Assembly: GCA_031253995.1 (NCBI GenBank)
Contig: JAIRVG010000012.1
Location: 10,700 to 74,699 of the forward strand
Length of the DNA: 64,000 nt
Reading direction: 5' to 3'
Source: Paucimonas sp.
Lineage (GTDB): Bacteria > Pseudomonadota > Gammaproteobacteria > Pseudomonadales > Pseudomonadaceae
Both the position numbers and the translations under genes were made by a program. The notes under the pieces are model-generated. The model saw nothing but the letters and a program-made list of their open reading frames with translations. It did no database searches and was not told where the DNA came from. Below, in pieces: positions 1 to 64,000 of this stretch; within the stretch, counting starts at the first letter, position 1, and each line of letters begins with the position of its first letter.

Positions 1-146
1 ACCTGACCGACAAGAAGTACTGGCAGTGGGATGACGTGCGCGGCTACGACGGCATTGGTGAAGCAGGTGCGACCGCGCCGGCCAACCTGGATCGCCTGAC
101 CATGCCGGGCCGCAATTTCGCGATCAACGTGGTGTGGGATATCTGA
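1..146 (+). CDS. TonB-dependent heme/hemoglobin receptor (PhuR-like), C-terminal fragment
   Basis: Frame 3 reads LTDKKYWQWDDVRGYDGIGEAGATAPANLDRLTMPGRNFAINVVWDI*. It has the NL(T/F)DKKY and PGRNF motifs and an aromatic-ending beta strand typical of TonB receptor C-termini. 5' part lies outside the window. Confidence 0.8.
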   Translation, partial: LTDKKYWQWDDVRGYDGIGEAGATAPANLDRLTMPGRNFAINVVWDI

Positions 147-154
147 TCGACGCA

Positions 155-194
155 GGCCCCAGTGGGAGCGGGTTCACCCGCTCCCACTGGGGCC
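155..194. repeat. REP-derived perfect palindrome; probable bidirectional terminator
   Basis: GGCCCCAGTGGGAGCGGG-TTCA-CCCGCTCCCACTGGGGCC: 18-bp perfect stem with GTGGGAG REP ends, between two convergent stop codons. Confidence 0.85.
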
Positions 195-199
195 GACAC

Positions 200-1627
200 C
201 TACAAACTCAATACCCCGCTATACAGGCTGAACGCCGCCAGCCCCGCCCCCGCCAGCACCGCAGCGAAGATCGCCTTCTCCCACCCGGTGAACAACGGCA
301 GCCCCTGCTCCCGCTTCGCCCGCGCGAACAGGATCACCCCCGGCGCATACAGCAACGCCGACAGCAGCAGATACTTCAGCCCGCCCGCATACAGCAGCCA
401 GATCGCATAAAGCAGCGCCACCAGTGCCACCAGCAGATCCTTGCGCCGCGCCCCGGCGAAACCCTCGTAGGTCTCCCCGCGTACCGCCAGCAACACCGCA
501 TAGGCCGCCGACCACAGGTACGGCACCAGGATCATCGACGACGCCAGGTAGATCAGGCTGGTATAGGTCCCCGCCGACACCAGGGTGATCAGCAGGAACA
601 GCTGGATCATGCAGTTGGTCAGCCACAGCGCATTGGCCGGCACCTGGTTGGCATTCTCCCGGGCGAGAAAACGCGGCATGGTCTTGTCCCGCGCCGTGGC
701 ATAGAGAATCTCCGCACACAACAGCGCCCAGGACAGCAACGCACCGATCAGCGACACCGCCAGCCCGAGGCTGATCAGCAACGCCCCCCAGGGCCCGACG
801 ATATGCTCCAGCACCGAAGCCAGCGACGGGTTGTGCAGTGCCGCCAGTTCCGGCTGGGTCATCACCCCCAGCGACAGCACGTTGACCAGCACCAGCAAGG
901 CGAGCACGCCCAGAAAGCCGATCACCGTGGCCTTGCCCACGTCCGAGCGCTTCTGCGCCCGTCCGGAATACACGCTGGCGCCCTCGATGCCGATAAACAC
1001 GAACACCGTCACCAGCATCATGTTGCGCACCTGGTCGAGCACGCTGCCAAAGCTCGGGTTGCCCAGGCCCCAGATGTCCCGGGTGAAGATATCCATGCGG
1101 AACGCCGCCGCCGCGATGACGATGAACAGGATCAGCGGCACCACCTTGGCCACCGTGGTCACCTGGTTGATGAACGCCGCCTCCTTGATCCCGCGCAGCA
1201 CCAGGAAGTGCACCGCCCACAGCAGCAGCGAGGCGCAGCCGATGGCCAGCGGCGTGTTGCCCTCGCCGAATACCGGGAAGTACAGGCCAAGGGTGCTGAA
1301 CAACAGGACGAAGTAACCGACATTGCCCAGCCAGGCACTGATCCAGTAGCCCCAGGCCGAGGAAAAGCCCATGTACTCGCCGAACCCGGCCTTGGCGTAG
1401 GCGTACACCCCGGAGTCCAGTTGCGGCTTGCGGTTGGCCAGGCTCTGGAAGACGAACGCCAGGGCGAGCATGCCGATGGCGGTGATCCCCCAGCCGATCA
1501 GCACCGCGCCGACGTCCGCACGTGCAGCCATGTTCTGTGGCAGGGAAAAGATCCCGCCGCCGATCATCGAGCCAACCACCAGCGCGACCAACGCACCCAG
1601 GCGCAGTTTCTGACCCGGCTCGGACAT
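200..1627 (-). CDS. arcD: Arginine/ornithine antiporter (APC family), divergent paralog
   Basis: MSEPGQKLRLGALVALVVGSMIGGGIFSLP; 475 aa from the ATG at 1627, preceded by an AAGGGG RBS. Collinear with the arcD at 2042. Confidence 0.9.
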   Translation of the reverse strand: MSEPGQKLRLGALVALVVGSMIGGGIFSLPQNMAARADVGAVLIGWGITAIGMLALAFVFQSLANRKPQLDSGVYAYAKAGFGEYMGFSSAWGYWISAWLGNVGYFVLLFSTLGLYFPVFGEGNTPLAIGCASLLLWAVHFLVLRGIKEAAFINQVTTVAKVVPLILFIVIAAAAFRMDIFTRDIWGLGNPSFGSVLDQVRNMMLVTVFVFIGIEGASVYSGRAQKRSDVGKATVIGFLGVLALLVLVNVLSLGVMTQPELAALHNPSLASVLEHIVGPWGALLISLGLAVSLIGALLSWALLCAEILYATARDKTMPRFLARENANQVPANALWLTNCMIQLFLLITLVSAGTYTSLIYLASSMILVPYLWSAAYAVLLAVRGETYEGFAGARRKDLLVALVALLYAIWLLYAGGLKYLLLSALLYAPGVILFARAKREQGLPLFTGWEKAIFAAVLAGAGLAAFSLYSGVLSL

Positions 1628-1834
1628 GAATTTCCCCTTTTTATCCGTCACTTTTCAGTTATTTAACCTGGTCACACACTTGTCAAGAATCCAGGTTATA
1701 AGCGTCCCGCTTTAATAGCCAAGTTATCTAATCGTCCGACAATCCGCAGAGAGTTTTGTGCACTAATTCCGCTTCAGCAAGTCTGATTAATATTTTCGTA
1801 TTAAAAATTTGCCATTCCCCGCAAACGGACTAGC

Positions 1835-1850
1835 TTCAAAGTTCGCGACA
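1835..1850 (-). promoter_or_regulatory. Possible ArgR half-site
   Basis: Minus strand TGTCGC-GAACTTTG-AA matches the Pseudomonas ArgR TGTCGC-N8-AA half-site. No second tandem half-site was found. Confidence 0.35.
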
Positions 1851-1967
1851 CCCTGAGAGCGATTCTCACCTTTGATACAGGTACCGCCAATCAAGGCCTC
1901 CAAGGCAGTGGAGAGTATCTGTGCATGCTCTTTCAGTCATTTGAAAACAATGGAATGTGCCAATGAA

Positions 1968-1981
1968 CTGACCTGAATCAT
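1968..1981 (+). promoter_or_regulatory. ANR/FNR-type box upstream of arcDABC
   Basis: CTGAC-CTGA-ATCAT versus consensus TTGAT-N4-ATCAA, 60 nt upstream of the arcD ATG. ANR control of arcDABC is established in Pseudomonas. Confidence 0.6.
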
Positions 1982-2041
1982 CTTCCGCTATTTGCATGCG
2001 CCCTACCCTACAGACTCTCTTTTCTGAAATGGAGCCAAGCC

Positions 2042-3469
2042 ATGTCAGAGGCATCCGGAAAACTTCGACTCGGTGCGCTGGTTGCACTCGTAGTTGGTTC
2101 GATGATTGGTGGCGGGATCTTTTCCCTCCCGCAAAACATGGCGGCCAGCGCCGATGTCGGCGCGGTATTGATCGGTTGGGCAATCACCGCCGTGGGCATG
2201 CTGACCCTGGCCTTCGTCTTCCAGACCCTGGCCAACCGCAAGCCCGACCTGGATGGCGGGGTGTATGCCTATGCCAAGGCCGGGTTCGGCGACTACATGG
2301 GTTTCTCCTCGGCCTGGGGCTACTGGATCAGTGCCTGGCTGGGTAACGTCGGTTACTTCGTCCTGCTGTTCAGCACCCTCGGCTACTTCTTCCCGATCTT
2401 CGGCGAGGGCAATACCCCGGCCGCGGTCATCGGCGCCTCACTGCTGCTGTGGGCGGTGCACTTCCTGGTGCTGCGCGGGATCAAGGAAGCGGCGTTCATC
2501 AACCTGGTCACCACCGTGGCCAAGGTAGTGCCGCTGGCGCTGTTCGTCCTCATCGCCCTGTTCGCCTTCAAGCTGGACATCTTCACCGCCGACATCTGGG
2601 GCACCATGAACCCGGACCTGGGCAGCGTGATGAACCAGGTGCGCAACATGATGCTGGTCACCGTCTGGGTGTTCATCGGCATCGAGGGCGCGAGCATCTT
2701 CTCGGCCCGCGCGGAAAAACGCTCGGACGTGGGCAAGGCCACGGTCATCGGTTTCATCACCGTGCTGCTGTTCCTGGTGCTGGTCAACGTGCTGTCCCTG
2801 GGCATCATGACCCAGCCTGAGCTGGCCAAGCTGCAGAACCCGTCGATGGCCGCCGTGCTCGAACACGTGGTCGGCCACTGGGGCGCGGTGCTGATCAGCG
2901 TCGGCCTGATCATCTCGCTGCTGGGGGCGCTGCTGTCGTGGGTGCTGCTGTGCGCGGAGATCATGTTCGCCGCGGCCAAGGACCACACCATGCCGGAGTT
3001 CCTGCGCCGCGAAAACGCCAACCATGTGCCGGCCAACGCCCTGTGGCTGACCAACGCCATGGTGCAGATCTTCCTGGTGATCACGCTGTTCTCGGCCAGT
3101 ACCTACCTGTCGCTGATCTACCTCGCCACCTCGATGATCCTGGTGCCCTACCTGTGGTCGGCGGCCTACGCGTTCCTCCTCGCCTTCCGCAGCGAGACCT
3201 ACGAGAACGCCCTGGCCGAACGCAAGAAAGACCTGGTCATCGGCGGCATCGCCCTGATCTACGCGATCTGGCTGCTGTACGCCGGTGGCGTCAAGTACCT
3301 GCTGCTCTCCGCCCTGCTCTATGCCCCTGGCGCGATCCTGTTCGCCAAGGCCAAGCGCGAGGTCGGCCAACCGGTTTTTACCAACGTGGAGAAGTTGATA
3401 TTCGCCGCCGTGGTCGCTGGCGCCCTGGTGGCTGCCTACGGCCTGTATGACGGCTTCCTTACGCTGTAA
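2042..3469 (+). CDS. arcD: Arginine/ornithine antiporter
   Basis: GSMIGGGIF and FIGIEGAS APC motifs; first gene of arcDABC; 475 aa. Confidence 0.95.
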   Translation: MSEASGKLRLGALVALVVGSMIGGGIFSLPQNMAASADVGAVLIGWAITAVGMLTLAFVFQTLANRKPDLDGGVYAYAKAGFGDYMGFSSAWGYWISAWLGNVGYFVLLFSTLGYFFPIFGEGNTPAAVIGASLLLWAVHFLVLRGIKEAAFINLVTTVAKVVPLALFVLIALFAFKLDIFTADIWGTMNPDLGSVMNQVRNMMLVTVWVFIGIEGASIFSARAEKRSDVGKATVIGFITVLLFLVLVNVLSLGIMTQPELAKLQNPSMAAVLEHVVGHWGAVLISVGLIISLLGALLSWVLLCAEIMFAAAKDHTMPEFLRRENANHVPANALWLTNAMVQIFLVITLFSASTYLSLIYLATSMILVPYLWSAAYAFLLAFRSETYENALAERKKDLVIGGIALIYAIWLLYAGGVKYLLLSALLYAPGAILFAKAKREVGQPVFTNVEKLIFAAVVAGALVAAYGLYDGFLTL

Positions 3470-3502
3470 CCCCCGTATTTCAAACCTTTGGAGGAAATGA
3501 TC

Positions 3503-4756
3503 ATGTCCACGGATATCAAGTACGGCGTCCATTCCGAGGCGGGCAAGCTGCGCAAAGTCATGGTTTGCTCCCCAGGTCTCGCTCACCAGCGCCTGACCCC
3601 GACCAACTGCGACGAGTTGCTGTTCGACGACGTCATCTGGGTGAACCAGGCCAAGCGCGACCATTTCGACTTCGTCACCAAGATGCGCGAGCGCGGTGTC
3701 GAGGTCCTGGAAATGCACAACCTGCTGACCGAGACCATCCAGAACCCCGAAGCCCTGAAGTGGATCCTCGACCGCAAGATCACCGCCGATACCGTCGGCG
3801 TCGGCCTGACCAACGAAGTGCGCAGCTGGCTGGAAGGCCTGGAGCCGCGACGCCTGGCCGAATTCCTCATCGGCGGCGTGGCCGGCGAGGACCTGCCGGA
3901 GAGCGAAGGCGCCAGCGTGATCAAGATGTACCGCGACTACCTGGGCCACTCCAGCTTCCTCCTGCCGCCGCTGCCGAACACCCAGTTCACCCGCGACACC
4001 ACCTGCTGGATCTACGGTGGCGTGACGCTGAACCCGATGTACTGGCCGGCCCGCCGCCAGGAAACCCTGCTGGCCAGCGCCATCTACAAGTTCCACCCCG
4101 AGTTCACCAACGCCGACTTCCAGGTCTGGTACGGCGACCCGGACAAGGACCACGGCCAGGCCACCCTGGAGGGCGGCGACGTCATGCCGATCGGCAATGG
4201 CGTGGTGCTGATCGGCATGGGCGAGCGCACCTCGCGCCAGGCCATCGGCCAGCTGGCGCAGTCGCTGTTCGCCAAGGGCGCGGTGGAGAAGGTGGTGGTC
4301 GCCGGCCTGCCGAAATCCCGCGCGGCGATGCACCTGGACACCGTGTTCAGCTTCTGCGACCGCGACTTGGTCACGGTCTTCCCGGAAGTGGTCAAGGAAA
4401 TCGTGCCGTTCGTCATCCGTCCGGACAACAGCAAGCCGTATGGCATGGACGTGCGCCGCGAGAACAAGTCGTTCATCGAAGTGGTCGCCGAGTCCCTGGG
4501 CCTGAACAAGCTGCGCGTGGTGGAGACCGGCGGCAACAGCTTCGCCGCCGAGCGCGAGCAATGGGATGACGGCAACAACGTGGTGGCCCTGGAGCCCGGC
4601 GTGGTCATCGGCTACGACCGCAACACCTACACCAACACACTGCTGCGCAAGGCCGGTGTGGAAGTCATCACCATCAGCGCCGGCGAGCTCGGCCGCGGCC
4701 GTGGCGGCGGCCACTGCATGACCTGCCCGATCGTCCGCGACCCGATCGACTACTAA
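3503..4756 (+). CDS. arcA: Arginine deiminase
   Basis: [26 protein letters not shown] and GGGHCMTCP motifs. Start chosen by spacing to the GGAGG RBS. Confidence 0.97.
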
Positions 4757-4824
4757 AACGTCCATCACCCCGGCCGGGCCTACCCGGCGCGGTCGGGGCT
4801 CACCGAATCCAAGGAGAATCCAAA

Positions 4825-5835
4825 ATGGCGTTCAACATCCACAACCGCAACCTGCTCAGCCTCGAACACCACACCGAGCGCGAGCTGCGCTACCTGCTCG
4901 ACCTGTCCCGCGACCTCAAGCGCGCCAAGTACACCGGCACCGAGCAGCAGCACCTGAAGGGCAACAACATCGCCCTGATCTTCGAGAAGACCTCGACCCG
5001 TACCCGCTGCGCCTTCGAAGTGGCCGCCTACGACCAGGGCGCCAACGTCACCTACATCGATCCCAACTCCTCGCAGATCGGCCACAAGGAAAGCATGAAG
5101 GACACCGCCCGCGTGCTCGGGCGCATGTACGACGCCATCGAGTACCGTGGCTTCAAGCAGGAAGTGGTGGAAGAGCTGGCGAAGTTCGCCGGCGTGCCGG
5201 TGTTCAACGGCCTGACCGACGAGTACCACCCGACCCAGATGATCGCCGACGTGCTGACCATGCGCGAGCACGCCGACAAGCCGCTGCACGACATCAGCTA
5301 CGCCTACCTGGGCGACGCCCGCAACAACATGGGCAACTCGCTGCTGCTGATCGGCGCCAAGCTCGGCATGGACGTGCGCATCGCCGCGCCGAAGGCCCTG
5401 TGGCCCCATGACGACCTGGTTGCCCGCTGCAGGAAATACGCGGAAGACAGCGGTGCGCGGATCACCCTGACCGAAGATCCGAAGGCCGCGGTCAAGGGCG
5501 TCGACTTCGTGCATACCGATGTCTGGGTGTCCATGGGCGAGCCGGTGGAAGCCTGGGGCGAGCGTATCCAGCAGTTGCTGCCGTACCAGGTCAATGCCGA
5601 GCTGATGAAGGCCACCGGCAACCCGCGGGCCAAGTTCATGCACTGCCTGCCGGCGTTCCACAACTCGGAGACCAAGGTCGGCAAGCAGATCGCCGAGCAG
5701 TATCCGCACCTGGCCAATGGCATCGAGGTGACCGACGACGTCTTCGAATCGCCGGCCTGCATCGCCTTCGAGCAGGCGGAAAACCGCATGCACACGATCA
5801 AGGCGATCCTGGTTTCGACCCTGGCTGATCTGTAA
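4825..5835 (+). CDS. arcB: Catabolic ornithine carbamoyltransferase
   Basis: STRTR, HPTQ and FMHCLP motifs; position in arc operon. Confidence 0.97.
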
Positions 5836-5840
5836 CCCCA

Positions 5841-5909
5841 ATCGCTGGCAAGCCAGCTCCCACAGGTCCGGTTTACACAGCCCCCTGTGGGAGCTGGCTT
5901 GCCAGCGAT
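5841..5909. repeat. Inverted REP doublet (GTGGGAG ends facing inward)
   Basis: ATCGCTGGCAAGCCAGCTCCCACAGG-spacer-CCTGTGGGAGCTGGCTTGCCAGCGAT, between arcB and arcC. Confidence 0.9.
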
Positions 5910-5948
5910 GGCGGCCTCCCGTTCAACGAGATTCAAAGGACATTCCCC

Positions 5949-6878
5949 ATGCGTATCGTTGTTGCACTAGGCGGTAACGCGCTGCTGCGCCGTGGCGAGC
6001 CCATGACCGCCGATAACCAGCGCGCCAATATCCGCATCGCCACCGAGCAGATCGCCAAGATCCACCCCGGCAACCAGCTGGTGATCGCCCACGGCAACGG
6101 CCCGCAGGTCGGCCTGCTGTCGCTGCAGGCGGCGGCCTACACCTCGGTCACCCCTTACCCCCTGGACGTCCTCGGCGCCGAGACCGAAGGCATGATCGGC
6201 TACATGATCGAACAGGAACTGGGCAACCTGCTGGACTTCGAAGTGCCCTTCGCCACCCTGCTCACCCAGGTCGAAGTGGATGCCAAGGACCCGGCCTTCC
6301 AGCACCCGACCAAACCCATCGGCCCGGTCTATTCCAAGGAAGAAGCCGAGCGCCTGGCCAAGGAGAAAGGCTGGGCCATCGCCCCCGACGGCGACAAGTA
6401 CCGCCGCGTGGTGGCCAGCCCGAAACCCAAGCGCATCTTCGAGATCCGCCCGATCAAGTGGCTGCTGGAAAAGAGCAGTATCGTGATCTGTGCCGGTGGT
6501 GGCGGCATCCCGACCATGTATGGTGCCGACGGCAAGCTGCAGGGCATCGAGGCGGTAATCGACAAGGACCTGTGCTCGGCACTCCTGGCGGAACAGCTGG
6601 ACGCCGACCTGCTGGTGATCGCCACTGACGTCAATGCCGCGTACATCGACTTCAACAAGCCGACCCAGAAAGCCATCGCCCAGGCCCACCCGGATGAACT
6701 GGAACGCCTGGGCTTCGCCGCCGGCTCCATGGGGCCGAAGGTGCAGGCAGCTTGCGATTTCGCCCGACACACAGGCAAAGTCGCGGTGATCGGCTCGCTG
6801 AGCGATATCGAGGATATCGTCAAAGGCACCGCCGGCACCCGGGTCAGCACGGCCTCGCCAGGCATCAGCTATCGTTGA
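5949..6878 (+). CDS. arcC: Carbamate kinase
   Basis: [28 protein letters not shown] and GSMGPK motifs. Confidence 0.97.
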
Positions 6879-6938
6879 AACCTTGTGGCGGGCCTGCTGG
6901 CGGGTCCGCCTGTTTCAACCGTACAAGGAGCGCCTGAA

Positions 6939-7301
6939 ATGGCACAGTTCACCCCCGGTCACCTGCATATCGAGCGTCATGCGCTGAACAAGGCCGACCA
7001 CAGCTACAACATCTGCGTCGATTACGAAGTCACCCAGGATCCCAAGGAAGGCAAGGGCATGCAGTTCCGCATGCACGGGACCATCCAGGACAAACCGGTG
7101 GACGAGAAATTCTTCCTCGCCAAGGACCAGGCGTTCGACTTCGCCCGCTCGATCGACCGCGTCGCCAAGCAATATGGCGTGCCGCCAAAAGCCGTGGTCA
7201 CCTCGGCACATGACATGTACTACGACCCCATGTTCGAGGACATCCGCAGCAAGCTCGACGTGAAATCCGGCGACCCGATCAACCCGCAGCACCTGGAGTA
7301 A
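6939..7301 (+). CDS. Conserved hypothetical protein (DUF5064-like)
   Basis: AAGGAG RBS then MAQFTPGHLHIER; resembles the Pseudomonas protein I recall downstream of arcC. Confidence 0.65.
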   Translation: MAQFTPGHLHIERHALNKADHSYNICVDYEVTQDPKEGKGMQFRMHGTIQDKPVDEKFFLAKDQAFDFARSIDRVAKQYGVPPKAVVTSAHDMYYDPMFEDIRSKLDVKSGDPINPQHLE

Positions 7302-7394
7302 TCCGCGCGGCTCACCGCTGGCAAGCCATTCGACCGCCAGGCGGGCGCAAGGCATACTTGCACGCTTCGCCAGCCGTGAACCCCCAAGCTCCCC

Positions 7395-8903
7395 ATGCGC
7401 ATCCACGTCAGCTTCATCGACCGCGTCGGCATTACCCAGGAAGTGCTCGCCCTGCTGGGCGCCCGCAATCTCAACCTGGATGCGGTGGAGATGGTGCCGC
7501 CGAACGTCTACATCGATGCGCCGACGCTGAACCCCTTCGTCCTCGAAGAACTCCACGACGCCCTGCTCAACGTGCACGGCGTGCAGACCGTGCGCGTGGT
7601 CGACATCCTGCCCGGCCAGCGCCGCCACCTGCAGCTCGACGCCCTGCTGGCGGCCATGAGCGATCCGGTGCTGGCCCTGGACAGCGCCGGCCACGTGCTG
7701 CTGGCCAACCCGGCGCTGATCGCCCTGTGCGGCCAGGAGCCAGCAGGGCGCAGCATCGCCGAGCTGTTCGATGCTCCGGAACTGCTCGCCAGCCTGATCG
7801 AACAAGGCTTCCGCCTGCCGATGCGGGAAGTGGTGCTCAACGGCCAGACCCTGTTGCTGGACGCCACGCCGATCACCGACGCTGGCGCCCTGGTCACCCT
7901 GTACCCGCCGAACCGCATCGGCGAACGCCTGTCGGCCCTGCACCACGACCATGCCGAGGGCTTCGACGCCCTGCTCGGCGAATCGCCGGCGATCCGCACC
8001 CTGAAGACCCGCGCCCTGCGCGTCGCCGCCCTTGACGCGCCGCTGCTGATCCACGGCGAGACCGGCACCGGCAAGGAACTGGTGGCCCGTGCCTGCCACG
8101 CCATCAGCAGCCGCCACGCCGCGCCGTTCCTGGCCCTCAACTGTGCGGCGCTGCCGGAGAACCTCGCCGAGAGCGAGCTGTTCGGCTACGCACCCGGCGC
8201 CTTCACCGGCGCCCAGCGCGGCGGCAAGCCGGGGCTGATGGAGCTGGCCAACCAGGGCACGGTGTTCCTCGACGAGATCGGCGAGATGTCGCCGTACCTG
8301 CAGGCCAAGCTGCTGCGTTTCCTCAACGACGGCAGCTTCCGCCGGGTCGGCGGTGATCGCGAGGTGCGGGTCAACGTGCGCATCCTCAGCGCCACCCACC
8401 GCGACCTGGAAAAGATGGTGGCCGAAGGTGCCTTCCGCGAAGACCTGTTCTACCGCCTCAACGTCCTCAACCTGGAAGTGCCGCCGCTGCGCGAGCGCGG
8501 CCAGGACATCCTCCTGCTGGCGCGCTACTTCATGCAGCAGGCCTGCACCCAGATCCAGCGCCCGCTGTGCCGCCTGGCCCCGGACACCTACCCGGCCCTG
8601 CTCGGCAACCGCTGGCCGGGCAACGTGCGCCAGTTGCAGAACGTGATCTTCCGCGCCGCCGCCATCAGCGACAGCAGCCTGGTGGACATCGGCGACCTGG
8701 ACATCGCCGGCACCTCGGTGGCGGGTACCCAGGACGGCGAGGTGGCCAGCCTGGAGCAGGCGGTGGAAAACTTCGAGAAGAACCTGCTGGAAAAGCTCTA
8801 CGCCGACTATCCGTCGACGCGCCAGCTGGCCAGCCGCCTGCAGACCTCCCACACCGCCATTGCCCATCGGCTGCGCAAGTACGGGATCTCGGGGAAGAGC
8901 TGA
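7395..8903 (+). CDS. gcsR: TyrR-like sigma54 enhancer-binding protein (glycine cleavage regulator)
   Basis: ACT-like N-terminus, PAS, GETGTGKE Walker A, GAFTGA loop, C-terminal HTH (SHTAIAHRLRKYG); located upstream of gcvH. Confidence 0.88.
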   Translation: MRIHVSFIDRVGITQEVLALLGARNLNLDAVEMVPPNVYIDAPTLNPFVLEELHDALLNVHGVQTVRVVDILPGQRRHLQLDALLAAMSDPVLALDSAGHVLLANPALIALCGQEPAGRSIAELFDAPELLASLIEQGFRLPMREVVLNGQTLLLDATPITDAGALVTLYPPNRIGERLSALHHDHAEGFDALLGESPAIRTLKTRALRVAALDAPLLIHGETGTGKELVARACHAISSRHAAPFLALNCAALPENLAESELFGYAPGAFTGAQRGGKPGLMELANQGTVFLDEIGEMSPYLQAKLLRFLNDGSFRRVGGDREVRVNVRILSATHRDLEKMVAEGAFREDLFYRLNVLNLEVPPLRERGQDILLLARYFMQQACTQIQRPLCRLAPDTYPALLGNRWPGNVRQLQNVIFRAAAISDSSLVDIGDLDIAGTSVAGTQDGEVASLEQAVENFEKNLLEKLYADYPSTRQLASRLQTSHTAIAHRLRKYGISGKS

Positions 8904-8905
8904 GA

Positions 8906-9667
8906 TCACTCGGGCATGTTCGCGCTCGCCGTGCAGTCCTGTCCGGCCGTGCAGGACGCTCGGGCAATCTTCTCGCAATGGCCGTAGGTGCGGCTGCTAC
9001 TGCTGTTCGGAGATACCTCTCCGTTGGCCAGCGGTTTGAAGAACACTGCCGAAGTGGGTGGCACCTCCGCACAGGAACCGTGCTGTTCGTTCCCTTGGGC
9101 GAAATCTTCGAGGAAGGACAATATCCCCGGCTTCAGCCCACCCCAGGTATTCGGGGTCTGGATGACCGCTACGTTCTTCACTGCGCCATTGCTTTCGTCG
9201 CGCACCGAGAGCTGAAAGTTGCCCGGCGTAAGGCGTTTGAGCAGGAACACGTATTTGACGCCCTCTTTCCAGGGGTACGCCACCCAGCACTGGACGCCCG
9301 ATCCTTCGTGGTCGAAGAAGCCGCAATTGACTCCCGCGCCTTCCATGTCCCACCGGATCGCTTTCCAGATCGAGAAATTGATGCGTTTCTCGTTCGCGGA
9401 ATTGGCTTGCAAACCCGCATAGCCAACATCCCCGTTCTCGATCCAGAACTGCGTGGCCCAGAACGTGCGCCCGTTGTAGCCCGGCTCGGTATCGATCCGC
9501 AGCGCAAACTCCAGCGCGGTGTAGCCATTGGGTTTCTCGGGGAACCCGCGCTCGATAGCGACCATACCACCTGCCTCCACTCTCTCGGGCCCGGCACTCG
9601 CCCACATCGGACCCAAGGAACACAACATAAGGAAGAACAACGGGCAAAGGCCCAGGAACCGATTCAT
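8906..9667 (-). CDS. Secreted protein, DUF3472-like (accessory)
   Basis: GGAG RBS 7 nt before the ATG at 9667; Sec signal peptide ending ASA-G. GYAGLQ, INFSIW, FDHEGSGVQC and YPWKEG resemble DUF3472 motifs. Six Cys in the mature part; third codon positions visibly more A/T-rich than the flanks. Confidence 0.6.
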   Translation of the reverse strand: MNRFLGLCPLFFLMLCSLGPMWASAGPERVEAGGMVAIERGFPEKPNGYTALEFALRIDTEPGYNGRTFWATQFWIENGDVGYAGLQANSANEKRINFSIWKAIRWDMEGAGVNCGFFDHEGSGVQCWVAYPWKEGVKYVFLLKRLTPGNFQLSVRDESNGAVKNVAVIQTPNTWGGLKPGILSFLEDFAQGNEQHGSCAEVPPTSAVFFKPLANGEVSPNSSSSRTYGHCEKIARASCTAGQDCTASANMPE

Positions 9668-9756
9668 AAGCACGCTCCAATCAGTACATGGTCTGGCGCT
9701 GTACTTCGAACTCAGCGGATCAGCAATGAGCATGAGGGCTTGAGGTGCTGACGTAA

Positions 9757-9774
9757 ACTGACAGAAATATCAGT
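9757..9774 (-). promoter_or_regulatory. 18-bp imperfect palindrome upstream of the DUF3472-like gene
   Basis: Minus strand ACTGATATTTCTGTCAGT; 15/18 identical to 27957-27974. Confidence 0.5.
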
Positions 9775-9775
9775 C

Positions 9776-9836
9776 TGTACTGAATTCAATACACCGTATC
9801 GAATTCAATACAGACCGTTGTAACAACGCTGTAGCA
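9776..9836 (+). promoter_or_regulatory. Three tandem 18-bp TyrR-type boxes (GcsR enhancer)
   Basis: TGTACTGAATTCAATACA (9776-9793), CGTATCGAATTCAATACA (9795-9812) and TGTAACAACGCTGTAGCA (9819-9836), about 120-180 nt upstream of the sigma54 site. Confidence 0.65.
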
Positions 9837-9957
9837 AGGCGTTGATCTGGCGAAACATTTTTCTCATGCCCTTGCCGTAGCGATTTCATTACAGGGTTTT
9901 TCAAAAACGGTCAGGAAAAATCGACCAAAGCCTTGATTAACAGGGCTTTTCCGGACA

Positions 9958-9973
9958 TGGCCGCAAACTTGCT
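9958..9973 (+). promoter_or_regulatory. Sigma54 -24/-12 promoter of the gcv operon
   Basis: TGGCCGCAAACTTGCT, with exact GG-N10-GC spacing. Confidence 0.8.
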
Positions 9974-10058
9974 ATGGAAATTCCAACCCCGGCCTGCCGT
10001 GTTCATCCGGCGGGCCAATCCCGCATCCGGCCGCTACGGCGGCCTTCGAGGAGTTTCC

Positions 10059-10442
10059 ATGAGCGAGTTGCGTTTCACCGAAGATCACGAATGGCTGCGT
10101 GCCGAAGCCGACGGCAGCGTAACCGTGGGCATCACCGCCTTCGCCCAGAACGCGCTGGGTGATGTGGTCTATGTGCAACTGCCGGAACTGCAGCACTACG
10201 CCAAGGGCGCCGAAGCCTCCACCGTGGAATCGGTGAAGGCTGCCAGCGGCGTGTACATGCCGCTGGACGGCGAAGTGGTCGAGGTTAACGGCGACCTGGA
10301 CTCCAACCCCGAGCTGGTCAACGAAGACCCGCTGGGCCAAGGCTGGTTCTTCCGCTTCATCCCGGCCGACGCCGGCGCCGTCGCGCAACTGCTCGACCAG
10401 GACGCCTACGACCGCCTGCTCAACGCCAACGCCGACGCCTGA
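10059..10442 (+). CDS. gcvH: Glycine cleavage system H protein
   Basis: TVESVKAAS lipoyl-lysine motif; [17 protein letters not shown]; GAGGAG RBS. Confidence 0.97.
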
Positions 10443-10452
10443 GGAACCCGCC

Positions 10453-13308
<2,856 letters not shown>

Positions 13309-13316
13309 GTTCGCTT

Positions 13317-13383
13317 GAGGGCCTCATCGCTGCTCCCACACCGCTGAACCTGTGGGAGCTGGCTTGCCAGCGATAGGGCCCTT
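13317..13383. repeat. Inverted REP doublet with a 9-nt deletion in the left copy
   Basis: ATCGCTG[GCAAGCCAG missing]CTCCCACA-spacer-TGTGGGAGCTGGCTTGCCAGCGAT. Confidence 0.85.
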
Positions 13384-13407
13384 GACCACTCCGTAGAGGA
13401 ACCTGCC

Positions 13408-14784
<1,377 letters not shown>

Positions 14785-14809
14785 CATCCCATTGAAACCA
14801 GGAGTCCAC

Positions 14810-15934
14810 ATGTCCACCGAAACACTGCTGAAAACCCCGCTGCACGCCCTGCACCTGGAGCTTGGCGCGCGCATGGTGCCCTTCGCCGGCTACGACATGC
14901 CGGTCCAGTACCCGCTGGGGGTGATGAAGGAGCACCTGCACACCCGCGAGCAGGCCGGCCTGTTCGACGTCTCGCACATGGGCCAGATCCGCCTGCGCGG
15001 CGCCGACGCGGCCAAGGCCCTGGAAACCCTGGTGCCGGTGGACATCATCGACCTGCCGGTCGGCATGCAGCGCTACGCCATGTTCACCAACGAAAACGGC
15101 GGCATCCTGGATGACCTGATGGTCGCCAACCTCGGTGACGGCGAGCTGTTCCTGGTGGTCAACGCCGCCTGCAAGGACCAGGACCTGGCGCACCTGCGCC
15201 AGCACATCGGCGACCAATGCGAGATCGAAGCGCTGTTCGAGGAACGTGCGCTGCTGGCCCTGCAGGGCCCGGCCGCGGTCAAGGTGCTGGAGCGCCTGGC
15301 GCCGCAGGTGGCGAAGATGACCTTCATGCAATTCGCCCCGGTACAACTGCTGGGCGAAGACTGCTACGTCAGCCGCTCCGGCTACACCGGCGAAGACGGC
15401 TACGAAATCTCCGTGCCGGCGCACAAGGCCGAGGCCCTGGCTCGCCGCCTGCTGGAAGAACCGGAAGTGGCCGCCATCGGCCTGGGTGCCCGCGACTCGC
15501 TGCGCCTGGAAGCCGGCCTGTGCCTGTATGGCCATGACATGAATACCGAGACCACCCCGGTGGAGGCCAGCCTGCTCTGGGCCGTGTCCAAGCCTCGCCG
15601 TGCCGATGGCGCGCGCGCCGGCGGTTTCCCGGGTGCTGCGCAGGTCTTCGCCCAGCAACAGGCTGGCGTGGCCCGCAAGCGCGTCGGCCTGCTGCCGCAG
15701 GAGCGTACGCCGGTACGCGAAGGCGCAGAGATCGTCGACGAAGCTGGCCAGGTGATCGGCCAGGTGTGCAGCGGCGGCTTTGGCCCGACGCTCGGCGCTC
15801 CGGTTGCCATGGGCTACCTGGACAGCGCGCACTGCGCCCTCGATACCCCGGTCTGGGCCGTGGTGCGGGGCAAGCGCGTGGCGATGAAGGTCAGCAAGAT
15901 GCCGTTCGTTGCTCAGCGCTACTACCGCGGCTAA
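14810..15934 (+). CDS. gcvT: Glycine cleavage aminomethyltransferase T
   Basis: LFDVSHMGQ, RSGYTGEDGYEI and GLGARDSLRLEAG motifs; AGGAG RBS. Confidence 0.97.
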   Translation: MSTETLLKTPLHALHLELGARMVPFAGYDMPVQYPLGVMKEHLHTREQAGLFDVSHMGQIRLRGADAAKALETLVPVDIIDLPVGMQRYAMFTNENGGILDDLMVANLGDGELFLVVNAACKDQDLAHLRQHIGDQCEIEALFEERALLALQGPAAVKVLERLAPQVAKMTFMQFAPVQLLGEDCYVSRSGYTGEDGYEISVPAHKAEALARRLLEEPEVAAIGLGARDSLRLEAGLCLYGHDMNTETTPVEASLLWAVSKPRRADGARAGGFPGAAQVFAQQQAGVARKRVGLLPQERTPVREGAEIVDEAGQVIGQVCSGGFGPTLGAPVAMGYLDSAHCALDTPVWAVVRGKRVAMKVSKMPFVAQRYYRG

Positions 15935-15945
15935 GCCAAGGACAA

Positions 15946-16013
15946 CAGGTGTCATGGTGCGTTGGGGATATTCGATTTCGAACGCACTGGCACCCATTCG
16001 AACATGACGCCTG
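15946..16013 (+). other. Nested stem-loop in the gcvT 3' UTR
   Basis: CAGGTGTCATG pairs with CATGACGCCTG and encloses GTGCGTT/AACGCAC; G-U pairs favour the plus-strand RNA. Confidence 0.45.
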
Positions 16014-16119
16014 GCGATGCCCGGAAAAAGGGCGTTAAGGAACCGCCGATAATCGCCTAAAAAGCCTAAAAGCTGCGGTCTCCAGGGCTTGTTTTTCCCG
16101 GCGAAGTTAGCGTAGAGTC

Positions 16120-16291
16120 GTTGCACTGTGTTTGCATGGGTCGCGTGGTTAGTGACCTGGAACAGTAGGCTGAGATTCGCTACAACCGTTCGACGTCTCT
16201 TACTTTCCTGCAACCCAGCCCAGTGCTCTTTCATTACAAACCGATGAAAGAAACTGTAATCACAATTCAAGAGTTTCAAAGGGAATAAGAC
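16120..16291 (+). promoter_or_regulatory. Long structured 5' leader of the cold-shock gene
   Basis: Follows a TTGTTT-N18-TAGAGT promoter candidate; hairpins GGTCGC/GTGACC and CTTTCAT/ATGAAAG. Boundaries approximate. Confidence 0.4.
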
Positions 16292-16504
16292 ATGTCTACA
16301 CGTCAGAGCGGTACCGTCAAGTGGTTTAACGACGAGAAAGGTTTCGGTTTCATCACTCCTGAGAGCGGTCCGGATCTGTTCGTACACTTCCGCGCCATCC
16401 AGGGCAACGGTTTCAAATCCCTGAAAGAAGGCCAGAAAGTGACCTTCATCGCCGTGCAAGGCCAGAAAGGCATGCAGGCTGATGAGGTTATCGCTGAAGC
16501 CTAA
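16292..16504 (+). CDS. Cold-shock protein (CspA family)
   Basis: [15 protein letters not shown] (RNP1) and LFVHFRAI (RNP2); 70 aa. Confidence 0.97.
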
Positions 16505-16520
16505 GTCTTCGCGATCCCCG

Positions 16521-16553
16521 AAAAGCCCCTGTCAATGACAGGGGCTTTTTTTT
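16521..16553 (+). terminator. Rho-independent terminator
   Basis: AAAAGCCCCTGTC-AAT-GACAGGGGCTTTTTTTT. Confidence 0.9.
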
Positions 16554-16601
16554 GCGCGCAATTCCGTAGAATGCACGCTTTTGCGCCAGGAGCTTCACTC
16601 G

Positions 16602-17090
16602 ATGCCGAAACCACTGCTCCAGCCACAGGGCGACTTCCCGGTTGCCGGACTGGGCCGCCGCTTTGCGGCGATGTTCTATGACTTTTTGCTCTGCACTGCC
16701 CTGCTCATGGTGACCACGCTGGTCTACAAGATGATCCAGATGGCGTTCATCGGTGAAACGCGGATGCGCGCCTTGACCGAAGCCGGCGCCCTCGATGGTG
16801 ATCCGCTGCTGTCGACGATCCTGGTGTTCGCCCTGTTCGGCTTCTTTGCCAAGTTCTGGACCCATGGCGGCCAGACCCTGGGCATGCAGGTCTGGGGCGT
16901 GCGGGTGCAGAACGCCGACGGTAGCGCAATCAGCCTGTGGCAGGCGCTGCTGCGCTTCGTCATCTCGATCGGTTCGTGGCTGTGCCTGGGGCTGGGGTTC
17001 TTCTGGGTGTTGATCGACAAGCGCAAGCGCAGCTGGCATGACATGTATTCGGAAACGCAGTTGGTGCGGGTTCCCAAGCGCAAGAAGTGA
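16602..17090 (+). CDS. RDD family membrane protein
   Basis: RRFAAMFYD, GQTLGM and SWHD motifs; AGGAG RBS. Confidence 0.9.
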   Translation: MPKPLLQPQGDFPVAGLGRRFAAMFYDFLLCTALLMVTTLVYKMIQMAFIGETRMRALTEAGALDGDPLLSTILVFALFGFFAKFWTHGGQTLGMQVWGVRVQNADGSAISLWQALLRFVISIGSWLCLGLGFFWVLIDKRKRSWHDMYSETQLVRVPKRKK

Positions 17091-17101
17091 TGTTGTTCTT
17101 T

Positions 17102-17137
17102 CGGGCCTGATCGCTGGCAAGCCAGCGATCAGGCCCG
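17102..17137. repeat. Collapsed REP doublet (perfect palindrome)
   Basis: CGGGCCTGATCGCTGGC-AA-GCCAGCGATCAGGCCCG; the core equals the REP inner palindrome with CGAT tails on both sides. Confidence 0.8.
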
Positions 17138-17153
17138 CACTGACAACAGAAAT

Positions 17154-17185
17154 GAAAAAGCCGACCTCAATGGGTCGGCTTTTTC
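17154..17185. terminator. Bidirectional intrinsic terminator
   Basis: GAAAAAGCCGACC...GGTCGGCTTTTTC between convergent RDD and lptG. Confidence 0.85.
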
Positions 17186-17203
17186 ACATCTACAGGAAAC
17201 GGT

Positions 17204-18265
17204 TCAACCCGCCCTGCGCAACAACCACAGCCCCGCCAGCGCACAGATCCCCGCCGGCAGCAGCACCGCCAGCAGCGGCGGGAAGCCGAACACCTGGCTC
17301 GACGGCCCCAGCAGATCCTGGGCAATGCGGAACACGAAGCCCACCAGCACGCCAGTGAACACCCGCTGACCCAGGGTCACCGAACGCAGCGGGCCGAAGA
17401 TGAACGAGATCGCCATCAATACCAGCGCCGCCGTCACCAGTGGCTGCAGGACCTTGGTCCAGAACGCCAGCCAGTAGCGATCGTTGTTCAGGCCCTGGTC
17501 GGACAGGTAGTGGATGTAGTCCCACAACCCGGTGATCGACAGCGATTCCGGCGCCATCACCACGGTATTCAGCAGTTGCGGGGTCAGGGCGACGTCCCAG
17601 CGCTCTTCTGCAGTCTTCACCACTTCAGTGTGGTCACCACGGAACAGGGTGGTGGTGACGTCGGTGAGCAGCCAGTGATCCTGTTGGTACTGGGCGCGGC
17701 GGGCAAAGCTGGACGACTGCATGTGCCGCTCGCTGTCGAAGCGATAACGGGTCACACCCAGCATCAGGCCATTCGGCTGCACGGTGTTGATGTGCACGAA
17801 CTCCTCGCCCTGGCGGTGCCACAGTCCGCGCTTGGAGGTCTGCGCCTCGCCACCGCCCTGGGCCAGGGAACGATCGGCCTGGGCCTTGTTCTCGGTCACC
17901 GGGGCGACGTACTCGCCGATCAGCACGCCAGCCAGCATCAGCACCAGCATGGGCTTCATCACCGCCCAGACGATACGGCCGATGGACACGCCGGCGGCGC
18001 GCATGATGGTCAGCTCGCTGTTGCTGGCCAGGCTGCCGAGGCCGATCAGGCAGCCGATCAGGCCCGCCATCGGCAGCATGTCGTAGAGGCGCCGCGGCGC
18101 GGTCAGTGCCACGAACTGGCCGGCATCCCACAGGGTGTAGGTGTCGCTGATGTCGCCCATCTCGTCGATGAAGGCGAACAGCGACGCCAGGCCGAGAATG
18201 ATCCCCAGCACGGCGAGGATCGCCATGAACACACTGCTGCCGATGTAACCGTCGAGCTTACGCAC
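17204..18265 (-). CDS. lptG: LPS export ABC permease LptG
   Basis: YjgP/Q family with SELTIMRAAGVS motif; GTG start overlapping the lptF stop region. Confidence 0.93.
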   Translation of the reverse strand: MRKLDGYIGSSVFMAILAVLGIILGLASLFAFIDEMGDISDTYTLWDAGQFVALTAPRRLYDMLPMAGLIGCLIGLGSLASNSELTIMRAAGVSIGRIVWAVMKPMLVLMLAGVLIGEYVAPVTENKAQADRSLAQGGGEAQTSKRGLWHRQGEEFVHINTVQPNGLMLGVTRYRFDSERHMQSSSFARRAQYQQDHWLLTDVTTTLFRGDHTEVVKTAEERWDVALTPQLLNTVVMAPESLSITGLWDYIHYLSDQGLNNDRYWLAFWTKVLQPLVTAALVLMAISFIFGPLRSVTLGQRVFTGVLVGFVFRIAQDLLGPSSQVFGFPPLLAVLLPAGICALAGLWLLRRAG

Positions 18266-19373
18266 GGGCCACCTCCGCACGACGCGCGCTCAGTTTCAGG
18301 CGCAGCGGCTCCCAGTACATCAGCCCAAGGCCGATCACCAGGAACAGCGCGTGCACCGGCCACAGGCCCAGGGCCAGCGGGATCTTGCCTTTTTCCAGGG
18401 CGCCGCGGGCGGCAATCAGAATCGTCAGGTAGGCCATATACAGGAGAATCGCCGGCAGCAGCTTGAGGAAACGGCCCTGGCGCGGGTTGACCCGCGACAG
18501 CGGCACCGCCATCAGGGTAACGATGAACACCAGCAGCGGCAGCGACAGGCGCCACTGCAGCTCGGCACGCTCACGCGGGGCATCGCTCTTGAACAGCTCG
18601 GAGGTCGGGATGGCTTCGCGCTCGGTGATGTCCTGGCTGACTTCCGGCTTGGGCAGCAGCACGCCGTAGGTGTCGTACTTGATCGCCCGGTAGTCGGCCT
18701 GGCCCGGGTTGCCATCGTAGCGGTAGCCGTTTTCCAGGATCAGGTAGCGGTTGCCGTCGGCCTGCACTTCCTGGCGGCCCTTCTCGGCCACCAGCACGCT
18801 GATGCCACGGTCCTTGCTCTTGTCGCTGTTGAAGCGTTTCTCGGAAATGAACACGCCACCCAGGTTGGCGCGGTCATCGGACAGCTGCTCGGTGTAGGTC
18901 ACCCGGGTGCCATCGCGCAAGGTCTGGAAACGGCCCGGCACCAGGGTGTCGAACTCGGTCAGGGCGTCCTGCTGGTTGATGATCCGGGCAACCTGGGCAA
19001 CGCCCTGCGGCGCCAGGCTCAGGCTCAGCCAGGCGACGATCAGCGCAACCAGCGCGGCCGGGGCCATGGTCATGCGCAGCAGGCGTTGCTGGCTCATGCC
19101 GGTGGCGGACAGCACGGTCATCTCGCTTTCGAGGTACAGGCGACCGTAGGCCAGCAGGATGCCGAGGAACAGCCCCAGCGGCAGGATCAGCTGCAGGAAG
19201 CCCGGCAGCCGGTAGCCCATGATCATGAACAGCACGCCCGGATCGAGCATGCCCTGTGCGGCCTGGGCCAGGTATTTGATGAAGCGCCCGCTCATGATGA
19301 TCACCAGCAGCACGGCGCTGACGGCACTCAAGGTCACCAGGACCTCGCGGGACAGATAACGGAAGACGATCAA
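18258..19373 (-). CDS. lptF: LPS export ABC permease LptF
   Basis: IVFRYLSREV, ESEMTVLSATG and PRQGRF motifs. The TTG start is better spaced from AGGAG than the GTG at 19382. Confidence 0.93.
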   Translation of the reverse strand: MIVFRYLSREVLVTLSAVSAVLLVIIMSGRFIKYLAQAAQGMLDPGVLFMIMGYRLPGFLQLILPLGLFLGILLAYGRLYLESEMTVLSATGMSQQRLLRMTMAPAALVALIVAWLSLSLAPQGVAQVARIINQQDALTEFDTLVPGRFQTLRDGTRVTYTEQLSDDRANLGGVFISEKRFNSDKSKDRGISVLVAEKGRQEVQADGNRYLILENGYRYDGNPGQADYRAIKYDTYGVLLPKPEVSQDITEREAIPTSELFKSDAPRERAELQWRLSLPLLVFIVTLMAVPLSRVNPRQGRFLKLLPAILLYMAYLTILIAARGALEKGKIPLALGLWPVHALFLVIGLGLMYWEPLRLKLSARRAEVARA

Positions 19374-19499
19374 ACCAGACACTCCTGGGTTGTCAGGCTC
19401 GGACAGCCAAACAAGGGAAACGTTGCAACCAACAAGAAGATAGTTGCCGGTGCGTCAATGCACCCGGACTTCGAAGTGCGCGCATTATCCTGTGATTGA

Positions 19500-21158
<1,659 letters not shown>

Positions 21159-21199
21159 CCGGATGCCGGTCGGTCCCGTGACCGGCCGGCGACTGCCTC

Positions 21200-21628
21200 A
21201 TGAGCCAAGTCGACTTCTACATCCTGCCCACGCCCTCGCCGGCCGCGCGCCTGGACTTCGCCTGCAAGCTCTGCGAAAAGGCCTGGCGCCTCGGGCACCG
21301 GGTCTACCTGAACTGCAGCGACGCCGCCCAGCGCGATGAGCTGGACGCCCGCCTCTGGGCGTTCAAGGGCGAGGCCTTCGTGCCCCACAGCCACGCCGAG
21401 GCCGATGCCGCGGCGGCGGTGGCCCTGGGCATCGGCGACAACCCCGGCGAACACCAGGACCTGCTGGTCAATCTCGACCTCAAGGTGCCGCCGTTCGCCG
21501 CGCGCTTCGCCCGCATCGCCGAGATCGTGGTCGAAGATCCGGCGATCCGCCAGGCGACCCGAGAGAGTTTCCGCTTCTACCGCGAACAGGGCTATGCTCT
21601 GCAAGATCACCGCTTACAGCGATTCTGA
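21200..21628 (+). CDS. holC: DNA polymerase III chi subunit
   Basis: VDFYIL, LDARLW...FVPH and RESFRFYREQG motifs; follows pepA. Confidence 0.95.
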   Translation: MSQVDFYILPTPSPAARLDFACKLCEKAWRLGHRVYLNCSDAAQRDELDARLWAFKGEAFVPHSHAEADAAAAVALGIGDNPGEHQDLLVNLDLKVPPFAARFARIAEIVVEDPAIRQATRESFRFYREQGYALQDHRLQRF

Positions 21629-21633
21629 CGACG

Positions 21634-21999
21634 ATGGACAAACGCCCGCCCCTGCCCCAATCCGCCCATCTGCTGGACGACCTGGAGTCGATCCGCCAGT
21701 TGCTGGGTGATGAAACCCTGCAACCGCCCCTGCTGACCGACACCGTGGAAGAACAGATCCCGCTGCTGCTGGAACCTGCCGACGACCTCGCGCCAGCCGC
21801 CCCTGCCGCCGCGCCGGTGGAAGAAGTCGACCCGCAGACCCGTCGCCAGGACACCCTGCTGCACCTGGACGCCGAGTTGCGAGCGGCGGCGCAGTTGATC
21901 ATGCAGGACGTGATCGACGATTTCGCCCCGCATATCGAGAACGAGATCAAGCGCCGCCTCGACGCCCGCCTCGAACGCCTGCTCAACCAGTCTTCCTGA
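21634..21999 (+). CDS. Conserved hypothetical protein with PopZ-like architecture
   Basis: 121 aa: N-terminal helix LLDDLESIRQLLGDE, acidic Pro/Ala-rich linker, C-terminal amphipathic helices. The ORF is solid; the PopZ link is inference. Confidence 0.75.
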   Translation: MDKRPPLPQSAHLLDDLESIRQLLGDETLQPPLLTDTVEEQIPLLLEPADDLAPAAPAAAPVEEVDPQTRRQDTLLHLDAELRAAAQLIMQDVIDDFAPHIENEIKRRLDARLERLLNQSS

Positions 22000-22028
22000 G
22001 CTACTCCAGCCTGAAGGCCTGCACAGGA

Positions 22029-22121
22029 CCCTGTGGGAGCTGGCTTGCCAGCGATTTGGCCAGACCTGACAACATCATTGCCCTTGCCGGCCTCATCGCT
22101 GGCAAGCCAGCTCCCACAGGG
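22029..22121. repeat. REPIN (inverted REP doublet, GTGGGAG ends outward)
   Basis: CCCTGTGGGAGCTGGCTTGCCAGCGAT-spacer-ATCGCTGGCAAGCCAGCTCCCACAGGG. Confidence 0.9.
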
Positions 22122-22218
22122 GTTATGTGTTGCCCGCACCCTGCTTATCGCCTCAACCCCCCGCCTCCGTTATACTTCCCGGCTTTCCCGAATAAATGCC
22201 ATAGGGTCCCCCCGCGCA

Positions 22219-25065
22219 ATGGATAAGACCTACCAGCCGCACGCCATCGAAACTTCCTGGTACAACACCTGGGAGTCCGAGAATTACTTCGCCCCGCAAG
22301 GTGCAGGCGAGTCGTACACCATCATGATCCCGCCGCCGAACGTCACCGGCAGCCTGCACATGGGTCACGGCTTCAACAACGCGATCATGGACGCCCTGAT
22401 CCGTTTCCGCCGCATGCAAGGGCGCAACACCCTGTGGCAGCCGGGTACCGACCACGCCGGTATCGCCACCCAGATGCTGGTGGAGCGCCAGCTCGAAGCC
22501 AAGGGCCAGAACCGTCACGACCTGGGCCGCGAGAAGTTCCTGGAAAAGGTCTGGGAATGGAAGGATCAATCGGGTGGCAACATCAGCCGCCAGATCCGCC
22601 GCCTTGGCTCTTCCGTGGACTGGAGCCGCGAGCGCTTCACCATGGACGACGGCCTGTCCGAAGCGGTCAAGGAAGCCTTCGTGCGCCTGCATGAAGACGG
22701 CCTGATCTACCGCGGCAAGCGCCTGGTCAACTGGGACACCAAGCTGCACACGGCCATCTCCGACCTCGAAGTGGAAAACCACGACGAGAAGGGCCACCTG
22801 TGGAACCTGCGCTACCCGCTGGCCGACGGCGCGAAAACCGCCGAGGGCAAGGACTACCTGGTGGTCGCCACCACCCGTCCGGAAACCATGCTGGGCGACG
22901 CCGCCGTCGCGGTGAACCCGAACGACGAGCGCTACCAGGCCCTGATCGGCAAGTTCGTCGAGCTGCCGCTGGTCGGTCGCCGCATCCCGATCATCGCCGA
23001 CGACTACTGCGACCCCGAGTTCGGTACCGGCTGCGTGAAGATCACCCCGGCCCACGACTTCAACGACTATGAAGTCGGCAAGCGCCACAGCCTGCCGCTG
23101 CTGAACATCTTCGACAAGAACGCCATGGTCCTGGCGGCCGCCCAGGTGTTCAACCTCGACGGCAGCGTCAACGAAGCCATCGACGGCAGCCTGCCGGAGA
23201 AGTACGCCGGTCTCGACCGCTTCGTCGCGCGCAAGCAGATCGTCGCCGACTTCGACGCCCTGGGCCTGCTGGTCAGCGTCGACGACCACGCCTTGAAAGT
23301 GCCGAAGGGCGACCGCTCCGGCACCGTCATCGAGCCGTGGCTGACCGACCAGTGGTACGTCTCCACCAAGCCGCTGGCCGAACCTGCCATCGCCGCCGTT
23401 GAAGACGGCCGCATCCAGTTCGTGCCCAAGCAGTACGAGAACATGTACTTCTCCTGGATGCGCGACATCCAGGACTGGTGCATCAGCCGCCAGCTGTGGT
23501 GGGGCCACCGCATCCCGGCCTGGTACGACGAGTCCGGCAAGGTCTACGTCGGCCGCAGCGAGGAAGAAGTCCGGGCGAAGAACAATCTCGGCGCCGATGT
23601 CGTCCTGAACCAGGACAACGACGTCCTCGACACCTGGTTCAGCTCCGGCCTGTGGACCTTCTCCACCCTCGGCTGGCCGCAGCAGACCGAATTCCTCAAG
23701 ACCTTCCACTCCACCGACGTGCTGGTCACCGGCTTCGACATCATCTTCTTCTGGGTCGCCCGGATGATCATGCTGACCATGCACCTGGTGAAGAACGAGG
23801 ACGGCACCCCGCAGGTTCCGTTCAAGACCGTGTACGTCCACGGCCTGGTCCGCGACGGCCAAGGCCAGAAGATGTCCAAGTCCAAGGGCAACGTCCTCGA
23901 CCCGCTGGACATCGTCGACGGCATCACCCTCGACGCCCTGCTGGAAAAACGCACCAGCGGCATGATGCAGCCCAAGCTGGCCGAGAAGATCGCCAAGCAG
24001 ACCAAGGCCGAATTCCCCGAAGGCATTGCCAGCTACGGCACCGACGCCCTGCGCTTCACCTTCTGCTCGCTGGCGTCCACCGGTCGCGACATCAAGTTCG
24101 ACATGGGCCGCGTCGAAGGCTACCGCAACTTCTGCAACAAGATCTGGAACGCCGCCCGCTACGTGCTGGACAAGGGCGAGGACTGCGGCCAGAACGGCGA
24201 GGCCTACGAGCTGTCGCTGGCCGACCGCTGGATCATCTCGCAGCTGCAGCGCACCGAAGCCGAAGTGACCCGCCAGCTGGAGCAGTTCCGCTTCGACCTG
24301 GCTGCCCAGGCCCTGTACGAGTTCATCTGGAACCAGTACTGCGACTGGTACCTGGAACTGTCCAAGCCGGTGCTGTGGGACGAGAACGCCCCGGTCGAGC
24401 GCGCCCGCGGCACCCGTCGTACCCTGGTGCGCGTGCTGGAAGTGGCGCTGCGCCTGGCCCATCCGTTCATGCCGTTCATCACCGAAGAGATCTGGCAGCG
24501 CCTGGCGCCACTGGCCGGCATCGATGGCAAGACCATCATGCTGCAGCCATGGCCTGAAGCGAACGACAGCCGCATCGACGCCGCTGCCGAAAGCGACATC
24601 GAGTGGGTCAAGGAGCTGATGCTGGGCGTGCGCAACATCCGCGCCGAGATGAACATCGGTCCGGGCAAGCCGCTGCAGCTGTTCCTGAAGAACGCCACTG
24701 CCGAAGACCAGCGTCGCCTCGGCGAGAACGAAGCGCTGCTGAAGAAGCTGGCGAAGATCGAGTCGTTCACCGTGCTCGCCGAACAGGACGAAGCCCCGCT
24801 CAGCGCCACCGCGCTGGTGGGCGACCTGCAAGTGCTGGTGCCGATGGCCGGCCTGATCGACAAGGACGCCGAGCTGGCGCGCCTGAACAAGGAAATCCAG
24901 CGTCTGCAAGGCGAAGTCCAGCGTGTCGGCGGCAAGCTGTCCAACGCCGCCTTCGTCGACAAGGCCCCACCGGCCGTGATCGACAAGGAACGCGCCAAGC
25001 TGGCCGAGGCCGAACAGGCCCTGGCCAACTTCACCGAGCAGCACGCGCGGATCGCCGCCCTTTAA
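22219..25065 (+). CDS. valS: Valine--tRNA ligase
   Basis: [13 protein letters not shown] and KMSKS motifs; C-terminal coiled coil. A TATACT -10 candidate lies at 22171-22176. Confidence 0.98.
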
Positions 25066-25070
25066 GCGAC

Positions 25071-25157
25071 GCAGACCTTGTGGGAGCTGGCTTGCCAGCG
25101 ATGACGATAGTGAATTCACCATCGCAATCGCTGGCAAGCCAGCTCCCACAGGTCTGC
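25071..25157. repeat. REPIN forming a near-complete hairpin
   Basis: GCAGACC-TTGTGGGAGCTGGCTTGCCAGCGAT-GACGATAGTGAATTCACCATCGCA-ATCGCTGGCAAGCCAGCTCCCACA-GGTCTGC. Spacer and flanks are also self-complementary. Confidence 0.92.
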
Positions 25158-25190
25158 GGCAAGCCAACAAATCATGCGGTAATCCTTGAG

Positions 25191-25210
25191 AGCGGGCCTG
25201 GCCCGCTTTT
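25191..25210 (+). terminator. Possible intrinsic terminator after valS
   Basis: AGCGGG-CCTGG-CCCGCT-TTT, only a few nt upstream of the rlmF start. Confidence 0.4.
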
Positions 25211-25216
25211 GTATTC

Positions 25217-26170
25217 ATGACCATGAACAAACCCACCCTGCACCCCCGCAACCGCCACCAAGGCCGCTACGACTTCCCGCAGCTGATCAAGAGCAGCCCG
25301 GAACTGGCGCGTTTCACCATCACCAATCCCTACGGCAAGCCGAGCATCGACTTCGCCGACCCGGAAGCGGTGCGGGTGTTCAACCGGGCGCTGCTCAAGG
25401 CCCAGTACGGCATCCAGTTCTGGGATATCCCCGCCGACTACCTGTGCCCGCCGATCCCAGGCCGTGCCGACTACCTGCACGCCCTGGCCGACCTGCTGGC
25501 CGAGGAAAACGGCGGGGAAATCCCCCGGGGTGCGCAGGTCCAGGCGCTGGATATCGGCGTCGGTGCCAACTGCATCTACCCGCTGTTGGGCAATGCGGAT
25601 TACCGCTGGCGCTTCGCCGGCTCGGACATCGACCCGGTGGCACTGGCGTCAGCCAAGGCCATCGTCCAGGCCAACCGCCTCGACAAGTTCATCAGCCTGC
25701 GCCAGCAGGGCAATCGCAAGCACATCCTCACCGGCCTGCTGGCCGCCGAGGAGCGCTTCGACCTGACCCTGTGCAACCCGCCCTTCCACGCCTCGCGCGA
25801 GGAAGCCACCCGCGGCAGCCAGCGTAAATGGCGCGCCCTGGGCAAGGCCGATCCCAAGCGCAAGCTGCCGGTGCTGAACTTTGGCGGGCAGAACAACGAA
25901 CTGTGGTGCGAAGGCGGCGAGATCCGCTTCGTCACCCAACTGGTGCAGGAGAGCAAGGCGCTGGGCCAGCAAGTGCTGTGGTTCAGCAGCCTGGTGTCGA
26001 AAGCCTCCAACCTGCCCGGTATCGAGGCGGCGCTGAAGAAGGCCGGGGCGGTCGAGCAGCGGGTGCTGGAGATGGGCCAGGGACAGAAGCAGAGCCGCCT
26101 GGTGGCCTGGACCTTCCAGGACGCACAGGCGCGCCAGCAATGGTGCCAGCAACGCTTCCACGGCAAGTGA
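25217..26170 (+). CDS. rlmF: 23S rRNA m6A1618 methyltransferase
   Basis: [39 protein letters not shown] and CNPPF motifs. Confidence 0.95.
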
Positions 26171-26189
26171 AGGACAATCTGCAGGCATG

Positions 26190-26228
26190 AAAAAACCGCG
26201 TCGGGCTTGCACCCGGCGCGGTTTTTTT
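26190..26228. terminator. Bidirectional intrinsic terminator
   Basis: AAAAAACCGCGTCGGG-CTTGCA-CCCGGCGCGGTTTTTTT between convergent rlmF and hupN. Confidence 0.88.
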
Positions 26229-26243
26229 CGAGCGGTCTACAAC

Positions 26244-26525
26244 TTACTTGTTGACTGCGTCGGTCAGCACTTTGGCTGGAACGAACTTCACGACTTTCTT
26301 GGCAGCGATTTCGATGGCAGCGCCAGTCGAAGGGTTGCGGCCGGTACGGGCAGGACGCTCGGTGATCTTCAGCTTGCCAATGCCTGGCAGGGTGATTTCG
26401 GCGCCGTTTTCCAGTTGATCAGCAACGATCTGGCCCAGTTGCTCCAGAGCGTTACGCGCGGTGGTTTTCGGCGCGTCGATAGCTTCAGCGATATCGGCGA
26501 TCAGTTGGTCTTTGGTCAATGCCAT
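26244..26525 (-). CDS. hupN: HU family DNA-binding protein (HupN type)
   Basis: LTKDQLIADIAE and RPARTGRNPSTG motifs; 93 aa. Confidence 0.88.
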   Translation of the reverse strand: MALTKDQLIADIAEAIDAPKTTARNALEQLGQIVADQLENGAEITLPGIGKLKITERPARTGRNPSTGAAIEIAAKKVVKFVPAKVLTDAVNK

Positions 26526-26935
26526 GGTGGTGTTCCTTCCCTAATCAAATTCAGTGGGTTTGCAGAGTGCCGCGTCAGCCATCGGTTCCGGCGTCGCATA
26601 GTGGCGGTGGCCGGGATACATCCATTTTGCCAATCGCGTATGTAGATGCCTAAAAATGCGATTGGTTCGACGGGACGCCAGCGGTCTGCCAGCACTGCGC
26701 CGCACAGGGGGCGCAAGACCGGGCAAAACTACCACAGGAATAGATAAATATCCGCCTCGCCCGGCGCAAATGTTCAGGTTTTTCGGGGGTTTACACAAAA
26801 TATCGCAAAAAACAGAACGAAAAACGAACCCGAGGTCACCCAAGCCACCGCAGAACCCCGTGCCGATGCCCGGCTGGGTTACACTTGGCAACTTTGCCAC
26901 GCCCCGCGCCACCCTTTCATCGAGCCGAGAATTCC

Positions 26936-27943
26936 ATGCCGATCCGTCATTGCATCGTCCACCTGATCGACAAGAAACCCGACGGCAGCCCTGCGGTATT
27001 GCACGCCCGCGATTCCGAACTGGCCGAGTCGACCGCCATCGAAAACCTCCTCGCCGACCTCAACGACAGCTATAACGCCAAGCAGGGCAAGGCCTGGGGT
27101 CTGTTCCACGCCGAGTCCGGCGCCCACCCGTTCAGCGGCTGGCTGAAGGAGTACCTGGACAGCGAAAAGACCTTCACCGAATTCAGCCGGATCGCGGTCG
27201 AGCACCTGCAGAAGCTGATGGAGGAATCCAACCTCTCGGTGGGTGGCCACGTCCTGTTCGCCCACTACCAGCAAGGCATGACCGACTACCTGGCCATCGC
27301 CCTGCTGCACCACAGCGAAGGCGTTGCGGTGAACGCCGAGCTGGACGTCACCCCGTCCCGCCACCTGGACCTGAGCCAGCTGCACCTGGCCGCGCGCATC
27401 AATATTTCCGAATGGCGCAACAACCAGAACTCCAAGCAGTACATCTCCTTCATCAAGGGCAAGAACGGCAAGAAGGTCTCGGACTACTTCCGTGACTTCA
27501 TCGGCTGCCAGGAAGGGGTCGACGGCCCGGGCGAGACCCGCACCCTGCTCAAGGCCTTCAGCGATTTCGTCGAGAGCGAGGACCTGCCCGAGGAAGCCGC
27601 CCGCGAGAAGACCCAGACCCTGGTCGACTACGCCACCAGCCAGACCCGCGCCGGCGAGCCGGTGACCCTGGAGGAACTCTCCGGCCTGATCGACGAAGAC
27701 CGGCCGAAAGCCTTCTACGACCATATCCGCAACAAGGACTACGGCCTCTCGCCGGAGATCCCGGCGGACAAGCGCACCCTCAATCAATTCCGCCGCTTCA
27801 CCGGGCGCGCCGAGGGCCTGTCGATCAGCTTCGAGGCGCATCTGCTGGGCTCGAAGATCGAGTACGACGAGGAAGCCGGGACGCTGATCATCAAGGGCCT
27901 GCCGACCCAGCTCACCGACCAGTTGAAGCGACGCAAGGACTGA
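26936..27943 (+). CDS. yejK: Nucleoid-associated protein YejK/NdpA
   Basis: [23 protein letters not shown] and DYFRDFIGC motifs; 335 aa. Confidence 0.93.
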
Positions 27944-27956
27944 ACCGCCGATCAGA

Positions 27957-27974
27957 ACTGGCATTTTTGTCAGT
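27957..27974 (+). promoter_or_regulatory. 18-bp imperfect palindrome upstream of the halovibrin-like gene
   Basis: ACTGGCATTTTTGTCAGT, followed 23 nt later by a TAGCCT -10 candidate (27998-28003). Confidence 0.5.
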
Positions 27975-28087
27975 AGCAACGCCTCTGCCCGACTCCTTAG
28001 CCTGAGATTGTCGCCACCGGCAATCTCGGCCCCCGCCCAGTTCGTGGTGACTTCCTGCCATTCAGCCTTCGCTTGCCGGGGTGAACG

Positions 28088-29359
28088 ATGAAGACACTCG
28101 CGACGCTTCTCGCACTGACGACCGCACTCGCCTCCGGGACCGCCCCAGCCGGCCCCGGAGAGGAGACGGTCAATGCCATGAATGTTCGTCTCACCGACCA
28201 GAGACTGAACTGCGGGGCGCTCTCGATGCCCGCGGTGCTCTGCACCGGCGTCATCGTCAGGGCCACCGACACTCCAAGGTTCTGGGTACCCCAGGAAAAA
28301 AACATCAGGTCCGGGGCCATCTCAGCCTCGTACCTGCGCAACGATGCCAAGTTCAAGTCCCTGGTCTTTGGCCGCAACAACGGCTTCACCCTGTATCCGG
28401 TGTTGCTCAACCGGCCCAACAACAAAACCTACGAGGTGCTCTGCGCCTTCCCCAACGACGCCGGCACGGATAACCGCAACGATCGCGGCTGCGGCGATCA
28501 TGTGCAAAACGCTGAAGTGCAGGACTATTGCGACGTGCAGGGCATCATGACCGGCGAAGACTGGATCAGGAGATTCGGTGCCGACAAGGTGCAGTACAGC
28601 GAGATCTGCGCCTTCGACATTCGCGACCGGCGCAACGCCCACGCCGGCCCGGCCTTCATGGCCAGCATCAACGCGCGCGTCCTGGGCGGCGAAACCCTGT
28701 TCCCCGTGCAGAACGAACTGCGCATCGCCACCTGGGGCAACAACCCGCCTTTCGACCCGCCGGTGGAAAGCGTCTTCTACACCACACCTCCGGTATCCGA
28801 GACCTCGGGCCTGGAGAGTGCCCGGGCCGGGCAGATCGAATGGTGGCTGGCCACCAGGCAATACCTGCCGCTGGTCAAGCTGAACCTGCCGCAGACCATG
28901 GCGGCCAACCCGCACTTTGGCTTCAACCCGGCGGACCAGGTGATCCAGCCTGTCAGCGAAGCCGACCGGTGCCCGAGTTTCATCAAAAGCTCAGCCTGGA
29001 AAACCGAACGCAAGAGTGCGTACTTCGCCACTCAACTGGACAGCCTGCAGATCGAACTCAGCGATTGCGCGAAAAAGATCCCGCCCAGCCAGTTGAACAA
29101 TCTGTTCAATGAAATTGCCGCCCGCCACTACCGCGACGAGAAATGGGCAGACCACCCGGTCCTTACCGCCGATGCCACACAGAACGCGGCACTGGTCCAG
29201 GCCAAGAACTACGCGCGCCCCGTCCACATCGTCAGCGGCATGCGCGCTCAACTGGCCTGCCAGCTGGCACTGGCGACCCGACCGGCGATCATCACTCTGG
29301 AGCCCAAGCGCCCTGAAGGTGCGAGCGAGGCGCTGAAGAACATGAACTGCAATCCCTAG
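28088..29359 (+). CDS. Secreted halovibrin (HvnA)-like protein with C-terminal DUF2599-like domain (accessory)
   Basis: Signal peptide (residues 1-21). LCTGVIVRAT, SASYLR, NGFTLYP, VLCAFPNDA, RGCG and QNELRI resemble Pseudomonas halovibrin-like proteins. C-terminal MRAQLAC...LEPKRP...CNP resembles DUF2599. Confidence 0.65.
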   Translation: MKTLATLLALTTALASGTAPAGPGEETVNAMNVRLTDQRLNCGALSMPAVLCTGVIVRATDTPRFWVPQEKNIRSGAISASYLRNDAKFKSLVFGRNNGFTLYPVLLNRPNNKTYEVLCAFPNDAGTDNRNDRGCGDHVQNAEVQDYCDVQGIMTGEDWIRRFGADKVQYSEICAFDIRDRRNAHAGPAFMASINARVLGGETLFPVQNELRIATWGNNPPFDPPVESVFYTTPPVSETSGLESARAGQIEWWLATRQYLPLVKLNLPQTMAANPHFGFNPADQVIQPVSEADRCPSFIKSSAWKTERKSAYFATQLDSLQIELSDCAKKIPPSQLNNLFNEIAARHYRDEKWADHPVLTADATQNAALVQAKNYARPVHIVSGMRAQLACQLALATRPAIITLEPKRPEGASEALKNMNCNP

Positions 29360-29384
29360 ATTGCCTGGATCTAGATCGCCTGGA
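29356..29384. repeat. 14-bp tandem duplication at convergent stop codons
   Basis: CTAGATTGCCTGGA (29356-29369) and CTAGATCGCCTGGA (29371-29384), 13/14 identical. Confidence 0.6.
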
Positions 29385-29661
29385 CAAAGGAGGCTACCAA
29401 AGCCTCCTTCGCGCTTTTGCGCAGGCGCTTGATCAGCCGTTCGTGGCGCAGGGCCTGGGACTTGTCCGGCCAGGCCTCGACATAGACCAGCGCCACCGCC
29501 GGGCTGGTACTGAAATAGCGGGCGCCCTGGCCTTTCTGGTGGGCGGCGAAGCGCTTTTCCGGGTCATCGCTGATGCCGCAGTACAGGGAACCATTGGCCG
29601 CGCGCACCAGATAGACATACCAGGGCTTGTCGGAGGTGGCAGGAGCGGCGATATCGTTCAC
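29371..29661 (-). CDS. GIY-YIG nuclease family protein (YhbQ-like)
   Basis: WYVYLVR...[22 protein letters not shown] and [11 protein letters not shown] motifs. Confidence 0.9.
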
Positions 29662-29705
29662 TGTGCAAGGAAGGTTCTGACGGCAGAAGCCGACAGCTTA
29701 CCGCC

Positions 29706-30176
29706 TCAGCGGCCGCTCTGGAACGCGCGCAGGCCCTTGAGCGCCTGCTGGCCGACCTTGTTGCGCAGGAAAGGCGTCCAGCCCAGCAGCAGCCCCGGGG
29801 TGCCCAGCGCTTGCCGGGACCAGCGCCAGAAATCGAACACATCATGGTGCTCGACGATCAGGCCGTCGCGAATGACGAAGGTGGCGCGGATATCGTTGAC
29901 CACCACCCTGCCCGTCTGGCTGAACAGGTAGGTCGCCACCCAGTGCGCCGAACCGCCGCGCTCGTCGGCGCGGACGCTGTCGAAGGTCAGGGAGAAGTCC
30001 TTGGCGCGGCTGGTGAGCATGCGCCACATGTCCCCCGCGTCCTTGCCACGCAAGGTGCCGAAGGCCGGGTCGCTGAACACGATTTCGGGGCTGTAGCAGG
30101 CAACCATGGCCTCGGCGTCGAGACGCTGGAAGGCCTGGTAGAAACGGGTGATCAGGGCACTGTTGGCTTCGCTCAT
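29706..30176 (-). CDS. NTF2/SnoaL-like protein
   Basis: RFYQAF...Y...F.DPAFG.L...MWRML and AHWVATY.F...GR.VVN pattern. Confidence 0.85.
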   Translation of the reverse strand: MSEANSALITRFYQAFQRLDAEAMVACYSPEIVFSDPAFGTLRGKDAGDMWRMLTSRAKDFSLTFDSVRADERGGSAHWVATYLFSQTGRVVVNDIRATFVIRDGLIVEHHDVFDFWRWSRQALGTPGLLLGWTPFLRNKVGQQALKGLRAFQSGR

Positions 30177-30267
30177 GTCGGGTTCCATCACCGGAAAGGC
30201 AGAACGGTGCACGATAGTCCGGCTGGCGGCACAAGGCCAGCGCCATCAACCGGACGAATGGTGCACT

Positions 30268-31545
30268 CTAGACGCGCTCGCTGGTCACCTGCACATGCAA
30301 CGAGCGTCCGGCCTTCAGGCCGAAGAGGATGGCGCCGGCGCCGAGGAAGGCAAAGATCCAGCCGACCGCGCTCCAGCCACCGGTCAGGTCATGCACCAGG
30401 CCCACCGCGAACGGCCCTGCCGAGGCCAGGGTGTAGCCGACGCCCTGGGCCATGCTCGACAGGTTGGCGGCGACGTGGGAGTCCTTGGAACGCAGGACGA
30501 TCAGGGTCAATGCCAGGGCAAAGGTGCCGCCCTGGCCGATGCCGAGCACCACTGCCCAGCCCCACAGGCCGCCGAGCGGCGCGTACAGGCAGCCGAACAG
30601 CCCGGCGAGGGTCAGCACCATCACCACCACGATGGCCAGGCGCTGGTCCTTGCCACGGGTTGCCAGCATCGGCGCGGTCAGGGCGCTGAGCAGTTGCACG
30701 ATCACCGAGCCGGACAGTACCAGGCCCGCCTCGGTCGGGCTCAGGCCGCGGCCGATGAGGATCGATGGCAACCAGCCGAAGACGATATAGGCCAGGGACG
30801 ATTGCAGGCCCATGTACAGGGTCACCTGCCAGGCCAGCGGATCGCGCCACAGGCCGCGCACGCGAAACGCCGCATGGTGGGCACCGTGGCCCTGCCGGGC
30901 TTGCGGCAGCCAGAACAGCGCGGCCAACAGAGCCGGCACCAACCAGAAGCCCAGGCCCAGGGCCCAGCTGTCGCCGAAGGCATTGCTCAGTGGCACGCTC
31001 GCCCCGGCGGCCAGGGCGGCGCCGAGGCACAGGGCCATGGTGTAGATGCCCATCAGCAGGCCGGCATGGGCCGGGAAGTCGCGCTTGACGATGCCGGGCA
31101 GCAACACGCCGATCACACCGATGCTGGCCCCGGCGATCAGGCTGCCGACGAACAGGCCGATGCTGCCGAAGGCGCTGCGCAGGGCAATCCCGCCGGCGAG
31201 GCAGAGCAGGATGCCGAGGATCACCCGCTCGCTGCCGAAACGCCGGGCCAGTACGGGGGCCAGCGGCGCGAACAGGCCCAGGCAGAGCACTGGCAGGGTC
31301 GTCAGCAGGCCGGCCTGCGAGCCGCTCAGGCCGAGGCTGCGGGACACATCGCCAAGCAGCGGCGCCATGCTCGACAGCGCCGGACGCAGGTTCAGCGCCA
31401 CCAGCACCAGGCCGAGCAACAGCAGCCAGGCCTGTGGCAGGCGCGAGGGAGGTTGAAGCGCGGCGTCGTCGGCTTCGGCATCTATCAGCAATTCTTCAAG
31501 CACCGGCCCGTGGGGCGTCGGCTTGGTGGAGAGGTCTTGGCCCAT
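30268..31545 (-). CDS. CynX/NimT family MFS transporter
   Basis: ALNLRPA, LTTLP, GIVKRDF and LSSMAQGVGY motifs; about 12 TM segments. Confidence 0.9.
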   Translation of the reverse strand: MGQDLSTKPTPHGPVLEELLIDAEADDAALQPPSRLPQAWLLLLGLVLVALNLRPALSSMAPLLGDVSRSLGLSGSQAGLLTTLPVLCLGLFAPLAPVLARRFGSERVILGILLCLAGGIALRSAFGSIGLFVGSLIAGASIGVIGVLLPGIVKRDFPAHAGLLMGIYTMALCLGAALAAGASVPLSNAFGDSWALGLGFWLVPALLAALFWLPQARQGHGAHHAAFRVRGLWRDPLAWQVTLYMGLQSSLAYIVFGWLPSILIGRGLSPTEAGLVLSGSVIVQLLSALTAPMLATRGKDQRLAIVVVMVLTLAGLFGCLYAPLGGLWGWAVVLGIGQGGTFALALTLIVLRSKDSHVAANLSSMAQGVGYTLASAGPFAVGLVHDLTGGWSAVGWIFAFLGAGAILFGLKAGRSLHVQVTSERV

Positions 31546-31560
31546 GGCAGTCTCGAAAAG

Positions 31561-32211
31561 TCAGGGTTCATTGATCAACGTCCGGCTGAGGGCCTTGGCC
31601 CGTTCCGGATCTTGTTGTTCGACGGCCTCGAGGATCGCTTCGTGCAGATCGAAAACCGCCTGGTTGCGGGGCAACCGGCTCATGCTCTGCTCCAGTTTCT
31701 TTGCCACCACGCTGGAGAAGTAGCGGTACAGCTCGCTCAACGCAGGATTGTGCGCGGCGTCCACCAGGCGCTGGTGAAAGGCCAGGTCGCAGCGGATGTA
31801 GTCGTCCAGTTCGCCGTGGAAGTGCGAGCCGCTGTGGTGCAGGGCTTCGCGCAGGCCGATGAGGTCTTGCTCGGTGCGGCGCAAGGCCGCCAGGCCGATG
31901 GCTTCGGCTTCCAGCAGGTGCCGGGTTTCCCGGGCGTGTTCCAGGCTGCAGCCGGACAGCGCCTGCATCGCCGAGAGCGGGTCGGAGGCGGTGCGCAGGT
32001 AGCTGCCATCGCCCTGACGGACCTCCACCAGGCCGCTGAAGGCCAGAACGCGCATGGCTTCGCGCACGGTGTTGCGACTGATGCCCAGCTCTGCGGCCAG
32101 TTCCGGCTCGGTGGGCAGGCGCTGGCCTACGGTCCAGGCGCCGCTGGTGATGCGTTGGCGGAGTTGGTCGACGGCTTGCTCGACGAGGGAGCGTTTGATG
32201 AGTTGGGGCAT
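31561..32211 (-). CDS. GntR/FadR family transcriptional regulator
   Basis: LPTEPELAAELGISRNTVREA wHTH followed by an FCD domain (DLAFH...NPAL). Confidence 0.92.
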   Translation of the reverse strand: MPQLIKRSLVEQAVDQLRQRITSGAWTVGQRLPTEPELAAELGISRNTVREAMRVLAFSGLVEVRQGDGSYLRTASDPLSAMQALSGCSLEHARETRHLLEAEAIGLAALRRTEQDLIGLREALHHSGSHFHGELDDYIRCDLAFHQRLVDAAHNPALSELYRYFSSVVAKKLEQSMSRLPRNQAVFDLHEAILEAVEQQDPERAKALSRTLINEP

Positions 32212-32221
32212 GTGCGGCTTA

Positions 32222-32239
32222 CATCCAATCATCGGATGA
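32222..32239. promoter_or_regulatory. Probable autoregulatory operator of the FadR-family gene
   Basis: CATCC-N7-GGATG containing TCATC-G-GATGA (32229-32239), 11-28 nt upstream of the ATG. Confidence 0.55.
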
Positions 32240-32307
32240 ATTTAGAAAGGAGAAGGGTAACTGGTTGTTTCGACAGAATGCAAACCTGAGGGAGACTGGG
32301 TGTTCTT

Positions 32308-32394
32308 GAGGGCCTCATCGCTGGCAAGCCAGCTCCCACAGGTTTCGCGGTGTAACAGGTTCCTGTGGGAACTGGCGTGCCAGCGATTGGCCTC
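32308..32394. repeat. Inverted REP doublet (GTGGGAG ends inward)
   Basis: ATCGCTGGCAAGCCAGCTCCCACAGG-spacer-CCTGTGGGAACTGGCGTGCCAGCGAT; the right copy has 2 substitutions. Confidence 0.88.
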
Positions 32395-32398
32395 TGGA

Positions 32399-33445
32399 TC
32401 AGTTCAAGGCGTCGAGCAACGCCTGGTTCTGCTCTTCGGTACCGATGGAAATACGCAGGAACTGGTCGATCCGCGGCAGCTTGAAGTGCCGCACGATCAC
32501 GCCCTGCTCACGCAACGAAGCGGCGATCCCGGCGGCATCCTTGCCCGGATGACGGGCGAAGATGAAGTTCGCCGCCGACGGCAGCACCTCGAAACCACGG
32601 GCATTCAGCTCGGCTACCAGCTTCTCGCGGCTGGCGATGACCTTGTTGCAGGTCTCTTCGAAATACGCCTGGTCTTCGAACGCCGCCGTAGCACCGACAA
32701 TGGCGATACGGTCCAGCGGGTACGAGTTGAAGCTGTTCTTCACCCGCTCCAGCGCCTCGATCAGGTCCGGATGCCCCACCGCCAGCCCGACCCGCAGCCC
32801 GGCCAGGGAGCGCGACTTGGACAGGGTCTGGGTCACCAGCAGGTTCGGGTAGCGGTCCACCAGGCTGATGGCGGTTTCGCCACCGAAGTCGATGTAGGCT
32901 TCATCCACTACCACCACCGATTCGGTATTGGCCTTGAGCAACTGCTCGATGGCGTCCAGGGCCAGCAGGCAGCCAGTCGGCGCGTTCGGGTTGGGGAAGA
33001 TGATCCCGGCATTGGCGAGGCGGTAGTCCTCGACGCGGATCTGGAACTGTTCGTCCAGCGCCACCGGCTCGAACGGAATGCCATACAGGCCGCAGTACAC
33101 CGGATAGAAGCTGTAGCTGATATCCGGGAACAGCAGCGGCGCGTCGTGCTGGAACAGGCCGTGGAAGATGTGCGCCAGCACTTCGTCCGAGCCGTTGCCG
33201 AGGAATACCTGATTCGGCTGGACCTTGTAGTAGCCAGCGACGGCCTGCTTGAGCAGGTCGCTGTTGGGGTCCGGGTACAGGCGCAGGTTGTCGTTGAGTT
33301 CGCCGCGCATGGCTTCCAGCGCCTTCGGCGACGGACCATAGGGGTTCTCGTTGGTGTTGAGCTTGACCAGCTTGGTCAGCTTCGGCTGCTCGCCCGGCAC
33401 GTAAGGCACCAGGTTCTTGACGAAGGGGCTCCAGAATTTGCTCAT
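32399..33445 (-). CDS. hisC: Histidinol-phosphate aminotransferase
   Basis: [20 protein letters not shown] and [14 protein letters not shown] motifs. Confidence 0.97.
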
Positions 33446-33447
33446 GT

Positions 33448-34773
33448 TCAGTTGCCCTCTTGGTCGGCAAGGATGCGGTATTCGGCACTGCGCGCGTGGG
33501 CGCTGAGGGATTCGCCGCGGGCCAGGACCGACGCGGTCTTGCCCAGCACGGAAGCGCCCTGTTCGGAGCAGAAGATGATCGACGAACGCTTCTGGAAGTC
33601 ATACACCCCCAGCGGCGAAGAGAAGCGCGCGGTGCCGGAAGTCGGCAGCACGTGGTTCGGGCCCGCGCAGTAGTCGCCCAGCGCCTCGCTGGTGTGGCGG
33701 CCCATGAAGATCGCGCCGGCGTGACGGATCTTCGGCAGCCAGGCTTGCGGATCGGCCACCGACAGCTCCAGGTGTTCCGGGGCGATGCGGTTGGCGACTT
33801 CCATGGCCTGCTCCATGTCGCGCACCTGGATCAGCGCGCCACGGCCATCGATGGAGGTGCGGATGATCTCGGCGCGGTCCATGGTCGGCAGCAGCTTGTC
33901 GATGCTGGCGGCGACGCGGTCGAGGAAGTCGGCGTCCGGGCTGACCAGGATCGATTGGGCGTCCTCGTCGTGCTCGGCCTGGGAGAACAGGTCCATGGCG
34001 ATCCAGTCCGGGTCGGTCTGGCCATCGCAGACCACGAGGATTTCCGACGGGCCGGCGATCATGTCGATGCCGACCTGGCCGAACACGTGGCGCTTGGCGG
34101 TGGCGACGTAGATGTTGCCCGGGCCGACCACCTTGTCCACCTGCGGCACGCTCTCGGTGCCGTAGGCCAGGGCCGCGACCGCCTGGGCGCCGCCGATAGT
34201 GAAGACCCGGTCGACACCGGCGATGCAGGCTGCCGCCAGCACCAGCTCGTTGACCTCGCCACGCGGGGTCGGCACCACCATGACCACTTCACCGACGCCG
34301 GCGACCTTGGCCGGAATCGCGTTCATCAGCACGGAAGATGGGTAGGACGCCTTGCCGCCCGGCACGTAAAGGCCAGCGCGGTCCAGCGGGGTGACTTTCT
34401 GGCCGAGCACGGTACCGTCGGCCTCGGTGTAGCTCCAGGAATCCTGTTTCTGCCGCTCGTGGTACAGGCGCACGCGCTCGGCAGCCTTTTCCAGGGCCTG
34501 GCGCTGCTCCGCGGTGATGCGGGTCAGGGCCAGTTCCAGGCGCTCGCGGCCGAGGATCAGGTCATCGATGGAGTTGGCCTCGACGCCGTCGAAGCGCTGG
34601 GTGAACTCCACCAGCGCCGCGTCGCCGCGTTCGCGCACGGCCTGGATGATGTCGAGGACCCGCTGGTTGACCGCGTCGTCGGACACGCTTTCCCAGCTCA
34701 GCAGATGATCCAGATGTCGGGCGAAATCCGGGTCAGCGGCATTGAGTCGGCGAATTGCAGTGGACGTGGTCAT
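33448..34773 (-). CDS. hisD: Histidinol dehydrogenase
   Basis: [27 protein letters not shown] and GPNHVLPT motifs. Confidence 0.97.
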
Positions 34774-34898
34774 AGCTAGAGCCTCGGAAATTGGCGAATG
34801 GTTCAGGCGCCCTGAAGCTACCAGTCCATCCGCGCGGGCACCCGAGGTATTTGGCTATGACGCGGATAGACGGGCGCGACACGAAGTCGCGCACAAGG

Positions 34899-35534
34899 TC
34901 AGCCGCGGTGTCGCGACTCCACGGCCTGACGCAGGGTGTCGATCAGGCTCTGGATACGGGCGTGCTGCATCTTCATGGATGCCTTGTTGACCACCAGGCG
35001 GGAGCTGACGGTCGCGATGAGTTCCTGGGGTTCCAGGCCATTGGCGCGCAGGGTGTTGCCGGTGTCGACCACGTCGATGATCTTGTCGGCGAGATTGACC
35101 AGCGGCGCCAGCTCCATGGAGCCGTAAAGCTTGATGATGTCGACCTGGCGGCCCTGCTCGGCGTAGTAGCGCTTGGCTACGTTGACGAACTTGGTGGCGA
35201 CCCGCAGGCGCCCCTTGGGCTCCGGCGCGCCAATGGCACCGGCGGTCATCAGCTTGCAACGGGCGATGTTCAGGTCCAGCGGCTCGTACATGCCCTGGCC
35301 ACCGTATTCCATCAGCACGTCCTTGCCGGCCACACCCAGATCGGCGGCGCCATGCTCGACATAGGTCGGCACGTCGGTGGCCCGCACGATCAGCAGGCGT
35401 ACATCTTCCTGGGTCGTGGGGATGATCAGTTTGCGGCTCTTGTCCGGATTCTCGGTCGGAACGATGCCCGCTTCCGCCAGCAGCGGCAGGGTATCGTCGA
35501 GAATGCGGCCCTTGGACAGCGCGATGGTCAACAT
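34899..35534 (-). CDS. hisG: ATP phosphoribosyltransferase, short form
   Basis: [15 protein letters not shown] and [22 protein letters not shown] motifs; 211 aa, no C-terminal regulatory domain. Confidence 0.96.
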
Positions 35535-35628
35535 GGAAACGTCGGTCCTTATGCGGCTTGAAGCCGCCGGGGCACAGGCCCGCGGCGGCATTGTTCAATT
35601 CGTGGCGCATCCCTGCGCCATCAGCAGG

Positions 35629-37156
<1,528 letters not shown>

Positions 37157-37272
37157 GCTCAACCTCAATCGGCGCCCTGTGCGCGCGGGTCGGCCATCAT
37201 ACAAAAAAGCCCCTCGCCTGCGAACCCCGTAAACGAGGACTCTGACAGAGGGGCTTCGGTTATTTCACTCGA

Positions 37273-37578
37273 TCATTGCAGCGCAAGGATATCGTCCAGC
37301 CCGTAGACCTCGGCGATTTCCCGCATGCCGTGGGGCATGCCACGCACCTCGCAGTCCTTGCCGGCGGACTTTGCATCACGCATGAAGGCCAGCAGCAGCG
37401 ACAGCCCGACGCTGCTGGACTGCTCCACCGCCGTGCAATCGAGCACCAGCGCGCTGGCAGTGCTCGACGCGATCAGCGCCGCGCCCTGCTTGCGCAGGTC
37501 GGGGCCGGAACGGTAGTCGAGGGTGCCGGCCAGGCTGAGAACGCCTGGCTCGGCCAGTTGCACGCTGCCTACGCTCAT
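37273..37578 (-). CDS. mlaB: STAS-domain protein MlaB (Ttg2E)
   Basis: LDCTAVEQSSSVGLSLL STAS motif; mla operon position. Confidence 0.9.
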   Translation of the reverse strand: MSVGSVQLAEPGVLSLAGTLDYRSGPDLRKQGAALIASSTASALVLDCTAVEQSSSVGLSLLLAFMRDAKSAGKDCEVRGMPHGMREIAEVYGLDDILALQ

Positions 37579-38228
37579 TGCGCCTGCTTCTCCGCCGCAT
37601 CCTCGGTGACCGTCTTGGCCTTGGCGACTTCGCCGGCCCAGTTGTCGATGGTCTTGTCGAGGTCGTTGCCGTTGCGCTGCATGGCGTCGGCGAACTGGTC
37701 GCGGAACAGCTTGCCGATGTTGATGCCGTTGACGATCACGTTACGCACCTTCCACTCGCCCTGAAGCTTCTGCAGGGTGTAGGACACCGGGTAGACCGCG
37801 CCATTGGTGCCGGTGACCTTCATGCCGACGGTGGCGCGATCACCGTCCTCGGCCTTGGCCGGGTCGACGGTGATGCCCTGGTTGTTGTACTCCAGCAGGG
37901 CATTGCCATAGAACTGCATCAGGCTGCGCTTGAAGTTTTCCTGGAAGCGCTGCATCTGGTCAGGCGAGGCCTGGCGCGAGTATTTCACGGTCATGATGCT
38001 CTTGGAGATGCCGTCGGCATCAACCACCGGACCCAGGATGTTGTTCAGCGCATCGTAGAACTGCCCTGGATTGGCCTTGTACTGCTCCTTGTTCGCCTTG
38101 AGGTCGTTGAGCAGCTGGGTGGTGGTGCCCTGAATCACGTCATGGGCCGATTGGCCCGGTGCCGCCTGGGCCAGCATCGGCAGGGCCGCCAGCAGTACCA
38201 GCAGGCCGCGTCGCAGGATGGAAATCAT
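37575..38228 (-). CDS. mlaC: Periplasmic phospholipid-binding protein MlaC (Ttg2D)
   Basis: Signal peptide; WKVRNVIVNGI..GKLFRDQF motif. Confidence 0.92.
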   Translation of the reverse strand: MISILRRGLLVLLAALPMLAQAAPGQSAHDVIQGTTTQLLNDLKANKEQYKANPGQFYDALNNILGPVVDADGISKSIMTVKYSRQASPDQMQRFQENFKRSLMQFYGNALLEYNNQGITVDPAKAEDGDRATVGMKVTGTNGAVYPVSYTLQKLQGEWKVRNVIVNGINIGKLFRDQFADAMQRNGNDLDKTIDNWAGEVAKAKTVTEDAAEKQAQ

Positions 38229-38237
38229 GGAAACTCC

Positions 38238-38705
38238 TTATTTAGCTTCTTTGCCTACGGTATTGAGCAGGAACTTGCCAATCAGATCTTCCAGTACCAG
38301 CGCCGACTGGGTGTCATGGATGGTCCCGCCATCCTTGAGCACGCTGTCTTCACCGCCGACGCTGAGGCCGATGTACTTCTCGCCGAGCAACCCGGCGGTC
38401 AGGATCGATGCAGTGGAGTCGGAGGGCAGGTTGTCCACGCTCTTGTCCAGTTGCAGGGTCACCCGACCGGTGTAGGTATCGCGGTCCAGATCGATGGCAG
38501 TGACCTTGCCGATGGTTACACCAGCCATGGTCACTTTTGCTCTGACAGTCAAACCGGCGATATTGTCGAAGTTCGCATAAAGTTTATAGGTATCGCTGCT
38601 GGGGCTGGCGGACAGGCCACTGACGCGCAGGGCCAGCAGGATCAGCGCCAGGATCCCGGCCAGGAGGAACAGGCCGACACCGATTTCCAGGGTGCGGTTT
38701 TGCAT
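38238..38705 (-). CDS. mlaD: MCE protein MlaD (Ttg2C)
   Basis: FDNIAGL...V..AGV.IG.V and ILTAGLLGEKYI motifs. Confidence 0.94.
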   Translation of the reverse strand: MQNRTLEIGVGLFLLAGILALILLALRVSGLSASPSSDTYKLYANFDNIAGLTVRAKVTMAGVTIGKVTAIDLDRDTYTGRVTLQLDKSVDNLPSDSTASILTAGLLGEKYIGLSVGGEDSVLKDGGTIHDTQSALVLEDLIGKFLLNTVGKEAK

Positions 38706-39502
38706 CAGAAATCTCCAAACATCAGGGCGGTCAAAATGAAGTCCAGGCCAAGGACTGCCAGCGAGGCATAGACCACGGTCCTGGTGGTGGCTCGACTGAT
38801 CCCCTCTGAGGTGGGCTCGCAATCATAGCCTTGAAATACGGCGATCCAGGTCACGACAAAGGCGAAGACAACGCTCTTGATGACACCATTGAGCACGTCG
38901 TCGGTGAAGGACACGCTGTTCTGCATGTTGGCCCAGAACGAGCCTTCGTAGACCCCCAGCCAGTCGACCGCGACCCATGAGCCGCCCCAGATGCCGACGA
39001 CACTGAAGATCATCGCCAGCAGCGGCAGGGAGATGAAGCCGGCCCAAAGCCGCGGCGCGACGATGTACTTGAGCGGGTCGACCCCGATCATTTCCAGGCT
39101 GGACAATTGCTCGGTGGATTTCATGTTGCCGATCTCGGCGGTCAGCGCCGAACCGGCACGCCCGGCGAACAGCAGCGCGGTCACCACCGGCCCCAGCTCG
39201 CGCAGCAGCGTCAGGGCGACCATCTGCCCCACCGCCTGCTCGGAACCGTACTTGGTCAGGATGCTGAAGCCCTGCAGGGCCAGGACCATGCCGATGAAGA
39301 TGCCGGAAACGACGATGATCGCCAGCGACAGCACGCCCACCGAGTACAGCTGGCGCACCAGCAGCTGGAAGCCGCCGCCGATACCGCCGCGACCCACCAG
39401 GGCATGCATCAGGAACAGGCAGGAACGTCCCATGACCGCGACCACGTCGATGGCCGAACGGCCGAAACGGCGGATACGTTCGAGTAAGGATTTTCTGCGC
39501 AT
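38705..39502 (-). CDS. mlaE: ABC permease MlaE (Ttg2B)
   Basis: [20 protein letters not shown] and EGISRATT motifs. Confidence 0.95.
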
Positions 39503-40312
39503 CTAACGCTTCCCCAGCAGATCGGCGCGGTAGTCAGGCGCAGGAAAATGGAAAGGCACCGGTCCGTCCGGGTCGCCCTTCATGAATTGGCGGATGCGCG
39601 GGTTGTCCGAGTCCATCAGTTCCGCCGGCGTGCCCTGACCAAGCACCTGGCCGTCGCCGACGACATAAATGTAGTCGGCGATGCTGGCGGTTTCCGCCAG
39701 GTCGTGGGACACCACGATGCTGGTGATGCCGAGGGCGTCGTTGAGCAGGCGGATCAGGCGCACCAGCACGCCCATGGCGATGGGGTCCTGACCGACGAAC
39801 GGCTCGTCGTACATGAGGATCTGCGGGTCCAGGGCGATCGCCCGGGCCAGGGCCACGCGGCGCTTCATGCCGCCGGAGAGCTCGTCCGGCATCAGCTCGA
39901 TGGCGCCCCGCAGGCCCACGGCCTGGAGCTTCATCAGGACGATGTCGCGGATCATTTCCTCGGAAAGCTTGGTGTGCACCCGCAGCGGGAAAGCGACGTT
40001 CTCGAACACGTCGAGGTCGGTGAACAGCGCCCCACTCTGGAACAGCACGCCCATCTGCTTGCGGGCATCGAACAGATCGCTGCGCGAGAGGGTCGGCAGG
40101 TTCTGCCCGGCGACCCAGACCTCGCCGCTGGCCGGTCGCAGCTGTGCGCCCATCAGGCGCAGCAGCGTGGTCTTGCCACAGCCGGAAGGCCCCATGATGC
40201 CGGTGACCTTGCCCTTGGGAATGCGTATGTCGACATTATTGAAGATGCTGCGCGAACCGCGTTTGAAGGTGACACCCTTCAACTCGACCGCGTAGGCGTT
40301 ATCAACGCTCAT
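39503..40312 (-). CDS. mlaF: ABC ATPase MlaF (Ttg2A)
   Basis: GPSGCGKT, LSGGMKRR and YDEPF motifs. Confidence 0.95.
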   Translation of the reverse strand: MSVDNAYAVELKGVTFKRGSRSIFNNVDIRIPKGKVTGIMGPSGCGKTTLLRLMGAQLRPASGEVWVAGQNLPTLSRSDLFDARKQMGVLFQSGALFTDLDVFENVAFPLRVHTKLSEEMIRDIVLMKLQAVGLRGAIELMPDELSGGMKRRVALARAIALDPQILMYDEPFVGQDPIAMGVLVRLIRLLNDALGITSIVVSHDLAETASIADYIYVVGDGQVLGQGTPAELMDSDNPRIRQFMKGDPDGPVPFHFPAPDYRADLLGKR

Positions 40313-40603
40313 CTAGACTCCTTGCGATGCAGCCTTGTCGCTCTGACGCACGCCCCCTTCGTGGAGACACGCAACTATCGAGCGGGCCGAACTGGTGGCG
40401 AACTATAGCACCGCTGGCAAGCCCTTCCCAAGGCCATCGCGCGGCCGGTTCAGGCCCTGTACAGGCATTTTCCTGCCACCTGGCAAGGGAACCGCGCCGT
40501 GACAAAACGCTCGAATGGGCTGCCTGCGGCCAATCCGCAGGTGAGGCTTTCGCGCATTACCGCTATAATCGCGACCTTTTCATCAGGCAAACCGATTTCC
40601 GAC

Positions 40604-41578
40604 ATGAGCCAATCCACCGACCTGATCCAATCCGCACAACGCACCATCCGCTTCGAGATCGAAGCGGTAGAAGGCCTGCTGGCCCATATCGACGCCGATT
40701 TCGTCAAGGCGTGCGAATTGATCCTGGGCAGCAAGGGCCGCGTCGTCGTGGTAGGCATGGGCAAATCCGGGCACATCGGCAACAAGATCGCCGCGACCCT
40801 GGCCAGCACCGGAACCCCGGCATTCTTCGTCCACCCTGCCGAGGCCAGCCACGGCGACATGGGCATGATCACCCGGGACGACATCATCCTGGCACTGTCC
40901 AACTCCGGCTCCACCGCCGAGATCGTCACCCTGCTGCCGCTGATCAAGCGCCTGGGCATCAAGCTCATCAGCCTCACCGGCAACCCCGAGTCGCCGCTGG
41001 CCAAGGCCGCCGAGGTCAACCTCGACGCCCGCGTGGCCCAGGAAGCCTGTCCGCTGAACCTGGCGCCGACCTCCTCGACCACCGCCGCACTGGTACTGGG
41101 CGACGCCCTGGCCATCGCCCTGCTCGAAGCCCGCGGCTTCACCGCCGAGGACTTCGCCTTCTCGCACCCGGGCGGTGCCCTGGGCCGCCGCCTGCTGCTG
41201 AAGGTGGAAAACGTCATGCACGCCGGCGACGAGCTGCCGCAGGTGCAACGCGGCACCCTGCTCAAGGACGCGCTGCTGGAGATGTCGCGCAAGGGCCTGG
41301 GCATGACCGTGGTGGCCGAGGCCGACGGCAGCCTGGCCGGGATCTTCACCGACGGCGACCTGCGCCGCAGCCTCGACCGCAACATCGATGTGCACAAGAC
41401 CCTGATCGAAGAGGTCATGACCGTCCACGGCAAGACCGCCCGCGCCGAGATGCTCGCCGCCGAGGCCCTGAAGATCATGGAAGACCACAAGATCAGCGCG
41501 CTGGTGGTCGTCGACAAGGCTGACCGTCCGGTCGGCGCCTTGAACATGCACGACCTGCTGCGCGCCGGAGTGATGTGA
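40604..41578 (+). CDS. kdsD: Arabinose-5-phosphate isomerase
   Basis: SIS domain (GMGKSGHI, EASHGDMG) plus two CBS domains. A TATAAT occurs at 40564-40569. Confidence 0.95.
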   Translation: MSQSTDLIQSAQRTIRFEIEAVEGLLAHIDADFVKACELILGSKGRVVVVGMGKSGHIGNKIAATLASTGTPAFFVHPAEASHGDMGMITRDDIILALSNSGSTAEIVTLLPLIKRLGIKLISLTGNPESPLAKAAEVNLDARVAQEACPLNLAPTSSTTAALVLGDALAIALLEARGFTAEDFAFSHPGGALGRRLLLKVENVMHAGDELPQVQRGTLLKDALLEMSRKGLGMTVVAEADGSLAGIFTDGDLRRSLDRNIDVHKTLIEEVMTVHGKTARAEMLAAEALKIMEDHKISALVVVDKADRPVGALNMHDLLRAGVM

Positions 41579-42099
41579 TGAATACCCTGTTGCAACGCGG
41601 CAAAGCCATCAAGCTGGCAGTCTTCGACGTCGACGGCGTGCTCACCGACGGCCGCCTCTACTTCCTCGAAGACGGCAGCGAATTCAAGACCTTCAACACC
41701 CTCGACGGCCAGGGCATCAAGATGCTGATGAACTCCGGGGTGACCACGGCGATCATCAGCGGACGCAAGACCCCGGTGGTCGAGCGCCGGGCGAAGAACC
41801 TCGGCATCCCGCACCTGTACCAGGGCCGCGAGGACAAACTGGTGGTGCTGGACGAGCTTCTCGGCCAGCTCGGCCTAAGCTATGAGGAAGTCGCCTACCT
41901 GGGCGACGACCTGCCCGACCTGCCGGTGATTCGCCGGGTCGGCCTGGGCATGGCGGTGGCCAATGCCGCGGCGTTCCTCCGCGAGCACGCCCACGGCGTC
42001 ACCCAGGCCCGCGGCGGCGAAGGCGCGGCACGTGAATTCTGCGAACTGATCCTGCAAGCCCAGGGCAACCTGGAAGCAGCAAACGCCCACTACCTGTAG
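41578..42099 (+). CDS. kdsC: KDO 8-phosphate phosphatase
   Basis: FDVDGVLTDG HAD motif, GDDLPD and GGEGAARE; TGATG overlap with kdsD. Confidence 0.95.
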   Translation: MNTLLQRGKAIKLAVFDVDGVLTDGRLYFLEDGSEFKTFNTLDGQGIKMLMNSGVTTAIISGRKTPVVERRAKNLGIPHLYQGREDKLVVLDELLGQLGLSYEEVAYLGDDLPDLPVIRRVGLGMAVANAAAFLREHAHGVTQARGGEGAAREFCELILQAQGNLEAANAHYL

Positions 42100-42107
42100 A
42101 GCACGTC

Positions 42108-42680
42108 ATGTTCAGCAAGAAGATTCGCAATATTGCGCTGTTCAGCGTGATCGCCGCGCTTTTCGCGGCGATCGGCTACTGGAACATCGTACCCGAGCGC
42201 TTCCTCGACCAGCCGGCCGTGCAGGTCGACGAAAGTGCCATCGACTACTACGCGATCAATGCCCACAGTGTGCAGTTCCTGCCCGACGGCAAGTTGCAGT
42301 ACGAAATGACCGCGGACAAGGTCGAGCACCTCAAGGCCAGCGAAGTCACCCTGCTGACCAAGCCGGACCTGCAGATGTACCGCGGCACCACCTTCCCCTG
42401 GCACGTGCAGAGCGAGCGCGGCGAGGTCAACCCGGACGGCACCGAGGTAGAGCTGATCGACTCCGTGCGGGTGGCCCGCACCGACGAGCAGAATCGCACC
42501 ACCATCATCACTTCCAGTCGCATGACGGTATTCCCGCAGAAGCAATATGCGCAAACCGAGCAAGACGTTAGAATCGACGGCGCCGGTGGCGTGACTACGG
42601 GCAAGGGAATGAAAGCGTATTTGAAAGACGGCAGGATGGACCTGCTGTCCAACGTAAGAGGACAGTATGAGGCTCGTTAA
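42108..42680 (+). CDS. lptC: LPS export protein LptC
   Basis: Single N-terminal TM followed by a beta-jellyroll; position after kdsC. Confidence 0.88.
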   Translation: MFSKKIRNIALFSVIAALFAAIGYWNIVPERFLDQPAVQVDESAIDYYAINAHSVQFLPDGKLQYEMTADKVEHLKASEVTLLTKPDLQMYRGTTFPWHVQSERGEVNPDGTEVELIDSVRVARTDEQNRTTIITSSRMTVFPQKQYAQTEQDVRIDGAGGVTTGKGMKAYLKDGRMDLLSNVRGQYEAR

Positions 42681-43194
42681 AACCCTCCCTTATTTGCTCA
42701 GCCTGAGCGCGGCACTGGGAAGCGCGAGCGCTTGGTCCCTGCCCAACGATCGTGAGCAGCCTGTCCGCATCCAGGCCGACAGCGCCCAGATGGACGACAA
42801 GAACAAGGTCGCCACCTACACGGGCGACGTGATCATCACCCAGGGCTCGATGATGATCAAAGGCAATGTCGTGACCGTGACCCTGAATCAGGCCGGCGAC
42901 ATCGACACCGCCACCTCGGTGGGCAACCTGGCCTATTTCGAGCAGCAACAGGATGCCGCCAAGCCGGACAAGATGCAGGGCTATGCCAAGCAGATCCAGT
43001 ACCAGGCCGGCAAGGACCTGATCATCCTCACCGACCAGGCCCGGGTGATCAACGCAGGCAATACCACCGAAGGCGAGAAGATCGTCTACAACTCGAAGAC
43101 CCAGGTCGCTACCGCCGGTCGTGGCGGCAAAGACATCAAGACGCCACGTCAACGTATCGACATGGTGATCCAGCCGAAGAAGAAGGCCGAGTAA
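42667..43194 (+). CDS. lptA: LPS transport periplasmic protein LptA
   Basis: Signal peptide; [14 protein letters not shown] and [11 protein letters not shown] motifs. Confidence 0.92.
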
Positions 43195-43919
43195 TGGCAA
43201 CCCTGAAAGCCCAGCACCTGGCCAAGAGCTACAAGAGCCGGCAAGTCGTGCGTGACGTCAGCCTGTCCATCGACAGCGGCCAGATCGTCGGCCTGCTTGG
43301 CCCCAACGGCGCGGGCAAGACCACCTGCTTCTACATGATCGTCGGCCTGGTCCAGGCCGACCAGGGCCGCGTACTGATCGACGACCTGGACGTCAGCCAC
43401 CAGCCAATGCACGGGCGCGCCCGTGCCGGCATCGGCTACCTGCCCCAGGAAGCCTCGATCTTCCGCAAGCTGTCGGTAGCCAACAACATCATGGCGATCC
43501 TGGAAACCCGCAAGGACCTGGACAGCGACGGCCGGCGCAAGGAGCTGGAAAGCCTGCTGCAGGAATTCCACATCAGCCACATCCGCGACAACCTCGGCAT
43601 GAGCCTGTCCGGCGGCGAGCGTCGTCGCGTGGAAATCGCCCGGGCCCTGGCCACCGCGCCCAAGTTCATCCTGCTCGACGAACCCTTTGCCGGTGTCGAC
43701 CCGATCTCGGTCGGCGACATCAAGCAGATCATCCACCACCTGAAGGCCAAGGGCATCGGCGTGCTGATCACCGACCACAACGTCCGTGAAACCCTGGATA
43801 TCTGCGAAACCGCTTACATCGTCAACGATGGCCAGCTGATCGCCGAAGGCGATGCCGAGACCATCCTGGCCAACCAGTTGGTGAAAGAGGTGTACCTCGG
43901 CCACGAGTTCCGCCTGTAG
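43194..43919 (+). CDS. lptB: LPS export ABC ATPase LptB
   Basis: [22 protein letters not shown] and [10 protein letters not shown] motifs. Confidence 0.97.
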
Positions 43920-44005
43920 GTCGACGTACCGGAGTGACCGAGCGCTGGCATTCAGCCATTAATCCGGCTTAATTGTTACAGCGCTCTAGGCAAACGCATC
44001 AATTT

Positions 44006-44022
44006 CAGGCATATATCTTGCT
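44006..44022 (+). promoter_or_regulatory. Sigma54 -24/-12 site upstream of rpoN (autoregulation candidate)
   Basis: CAGGCATATATCTTGCT with exact GG-N10-GC spacing. Confidence 0.6.
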
Positions 44023-44096
44023 TAAAATTGGCGCCCAGCGCCCCCTGGTAGTAGATGGCGCATGCGCGCCGGCGAATAAGGTGTAAAGCCCCAGCC

Positions 44097-45590
44097 ATGA
44101 AACCATCGCTCGTCCTAAGAATGGGCCAGCAACTGACGATGACCCCGCAGTTGCAACAGGCCATCCGACTGCTCCAGCTCTCCACGCTGGACCTGCAGCA
44201 GGAGATCCAGGAAGCCCTGGAGTCGAACCCGATGCTCGAACGCCAGGAAGAAGGCGACGACTTCGACAACAGCGACCCCATGGCCGACAACGCCGAGAGC
44301 AAGCCGGTCGCGGAAGCGCAGGAGAGCAGCTTCGAGCAATCCGTCCCCACGGCGGAAAACCTCGAAGAAGGCGAATGGAACGAGCGCATCCCCAACGAAC
44401 TGCCGGTGGACACCGCCTGGGAAGACATCTACCAGACCAGCGCCAGCAGCCTGCCCAGCAACGACGATGACGAGTGGGACTTCACCACCCGCACCTCGGC
44501 GGGCGAGAGCCTGCAGAGCCACCTGCTCTGGCAGCTGAACCTGGCGCCGATGTCGGACACCGATCGCCTGATCGCCGTGACCCTGATCGACTGCATCAAC
44601 AACCAGGGCTACCTCGACGAAACCCTCGAAGAAATCTGCGAGTCCTTCGACCCCGAGCTCGACATCGAGCTGGACGAGGTCGAGGCCGTCCTGCACCGCA
44701 TCCAGCAGTTCGAGCCCGCCGGCATCGGCGCGCGCAACCTCGGCGAATGCCTGCTGCTGCAACTGCGCCAGCTGCCGCCCAACACACCCTGGATGAGCGA
44801 AGCGCAGCGCCTGGTCAGTGACTACATCGACCTGCTGGGTAGCCGCGACTACAGCCAGCTGATGCGCCGCATGAAGCTCAAGGAAGACGAGCTGCGCCAG
44901 GTCATCGAGCTGGTGCAGAGCCTGAATCCGCGCCCTGGCTCGCAGATCGAGTCGAGCGAGCCGGAATACGTGGTCCCCGACGTCATCGTGCGCAAGGACA
45001 ACGAACGCTGGCTGGTGGAACTGAACCAGGAAGCGGTCCCGCGCCTGCGGGTCAACCCGCAGTACGCCGGCTTCGTGCGCCGCGCCGACACCAGCGCCGA
45101 CAACACCGTCATGCGCAACCAGTTGCAGGAAGCGCGCTGGTTCATCAAGAGCCTGCAGAGCCGCAACGAGACGCTGATGAAGGTGGCGACCCAGATCGTC
45201 GAGCACCAGCGCGGCTTCCTCGACCACGGCGACGAAGCCATGAAGCCGCTGGTCCTGCACGACATCGCCGAGGCGGTGGGCATGCACGAATCGACCATTT
45301 CCCGGGTCACCACGCAGAAATACATGCACACGCCCCGCGGAATCTATGAGCTGAAGTACTTTTTCTCCAGCCATGTGAGCACCTCCGAAGGGGGGGAATG
45401 CTCCTCCACCGCCATCCGCGCGATCATCAAGAAACTGGTTGCTGCGGAAAATCAGAAAAAGCCATTGAGTGACAGCAAGATCGCTGGTTTACTGGAGGCA
45501 CAAGGCATCCAGGTAGCACGTCGCACCGTCGCCAAGTACCGCGAGTCCCTCGGCATCGCACCATCGAGTGAACGCAAGCGATTGATGTGA
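44097..45590 (+). CDS. rpoN: RNA polymerase sigma-54 factor
   Basis: Gln/Leu-rich region I ([11 protein letters not shown]); RpoN box ARRTVAKYR. Confidence 0.98.
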
Positions 45591-45671
45591 CCTTCCCTGA
45601 GGTGTGCCATCGCAATTCAGTGGCAGGCGCAACACCTGCCTCTTTATGCACGGCAACAAAGGAGAAGCAGT

Positions 45672-45980
45672 ATGCAAGTCAACATCAGTGGACAACATGT
45701 AGAAGTCACCGAAGCCCTGCGTACCTACATCGGGGAAAAGCTCGACCGGCTCTCGCGCCACTATGACCGCATCACCAATGTGCAGGTGATCCTCAAGGTC
45801 GAGAAGTTGCAGCAGAAGGTCGAGGCGACCTTGCAGATTCCCGGTGGTGAAGTGGTAGCGAACGCAGAGCACGAAGACATGTATGCCGCCATCGACCTCC
45901 TGGCCGACAAGCTCGACCGCCAACTGAAAAAACACAAGGAAAAACAGCAAAGCCTGCTGCAAGGTGCAGCTGCCCGCTGA
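45672..45980 (+). CDS. hpf: Ribosome hibernation promoting factor
   Basis: MQVNISGQHVEVT and DMYAAID motifs; 102 aa. Confidence 0.95.
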   Translation: MQVNISGQHVEVTEALRTYIGEKLDRLSRHYDRITNVQVILKVEKLQQKVEATLQIPGGEVVANAEHEDMYAAIDLLADKLDRQLKKHKEKQQSLLQGAAAR

Positions 45981-45992
45981 TCCCCCTCATCC

Positions 45993-46457
45993 ATGATCCG
46001 ACTTGAATCCATCCTGACCCCCGGCCGTTCCCTCGTGAACGTGCCGGGCGGCAGTAAAAAGCGCGTACTCGAACAGATCGCCAACCTGATCGGGAAGGAA
46101 GTTCCCGAACTGGACACCCAGGACGTGTTCAAAAGCCTGATCGACCGGGAGAAACTCGGCTCGACGGGCTTCGGCAATGGCATCGCCATTCCGCACTGCC
46201 GCCTCAAGGGTTGCACCAGTCCGATCAGCGCCCTGCTGCACCTGGACGCGCCCATCGATTTCGACGCCATCGACGGCGCACCGGTAGACCTGCTGTTCGT
46301 CCTGCTGGTACCGGAAGCCGCCACCGATGCACACCTCGAACTGCTCCGCCAGATTGCCAGCATGCTCGACCGCAAGGACGTGCGTGACAAGCTGCGCTCC
46401 GCCGACAGCAGCGCCGCCCTGTACCAGGTCGTCCTGGACGAACAGAGCGGAAGCTGA
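45993..46457 (+). CDS. ptsN: PTS EIIA(Ntr)
   Basis: REKLGSTGFGNGIAIPH phospho-His motif. Confidence 0.96.
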   Translation: MIRLESILTPGRSLVNVPGGSKKRVLEQIANLIGKEVPELDTQDVFKSLIDREKLGSTGFGNGIAIPHCRLKGCTSPISALLHLDAPIDFDAIDGAPVDLLFVLLVPEAATDAHLELLRQIASMLDRKDVRDKLRSADSSAALYQVVLDEQSGS

Positions 46458-46460
46458 GCC

Positions 46461-47315
46461 ATGCGCCTGATCATTGTCAGTGGTCGTTCCGGATCCGGAA
46501 AAAGCACGGCCCTCGATGTCCTGGAAGACAATGGTTTCTACTGTATCGACAACCTCCCCGCCGGCCTGCTTCCGCAGTTGGCGGAGAGTGCCCTGATCAA
46601 TACGGAATTGCTGCAACCGCGGGTGGCGGTGTCGATCGACGCGCGCAACCTGCCCAGCCACCTGACGCGTTTCCCCGAACTGCTCGATGAAGCCCGCGCC
46701 CGTCACATCCAGTGCGATGTGCTGTACCTGGACGCCGACGAGGAAACCCTGCTCAAGCGTTTTTCCGAAACCCGCCGTCGTCACCCGCTGACCAACCCGG
46801 ACCGTTCCCTGGCCGAGGCGATCCGGGTCGAGAGCGAATTGCTCGGGCCCATCGCCGACCTGGCAGACCTGAAGATCGATACCACCAACCTGAACCTCTA
46901 CCAGTTGCGTGATTCGATCAAGCTGCGCCTGCTCAACCAGCCGGAGCCCGGCACGGCGTTCCTCATCGAATCCTTCGGTTTCAAGCGCGGCATGCCCGTG
47001 GACGCCGACGTGGTGTTCGACGTCCGCTGCCTGCCGAACCCCTACTGGAAACCGGAACTGCGCGAGCATTCCGGCCGGGATCAACCTGTCATCGACTACC
47101 TCGCCGCGCAGCCGGACGTCGAAGAGATGTTCCAGGACATCTCGTCCTACCTGCTGAAATGGTTGCCTCGCTTCGCCGCCAGCAACCGCGCCTATGTCAC
47201 CATTGCCATCGGCTGCACGGGTGGTCACCATCGCTCCGTCTACCTGACCGAACGCCTGGGCCAGTTGCTGCAACCCATATTGAAGAACGTCCAGGTCCGC
47301 CACCGCGACCTCTAG
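46461..47315 (+). CDS. rapZ: RNase adaptor / P-loop protein RapZ
   Basis: [20 protein letters not shown] and [10 protein letters not shown] motifs. Confidence 0.96.
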
Positions 47316-47335
47316 TCCACAGGATCCCCTCCGCG

Positions 47336-47608
47336 ATGCCCGCCAAACAGATCGAGATCATCAACAAGCTGGGGCTGCACGCCCGCGCCGCCGCCAAATT
47401 CGTCGGCGTGGCCGGCAAGTTTCCCTGCGCGGTCAAGGTTGGGCGAGCGCCGGACAAGCTGGTGGATGGCAAGAGCATCATGGCGGTGATGATGCTGGCG
47501 GCCGGCAAGGGCACCCAGGTGCATCTGCTGACCGAGGGAGAAGAGGACCAGGCCGCGCTGGACGCGCTGATCGAGCTGATCAACAACCGGTTTGACGAAG
47601 GCGAGTAA
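47336..47608 (+). CDS. ptsO: Phosphocarrier protein NPr
   Basis: GLHARAAAKFV and GKSIMAVMML motifs; last gene of the rpoN operon. Confidence 0.94.
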   Translation: MPAKQIEIINKLGLHARAAAKFVGVAGKFPCAVKVGRAPDKLVDGKSIMAVMMLAAGKGTQVHLLTEGEEDQAALDALIELINNRFDEGE

Positions 47609-47621
47609 TCGACTCGTACCT

Positions 47622-47649
47622 TGTGGGAGGGGATTTACCCGCTCCCACA
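47622..47649. repeat. Collapsed REP hairpin (same family as 155-194)
   Basis: TGTGGGAG-GGGATTTACCCG-CTCCCACA between convergent genes. Confidence 0.7.
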
Positions 47650-47681
47650 GGTCCCAGCCAACTCAATGAGTGATGTGCTGG

Positions 47682-48575
47682 TCAGGACAGCGCCGTGTCC
47701 ATCACCATCATCAAGCAGAACCCTACGCACAGCCCCAGGCTCGCCAGGCGATGATGCCCGTTGGCCCGCGACTCCGGGATGATCTCCTGGGTCACCACCA
47801 GCAACATCGCCCCCGCCGCAAAGGCCAGGCCCAGCGGCAAGGCCAGTTCGGCCAGTTTCACCAGCCAGGCGCAGAGCACCGCTGCCGCCGGCTCCACCAG
47901 CCCCGACGCCGCGCCAATCAGGAACGCCTGGAAACGCGCCATCCCGGCGCCTGCCAGCACCAGGGCGATGACCAGCCCTTCCGGCACGTCCTGCAGGGCG
48001 ATACCCATCGCCAGGCTGTCCGCATCCGGCATGCCACCACCCGCCGACACACCGATGGCCATGCCTTCCGGAATGTTGTGGGCAATGATCGCGATGACGA
48101 ACACCCAGATCCGCGCCGGCACCACCGGCTGGCCGCCAGCGCACACCAGCGACTCCGGAGCGGCACCGGCGACCTTGCGGTCCACCAGGTACAGGCAGAA
48201 AGCACCGAACAACAGGCCGAAGCTGACCAGACCACCCGCGCCCCACTTGCCGAAGCCGACCGCCTGGGCAGCATCCAGCCCCGGAATGATCAGGGAAAAC
48301 GCCGTGGCCGCCAGCATCACGCCAGCACCAAAGCCCAGCAGGGAATCTGCCAGGGCCACCGGCATGTTGCGGATCACCAGCACCGGAACGGCACCCAACG
48401 CGGTGCCCAAGGCACACAAGGCCCCTCCCTCAAGCGCGCGCAACATGCGCGGTTCGAGGTCGAGCCAGGCGATGCCCTGGGCAACCAGCAACGCGGTGCC
48501 TACCAGCAACAGCAAGGTACCCAGGGCCAGACGGAACAAGCGCACACTGCCTATGGACAAGACATCCGAACGCAT
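47682..48575 (-). CDS. ZIP family divalent metal transporter
   Basis: TM4 HNIPEG, TM5 LQDVPEG and AAGAML...EIIPES motifs; starts 12 nt after the sodA stop. Confidence 0.9.
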   Translation of the reverse strand: MRSDVLSIGSVRLFRLALGTLLLLVGTALLVAQGIAWLDLEPRMLRALEGGALCALGTALGAVPVLVIRNMPVALADSLLGFGAGVMLAATAFSLIIPGLDAAQAVGFGKWGAGGLVSFGLLFGAFCLYLVDRKVAGAAPESLVCAGGQPVVPARIWVFVIAIIAHNIPEGMAIGVSAGGGMPDADSLAMGIALQDVPEGLVIALVLAGAGMARFQAFLIGAASGLVEPAAAVLCAWLVKLAELALPLGLAFAAGAMLLVVTQEIIPESRANGHHRLASLGLCVGFCLMMVMDTALS

Positions 48576-48586
48576 CCGTCTGTCAC

Positions 48587-64000: not shown

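Follow-up and report, generated by a model that had tools for sequence, protein, structure and literature searches.

Two accessory genes and the box before each

The window considered here, meaning the whole 64,000-nucleotide stretch of DNA that was analysed, derives from a termite-gut metagenome; among public RNA runs the region occurs in one metatranscriptome only, as assembled contigs that yielded no 5' ends. Two of its accessory genes are each preceded by an 18-bp dyad-symmetric box and a -10-like hexamer (Table 1). Gene 1 encodes a member of the DUF3472 family (PF11958, E 2.8e-25; 89.9 bits, where the cut-off is 24.8) for which only 10 homologs were found, the relatives having an extra ricin-type lectin domain; its structural model is a beta-sandwich like 4qhw and the glycopeptide-binding HC7 (8pn3), with Foldseek E values of 4e-10 to 1e-8. 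The gene 2 product matches PF10783 (DUF2599) weakly at 19.7 bits, under the cut-off of 25; its homologs do carry PF10783, and UniRef gives the name 'Halovibrin' to a protein in the 87%-identical cluster, while its model (mean pLDDT 67.5) found no fold match in the PDB. An initial annotation of the window had described the two genes as unrelated and both as secreted, and comparison of the proteins indeed revealed no relationship, with typical signal peptides present in both translations.

Table 1. Positions within the window of the two genes and their associated elements
Feature	Position	Strand	Remarks
Gene 1: secreted DUF3472 (BPSS1860-family) protein, 253 aa	8906..9667	-	PF11958 match
Inserted cassette (box + promoter + gene 1)	8909..9774	-	866 bp; between gcsR stop codon and GcsR-type sites upstream of gcvH
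CATGCT, -10-like hexamer	9729..9734	-	22 nt after box 1
Box 1: ACTGATATTTCTGTCAGT	9757..9774	-	dyad-symmetric site; outermost element of the cassette
True sigma-54 promoter of gcvH	9958..9973		
Box 2: ACTGGCATTTTTGTCAGT	27957..27974	+	starts 13 nt past ndpA stop codon
TAGCCT, -10-like hexamer	27998..28003	+	23 nt after box 2
Gene 2: secreted halovibrin-like protein, 423 aa	28088..29359	+	weak C-terminal DUF2599

The same annotation had given the two boxes as 15/18 identical and as lying 89 nt (box 1) and 113 nt (box 2) before their start codons; their sequences, coordinates, strands and distances, together with the hexamer spacings, proved exact, with the ATGs at 9667 and 28088 respectively. 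Each box consists of the half-sites ACTGRYA and TRYCAGT, with dyad symmetry at 6/9 pairs in either case. The window holds no further comparable copy, again as claimed: the pattern with up to three mismatches returns these two sites only, and in a PWM scan of the window the boxes score 28-33 against 10.8 for the next-best independent site. A terminator-like call at 9817-9771 (minus strand) is really the T-run of the box preceded by two GcsR-type sites in inverted orientation.

Within the window by itself, such a pair is not beyond chance, because 91% of Markov-1 shuffles of the window yield at least one comparable pair. The real window contains 11 pairs of end-palindromic 18-mers with an identity of 15/18 or better, the shuffles 2.4 on average, and the shuffle expectation of 0.07 for the annotated pattern is post hoc, the pattern having been derived from the data. 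The evidence that the box pair is real comes instead, at the level of sequence comparison, from other genomes.

Conservation in orthologous promoters and the gene 1 cassette

Conservation of the box in orthologs, a check for which the initial annotation had asked, extends to the hexamers as well, both elements being kept at both genes down to 49-63% protein identity. Box 1 is retained in six orthologous loci with an invariant CTG-N10-CAG, and CATGCT is invariant in 7/7 aligned gene 1 promoters while 16 nt between hexamer and box vary. Box 2 is kept at 16-18/18 positions in L001-L004, where the downstream protein is 49-87% identical and the remaining spacer has diverged; TTAGCCT is retained in four of the five aligned gene 2 promoters, the fifth reading TTACCCT. 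Taken together, all 12 aligned orthologous promoters, which comprise seven distinct box sequences and on which no pattern was imposed, share the CTG-N10-CAG core.

At gene 1, box and gene arrived within one insertion. Homology to the insertion-free loci L184 and L186 ends at about 8908 and restarts at 9775-9782, and the GC content of the cassette is 55%, as against approximately 65% in the surroundings. Among the 80 gcsR-gcvH loci compared, the box is present solely in the one bearing a DUF3472 gene; the other 79 have neither box nor gene. A reading of box 1 as a member of the adjoining GcsR/TyrR-type array was rejected on these same 79 loci, and the five gcsR-gcvH loci read in detail retain their TGTA-N10-TACA-type sites.

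The position of box 1 at the cassette edge, where it forms the final 18 bp of the 866-bp insertion, raises the question of whether the box might be non-regulatory, marking instead where a small mobile cassette ends or recombines. Box 2 likewise sits close behind the ndpA stop codon, exactly where the contig of a related strain diverges (loose end 27943). We nevertheless consider such a role very improbable: neither cassette has a partner repeat at its other end or a target-site duplication, the spacing from box to -10-like element and start codon is fixed, the box is oriented toward its gene, and in the boxed islets described below it is each gene, not each end, that has a box. Unlike an integron attC site or a terminal repeat, the box is single, unpaired and 5' of the ORF. 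One boxed locus, L096, is a deletion derivative rather than an empty target site, since it retains the box together with the last 14 nt of an orphan ORF.

Further copies across Pseudomonas

A scan of species genomes with the strict pattern ACTGRYATTTYTGTCAGT returned at least 23 further sites in at least 21 Pseudomonas loci (21/80 loci among those listed), none of the 21 listed loci being orthologous to the two in the window. From base composition, and assuming about 1,500 genomes of 6 Mb, fewer than one match would be expected by chance in all Pseudomonas species genomes; the excess in Pseudomonas genomes is more than 50-fold. Boxed taxa among the listed matches are putida-group Pseudomonas, P. 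fulva, P. japonica, P. asturiensis and P. amygdali, and P. bharatica CSV86, P. plecoglossicida NBRC 103162 and P. japonica DSM 22348 are examples of strains with boxes. Viral contigs gave 54 pattern matches, which look like chance occurrences in AT-rich phage DNA.

The listed copies are intergenic and aimed at a gene start some 60-110 nt away. On the T-run side, a start preceded by a Shine-Dalgarno sequence lies 20-150 nt off at 19/25 Pseudomonas sites, compared with 6/25 on the opposite side; the same downstream-start test succeeds for 18/23 Pseudomonas scan matches vs 6/62 non-Pseudomonas matches (Fisher p = 2e-9). The genes so addressed are diverse. They include DUF2599 paralogs (L067, L138), stubs consisting of an Rhs core and a C-terminal toxin (L093, L102; TIGR03696), EF-hand proteins (L072, and by reading of the sequence L125/L134), a small helical protein in six loci, followed in several of them by an alpha/beta-hydrolase gene, a protein with a GbpA-like stretch (L132, with an apparently related truncated ORF in L091), a thioredoxin-like protein, a GtrA-like protein and small orphans. 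Core genes such as leuA, an amino-acid permease gene, a TonB-dependent receptor gene and pnuC flank the boxed loci. A relaxed scan revealed extra boxes in the same islets, mostly just 5' of another gene: three boxes in L067, a divergent pair in L107, and two each in L093 and L138.

That the two boxes in the window reflect a chance likeness of two AT-rich intergenic stretches, the reading that the shuffles alone would have allowed, is already refuted by these comparative data, namely ortholog conservation, the excess in Pseudomonas, the orientation bias and the co-occurrence with an accessory gene; its probability is virtually nil. The proposal that one cis element is common to scattered accessory genes is borne out by the same observations, including presence and absence at gcsR-gcvH. 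The initial annotation had spoken of scattered accessory genes, secreted and toxin-like, of which 'scattered' and 'accessory' hold, whereas secretion in all cases does not, several boxed genes lacking a signal peptide; an effector or toxin role is putative. By sequence criteria, the box is very probably a true cis-regulatory site that the members of a dispersed regulon have in common. This regulon is apparently undescribed. Literature searches with box strings, including TTTTGTCAGT, turned up nothing relevant beyond a paper on cep boxes, the other hits being primers and unrelated papers.

Architecture of the boxed promoter

Alignment of the boxed sites extends the motif to about 22 bp, cAACTGRYATTTYTRYCAGTWG, the palindrome reaching outward to CA...TG. 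The logo positions that were free of the search pattern are themselves informative (A at -1 in 14/21, T or A at +18 in 21/21, G at +19 in 19/21), and the most conserved box bases are the outer ACTG/CAGT(T) arms. Perfectly symmetric variants, ACTGACATTTYTGTCAGT, occur in L082, L093, L114 and L138. The initially noted fit to the CT-N12-AG layout of lux-type boxes is confirmed, and it can be widened to CTG-N10-CAG flanked by CAGTT, an arrangement also seen in cep boxes.

Farther downstream, the logo contains a T-A-n-n-n-T signal at +40 to +46, and independent boxed promoters repeatedly show a -10-like signal of the TAgcgT type 21-23 nt past the box, at +22 to +28 when counted from the box. The box-to-hexamer spacing implies a box centre at about -43 to -45, compared with a class II/lux expectation near -42.5, and no consensus sigma-70 promoter was called at either box site in the window; the earlier placement of the centre near -44 agrees with both observations. 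Two other promoter readings were rejected, a sigma-54 promoter because GG is missing from the ATA variants and the -12 element misfits, and an ECF/AlgU-type promoter (GAACTG...) on the grounds that the spacing is wrong and GAACTG is absent from box 1.

From this arrangement we infer activation rather than repression, as well as the approximate transcription start, which is predicted some 35 nt past the box, near 9722 (minus strand) for gene 1 and near 28010 (plus strand) for gene 2. The box is the predicted site of a dimeric transcription activator, composed of two ACTGRYA half-sites flanking a T-rich centre, and would be part of a compact promoter carried along with small accessory genes. It would lie directly 5' of a poor -35 element (TTGCCG-like), overlapping it by about one base, with the poor -10 (TAGCGT-like) element placing the box centre in the interval given above. 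Such a promoter would show next to no activity until its activator was present to bring in RNA polymerase, in the manner of class II or lux-type promoters. On this model, one dispersed accessory regulon would be made up of the unrelated and for the most part orphan genes that are inserted, alone or in groups of two or three, among core genes.

A box that abuts or overlaps the presumed -35 could also be an operator, at which a repressor of the LexA-like SOS/prophage, TetR or Xre type silences foreign genes until a signal arrives. The gammaproteobacterial SOS box, TACTG(TA)5CAGTA, has the CTG-N10-CAG skeleton and AT-rich centre of the present box, and SOS control is frequent for toxin and bacteriocin genes. 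We regard repression as quite improbable all the same. There would be little to repress, because the -35 and -10 elements are poor and a consensus promoter was not found; the box lies 5' of its promoter and not over a good one. Moreover, the T and A of the LexA half-sites in CTGT-N8-ACAG are missing, the left arm of all seven distinct unconstrained copies being CTGA or CTGG and the right arm TCAG or CCAG, and no SOS or DNA-repair gene is found downstream, where DUF2599, DUF3472, Rhs stubs, EF-hand proteins and orphans are encoded instead.

Candidate regulators

Returning to activation, the regulator would be encoded outside the window, and its likeliest type is a LuxR/GerE helix-turn-helix protein, such as a LuxR solo, whether AHL-binding or not. 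We favour this family on balance, by analogy: the assignment rests on the resemblance of the motif and on the P. aeruginosa parallel discussed further below, because no regulator gene was found beside the boxes and no LuxR-type one among the window ORFs scanned. Specifically, the Pfam scan of window ORFs contained no LuxR-type regulator, and Pfam scans of 30 ORFs adjacent to boxes gave core genes or no match.

A rather unlikely alternative keeps the regulon and replaces the regulator, assigning the TGRYA-N4-TRYCA layout to another dimeric activator, of the OmpR-family CusR/CopR kind or of the CRP/FNR, LysR or Xre type. The E. coli CusR box contains TGACA-N4-TGTCA, as do the four symmetric variants listed above; no LuxR gene is linked to any box examined, and a family is not assignable by motif resemblance alone. 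Against a CusR/CopR-type box, the TGACA-N4-TGTCA core is found in just 4/21 non-redundant sites and none of the downstream genes is connected with copper or metal homeostasis. More generally, conservation is strongest in the outer arms, which are cep/lux-like, and the P. aeruginosa halovibrin homolog depends on LasR. Overall, we consider it probable that the box is the binding site, as predicted, of an activator in the compact promoter of a dispersed accessory regulon, with a LuxR/GerE-type protein as the likeliest activator.

To our knowledge, a LuxI synthase is missing from most putida-group strains, and the partner of the box would therefore be a LuxR solo. Fluorescent pseudomonads commonly encode such solos, P. 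putida genomes having as many as four, and few of the targets are known, a dedicated study having identified targets for almost none of them (PMC8546723). In P. plecoglossicida, the transcriptome of a deletion mutant of pplR, which encodes a PpoR-type solo, changed only about 2-fold, and its main-text table contains no obvious boxed gene and no clear overlap with the boxed set. In the same mutant pnuC, which adjoins a box in L138, was down 3.4-fold, a weak hint only.

Implications

The 22-bp box before dozens of orphan genes offers a concrete candidate regulon for the LuxR-solo question. It joins genes that have gone unannotated, among them halovibrin-like NADase candidates, DUF3472 glycopeptidase-like proteins, free-standing Rhs toxin tips and EF-hand proteins, and the boxed genes would probably form a co-regulated set directed at a host or a competitor. 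Since gene and promoter move together, acquired genes could in this way come pre-wired to a regulator of the host. A more speculative extension, which we advance tentatively, is that accessory genes may move as minimal cassettes of box, weak promoter and ORF that plug into a resident orphan LuxR-solo circuit. If so, the box would be the equivalent of the hrp box, a searchable tag for a strain-specific arsenal of NADase-like, glycopeptidase-like, Rhs-toxin and Ca-binding proteins induced by a foreign or host signal, and the targets long sought for LuxR solos in fluorescent pseudomonads would be supplied as a set.

Comparison with known systems

The hrp box of the P. syringae HrpL regulon and the tts box of the rhizobial TtsI regulon are likewise short motifs before acquired, diverse, mostly orphan and scattered genes, and in each case the motif can be used to list a candidate 'effector' set. 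The hrp box, GGAACC-N16-CCACNNA, belongs to the bipartite ECF-sigma promoters, whereas the present box is a dyad of the activator type; here, in addition, no secretion system is linked and several products leave via Sec.

A second point of comparison is P. aeruginosa hvn/hvnA (PA1914), whose product has the same architecture as that of gene 2, with a signal peptide, a halovibrin domain and DUF2599 (PMC3510237). PA1914 is controlled via regulators of, or linked to, the LuxR family: it is among the five genes most lowered by a LasR block, with a log2FC of -7.6 (PMC10509696), its expression also depends on PqsE, which is RhlR-linked (PMC2837411), and it depends indirectly on the NarL/LuxR-type PprB (PMC3510237). 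The species and the regulators differ from those considered here.

The closest likeness is to the lux-type boxes (lux, las/rhl, tra and cep), which have in common with the present box an 18-22 bp dyad, the CTG-N10-CAG skeleton and a CAGTT arm. Lux boxes are dyads overlapping the -35, and published cep boxes read CTGTAAAAGTTACCAGTT (consensus) and ACTGTTAAAGTTGTCAGTTGCC (phuR) (PMC1766932). When the box of L071 with its flanks is set against the CepR-dependent phuR cep box of Burkholderia, 17/22 positions are identical. The lasB OP1 box of P. aeruginosa has the layout CTGNCA-N4-TGNCAG, the same as that of the present box. Also shared are the (here predicted) placement over or against the -35 of a weak promoter and the scattered secreted or virulence-type genes downstream. 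The present box differs in its centre, an oriented, AT-rich T-run (ATTTYT) that is direction-specific, and in its arms, AACTG/CAGTT here vs ACCTG/CAGGT there; finally, the targets here are strain-specific cassettes, whereas those of the lux-type systems form a fixed species regulon.

The two boxes and their surroundings

The initial annotation had described two palindromic boxes of 18 bp in this segment of a putida-group Pseudomonas chromosome from a termite-gut metagenome, and the sequence bears out both their positions and their 15/18 identity. The spacings are likewise confirmed: 22 nt separate box 1 from CATGCT and 89 nt separate it from the ATG of gene 1 (DUF3472, 253 aa); for box 2 the distances are 23 nt to TAGCCT and 113 nt to the ATG of gene 2 (halovibrin-like, 423 aa). 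Both proteins start with a typical signal peptide, and a comparison of the two revealed no relationship. No further good copy was found across the window, in agreement with the claim that no comparable box precedes a core gene. Taken alone, the window does not show the pair to be beyond chance, as it contains 11 pairs of 18-mers with palindromic ends and a mutual identity of 15/18 or more, and such pairs are present in 91% of Markov-1 shuffles.

Box 1 is located in the divergent region separating gene 1 from gcvH-gcvP, with a GcsR-type regulator gene adjoining gene 1 on its lower-coordinate side. About 150 nt beyond an inverted pair of TyrR/GcsR-type sites (TGTA-N10-TACA) lies the textbook sigma-54 promoter of gcvH-gcvP-sdaA-gcvT. 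Because the first of these sites is one base away from box 1, the box regulator and a GcsR-type regulator might interfere with each other at the gcvH locus. Box 2 begins 13 nt past the stop codon of ndpA (NA37 family). Elsewhere, a weak CTG-N10-CAG match occupies the divergent region beside an ORF that synteny with a compared locus (L001) identifies as a GntR/FCD-family regulator; this match is more likely to be that regulator's operator than a further box. In a lower-GC patch, the leader and coding sequence of a cold-shock protein gene match the Rfam cspA thermoregulator (95 bits).

Features of the window and of compared loci (L numbers) discussed in the text
Feature	Sequence	Coordinates	Strand	Remark
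Window, GcsR-type regulator gene		7395-8903		sigma-54 enhancer-binding protein
Window, gene 1		8906-9667	minus	DUF3472
Window, gene 1 insertion		8909-9774		
Window, box 1	ACTGATATTTCTGTCAGT	9774-9757	minus	sequence read
Window, first GcsR-type site	TGTACTGAATTCAATACA	9776-9793	plus	
Window, second GcsR-type site	CGTATCGAATTCAATACA	9795-9812	plus	
Window, gcvH promoter	TGGCCGCAAACTTGCT	9958-9973	plus	sigma-54
Window, cspA thermoregulator		16136-16551	plus	
Window, loose end after ndpA		27943		
Window, box 2	ACTGGCATTTTTGTCAGT	27957-27974	plus	sequence read
Window, gene 2		28088-29359	plus	halovibrin-like
Window, GntR/FCD-family ORF		31561-32232	minus	
Window, weak match	ACTGGTTGTTTCGACAGA	32260-32277	plus	
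L004, paralog trio		1763-5663		P. wadenswilerensis
L078, box		6246-6263		leuA-bioA locus
L096, relic box		4724-4741		leuA-bioA locus
L093, Rhs tip		2829-3476		181 aa
L102, Rhs tip		3767-4930		363 aa
L026, tandem repeat		6829-6936		viral IMG/VR contig
L029, tandem repeat		724-831		viral IMG/VR contig
L030, tandem repeat		1977-2084		viral IMG/VR contig

Conservation and distribution in Pseudomonas

Comparative data rule out a chance resemblance of the two boxes. Gene 2 is rare, with 17 homologs in Pseudomonas or metagenome sequences, the exception being the most distant one, from Luteibacter (33% identity). It again follows ndpA in four loci (protein identity 87%, 57%, 57% and 49%), where 16-18 of the 18 box positions are kept (variants ACTGATATTTTTGTCAGT and ...TGCCAGT) and TTAGCCT is retained in 4 of the 5 aligned promoters (TTACCCT in the fifth), in a spacer that has otherwise diverged. 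In P. wadenswilerensis, an expanded version of this locus carries three head-to-tail DUF2599/halovibrin-like paralogs after ndpA, separated by 14 and 35 nt and placed behind a single box. Gene 1 has 10 homologs, most of the longer ones with an added ricin-type lectin domain, and recurs between gcsR and gcvH in six loci (63-75% identity). In all six, CTG-N10-CAG, the TTTAC after it and CATGCT are invariant, and the 16 nt between vary.

When one genome per bacterial species was searched with ACTGRYATTTYTGTCAGT, 21 of the 80 loci listed were from Pseudomonas and held at least 23 sites, against fewer than one hit expected by chance over all Pseudomonas species genomes (estimated from base composition for an AT-rich 18-mer in 63%-GC DNA, with an assumed number of genomes). 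Matches listed include the putida group, P. fulva, P. japonica, P. asturiensis and P. amygdali, and neither locus of the window has an ortholog among the 21. All of the listed Pseudomonas sites are intergenic, with small accessory genes downstream and core genes as neighbours (leuA, an amino-acid permease, a TonB-dependent receptor, pnuC, an aminotransferase). The downstream products comprise DUF2599 paralogs (L067, L138); Rhs-associated-core proteins with C-terminal toxin stubs (TIGR03696; L093, L102); EF-hand proteins (L072 and, by sequence reading, L125 and L134); a helical protein of 116-135 aa in six loci, followed in several by an alpha/beta-hydrolase gene; a protein containing a GbpA-like segment (L132), to which a truncated ORF in L091 is apparently related; and a thioredoxin-like protein, a GtrA-like protein and short orphans. 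Searching these loci again under relaxed criteria revealed a third box in L067, two boxes in divergent arrangement in L107 and one additional box each in L093 and L138, mostly immediately 5' of another gene.

Orphan Rhs C-termini are usually regarded as silent spare parts; those in L093 and L102 are free-standing tips, comprising the last core repeats and a C-terminal toxin domain, each with its own boxed promoter. In several viral IMG/VR contigs, L026, L029 and L030 among them, three copies of the pattern are spaced at exactly 45 bp. This points to a tandem repeat containing the motif by coincidence, and these matches are probably unrelated to the Pseudomonas box.

Promoter architecture

The centre of the box, ATTTYT, is asymmetric and thus has a direction: reading along ATTTYT, 19 of 25 Pseudomonas sites have a start codon with a Shine-Dalgarno sequence at 20-150 nt from the box, and 6 of 25 have one on the opposite side, with observed box-to-start distances of 57-111 nt in the ATTTYT direction. 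Oriented starts accompany 18/23 Pseudomonas scan matches vs 6/62 matches from other genera (Fisher p = 2e-9). Alignment of 21 non-redundant promoters on the box revealed conservation beyond the search pattern (A at -1 in 14/21, T or A at +18 in 21/21, G at +19 in 19/21), and the motif can be extended to cAACTGRYATTTYTRYCAGTWG. A T-A-n-n-n-T signal (TAGCGT, TAGCCT, TATCGT, TAACGT, TAGTCT) occurs 21-23 nt past the box. If this signal is the -10, the box centre would lie at about -43.5 to -44.5, and the last T of the box with the next 5 nt (TTGCCG, TTGTCG, TAGCAA) would form a poor -35; a simple sigma-70 scan detected no consensus promoter at box 1 or box 2. With such poor putative -35 and -10 elements next to it, a dyad so placed would more probably bind an activator than a repressor.

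A LexA-type operator would have the CTG-N10-CAG skeleton in common with the box, but CTGT...ACAG never appears in unconstrained copies, none of the genes behind a box is an SOS gene, and the boxed promoters seem too weak to require repression. Nor does a CusR/CopR-type box fit well, since only 4 of the 21 non-redundant sites contain TGACA-N4-TGTCA and metal genes are absent downstream.

Linkage of the box to accessory genes

Among 80 metagenome loci with close gcvH relatives, most with gcsR directly upstream, the DUF3472 gene is present in one (on the same contig as L007), and the box in that locus only. Homology of the window to insertion-free loci stops at about 8908, five bases past the gcsR stop, and resumes at 9775, the first GcsR-type site; the inserted DNA therefore comprises gene 1, its leader and promoter, and the box as its final 18 bp. 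On this sequence comparison, the box belongs to the accessory gene and not to the neighbourhood. At the ndpA stop, the contig of a related strain departs exactly from the window into hairpin-like sequence, which suggests that the gene 2 cassette is an insertion too. A recombination site at the cassette end would account for the edge position of the box, but leaves unexplained why the box keeps a set distance from the -10-like signal and from the start codon; moreover, there is one box per gene with no partner site, and neither a target duplication nor a partner repeat was found at the gene 1 insertion.

In the leuA-bioA locus, L078 carries a box and an orphan gene. In L096 all that is left of the orphan ORF is its final 14 nt, separated from the box by 13 unrelated bases, which marks L096 as a deletion relic instead of an empty insertion site. 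The relic box now stands ahead of bioA and might influence its expression.

Ortholog conservation, the further Pseudomonas sites and gene-linked presence thus uphold the original proposal of a box common to scattered accessory genes, and identify it as a genuine promoter element of such cassettes in Pseudomonas. A literature search found no published description of the box. With the box defined, searching for its regulator and signal becomes straightforward.

Predicted gene products

The structure predicted for gene 1 is a beta-sandwich (mean pLDDT 70, about 85-94 for residues 71-180). It most closely resembles the Bacteroides 4qhw protein and HC7, the latter crystallised with tri- and tetra-glycopeptides, and more distantly glutamic peptidases and lectins; together with the ricin-lectin domain of its relatives, this model points to a secreted protein directed at glycans or glycopeptides. 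DUF3472 proteins are also reported from centipede venoms, gained by horizontal transfer (PMC7864903). The gene 2 model found no match in the PDB, and its halovibrin link suggests a candidate NAD-glycohydrolase. 'Effector' and 'toxin' are labels by analogy for the boxed genes; only the Rhs stubs are clearly of toxin type.

Comparison with lux-type systems

The gene 2 product, for which UniRef gives the name 'Halovibrin' to a protein of the 87%-identical cluster, appears to share the architecture of P. aeruginosa HvnA (PA1914), namely a signal peptide, a halovibrin domain and DUF2599 (PMC3510237), its own DUF2599 match being weak. Upon LasR inactivation, PA1914 is among the five most reduced genes (log2FC -7.6), together with lasB, rsaL, prpL and the PAAR4-tseT toxin cluster (PMC10509696). 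It also depends on PqsE (PMC2837411), and the NarL/LuxR-type PprB raises its expression about 30-fold through an indirect route (PMC3510237). Fluorescent pseudomonads frequently carry LuxR solos, as many as four in a P. putida genome, whose targets are largely unknown (PMC8546723). Deletion of the PpoR-type pplR in P. plecoglossicida altered few genes, only about 2-fold; pnuC, which neighbours a box in L138, was down 3.4-fold, which is weak evidence.

The box has in common with lux-type boxes the CTG-N10-CAG skeleton, the CAGTT arm, dyad symmetry and a predicted position over the -35. Las/rhl boxes of P. aeruginosa have the same CTGNCA-N4-TGNCAG layout. The cep boxes of Burkholderia follow the consensus CTGTAAAAGTTACCAGTT, and the paper describing them repeats the general picture of a lux box as a dyad that overlaps the -35 (PMC1766932); the phuR cep box, ACTGTTAAAGTTGTCAGTTGCC, is identical to the L071 box and flanks at 17/22 positions. 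Motif resemblance, the PA1914 precedent and the LuxR solos, set against the pplR result, tilt the balance slightly toward a regulator of the LuxR/GerE family, with another dimeric activator kept open. The box itself is most plausibly a lux-type activator site.

What the first reader, a model, noticed from the sequence alone, without database searches (positions are those of the whole stretch)
21634..21999. Hypothetical between holC and valS looks like a gammaproteobacterial PopZ-like polar scaffold
Seen: a 121-aa protein with three parts. (1) Short amphipathic helix LDDLESIRQLLGDE. (2) Acidic Pro/Ala-rich linker (LQPPLLTDTVEEQIPLLLEPADDLAPAAPAAAPVEE). (3) C-terminal helices LDAELRAAAQLIMQDVIDDFAPHIENEIKRRLDARL. 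Known: alphaproteobacterial PopZ has the same layout (client-binding H1, PED-rich disordered region, oligomerising C-terminal helices) and forms polar condensates. From memory of Caulobacter PopZ, H1 EEILASIRRIISED aligns with L-x-SIR identical and the remaining hydrophobic/acidic pattern largely kept. Its C-terminal VRELLRPLLKEWLDQNLPRI aligns with LRAAAQLIMQDVIDDFAPHI (R, D, PxI). I also recall popZ lying just upstream of valS in alphaproteobacteria, the same position as here. Inference: this may be an unrecognised PopZ-family hub in Pseudomonas, co-transcribed with pepA and holC. I do not know of a published assignment, but the literature needs checking.
Basis: partly seen in the sequence, partly recalled or inferred. 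Interest (0 to 1): 0.72.

Follow-up and report, generated by a model that had tools for sequence, protein, structure and literature searches.

The report
PopZ-like small scaffold upstream of valS
A conserved 121-residue Pseudomonas protein between holC and valS has the layout, N-terminal motif and gene position of the alphaproteobacterial pole-organiser PopZ, so it may be a diverged relative, but sequence statistics do not prove membership and its function is untested.

Summary
ORF 21634-21999 (+) encodes a real, conserved 121-aa acidic protein (pI 4.3). It has a short N-terminal amphipathic helix, a basic-free acidic Pro/Ala linker with two PLL[TS][DE] motifs, and one confident 54-residue C-terminal helix. 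It sits in pepA-holC-X-valS.

The recalled PopZ facts also hold. valS follows popZ on the same strand in 67 of 80 alphaproteobacterial loci. PopZ H1 (ILASIRRII) aligns with LESIRQLL.

Family membership is not shown. None of 64 diverse relatives was reported to match Pfam DUF2497. Full-length profile-profile comparison finds nothing. Block-wise comparison is weak: N helix P=0.0013, clearly above controls; C helix P about 0.006-0.009, barely above a reversed control and with two competing registers.

The family has 139 clusters at 50% identity. Named members are Pseudomonas, Halopseudomonas and Endozoicomonas. X followed holC in 83 of 83 testable loci, and once without valS. E. coli lacks it.

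Best reading (about 0.45): a PopZ-type self-associating scaffold, probably a diverged positional ortholog. Main rival: a lineage-specific partner of HolC or the replisome. Many databases mislabel it "DNA polymerase III subunit chi". I found no publication on it.

The parts
21634..21999 (+). Gene X: 121-aa acidic protein (pI 4.34, net charge -14), the subject of the finding
   Evidence: ORF list. 2516 homologous clusters. Conservation pattern. Composition.
21670..21705 (+). N-terminal amphipathic helix, residues 13-24 (LLDDLESIRQLL). Candidate partner-binding helix, aligned with PopZ H1.
   Evidence: AF2 helix 13-23. Residues 12-26 largely invariant in Pseudomonas. hhalign N block P=0.0013, 0/120 permutations reach it. 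The motif phi-x-SIR-x-phi-phi occurred only in X and PopZ plus 2 other ORFs in 1.87 M residues.
21706..21831 (+). Acidic, basic-free Pro/Ala-rich disordered linker, residues 25-66, variable in length across the family (25-146 aa)
   Evidence: AF2 pLDDT about 48-65 with no secondary structure. Composition. Family statistics. Alignment gaps.
21724..21741 (+). Short linear motif 1, PPLLTD (residues 31-36)
   Evidence: P31, P32, L34 and T35 invariant in A1. 1-4 P[LVIM][LF] motifs per family member.
21754..21774 (+). Short linear motif 2, QIPLLLE (residues 41-47). P43 and L45 are among the eight nearly invariant positions across the whole family.
   Evidence: Nearly invariant (>=90%) across 64 diverse members.
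21832..21993 (+). C-terminal long helix, residues 67-120, with conserved core LRAAAQLIMQDVIDDFxPHIExEIKRRLDAR. Presumed self-association module.
   Evidence: AF2 single helix at pLDDT 90-97. P99, E102, E104, R108 and L109 nearly invariant family-wide. Weak similarity to PopZ H3H4.
21200..21628 (+). holC (DNA polymerase III chi), immediately upstream; 5 nt between its stop and the X start
   Evidence: Pfam PF04364 E=7e-40. holC precedes X in 83/83 loci with room. Spacing -26 to +152 nt.
19665..21158 (+). pepA (leucyl aminopeptidase), first gene of the apparent operon
   Evidence: Pfam Peptidase_M17 E=6e-133. Same order in related loci.
22029..22121 (.). Inverted pair of REP elements in the X-valS spacer (33-nt arms, 94% complementary)
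   Evidence: Very high depth and contig breaks here in metatranscriptome assemblies.
22219..25065 (+). valS (valine-tRNA ligase), immediately downstream
   Evidence: Pfam tRNA-synt_1, Anticodon_1 and Val_tRNA-synt_C. valS follows X in 75/76 loci with room.

Best explanation
X is a small acidic modular scaffold built like PopZ.

Proposed mechanism:
- The 54-residue C-terminal helix self-associates (inferred).
- This displays several copies of a flexible, negatively charged tail.
- Each tail carries an N-terminal amphipathic helix and one to four PLL[TS][DE] motifs that capture partner proteins (inferred).

X is most likely a highly diverged positional ortholog of alphaproteobacterial PopZ. It would have been inherited vertically with valS and lost in lineages such as Enterobacterales, where holC now abuts valS.

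Shown here: gene reality, conservation pattern, predicted architecture, composition, operon context, the N-helix motif match and the shared valS adjacency.

Inferred: oligomerisation, client binding and common ancestry.

Not addressed: polar localisation or condensate formation.
For: - Architecture. AF2 with the same pipeline gives X = helix 13-23 / disorder / helix 67-120. PopZ = helix 10-23 / disorder / H2 / one long helix 137-175.
- Linker. X has acidic fraction 0.26 and basic 0.00. The PopZ IDR has 0.27 and 0.01. PMC9512792 reports 0.29 acidic for Caulobacterales.
- N helix. hhalign P=0.0013, score 18.0. Permuted columns give 7.8 +/- 1.7 (max 14.2) and the reversed control gives 8.7.
- Motif rarity. 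phi-x-SIR-x-phi-phi was found only in X (78 ORFs) among 0.83 M residues of gamma six-frame ORFs. In 1.04 M residues of alpha ORFs it was found in 80 PopZ ORFs and two others.
- C helix. The PopZ C-terminal HMM ranks X proteins first among 5988 ORFs of the gamma loci. 4 of 64 X members score 8.8-11.5 bits, against about 2 of 2641 shuffles at 8.5 bits or more.
- Synteny. valS starts directly downstream on the same strand in 67/80 PopZ loci (PMC5686542) and in 75/76 X loci. Spacers are similar, about 125-200 nt.
- Descent. ValS identities fit vertical descent rather than transfer of an alpha block: 64% to E. coli and 45-48% to alphaproteobacteria.
- Both families carry a short hydrophobic motif inside the acidic linker: VLELT-type in 58/80 PopZ, PLL[TS][DE] in X.
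Against: - No PF10691/DUF2497 match was reported for the window protein or any of 64 diverse relatives, even at E<=10.
- A profile search of 1.84 billion proteins returned 139 hits with no PopZ-like sequence among them.
- Full-length hhalign probabilities are at most 2%. The best block reaches only 18.6%.
- The C-block score of 16.5 is close to the reversed control of 14.0.
- hhalign and HMMER choose different registers, placing X P99 on PopZ P158 or on P146. The latter needs a one-residue gap.
- X HMMs do not rank PopZ first among alpha ORFs.
- X lacks PopZ H2, the loop and W151/L152, which PMC12999525 reports as needed for hexamers, filaments or trimer stability.
- Deep branches of the X family lose the similarity. 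Endozoicomonas-type members have LERLR and no P99. One subfamily lacks the N helix altogether.
- The family is narrow, at 139 clusters at 50% identity, and absent from E. coli.
- In L081, X stays with holC although valS is not downstream.
Confidence: 0.45

Rival explanations
1. X is a lineage-specific accessory protein of the chi subunit (HolC) or the replisome. A coiled-coil stalk displays acidic tails whose 'acidic run + IP + hydrophobic' motifs (such as DDDLQIPLLSD or EEQIPLLLE) resemble the SSB C-terminal tip DDDIPF, which chi binds. X would then bind or compete at chi or other SSB-tail-binding proteins. On this view the PopZ resemblance is convergent, and the valS adjacency is simply inherited from the older holC-valS adjacency seen in E. 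coli.
For: - X follows holC in 83/83 loci with room.
- Start and stop overlap by 4 nt or lie 5-15 nt apart in many lineages, including this window.
- In L081, X remains after holC although valS is not downstream.
- E. coli has pepA-holC-valS with holC overlapping valS, so holC-valS adjacency exists without X.
- The IPLL motif (P43, L45) is conserved family-wide, even where the N helix is lost.
- The resemblance to the SSB tail, and chi binding that tail, rest on my own knowledge and were not tested here.
Against: - There is no direct evidence of any X-chi contact.
- In about half of the loci the holC-X spacer is 49-72 nt, so translational coupling is not universal.
- SSB-tail recognition normally needs the free C-terminal carboxylate (own knowledge), whereas the X motifs are internal.
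- This reading explains neither the N-terminal SIR helix match nor why PopZ also sits just upstream of valS in 67/80 alpha loci.
Confidence: 0.3
2. X is a small acidic coiled-coil protein with some other, unrelated role, such as an adaptor in division, proteolysis or stress. Both its similarity to PopZ and its position are coincidental.
For: - Short amphipathic helices, acidic linkers and long helices are common building blocks.
- All sequence similarities to PopZ fall below accepted thresholds.
- Nothing was found in Pfam, NCBIfam, PDB sequences or PDB folds.
Against: Three things would have to coincide: a rare N-terminal motif, the same module order, and the same immediate downstream neighbour on the same strand. 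The chance that an unrelated gene sits directly upstream of valS is on the order of one in a few thousand genes (inference).
Confidence: 0.2
3. X is not a separate functional protein. It would be either a spurious ORF in GC-rich DNA or, as many database records name it, the DNA polymerase III chi subunit itself.
For: - NCBI and UniRef name many orthologs 'DNA polymerase III subunit chi'.
- GC-rich DNA yields many long spurious ORFs here.
Against: - The true chi is the preceding gene (PF04364 E=7e-40), and X has no match to that family.
- The X protein sequence is conserved in 2516 clusters, with invariant termini and in-frame linker indels.
- The C helix is predicted at pLDDT above 90.
Confidence: 0.02

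Closest known systems
PopZ (pole-organizing protein Z; Pfam PF10691 / DUF2497) of Alphaproteobacteria
   Same: - Size class, acidity (pI 4.3 vs 4.05) and module order: N-terminal amphipathic helix at residues about 10-24, a basic-free acidic Pro-rich disordered linker of variable length with an embedded hydrophobic motif, then a long C-terminal helix containing a conserved Pro and followed by a short, often basic tail.
- Shared N-helix core L-x-S-I-R-x-phi-phi.
- valS immediately downstream on the same strand.
   Different: - No DUF2497 match was reported and there is no significant profile-profile similarity.
- X lacks H2, the H2-H3 loop and the RPxLKxWLDxNLP signature with W151/L152.
- X is shorter (121 vs 177 aa), with a shorter and less Pro-rich linker (0.16 vs 0.31).
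- X is always preceded by holC, whereas no holC was found near popZ.
- Named X members are Pseudomonas, Halopseudomonas and Endozoicomonas, not Alphaproteobacteria.
- Function and localisation are unknown.
SSB C-terminal tail / chi (HolC) interaction module
   Same: X is encoded directly after holC. It carries acidic stretches followed by IP + hydrophobic residues, reminiscent of the SSB tip DDDIPF (sequence seen; the SSB tip is recalled from my own knowledge).
   Different: The X motifs are internal rather than C-terminal. X has no OB fold, and no interaction has been tested.
HubP / FimV polar landmark proteins of Gammaproteobacteria
   Same: They are acidic, repeat-rich hub proteins that organise cell poles in Vibrio and Pseudomonas (own knowledge; HubP is mentioned in PMC9927451). 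They are the known functional analogues of PopZ in this class.
   Different: They are large membrane-anchored proteins with LysM and FimV domains. X is a 121-aa soluble protein with no detectable similarity to them.

Membership tests
PopZ / DUF2497 (PF10691) | Match to the Pfam DUF2497 model above its gathering score (27 bits) | tested here: not met
   No PF10691 hit for the window protein at E<=10. None appeared among the reported families for 64 diverse relatives (only the top 25 of 54 matched families were listed). Ten distant members scanned individually also had none. A real PopZ scores 85.6 bits, E=3e-24.
PopZ / DUF2497 (PF10691) | Significant profile-profile similarity to an alignment of PopZ proteins | tested here: not met
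   Full-length hhalign probability is 0.5-2%. By block: N helix P=0.0013, probability 18.6%; C helix P=0.0085, probability 4.7%. The C block is close to the reversed control.
PopZ / DUF2497 (PF10691) | N-terminal client-binding helix H1 (MEEILASIRRII, residues 10-24) | tested here: inconclusive
   A helix lies at the same position (13-23 vs 10-23). The core phi-x-SIR-x-phi-phi is shared and rare. However, Endozoicomonas-type members have LERLR and one subfamily has no N helix. Client binding was not tested.
PopZ / DUF2497 (PF10691) | Acidic, Pro-rich, basic-poor disordered linker of variable length | tested here: met
   Linker 24-66 (as computed): acidic 0.26, basic 0, Pro 0.16, net charge -11. 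PopZ IDR: 0.27, 0.01, 0.31. Family linker length is 25-146 aa and every member is net negative.
PopZ / DUF2497 (PF10691) | C-terminal oligomerisation domain: H2, loop, and H3H4 helix with P146, W151 and L152 forming trimers, hexamers and filaments (PMC12999525) | tested here: not met
   X has one long helix 67-120 with a single conserved Pro (P99). No W-L pair aligns, and there is no H2/loop equivalent. Whether the helix oligomerises could not be tested with these tools.
PopZ / DUF2497 (PF10691) | Gene located immediately upstream of valS on the same strand | tested here: met
   PopZ: 67/80 loci and PMC5686542. X: this window and 75/76 related loci with room.
PopZ / DUF2497 (PF10691) | Polar localisation, self-assembly into a condensate or filament network, recruitment of ParB and other clients | not testable with these tools
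   Needs microscopy and biochemistry. I found no publication on the Pseudomonas protein.
DNA polymerase III chi subunit (PF04364), the name many databases give X | Match to the DNA_pol3_chi model | tested here: not met
   X has no hit. The upstream gene 21200-21628 matches full length at E=7e-40. NCBIfam chi models also hit only the upstream gene.

The most novel reading that the evidence does not exclude
X is a true, vertically inherited ortholog of PopZ that has diverged beyond sequence recognition. That would make a PopZ-type self-assembling hub with its valS linkage older than the split between Alpha- and Gammaproteobacteria. Pseudomonas and its relatives would then carry an unrecognised condensate- or filament-forming organiser, produced together with the replisome subunit chi.
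Probability: 0.3. Interest if true: 0.8.

Novelty: new variant of a known kind. Interest (0 to 1): 0.62.

Why it matters
The papers I read describe PopZ only in Alphaproteobacteria, where it is the textbook bacterial example of a membraneless organising hub. Known polar hubs in Pseudomonas and Vibrio (FimV, HubP) are unrelated membrane proteins.

A PopZ-derived scaffold in Pseudomonas would matter in three ways:
- It would extend the evolutionary range of this mechanism.
- It would give a small, genetically tractable candidate organiser in an important genus.
- It would explain a conserved but uncharacterised gene in a housekeeping operon.

Even if the PopZ link fails, two things stand. This conserved protein is systematically mislabelled as chi. 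Its constant pairing with holC makes a replisome-linked role directly testable.

Tried and rejected
- Direct BLASTP of X against PopZ: nothing significant.
- Pfam and NCBIfam on X and on 64 + 10 relatives: only noise such as WcbI and DUF7697, well below cut-offs.
- PDB sequence search with the family profile: 0 hits at E<=10.
- Foldseek of the AF2 model against PDB: best E=4.2, ribosomal and filament helices, meaningless for a single long helix.
- Profile search with distant family members, hoping to reach PopZ: 23 hits, none DUF2497.
- HMM-versus-sequence tests in both directions, with shuffled and reversed decoys: mean shifts of only 1-3 bits.
- X HMMs against alpha ORFs: PopZ is not the top hit.
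- Classical heptad register in the C helix: no register stands out, so a canonical heptad coiled coil is not demonstrated.
- Clamp-binding motif reading of QIPLLL: dropped, because Q and the last position are not conserved outside the putida-like group.
- Horizontal transfer of an alpha popZ-valS block: rejected from ValS identities.
- First metagenome scan with the most divergent alignment (A4) failed for lack of a conserved stretch, so A5 was used instead.
- Literature searches for PA3833, PP_0978 and gammaproteobacterial PopZ found nothing relevant. The locus tags are from memory.

Full report
**1. Observation**

The surrounding genes were confirmed with Pfam:

| Gene | Coordinates | Strand |
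|---|---|---|
| RDD protein | 16581-17090 | + |
| lptG | 17204-18280 | - |
| lptF | 18258-19382 | - |
| pepA | 19665-21158 | + |
| holC | 21200-21628 | + |
| X | 21634-21999 | + |
| valS | 22219-25065 | + |

- The holC stop and the X start are 5 nt apart.
- No sigma-70-like promoter or intrinsic terminator was found on the + strand from pepA to valS.
- The only notable element in the 219-nt X-valS spacer is an inverted pair of REP elements.
- Metatranscriptome contigs from related Pseudomonas run from the 3' end of pepA through holC and X, and break at the REP. This fits co-transcription. The caveat is that these are assemblies and may contain DNA.

**2. It is a real, conserved gene**

- A search of 5.8 billion proteins found 2516 clusters. 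The best 120 are all 68-94% identical and, where named, nearly all Pseudomonas.
- In a 43-sequence alignment, most of residues 12-26 (HLLDDLESIRxLLGD) and 83-116 are invariant. The linker varies in sequence and length through in-frame indels.
- AlphaFold2 predicts helix 13-23, disorder 24-66, and a single helix 67-120 at pLDDT 90-97.
- The protein is acidic, with pI 4.34 and net charge -14. Its linker has no basic residue.

**3. Extent of the family**

A profile search of 1.84 billion representatives gave only 139 clusters at 50% identity. The named ones are Pseudomonas, Halopseudomonas and Endozoicomonas. Others come from unnamed metagenome organisms.

- The features nearly invariant (at least 90%) across 64 diverse members, apart from the initiator Met, are P43 and L45 (the IPLL motif) and P99, E102, E104, R108 and L109 in the C helix.
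- Members carry one to four P[LVIM][LF] motifs, usually followed by S/T and an acidic residue.
- Endozoicomonas-type members have LERLR instead of LESIR and lack P99.
- One subfamily lacks the N helix and has extra PLL repeats.
- Halopseudomonas-type members are longer and contain an extra NPFLPY...LAxLAxER segment.

**4. Genomic context of the family**

I examined 84 loci: 4 from exact look-ups and 80 from a metagenome scan.

- holC precedes X in 83 of 83 loci with room.
- valS follows X in 75 of 76 loci with room.
- The one exception is L081, which keeps holC-X but has no valS downstream.
- The distance from the holC stop to the X start runs from -26 to +152 nt. One cluster lies at -4 to +15 nt and another at about 49-72 nt.
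- E. coli K-12 has the same block, lptGF / pepA-holC-valS, but holC overlaps valS and there is no X.

**5. Checking the recalled PopZ facts**

- The PopZ sequence I wrote from memory scores 85.6 bits on Pfam DUF2497 and is 97% identical to a Caulobacter protein named PopZ.
- A scan of one genome per species returned 80 PopZ loci from Caulobacterales, Hyphomicrobiales and other Alphaproteobacteria.
- In 67 of these, valS starts on the same strand, mostly 100-300 nt after popZ. No holC or pepA is nearby.
- PMC5686542 states the same for Agrobacterium and Caulobacter.

So the positional correspondence is real and strong.

**6. Is X a member of the PopZ family by sequence? No.**

- No DUF2497 match was reported for the window protein or any of 64 diverse relatives at E<=10.
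- BLASTP finds nothing.
- Full-length hhalign against narrow or diverse PopZ alignments gives probabilities of 0.5-2%.

Block-wise hhalign is more informative:

| Comparison | P | Probability | Alignment or control |
|---|---|---|---|
| N block vs N block | 0.0013 | 18.6% | LESIR on LASIR |
| C block vs C block | 0.0085 | 4.7% | IDDFxPQIE on LDxNLPxIVE |
| Mismatched pairs (N vs C, C vs N) | 0.23, 0.35 | - | negative controls |

Against 120 column permutations:

| Block | Real score | Null mean +/- SD | Null max | Reversed control |
|---|---|---|---|---|
| N | 18.0 | 7.8 +/- 1.7 | 14.2 | 8.7 |
| C | 16.5 | 9.4 +/- 2.2 | 15.7 | 14.0 |

- The C-helix signal is therefore mostly generic helix similarity.
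- HMMER prefers a different C register, LEDVVRELLRP on LQDVIDDF-xP, which needs a one-residue gap.
- HMM-versus-sequence scores exceed shuffles by only 1-3 bits on average.
- Even so, X proteins are the top hits of the PopZ C-terminal HMM among 5988 ORFs of the gamma loci.
- The motif phi-x-SIR-x-phi-phi occurs only in X, PopZ and two other ORFs in 1.87 million residues of six-frame ORFs. That pattern was defined after seeing the match, so its rarity overstates significance.

**7. Architecture comparison**

Folded with the same pipeline, PopZ gives helix 10-23, disorder, H2 (101-127), a loop, and one long helix 137-175.

- PMC12999525 reports that the H3H4 helix forms a trimeric coiled coil. 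It also reports that the loop, the last six residues, P146 and W151/L152 control hexamer and filament formation.
- X shares the first helix, the acidic linker and a long Pro-containing terminal helix.
- X has no H2 or loop and no W-L pair.
- Both linkers contain a short hydrophobic motif: VLELT-type in 58 of 80 PopZ, PLL[TS][DE] in X.

**8. Weighing the evidence**

- Taken alone, the sequence evidence is suggestive for the N helix and negligible for the C helix.
- The independent fact that both genes sit directly upstream of valS on the same strand is hard to ascribe to chance. That adjacency holds across most sampled Alphaproteobacteria and across essentially the whole X family.
- ValS identities fit vertical descent rather than transfer of an alpha block: 64% to E. 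coli, 67% to Endozoicomonas and 45-48% to alphaproteobacteria.
- HolC itself is only 28% identical between Pseudomonas and E. coli. A small, largely disordered protein could therefore plausibly have diverged beyond detection between classes.
- I put common ancestry with PopZ near one half, and a PopZ-type scaffold mechanism at about 0.45.
- The main rival, at about 0.3, is a lineage-specific partner of chi or the replisome. It rests on the invariant holC-X pairing, the frequent start/stop overlap, the L081 exception, and the resemblance of the acidic IPLL motifs to the SSB tail that chi binds. That last point is from my own knowledge and was not tested.
- The two readings are not exclusive.

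**9. Novelty**

- Full-text searches found no paper on this protein (locus tags recalled as PA3833 and PP_0978) and no report of a gammaproteobacterial PopZ.
- The PopZ papers I read describe it only in Alphaproteobacteria, one as widely distributed among them.
- Many database records call X 'DNA polymerase III subunit chi'. This is wrong, because the true chi is the gene before it.

**10. Verdict**

I rate this as a new variant of a known kind, of moderate to high interest. The deciding steps are a valS-upstream survey across Proteobacteria, multimer modelling, and simple localisation and oligomerisation experiments.

Noticed in passing
window 22029-22121; also 5841-5909, 13350-13374, 25078-25151, 32317-32387: A REP-type repeat (CTGTGGGAGCTGGCTTGCCAGCGAT) occurs 9 times in the window, against 0 expected. 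Most copies are in inverted pairs, and pairs flank valS on both sides. Metatranscriptome assemblies show very high depth and contig breaks at the copy after gene X.
   Followed up: partly
window 21634-21999 and its orthologs (P0001, P0015, P0022 and others): NCBI and UniRef name many orthologs of this protein 'DNA polymerase III subunit chi', although the true chi (PF04364) is the preceding gene and X does not match that model. This looks like a propagated annotation error.
   Followed up: yes
P0335, P0391, P0400, P0405 (family members from metagenomes): One subfamily lacks the N-terminal LESIR helix. It has three or four PLL[ST][DE]-type repeats and ends in LRAGRR. This suggests the PLL motifs and the C helix, rather than the N helix, are the family's core.
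   Followed up: partly
P0336, P0344, P0345, P0359, P0363, P0374 (Halopseudomonas and relatives): Longer members (150-200 aa) carry an extra conserved segment, NPFLPY(D/E)SLAxLAxER..L..L, between the linker and the C helix. This could be an additional helix loosely comparable in position to PopZ H2. It was not analysed further.
   Followed up: no
L081 6001-6726 (metagenome contig, 252 kb): This is the only locus where X (241 aa, very divergent) follows holC but valS is not downstream. An SH3_3-domain gene follows instead.
   Followed up: partly
L047 1599-2252: A typical Xanthobacteraceae-like PopZ sits on a 3.3-kb contig of a MAG labelled Steroidobacteraceae (Gammaproteobacteria). It is probably a binning error, but it was not checked.
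   Followed up: no
L001-L080 (PopZ loci), PopZ residues about 32-107: A [VIL][LI][ED]L[TS] motif (mostly VLELT) is embedded at variable positions in the disordered linker of 58 of 80 PopZ proteins. I do not know of a described function for it.
   Followed up: partly
window 16581-21628 and L081-L083, L165: The block lptG-lptF (one strand) / pepA-holC (other strand) is conserved from E. coli to Pseudomonas and Endozoicomonas. An RDD-family gene lies beside lptG in the Pseudomonas-type loci but not in E. coli.
   Followed up: partly
window 21480-22139 (-) and other overlapping ORFs: Long ORFs on the opposite strand and in other frames overlap gene X, for example 219 aa on the - strand. They look like the usual by-product of GC-rich DNA and were not examined for conservation.
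   Followed up: no
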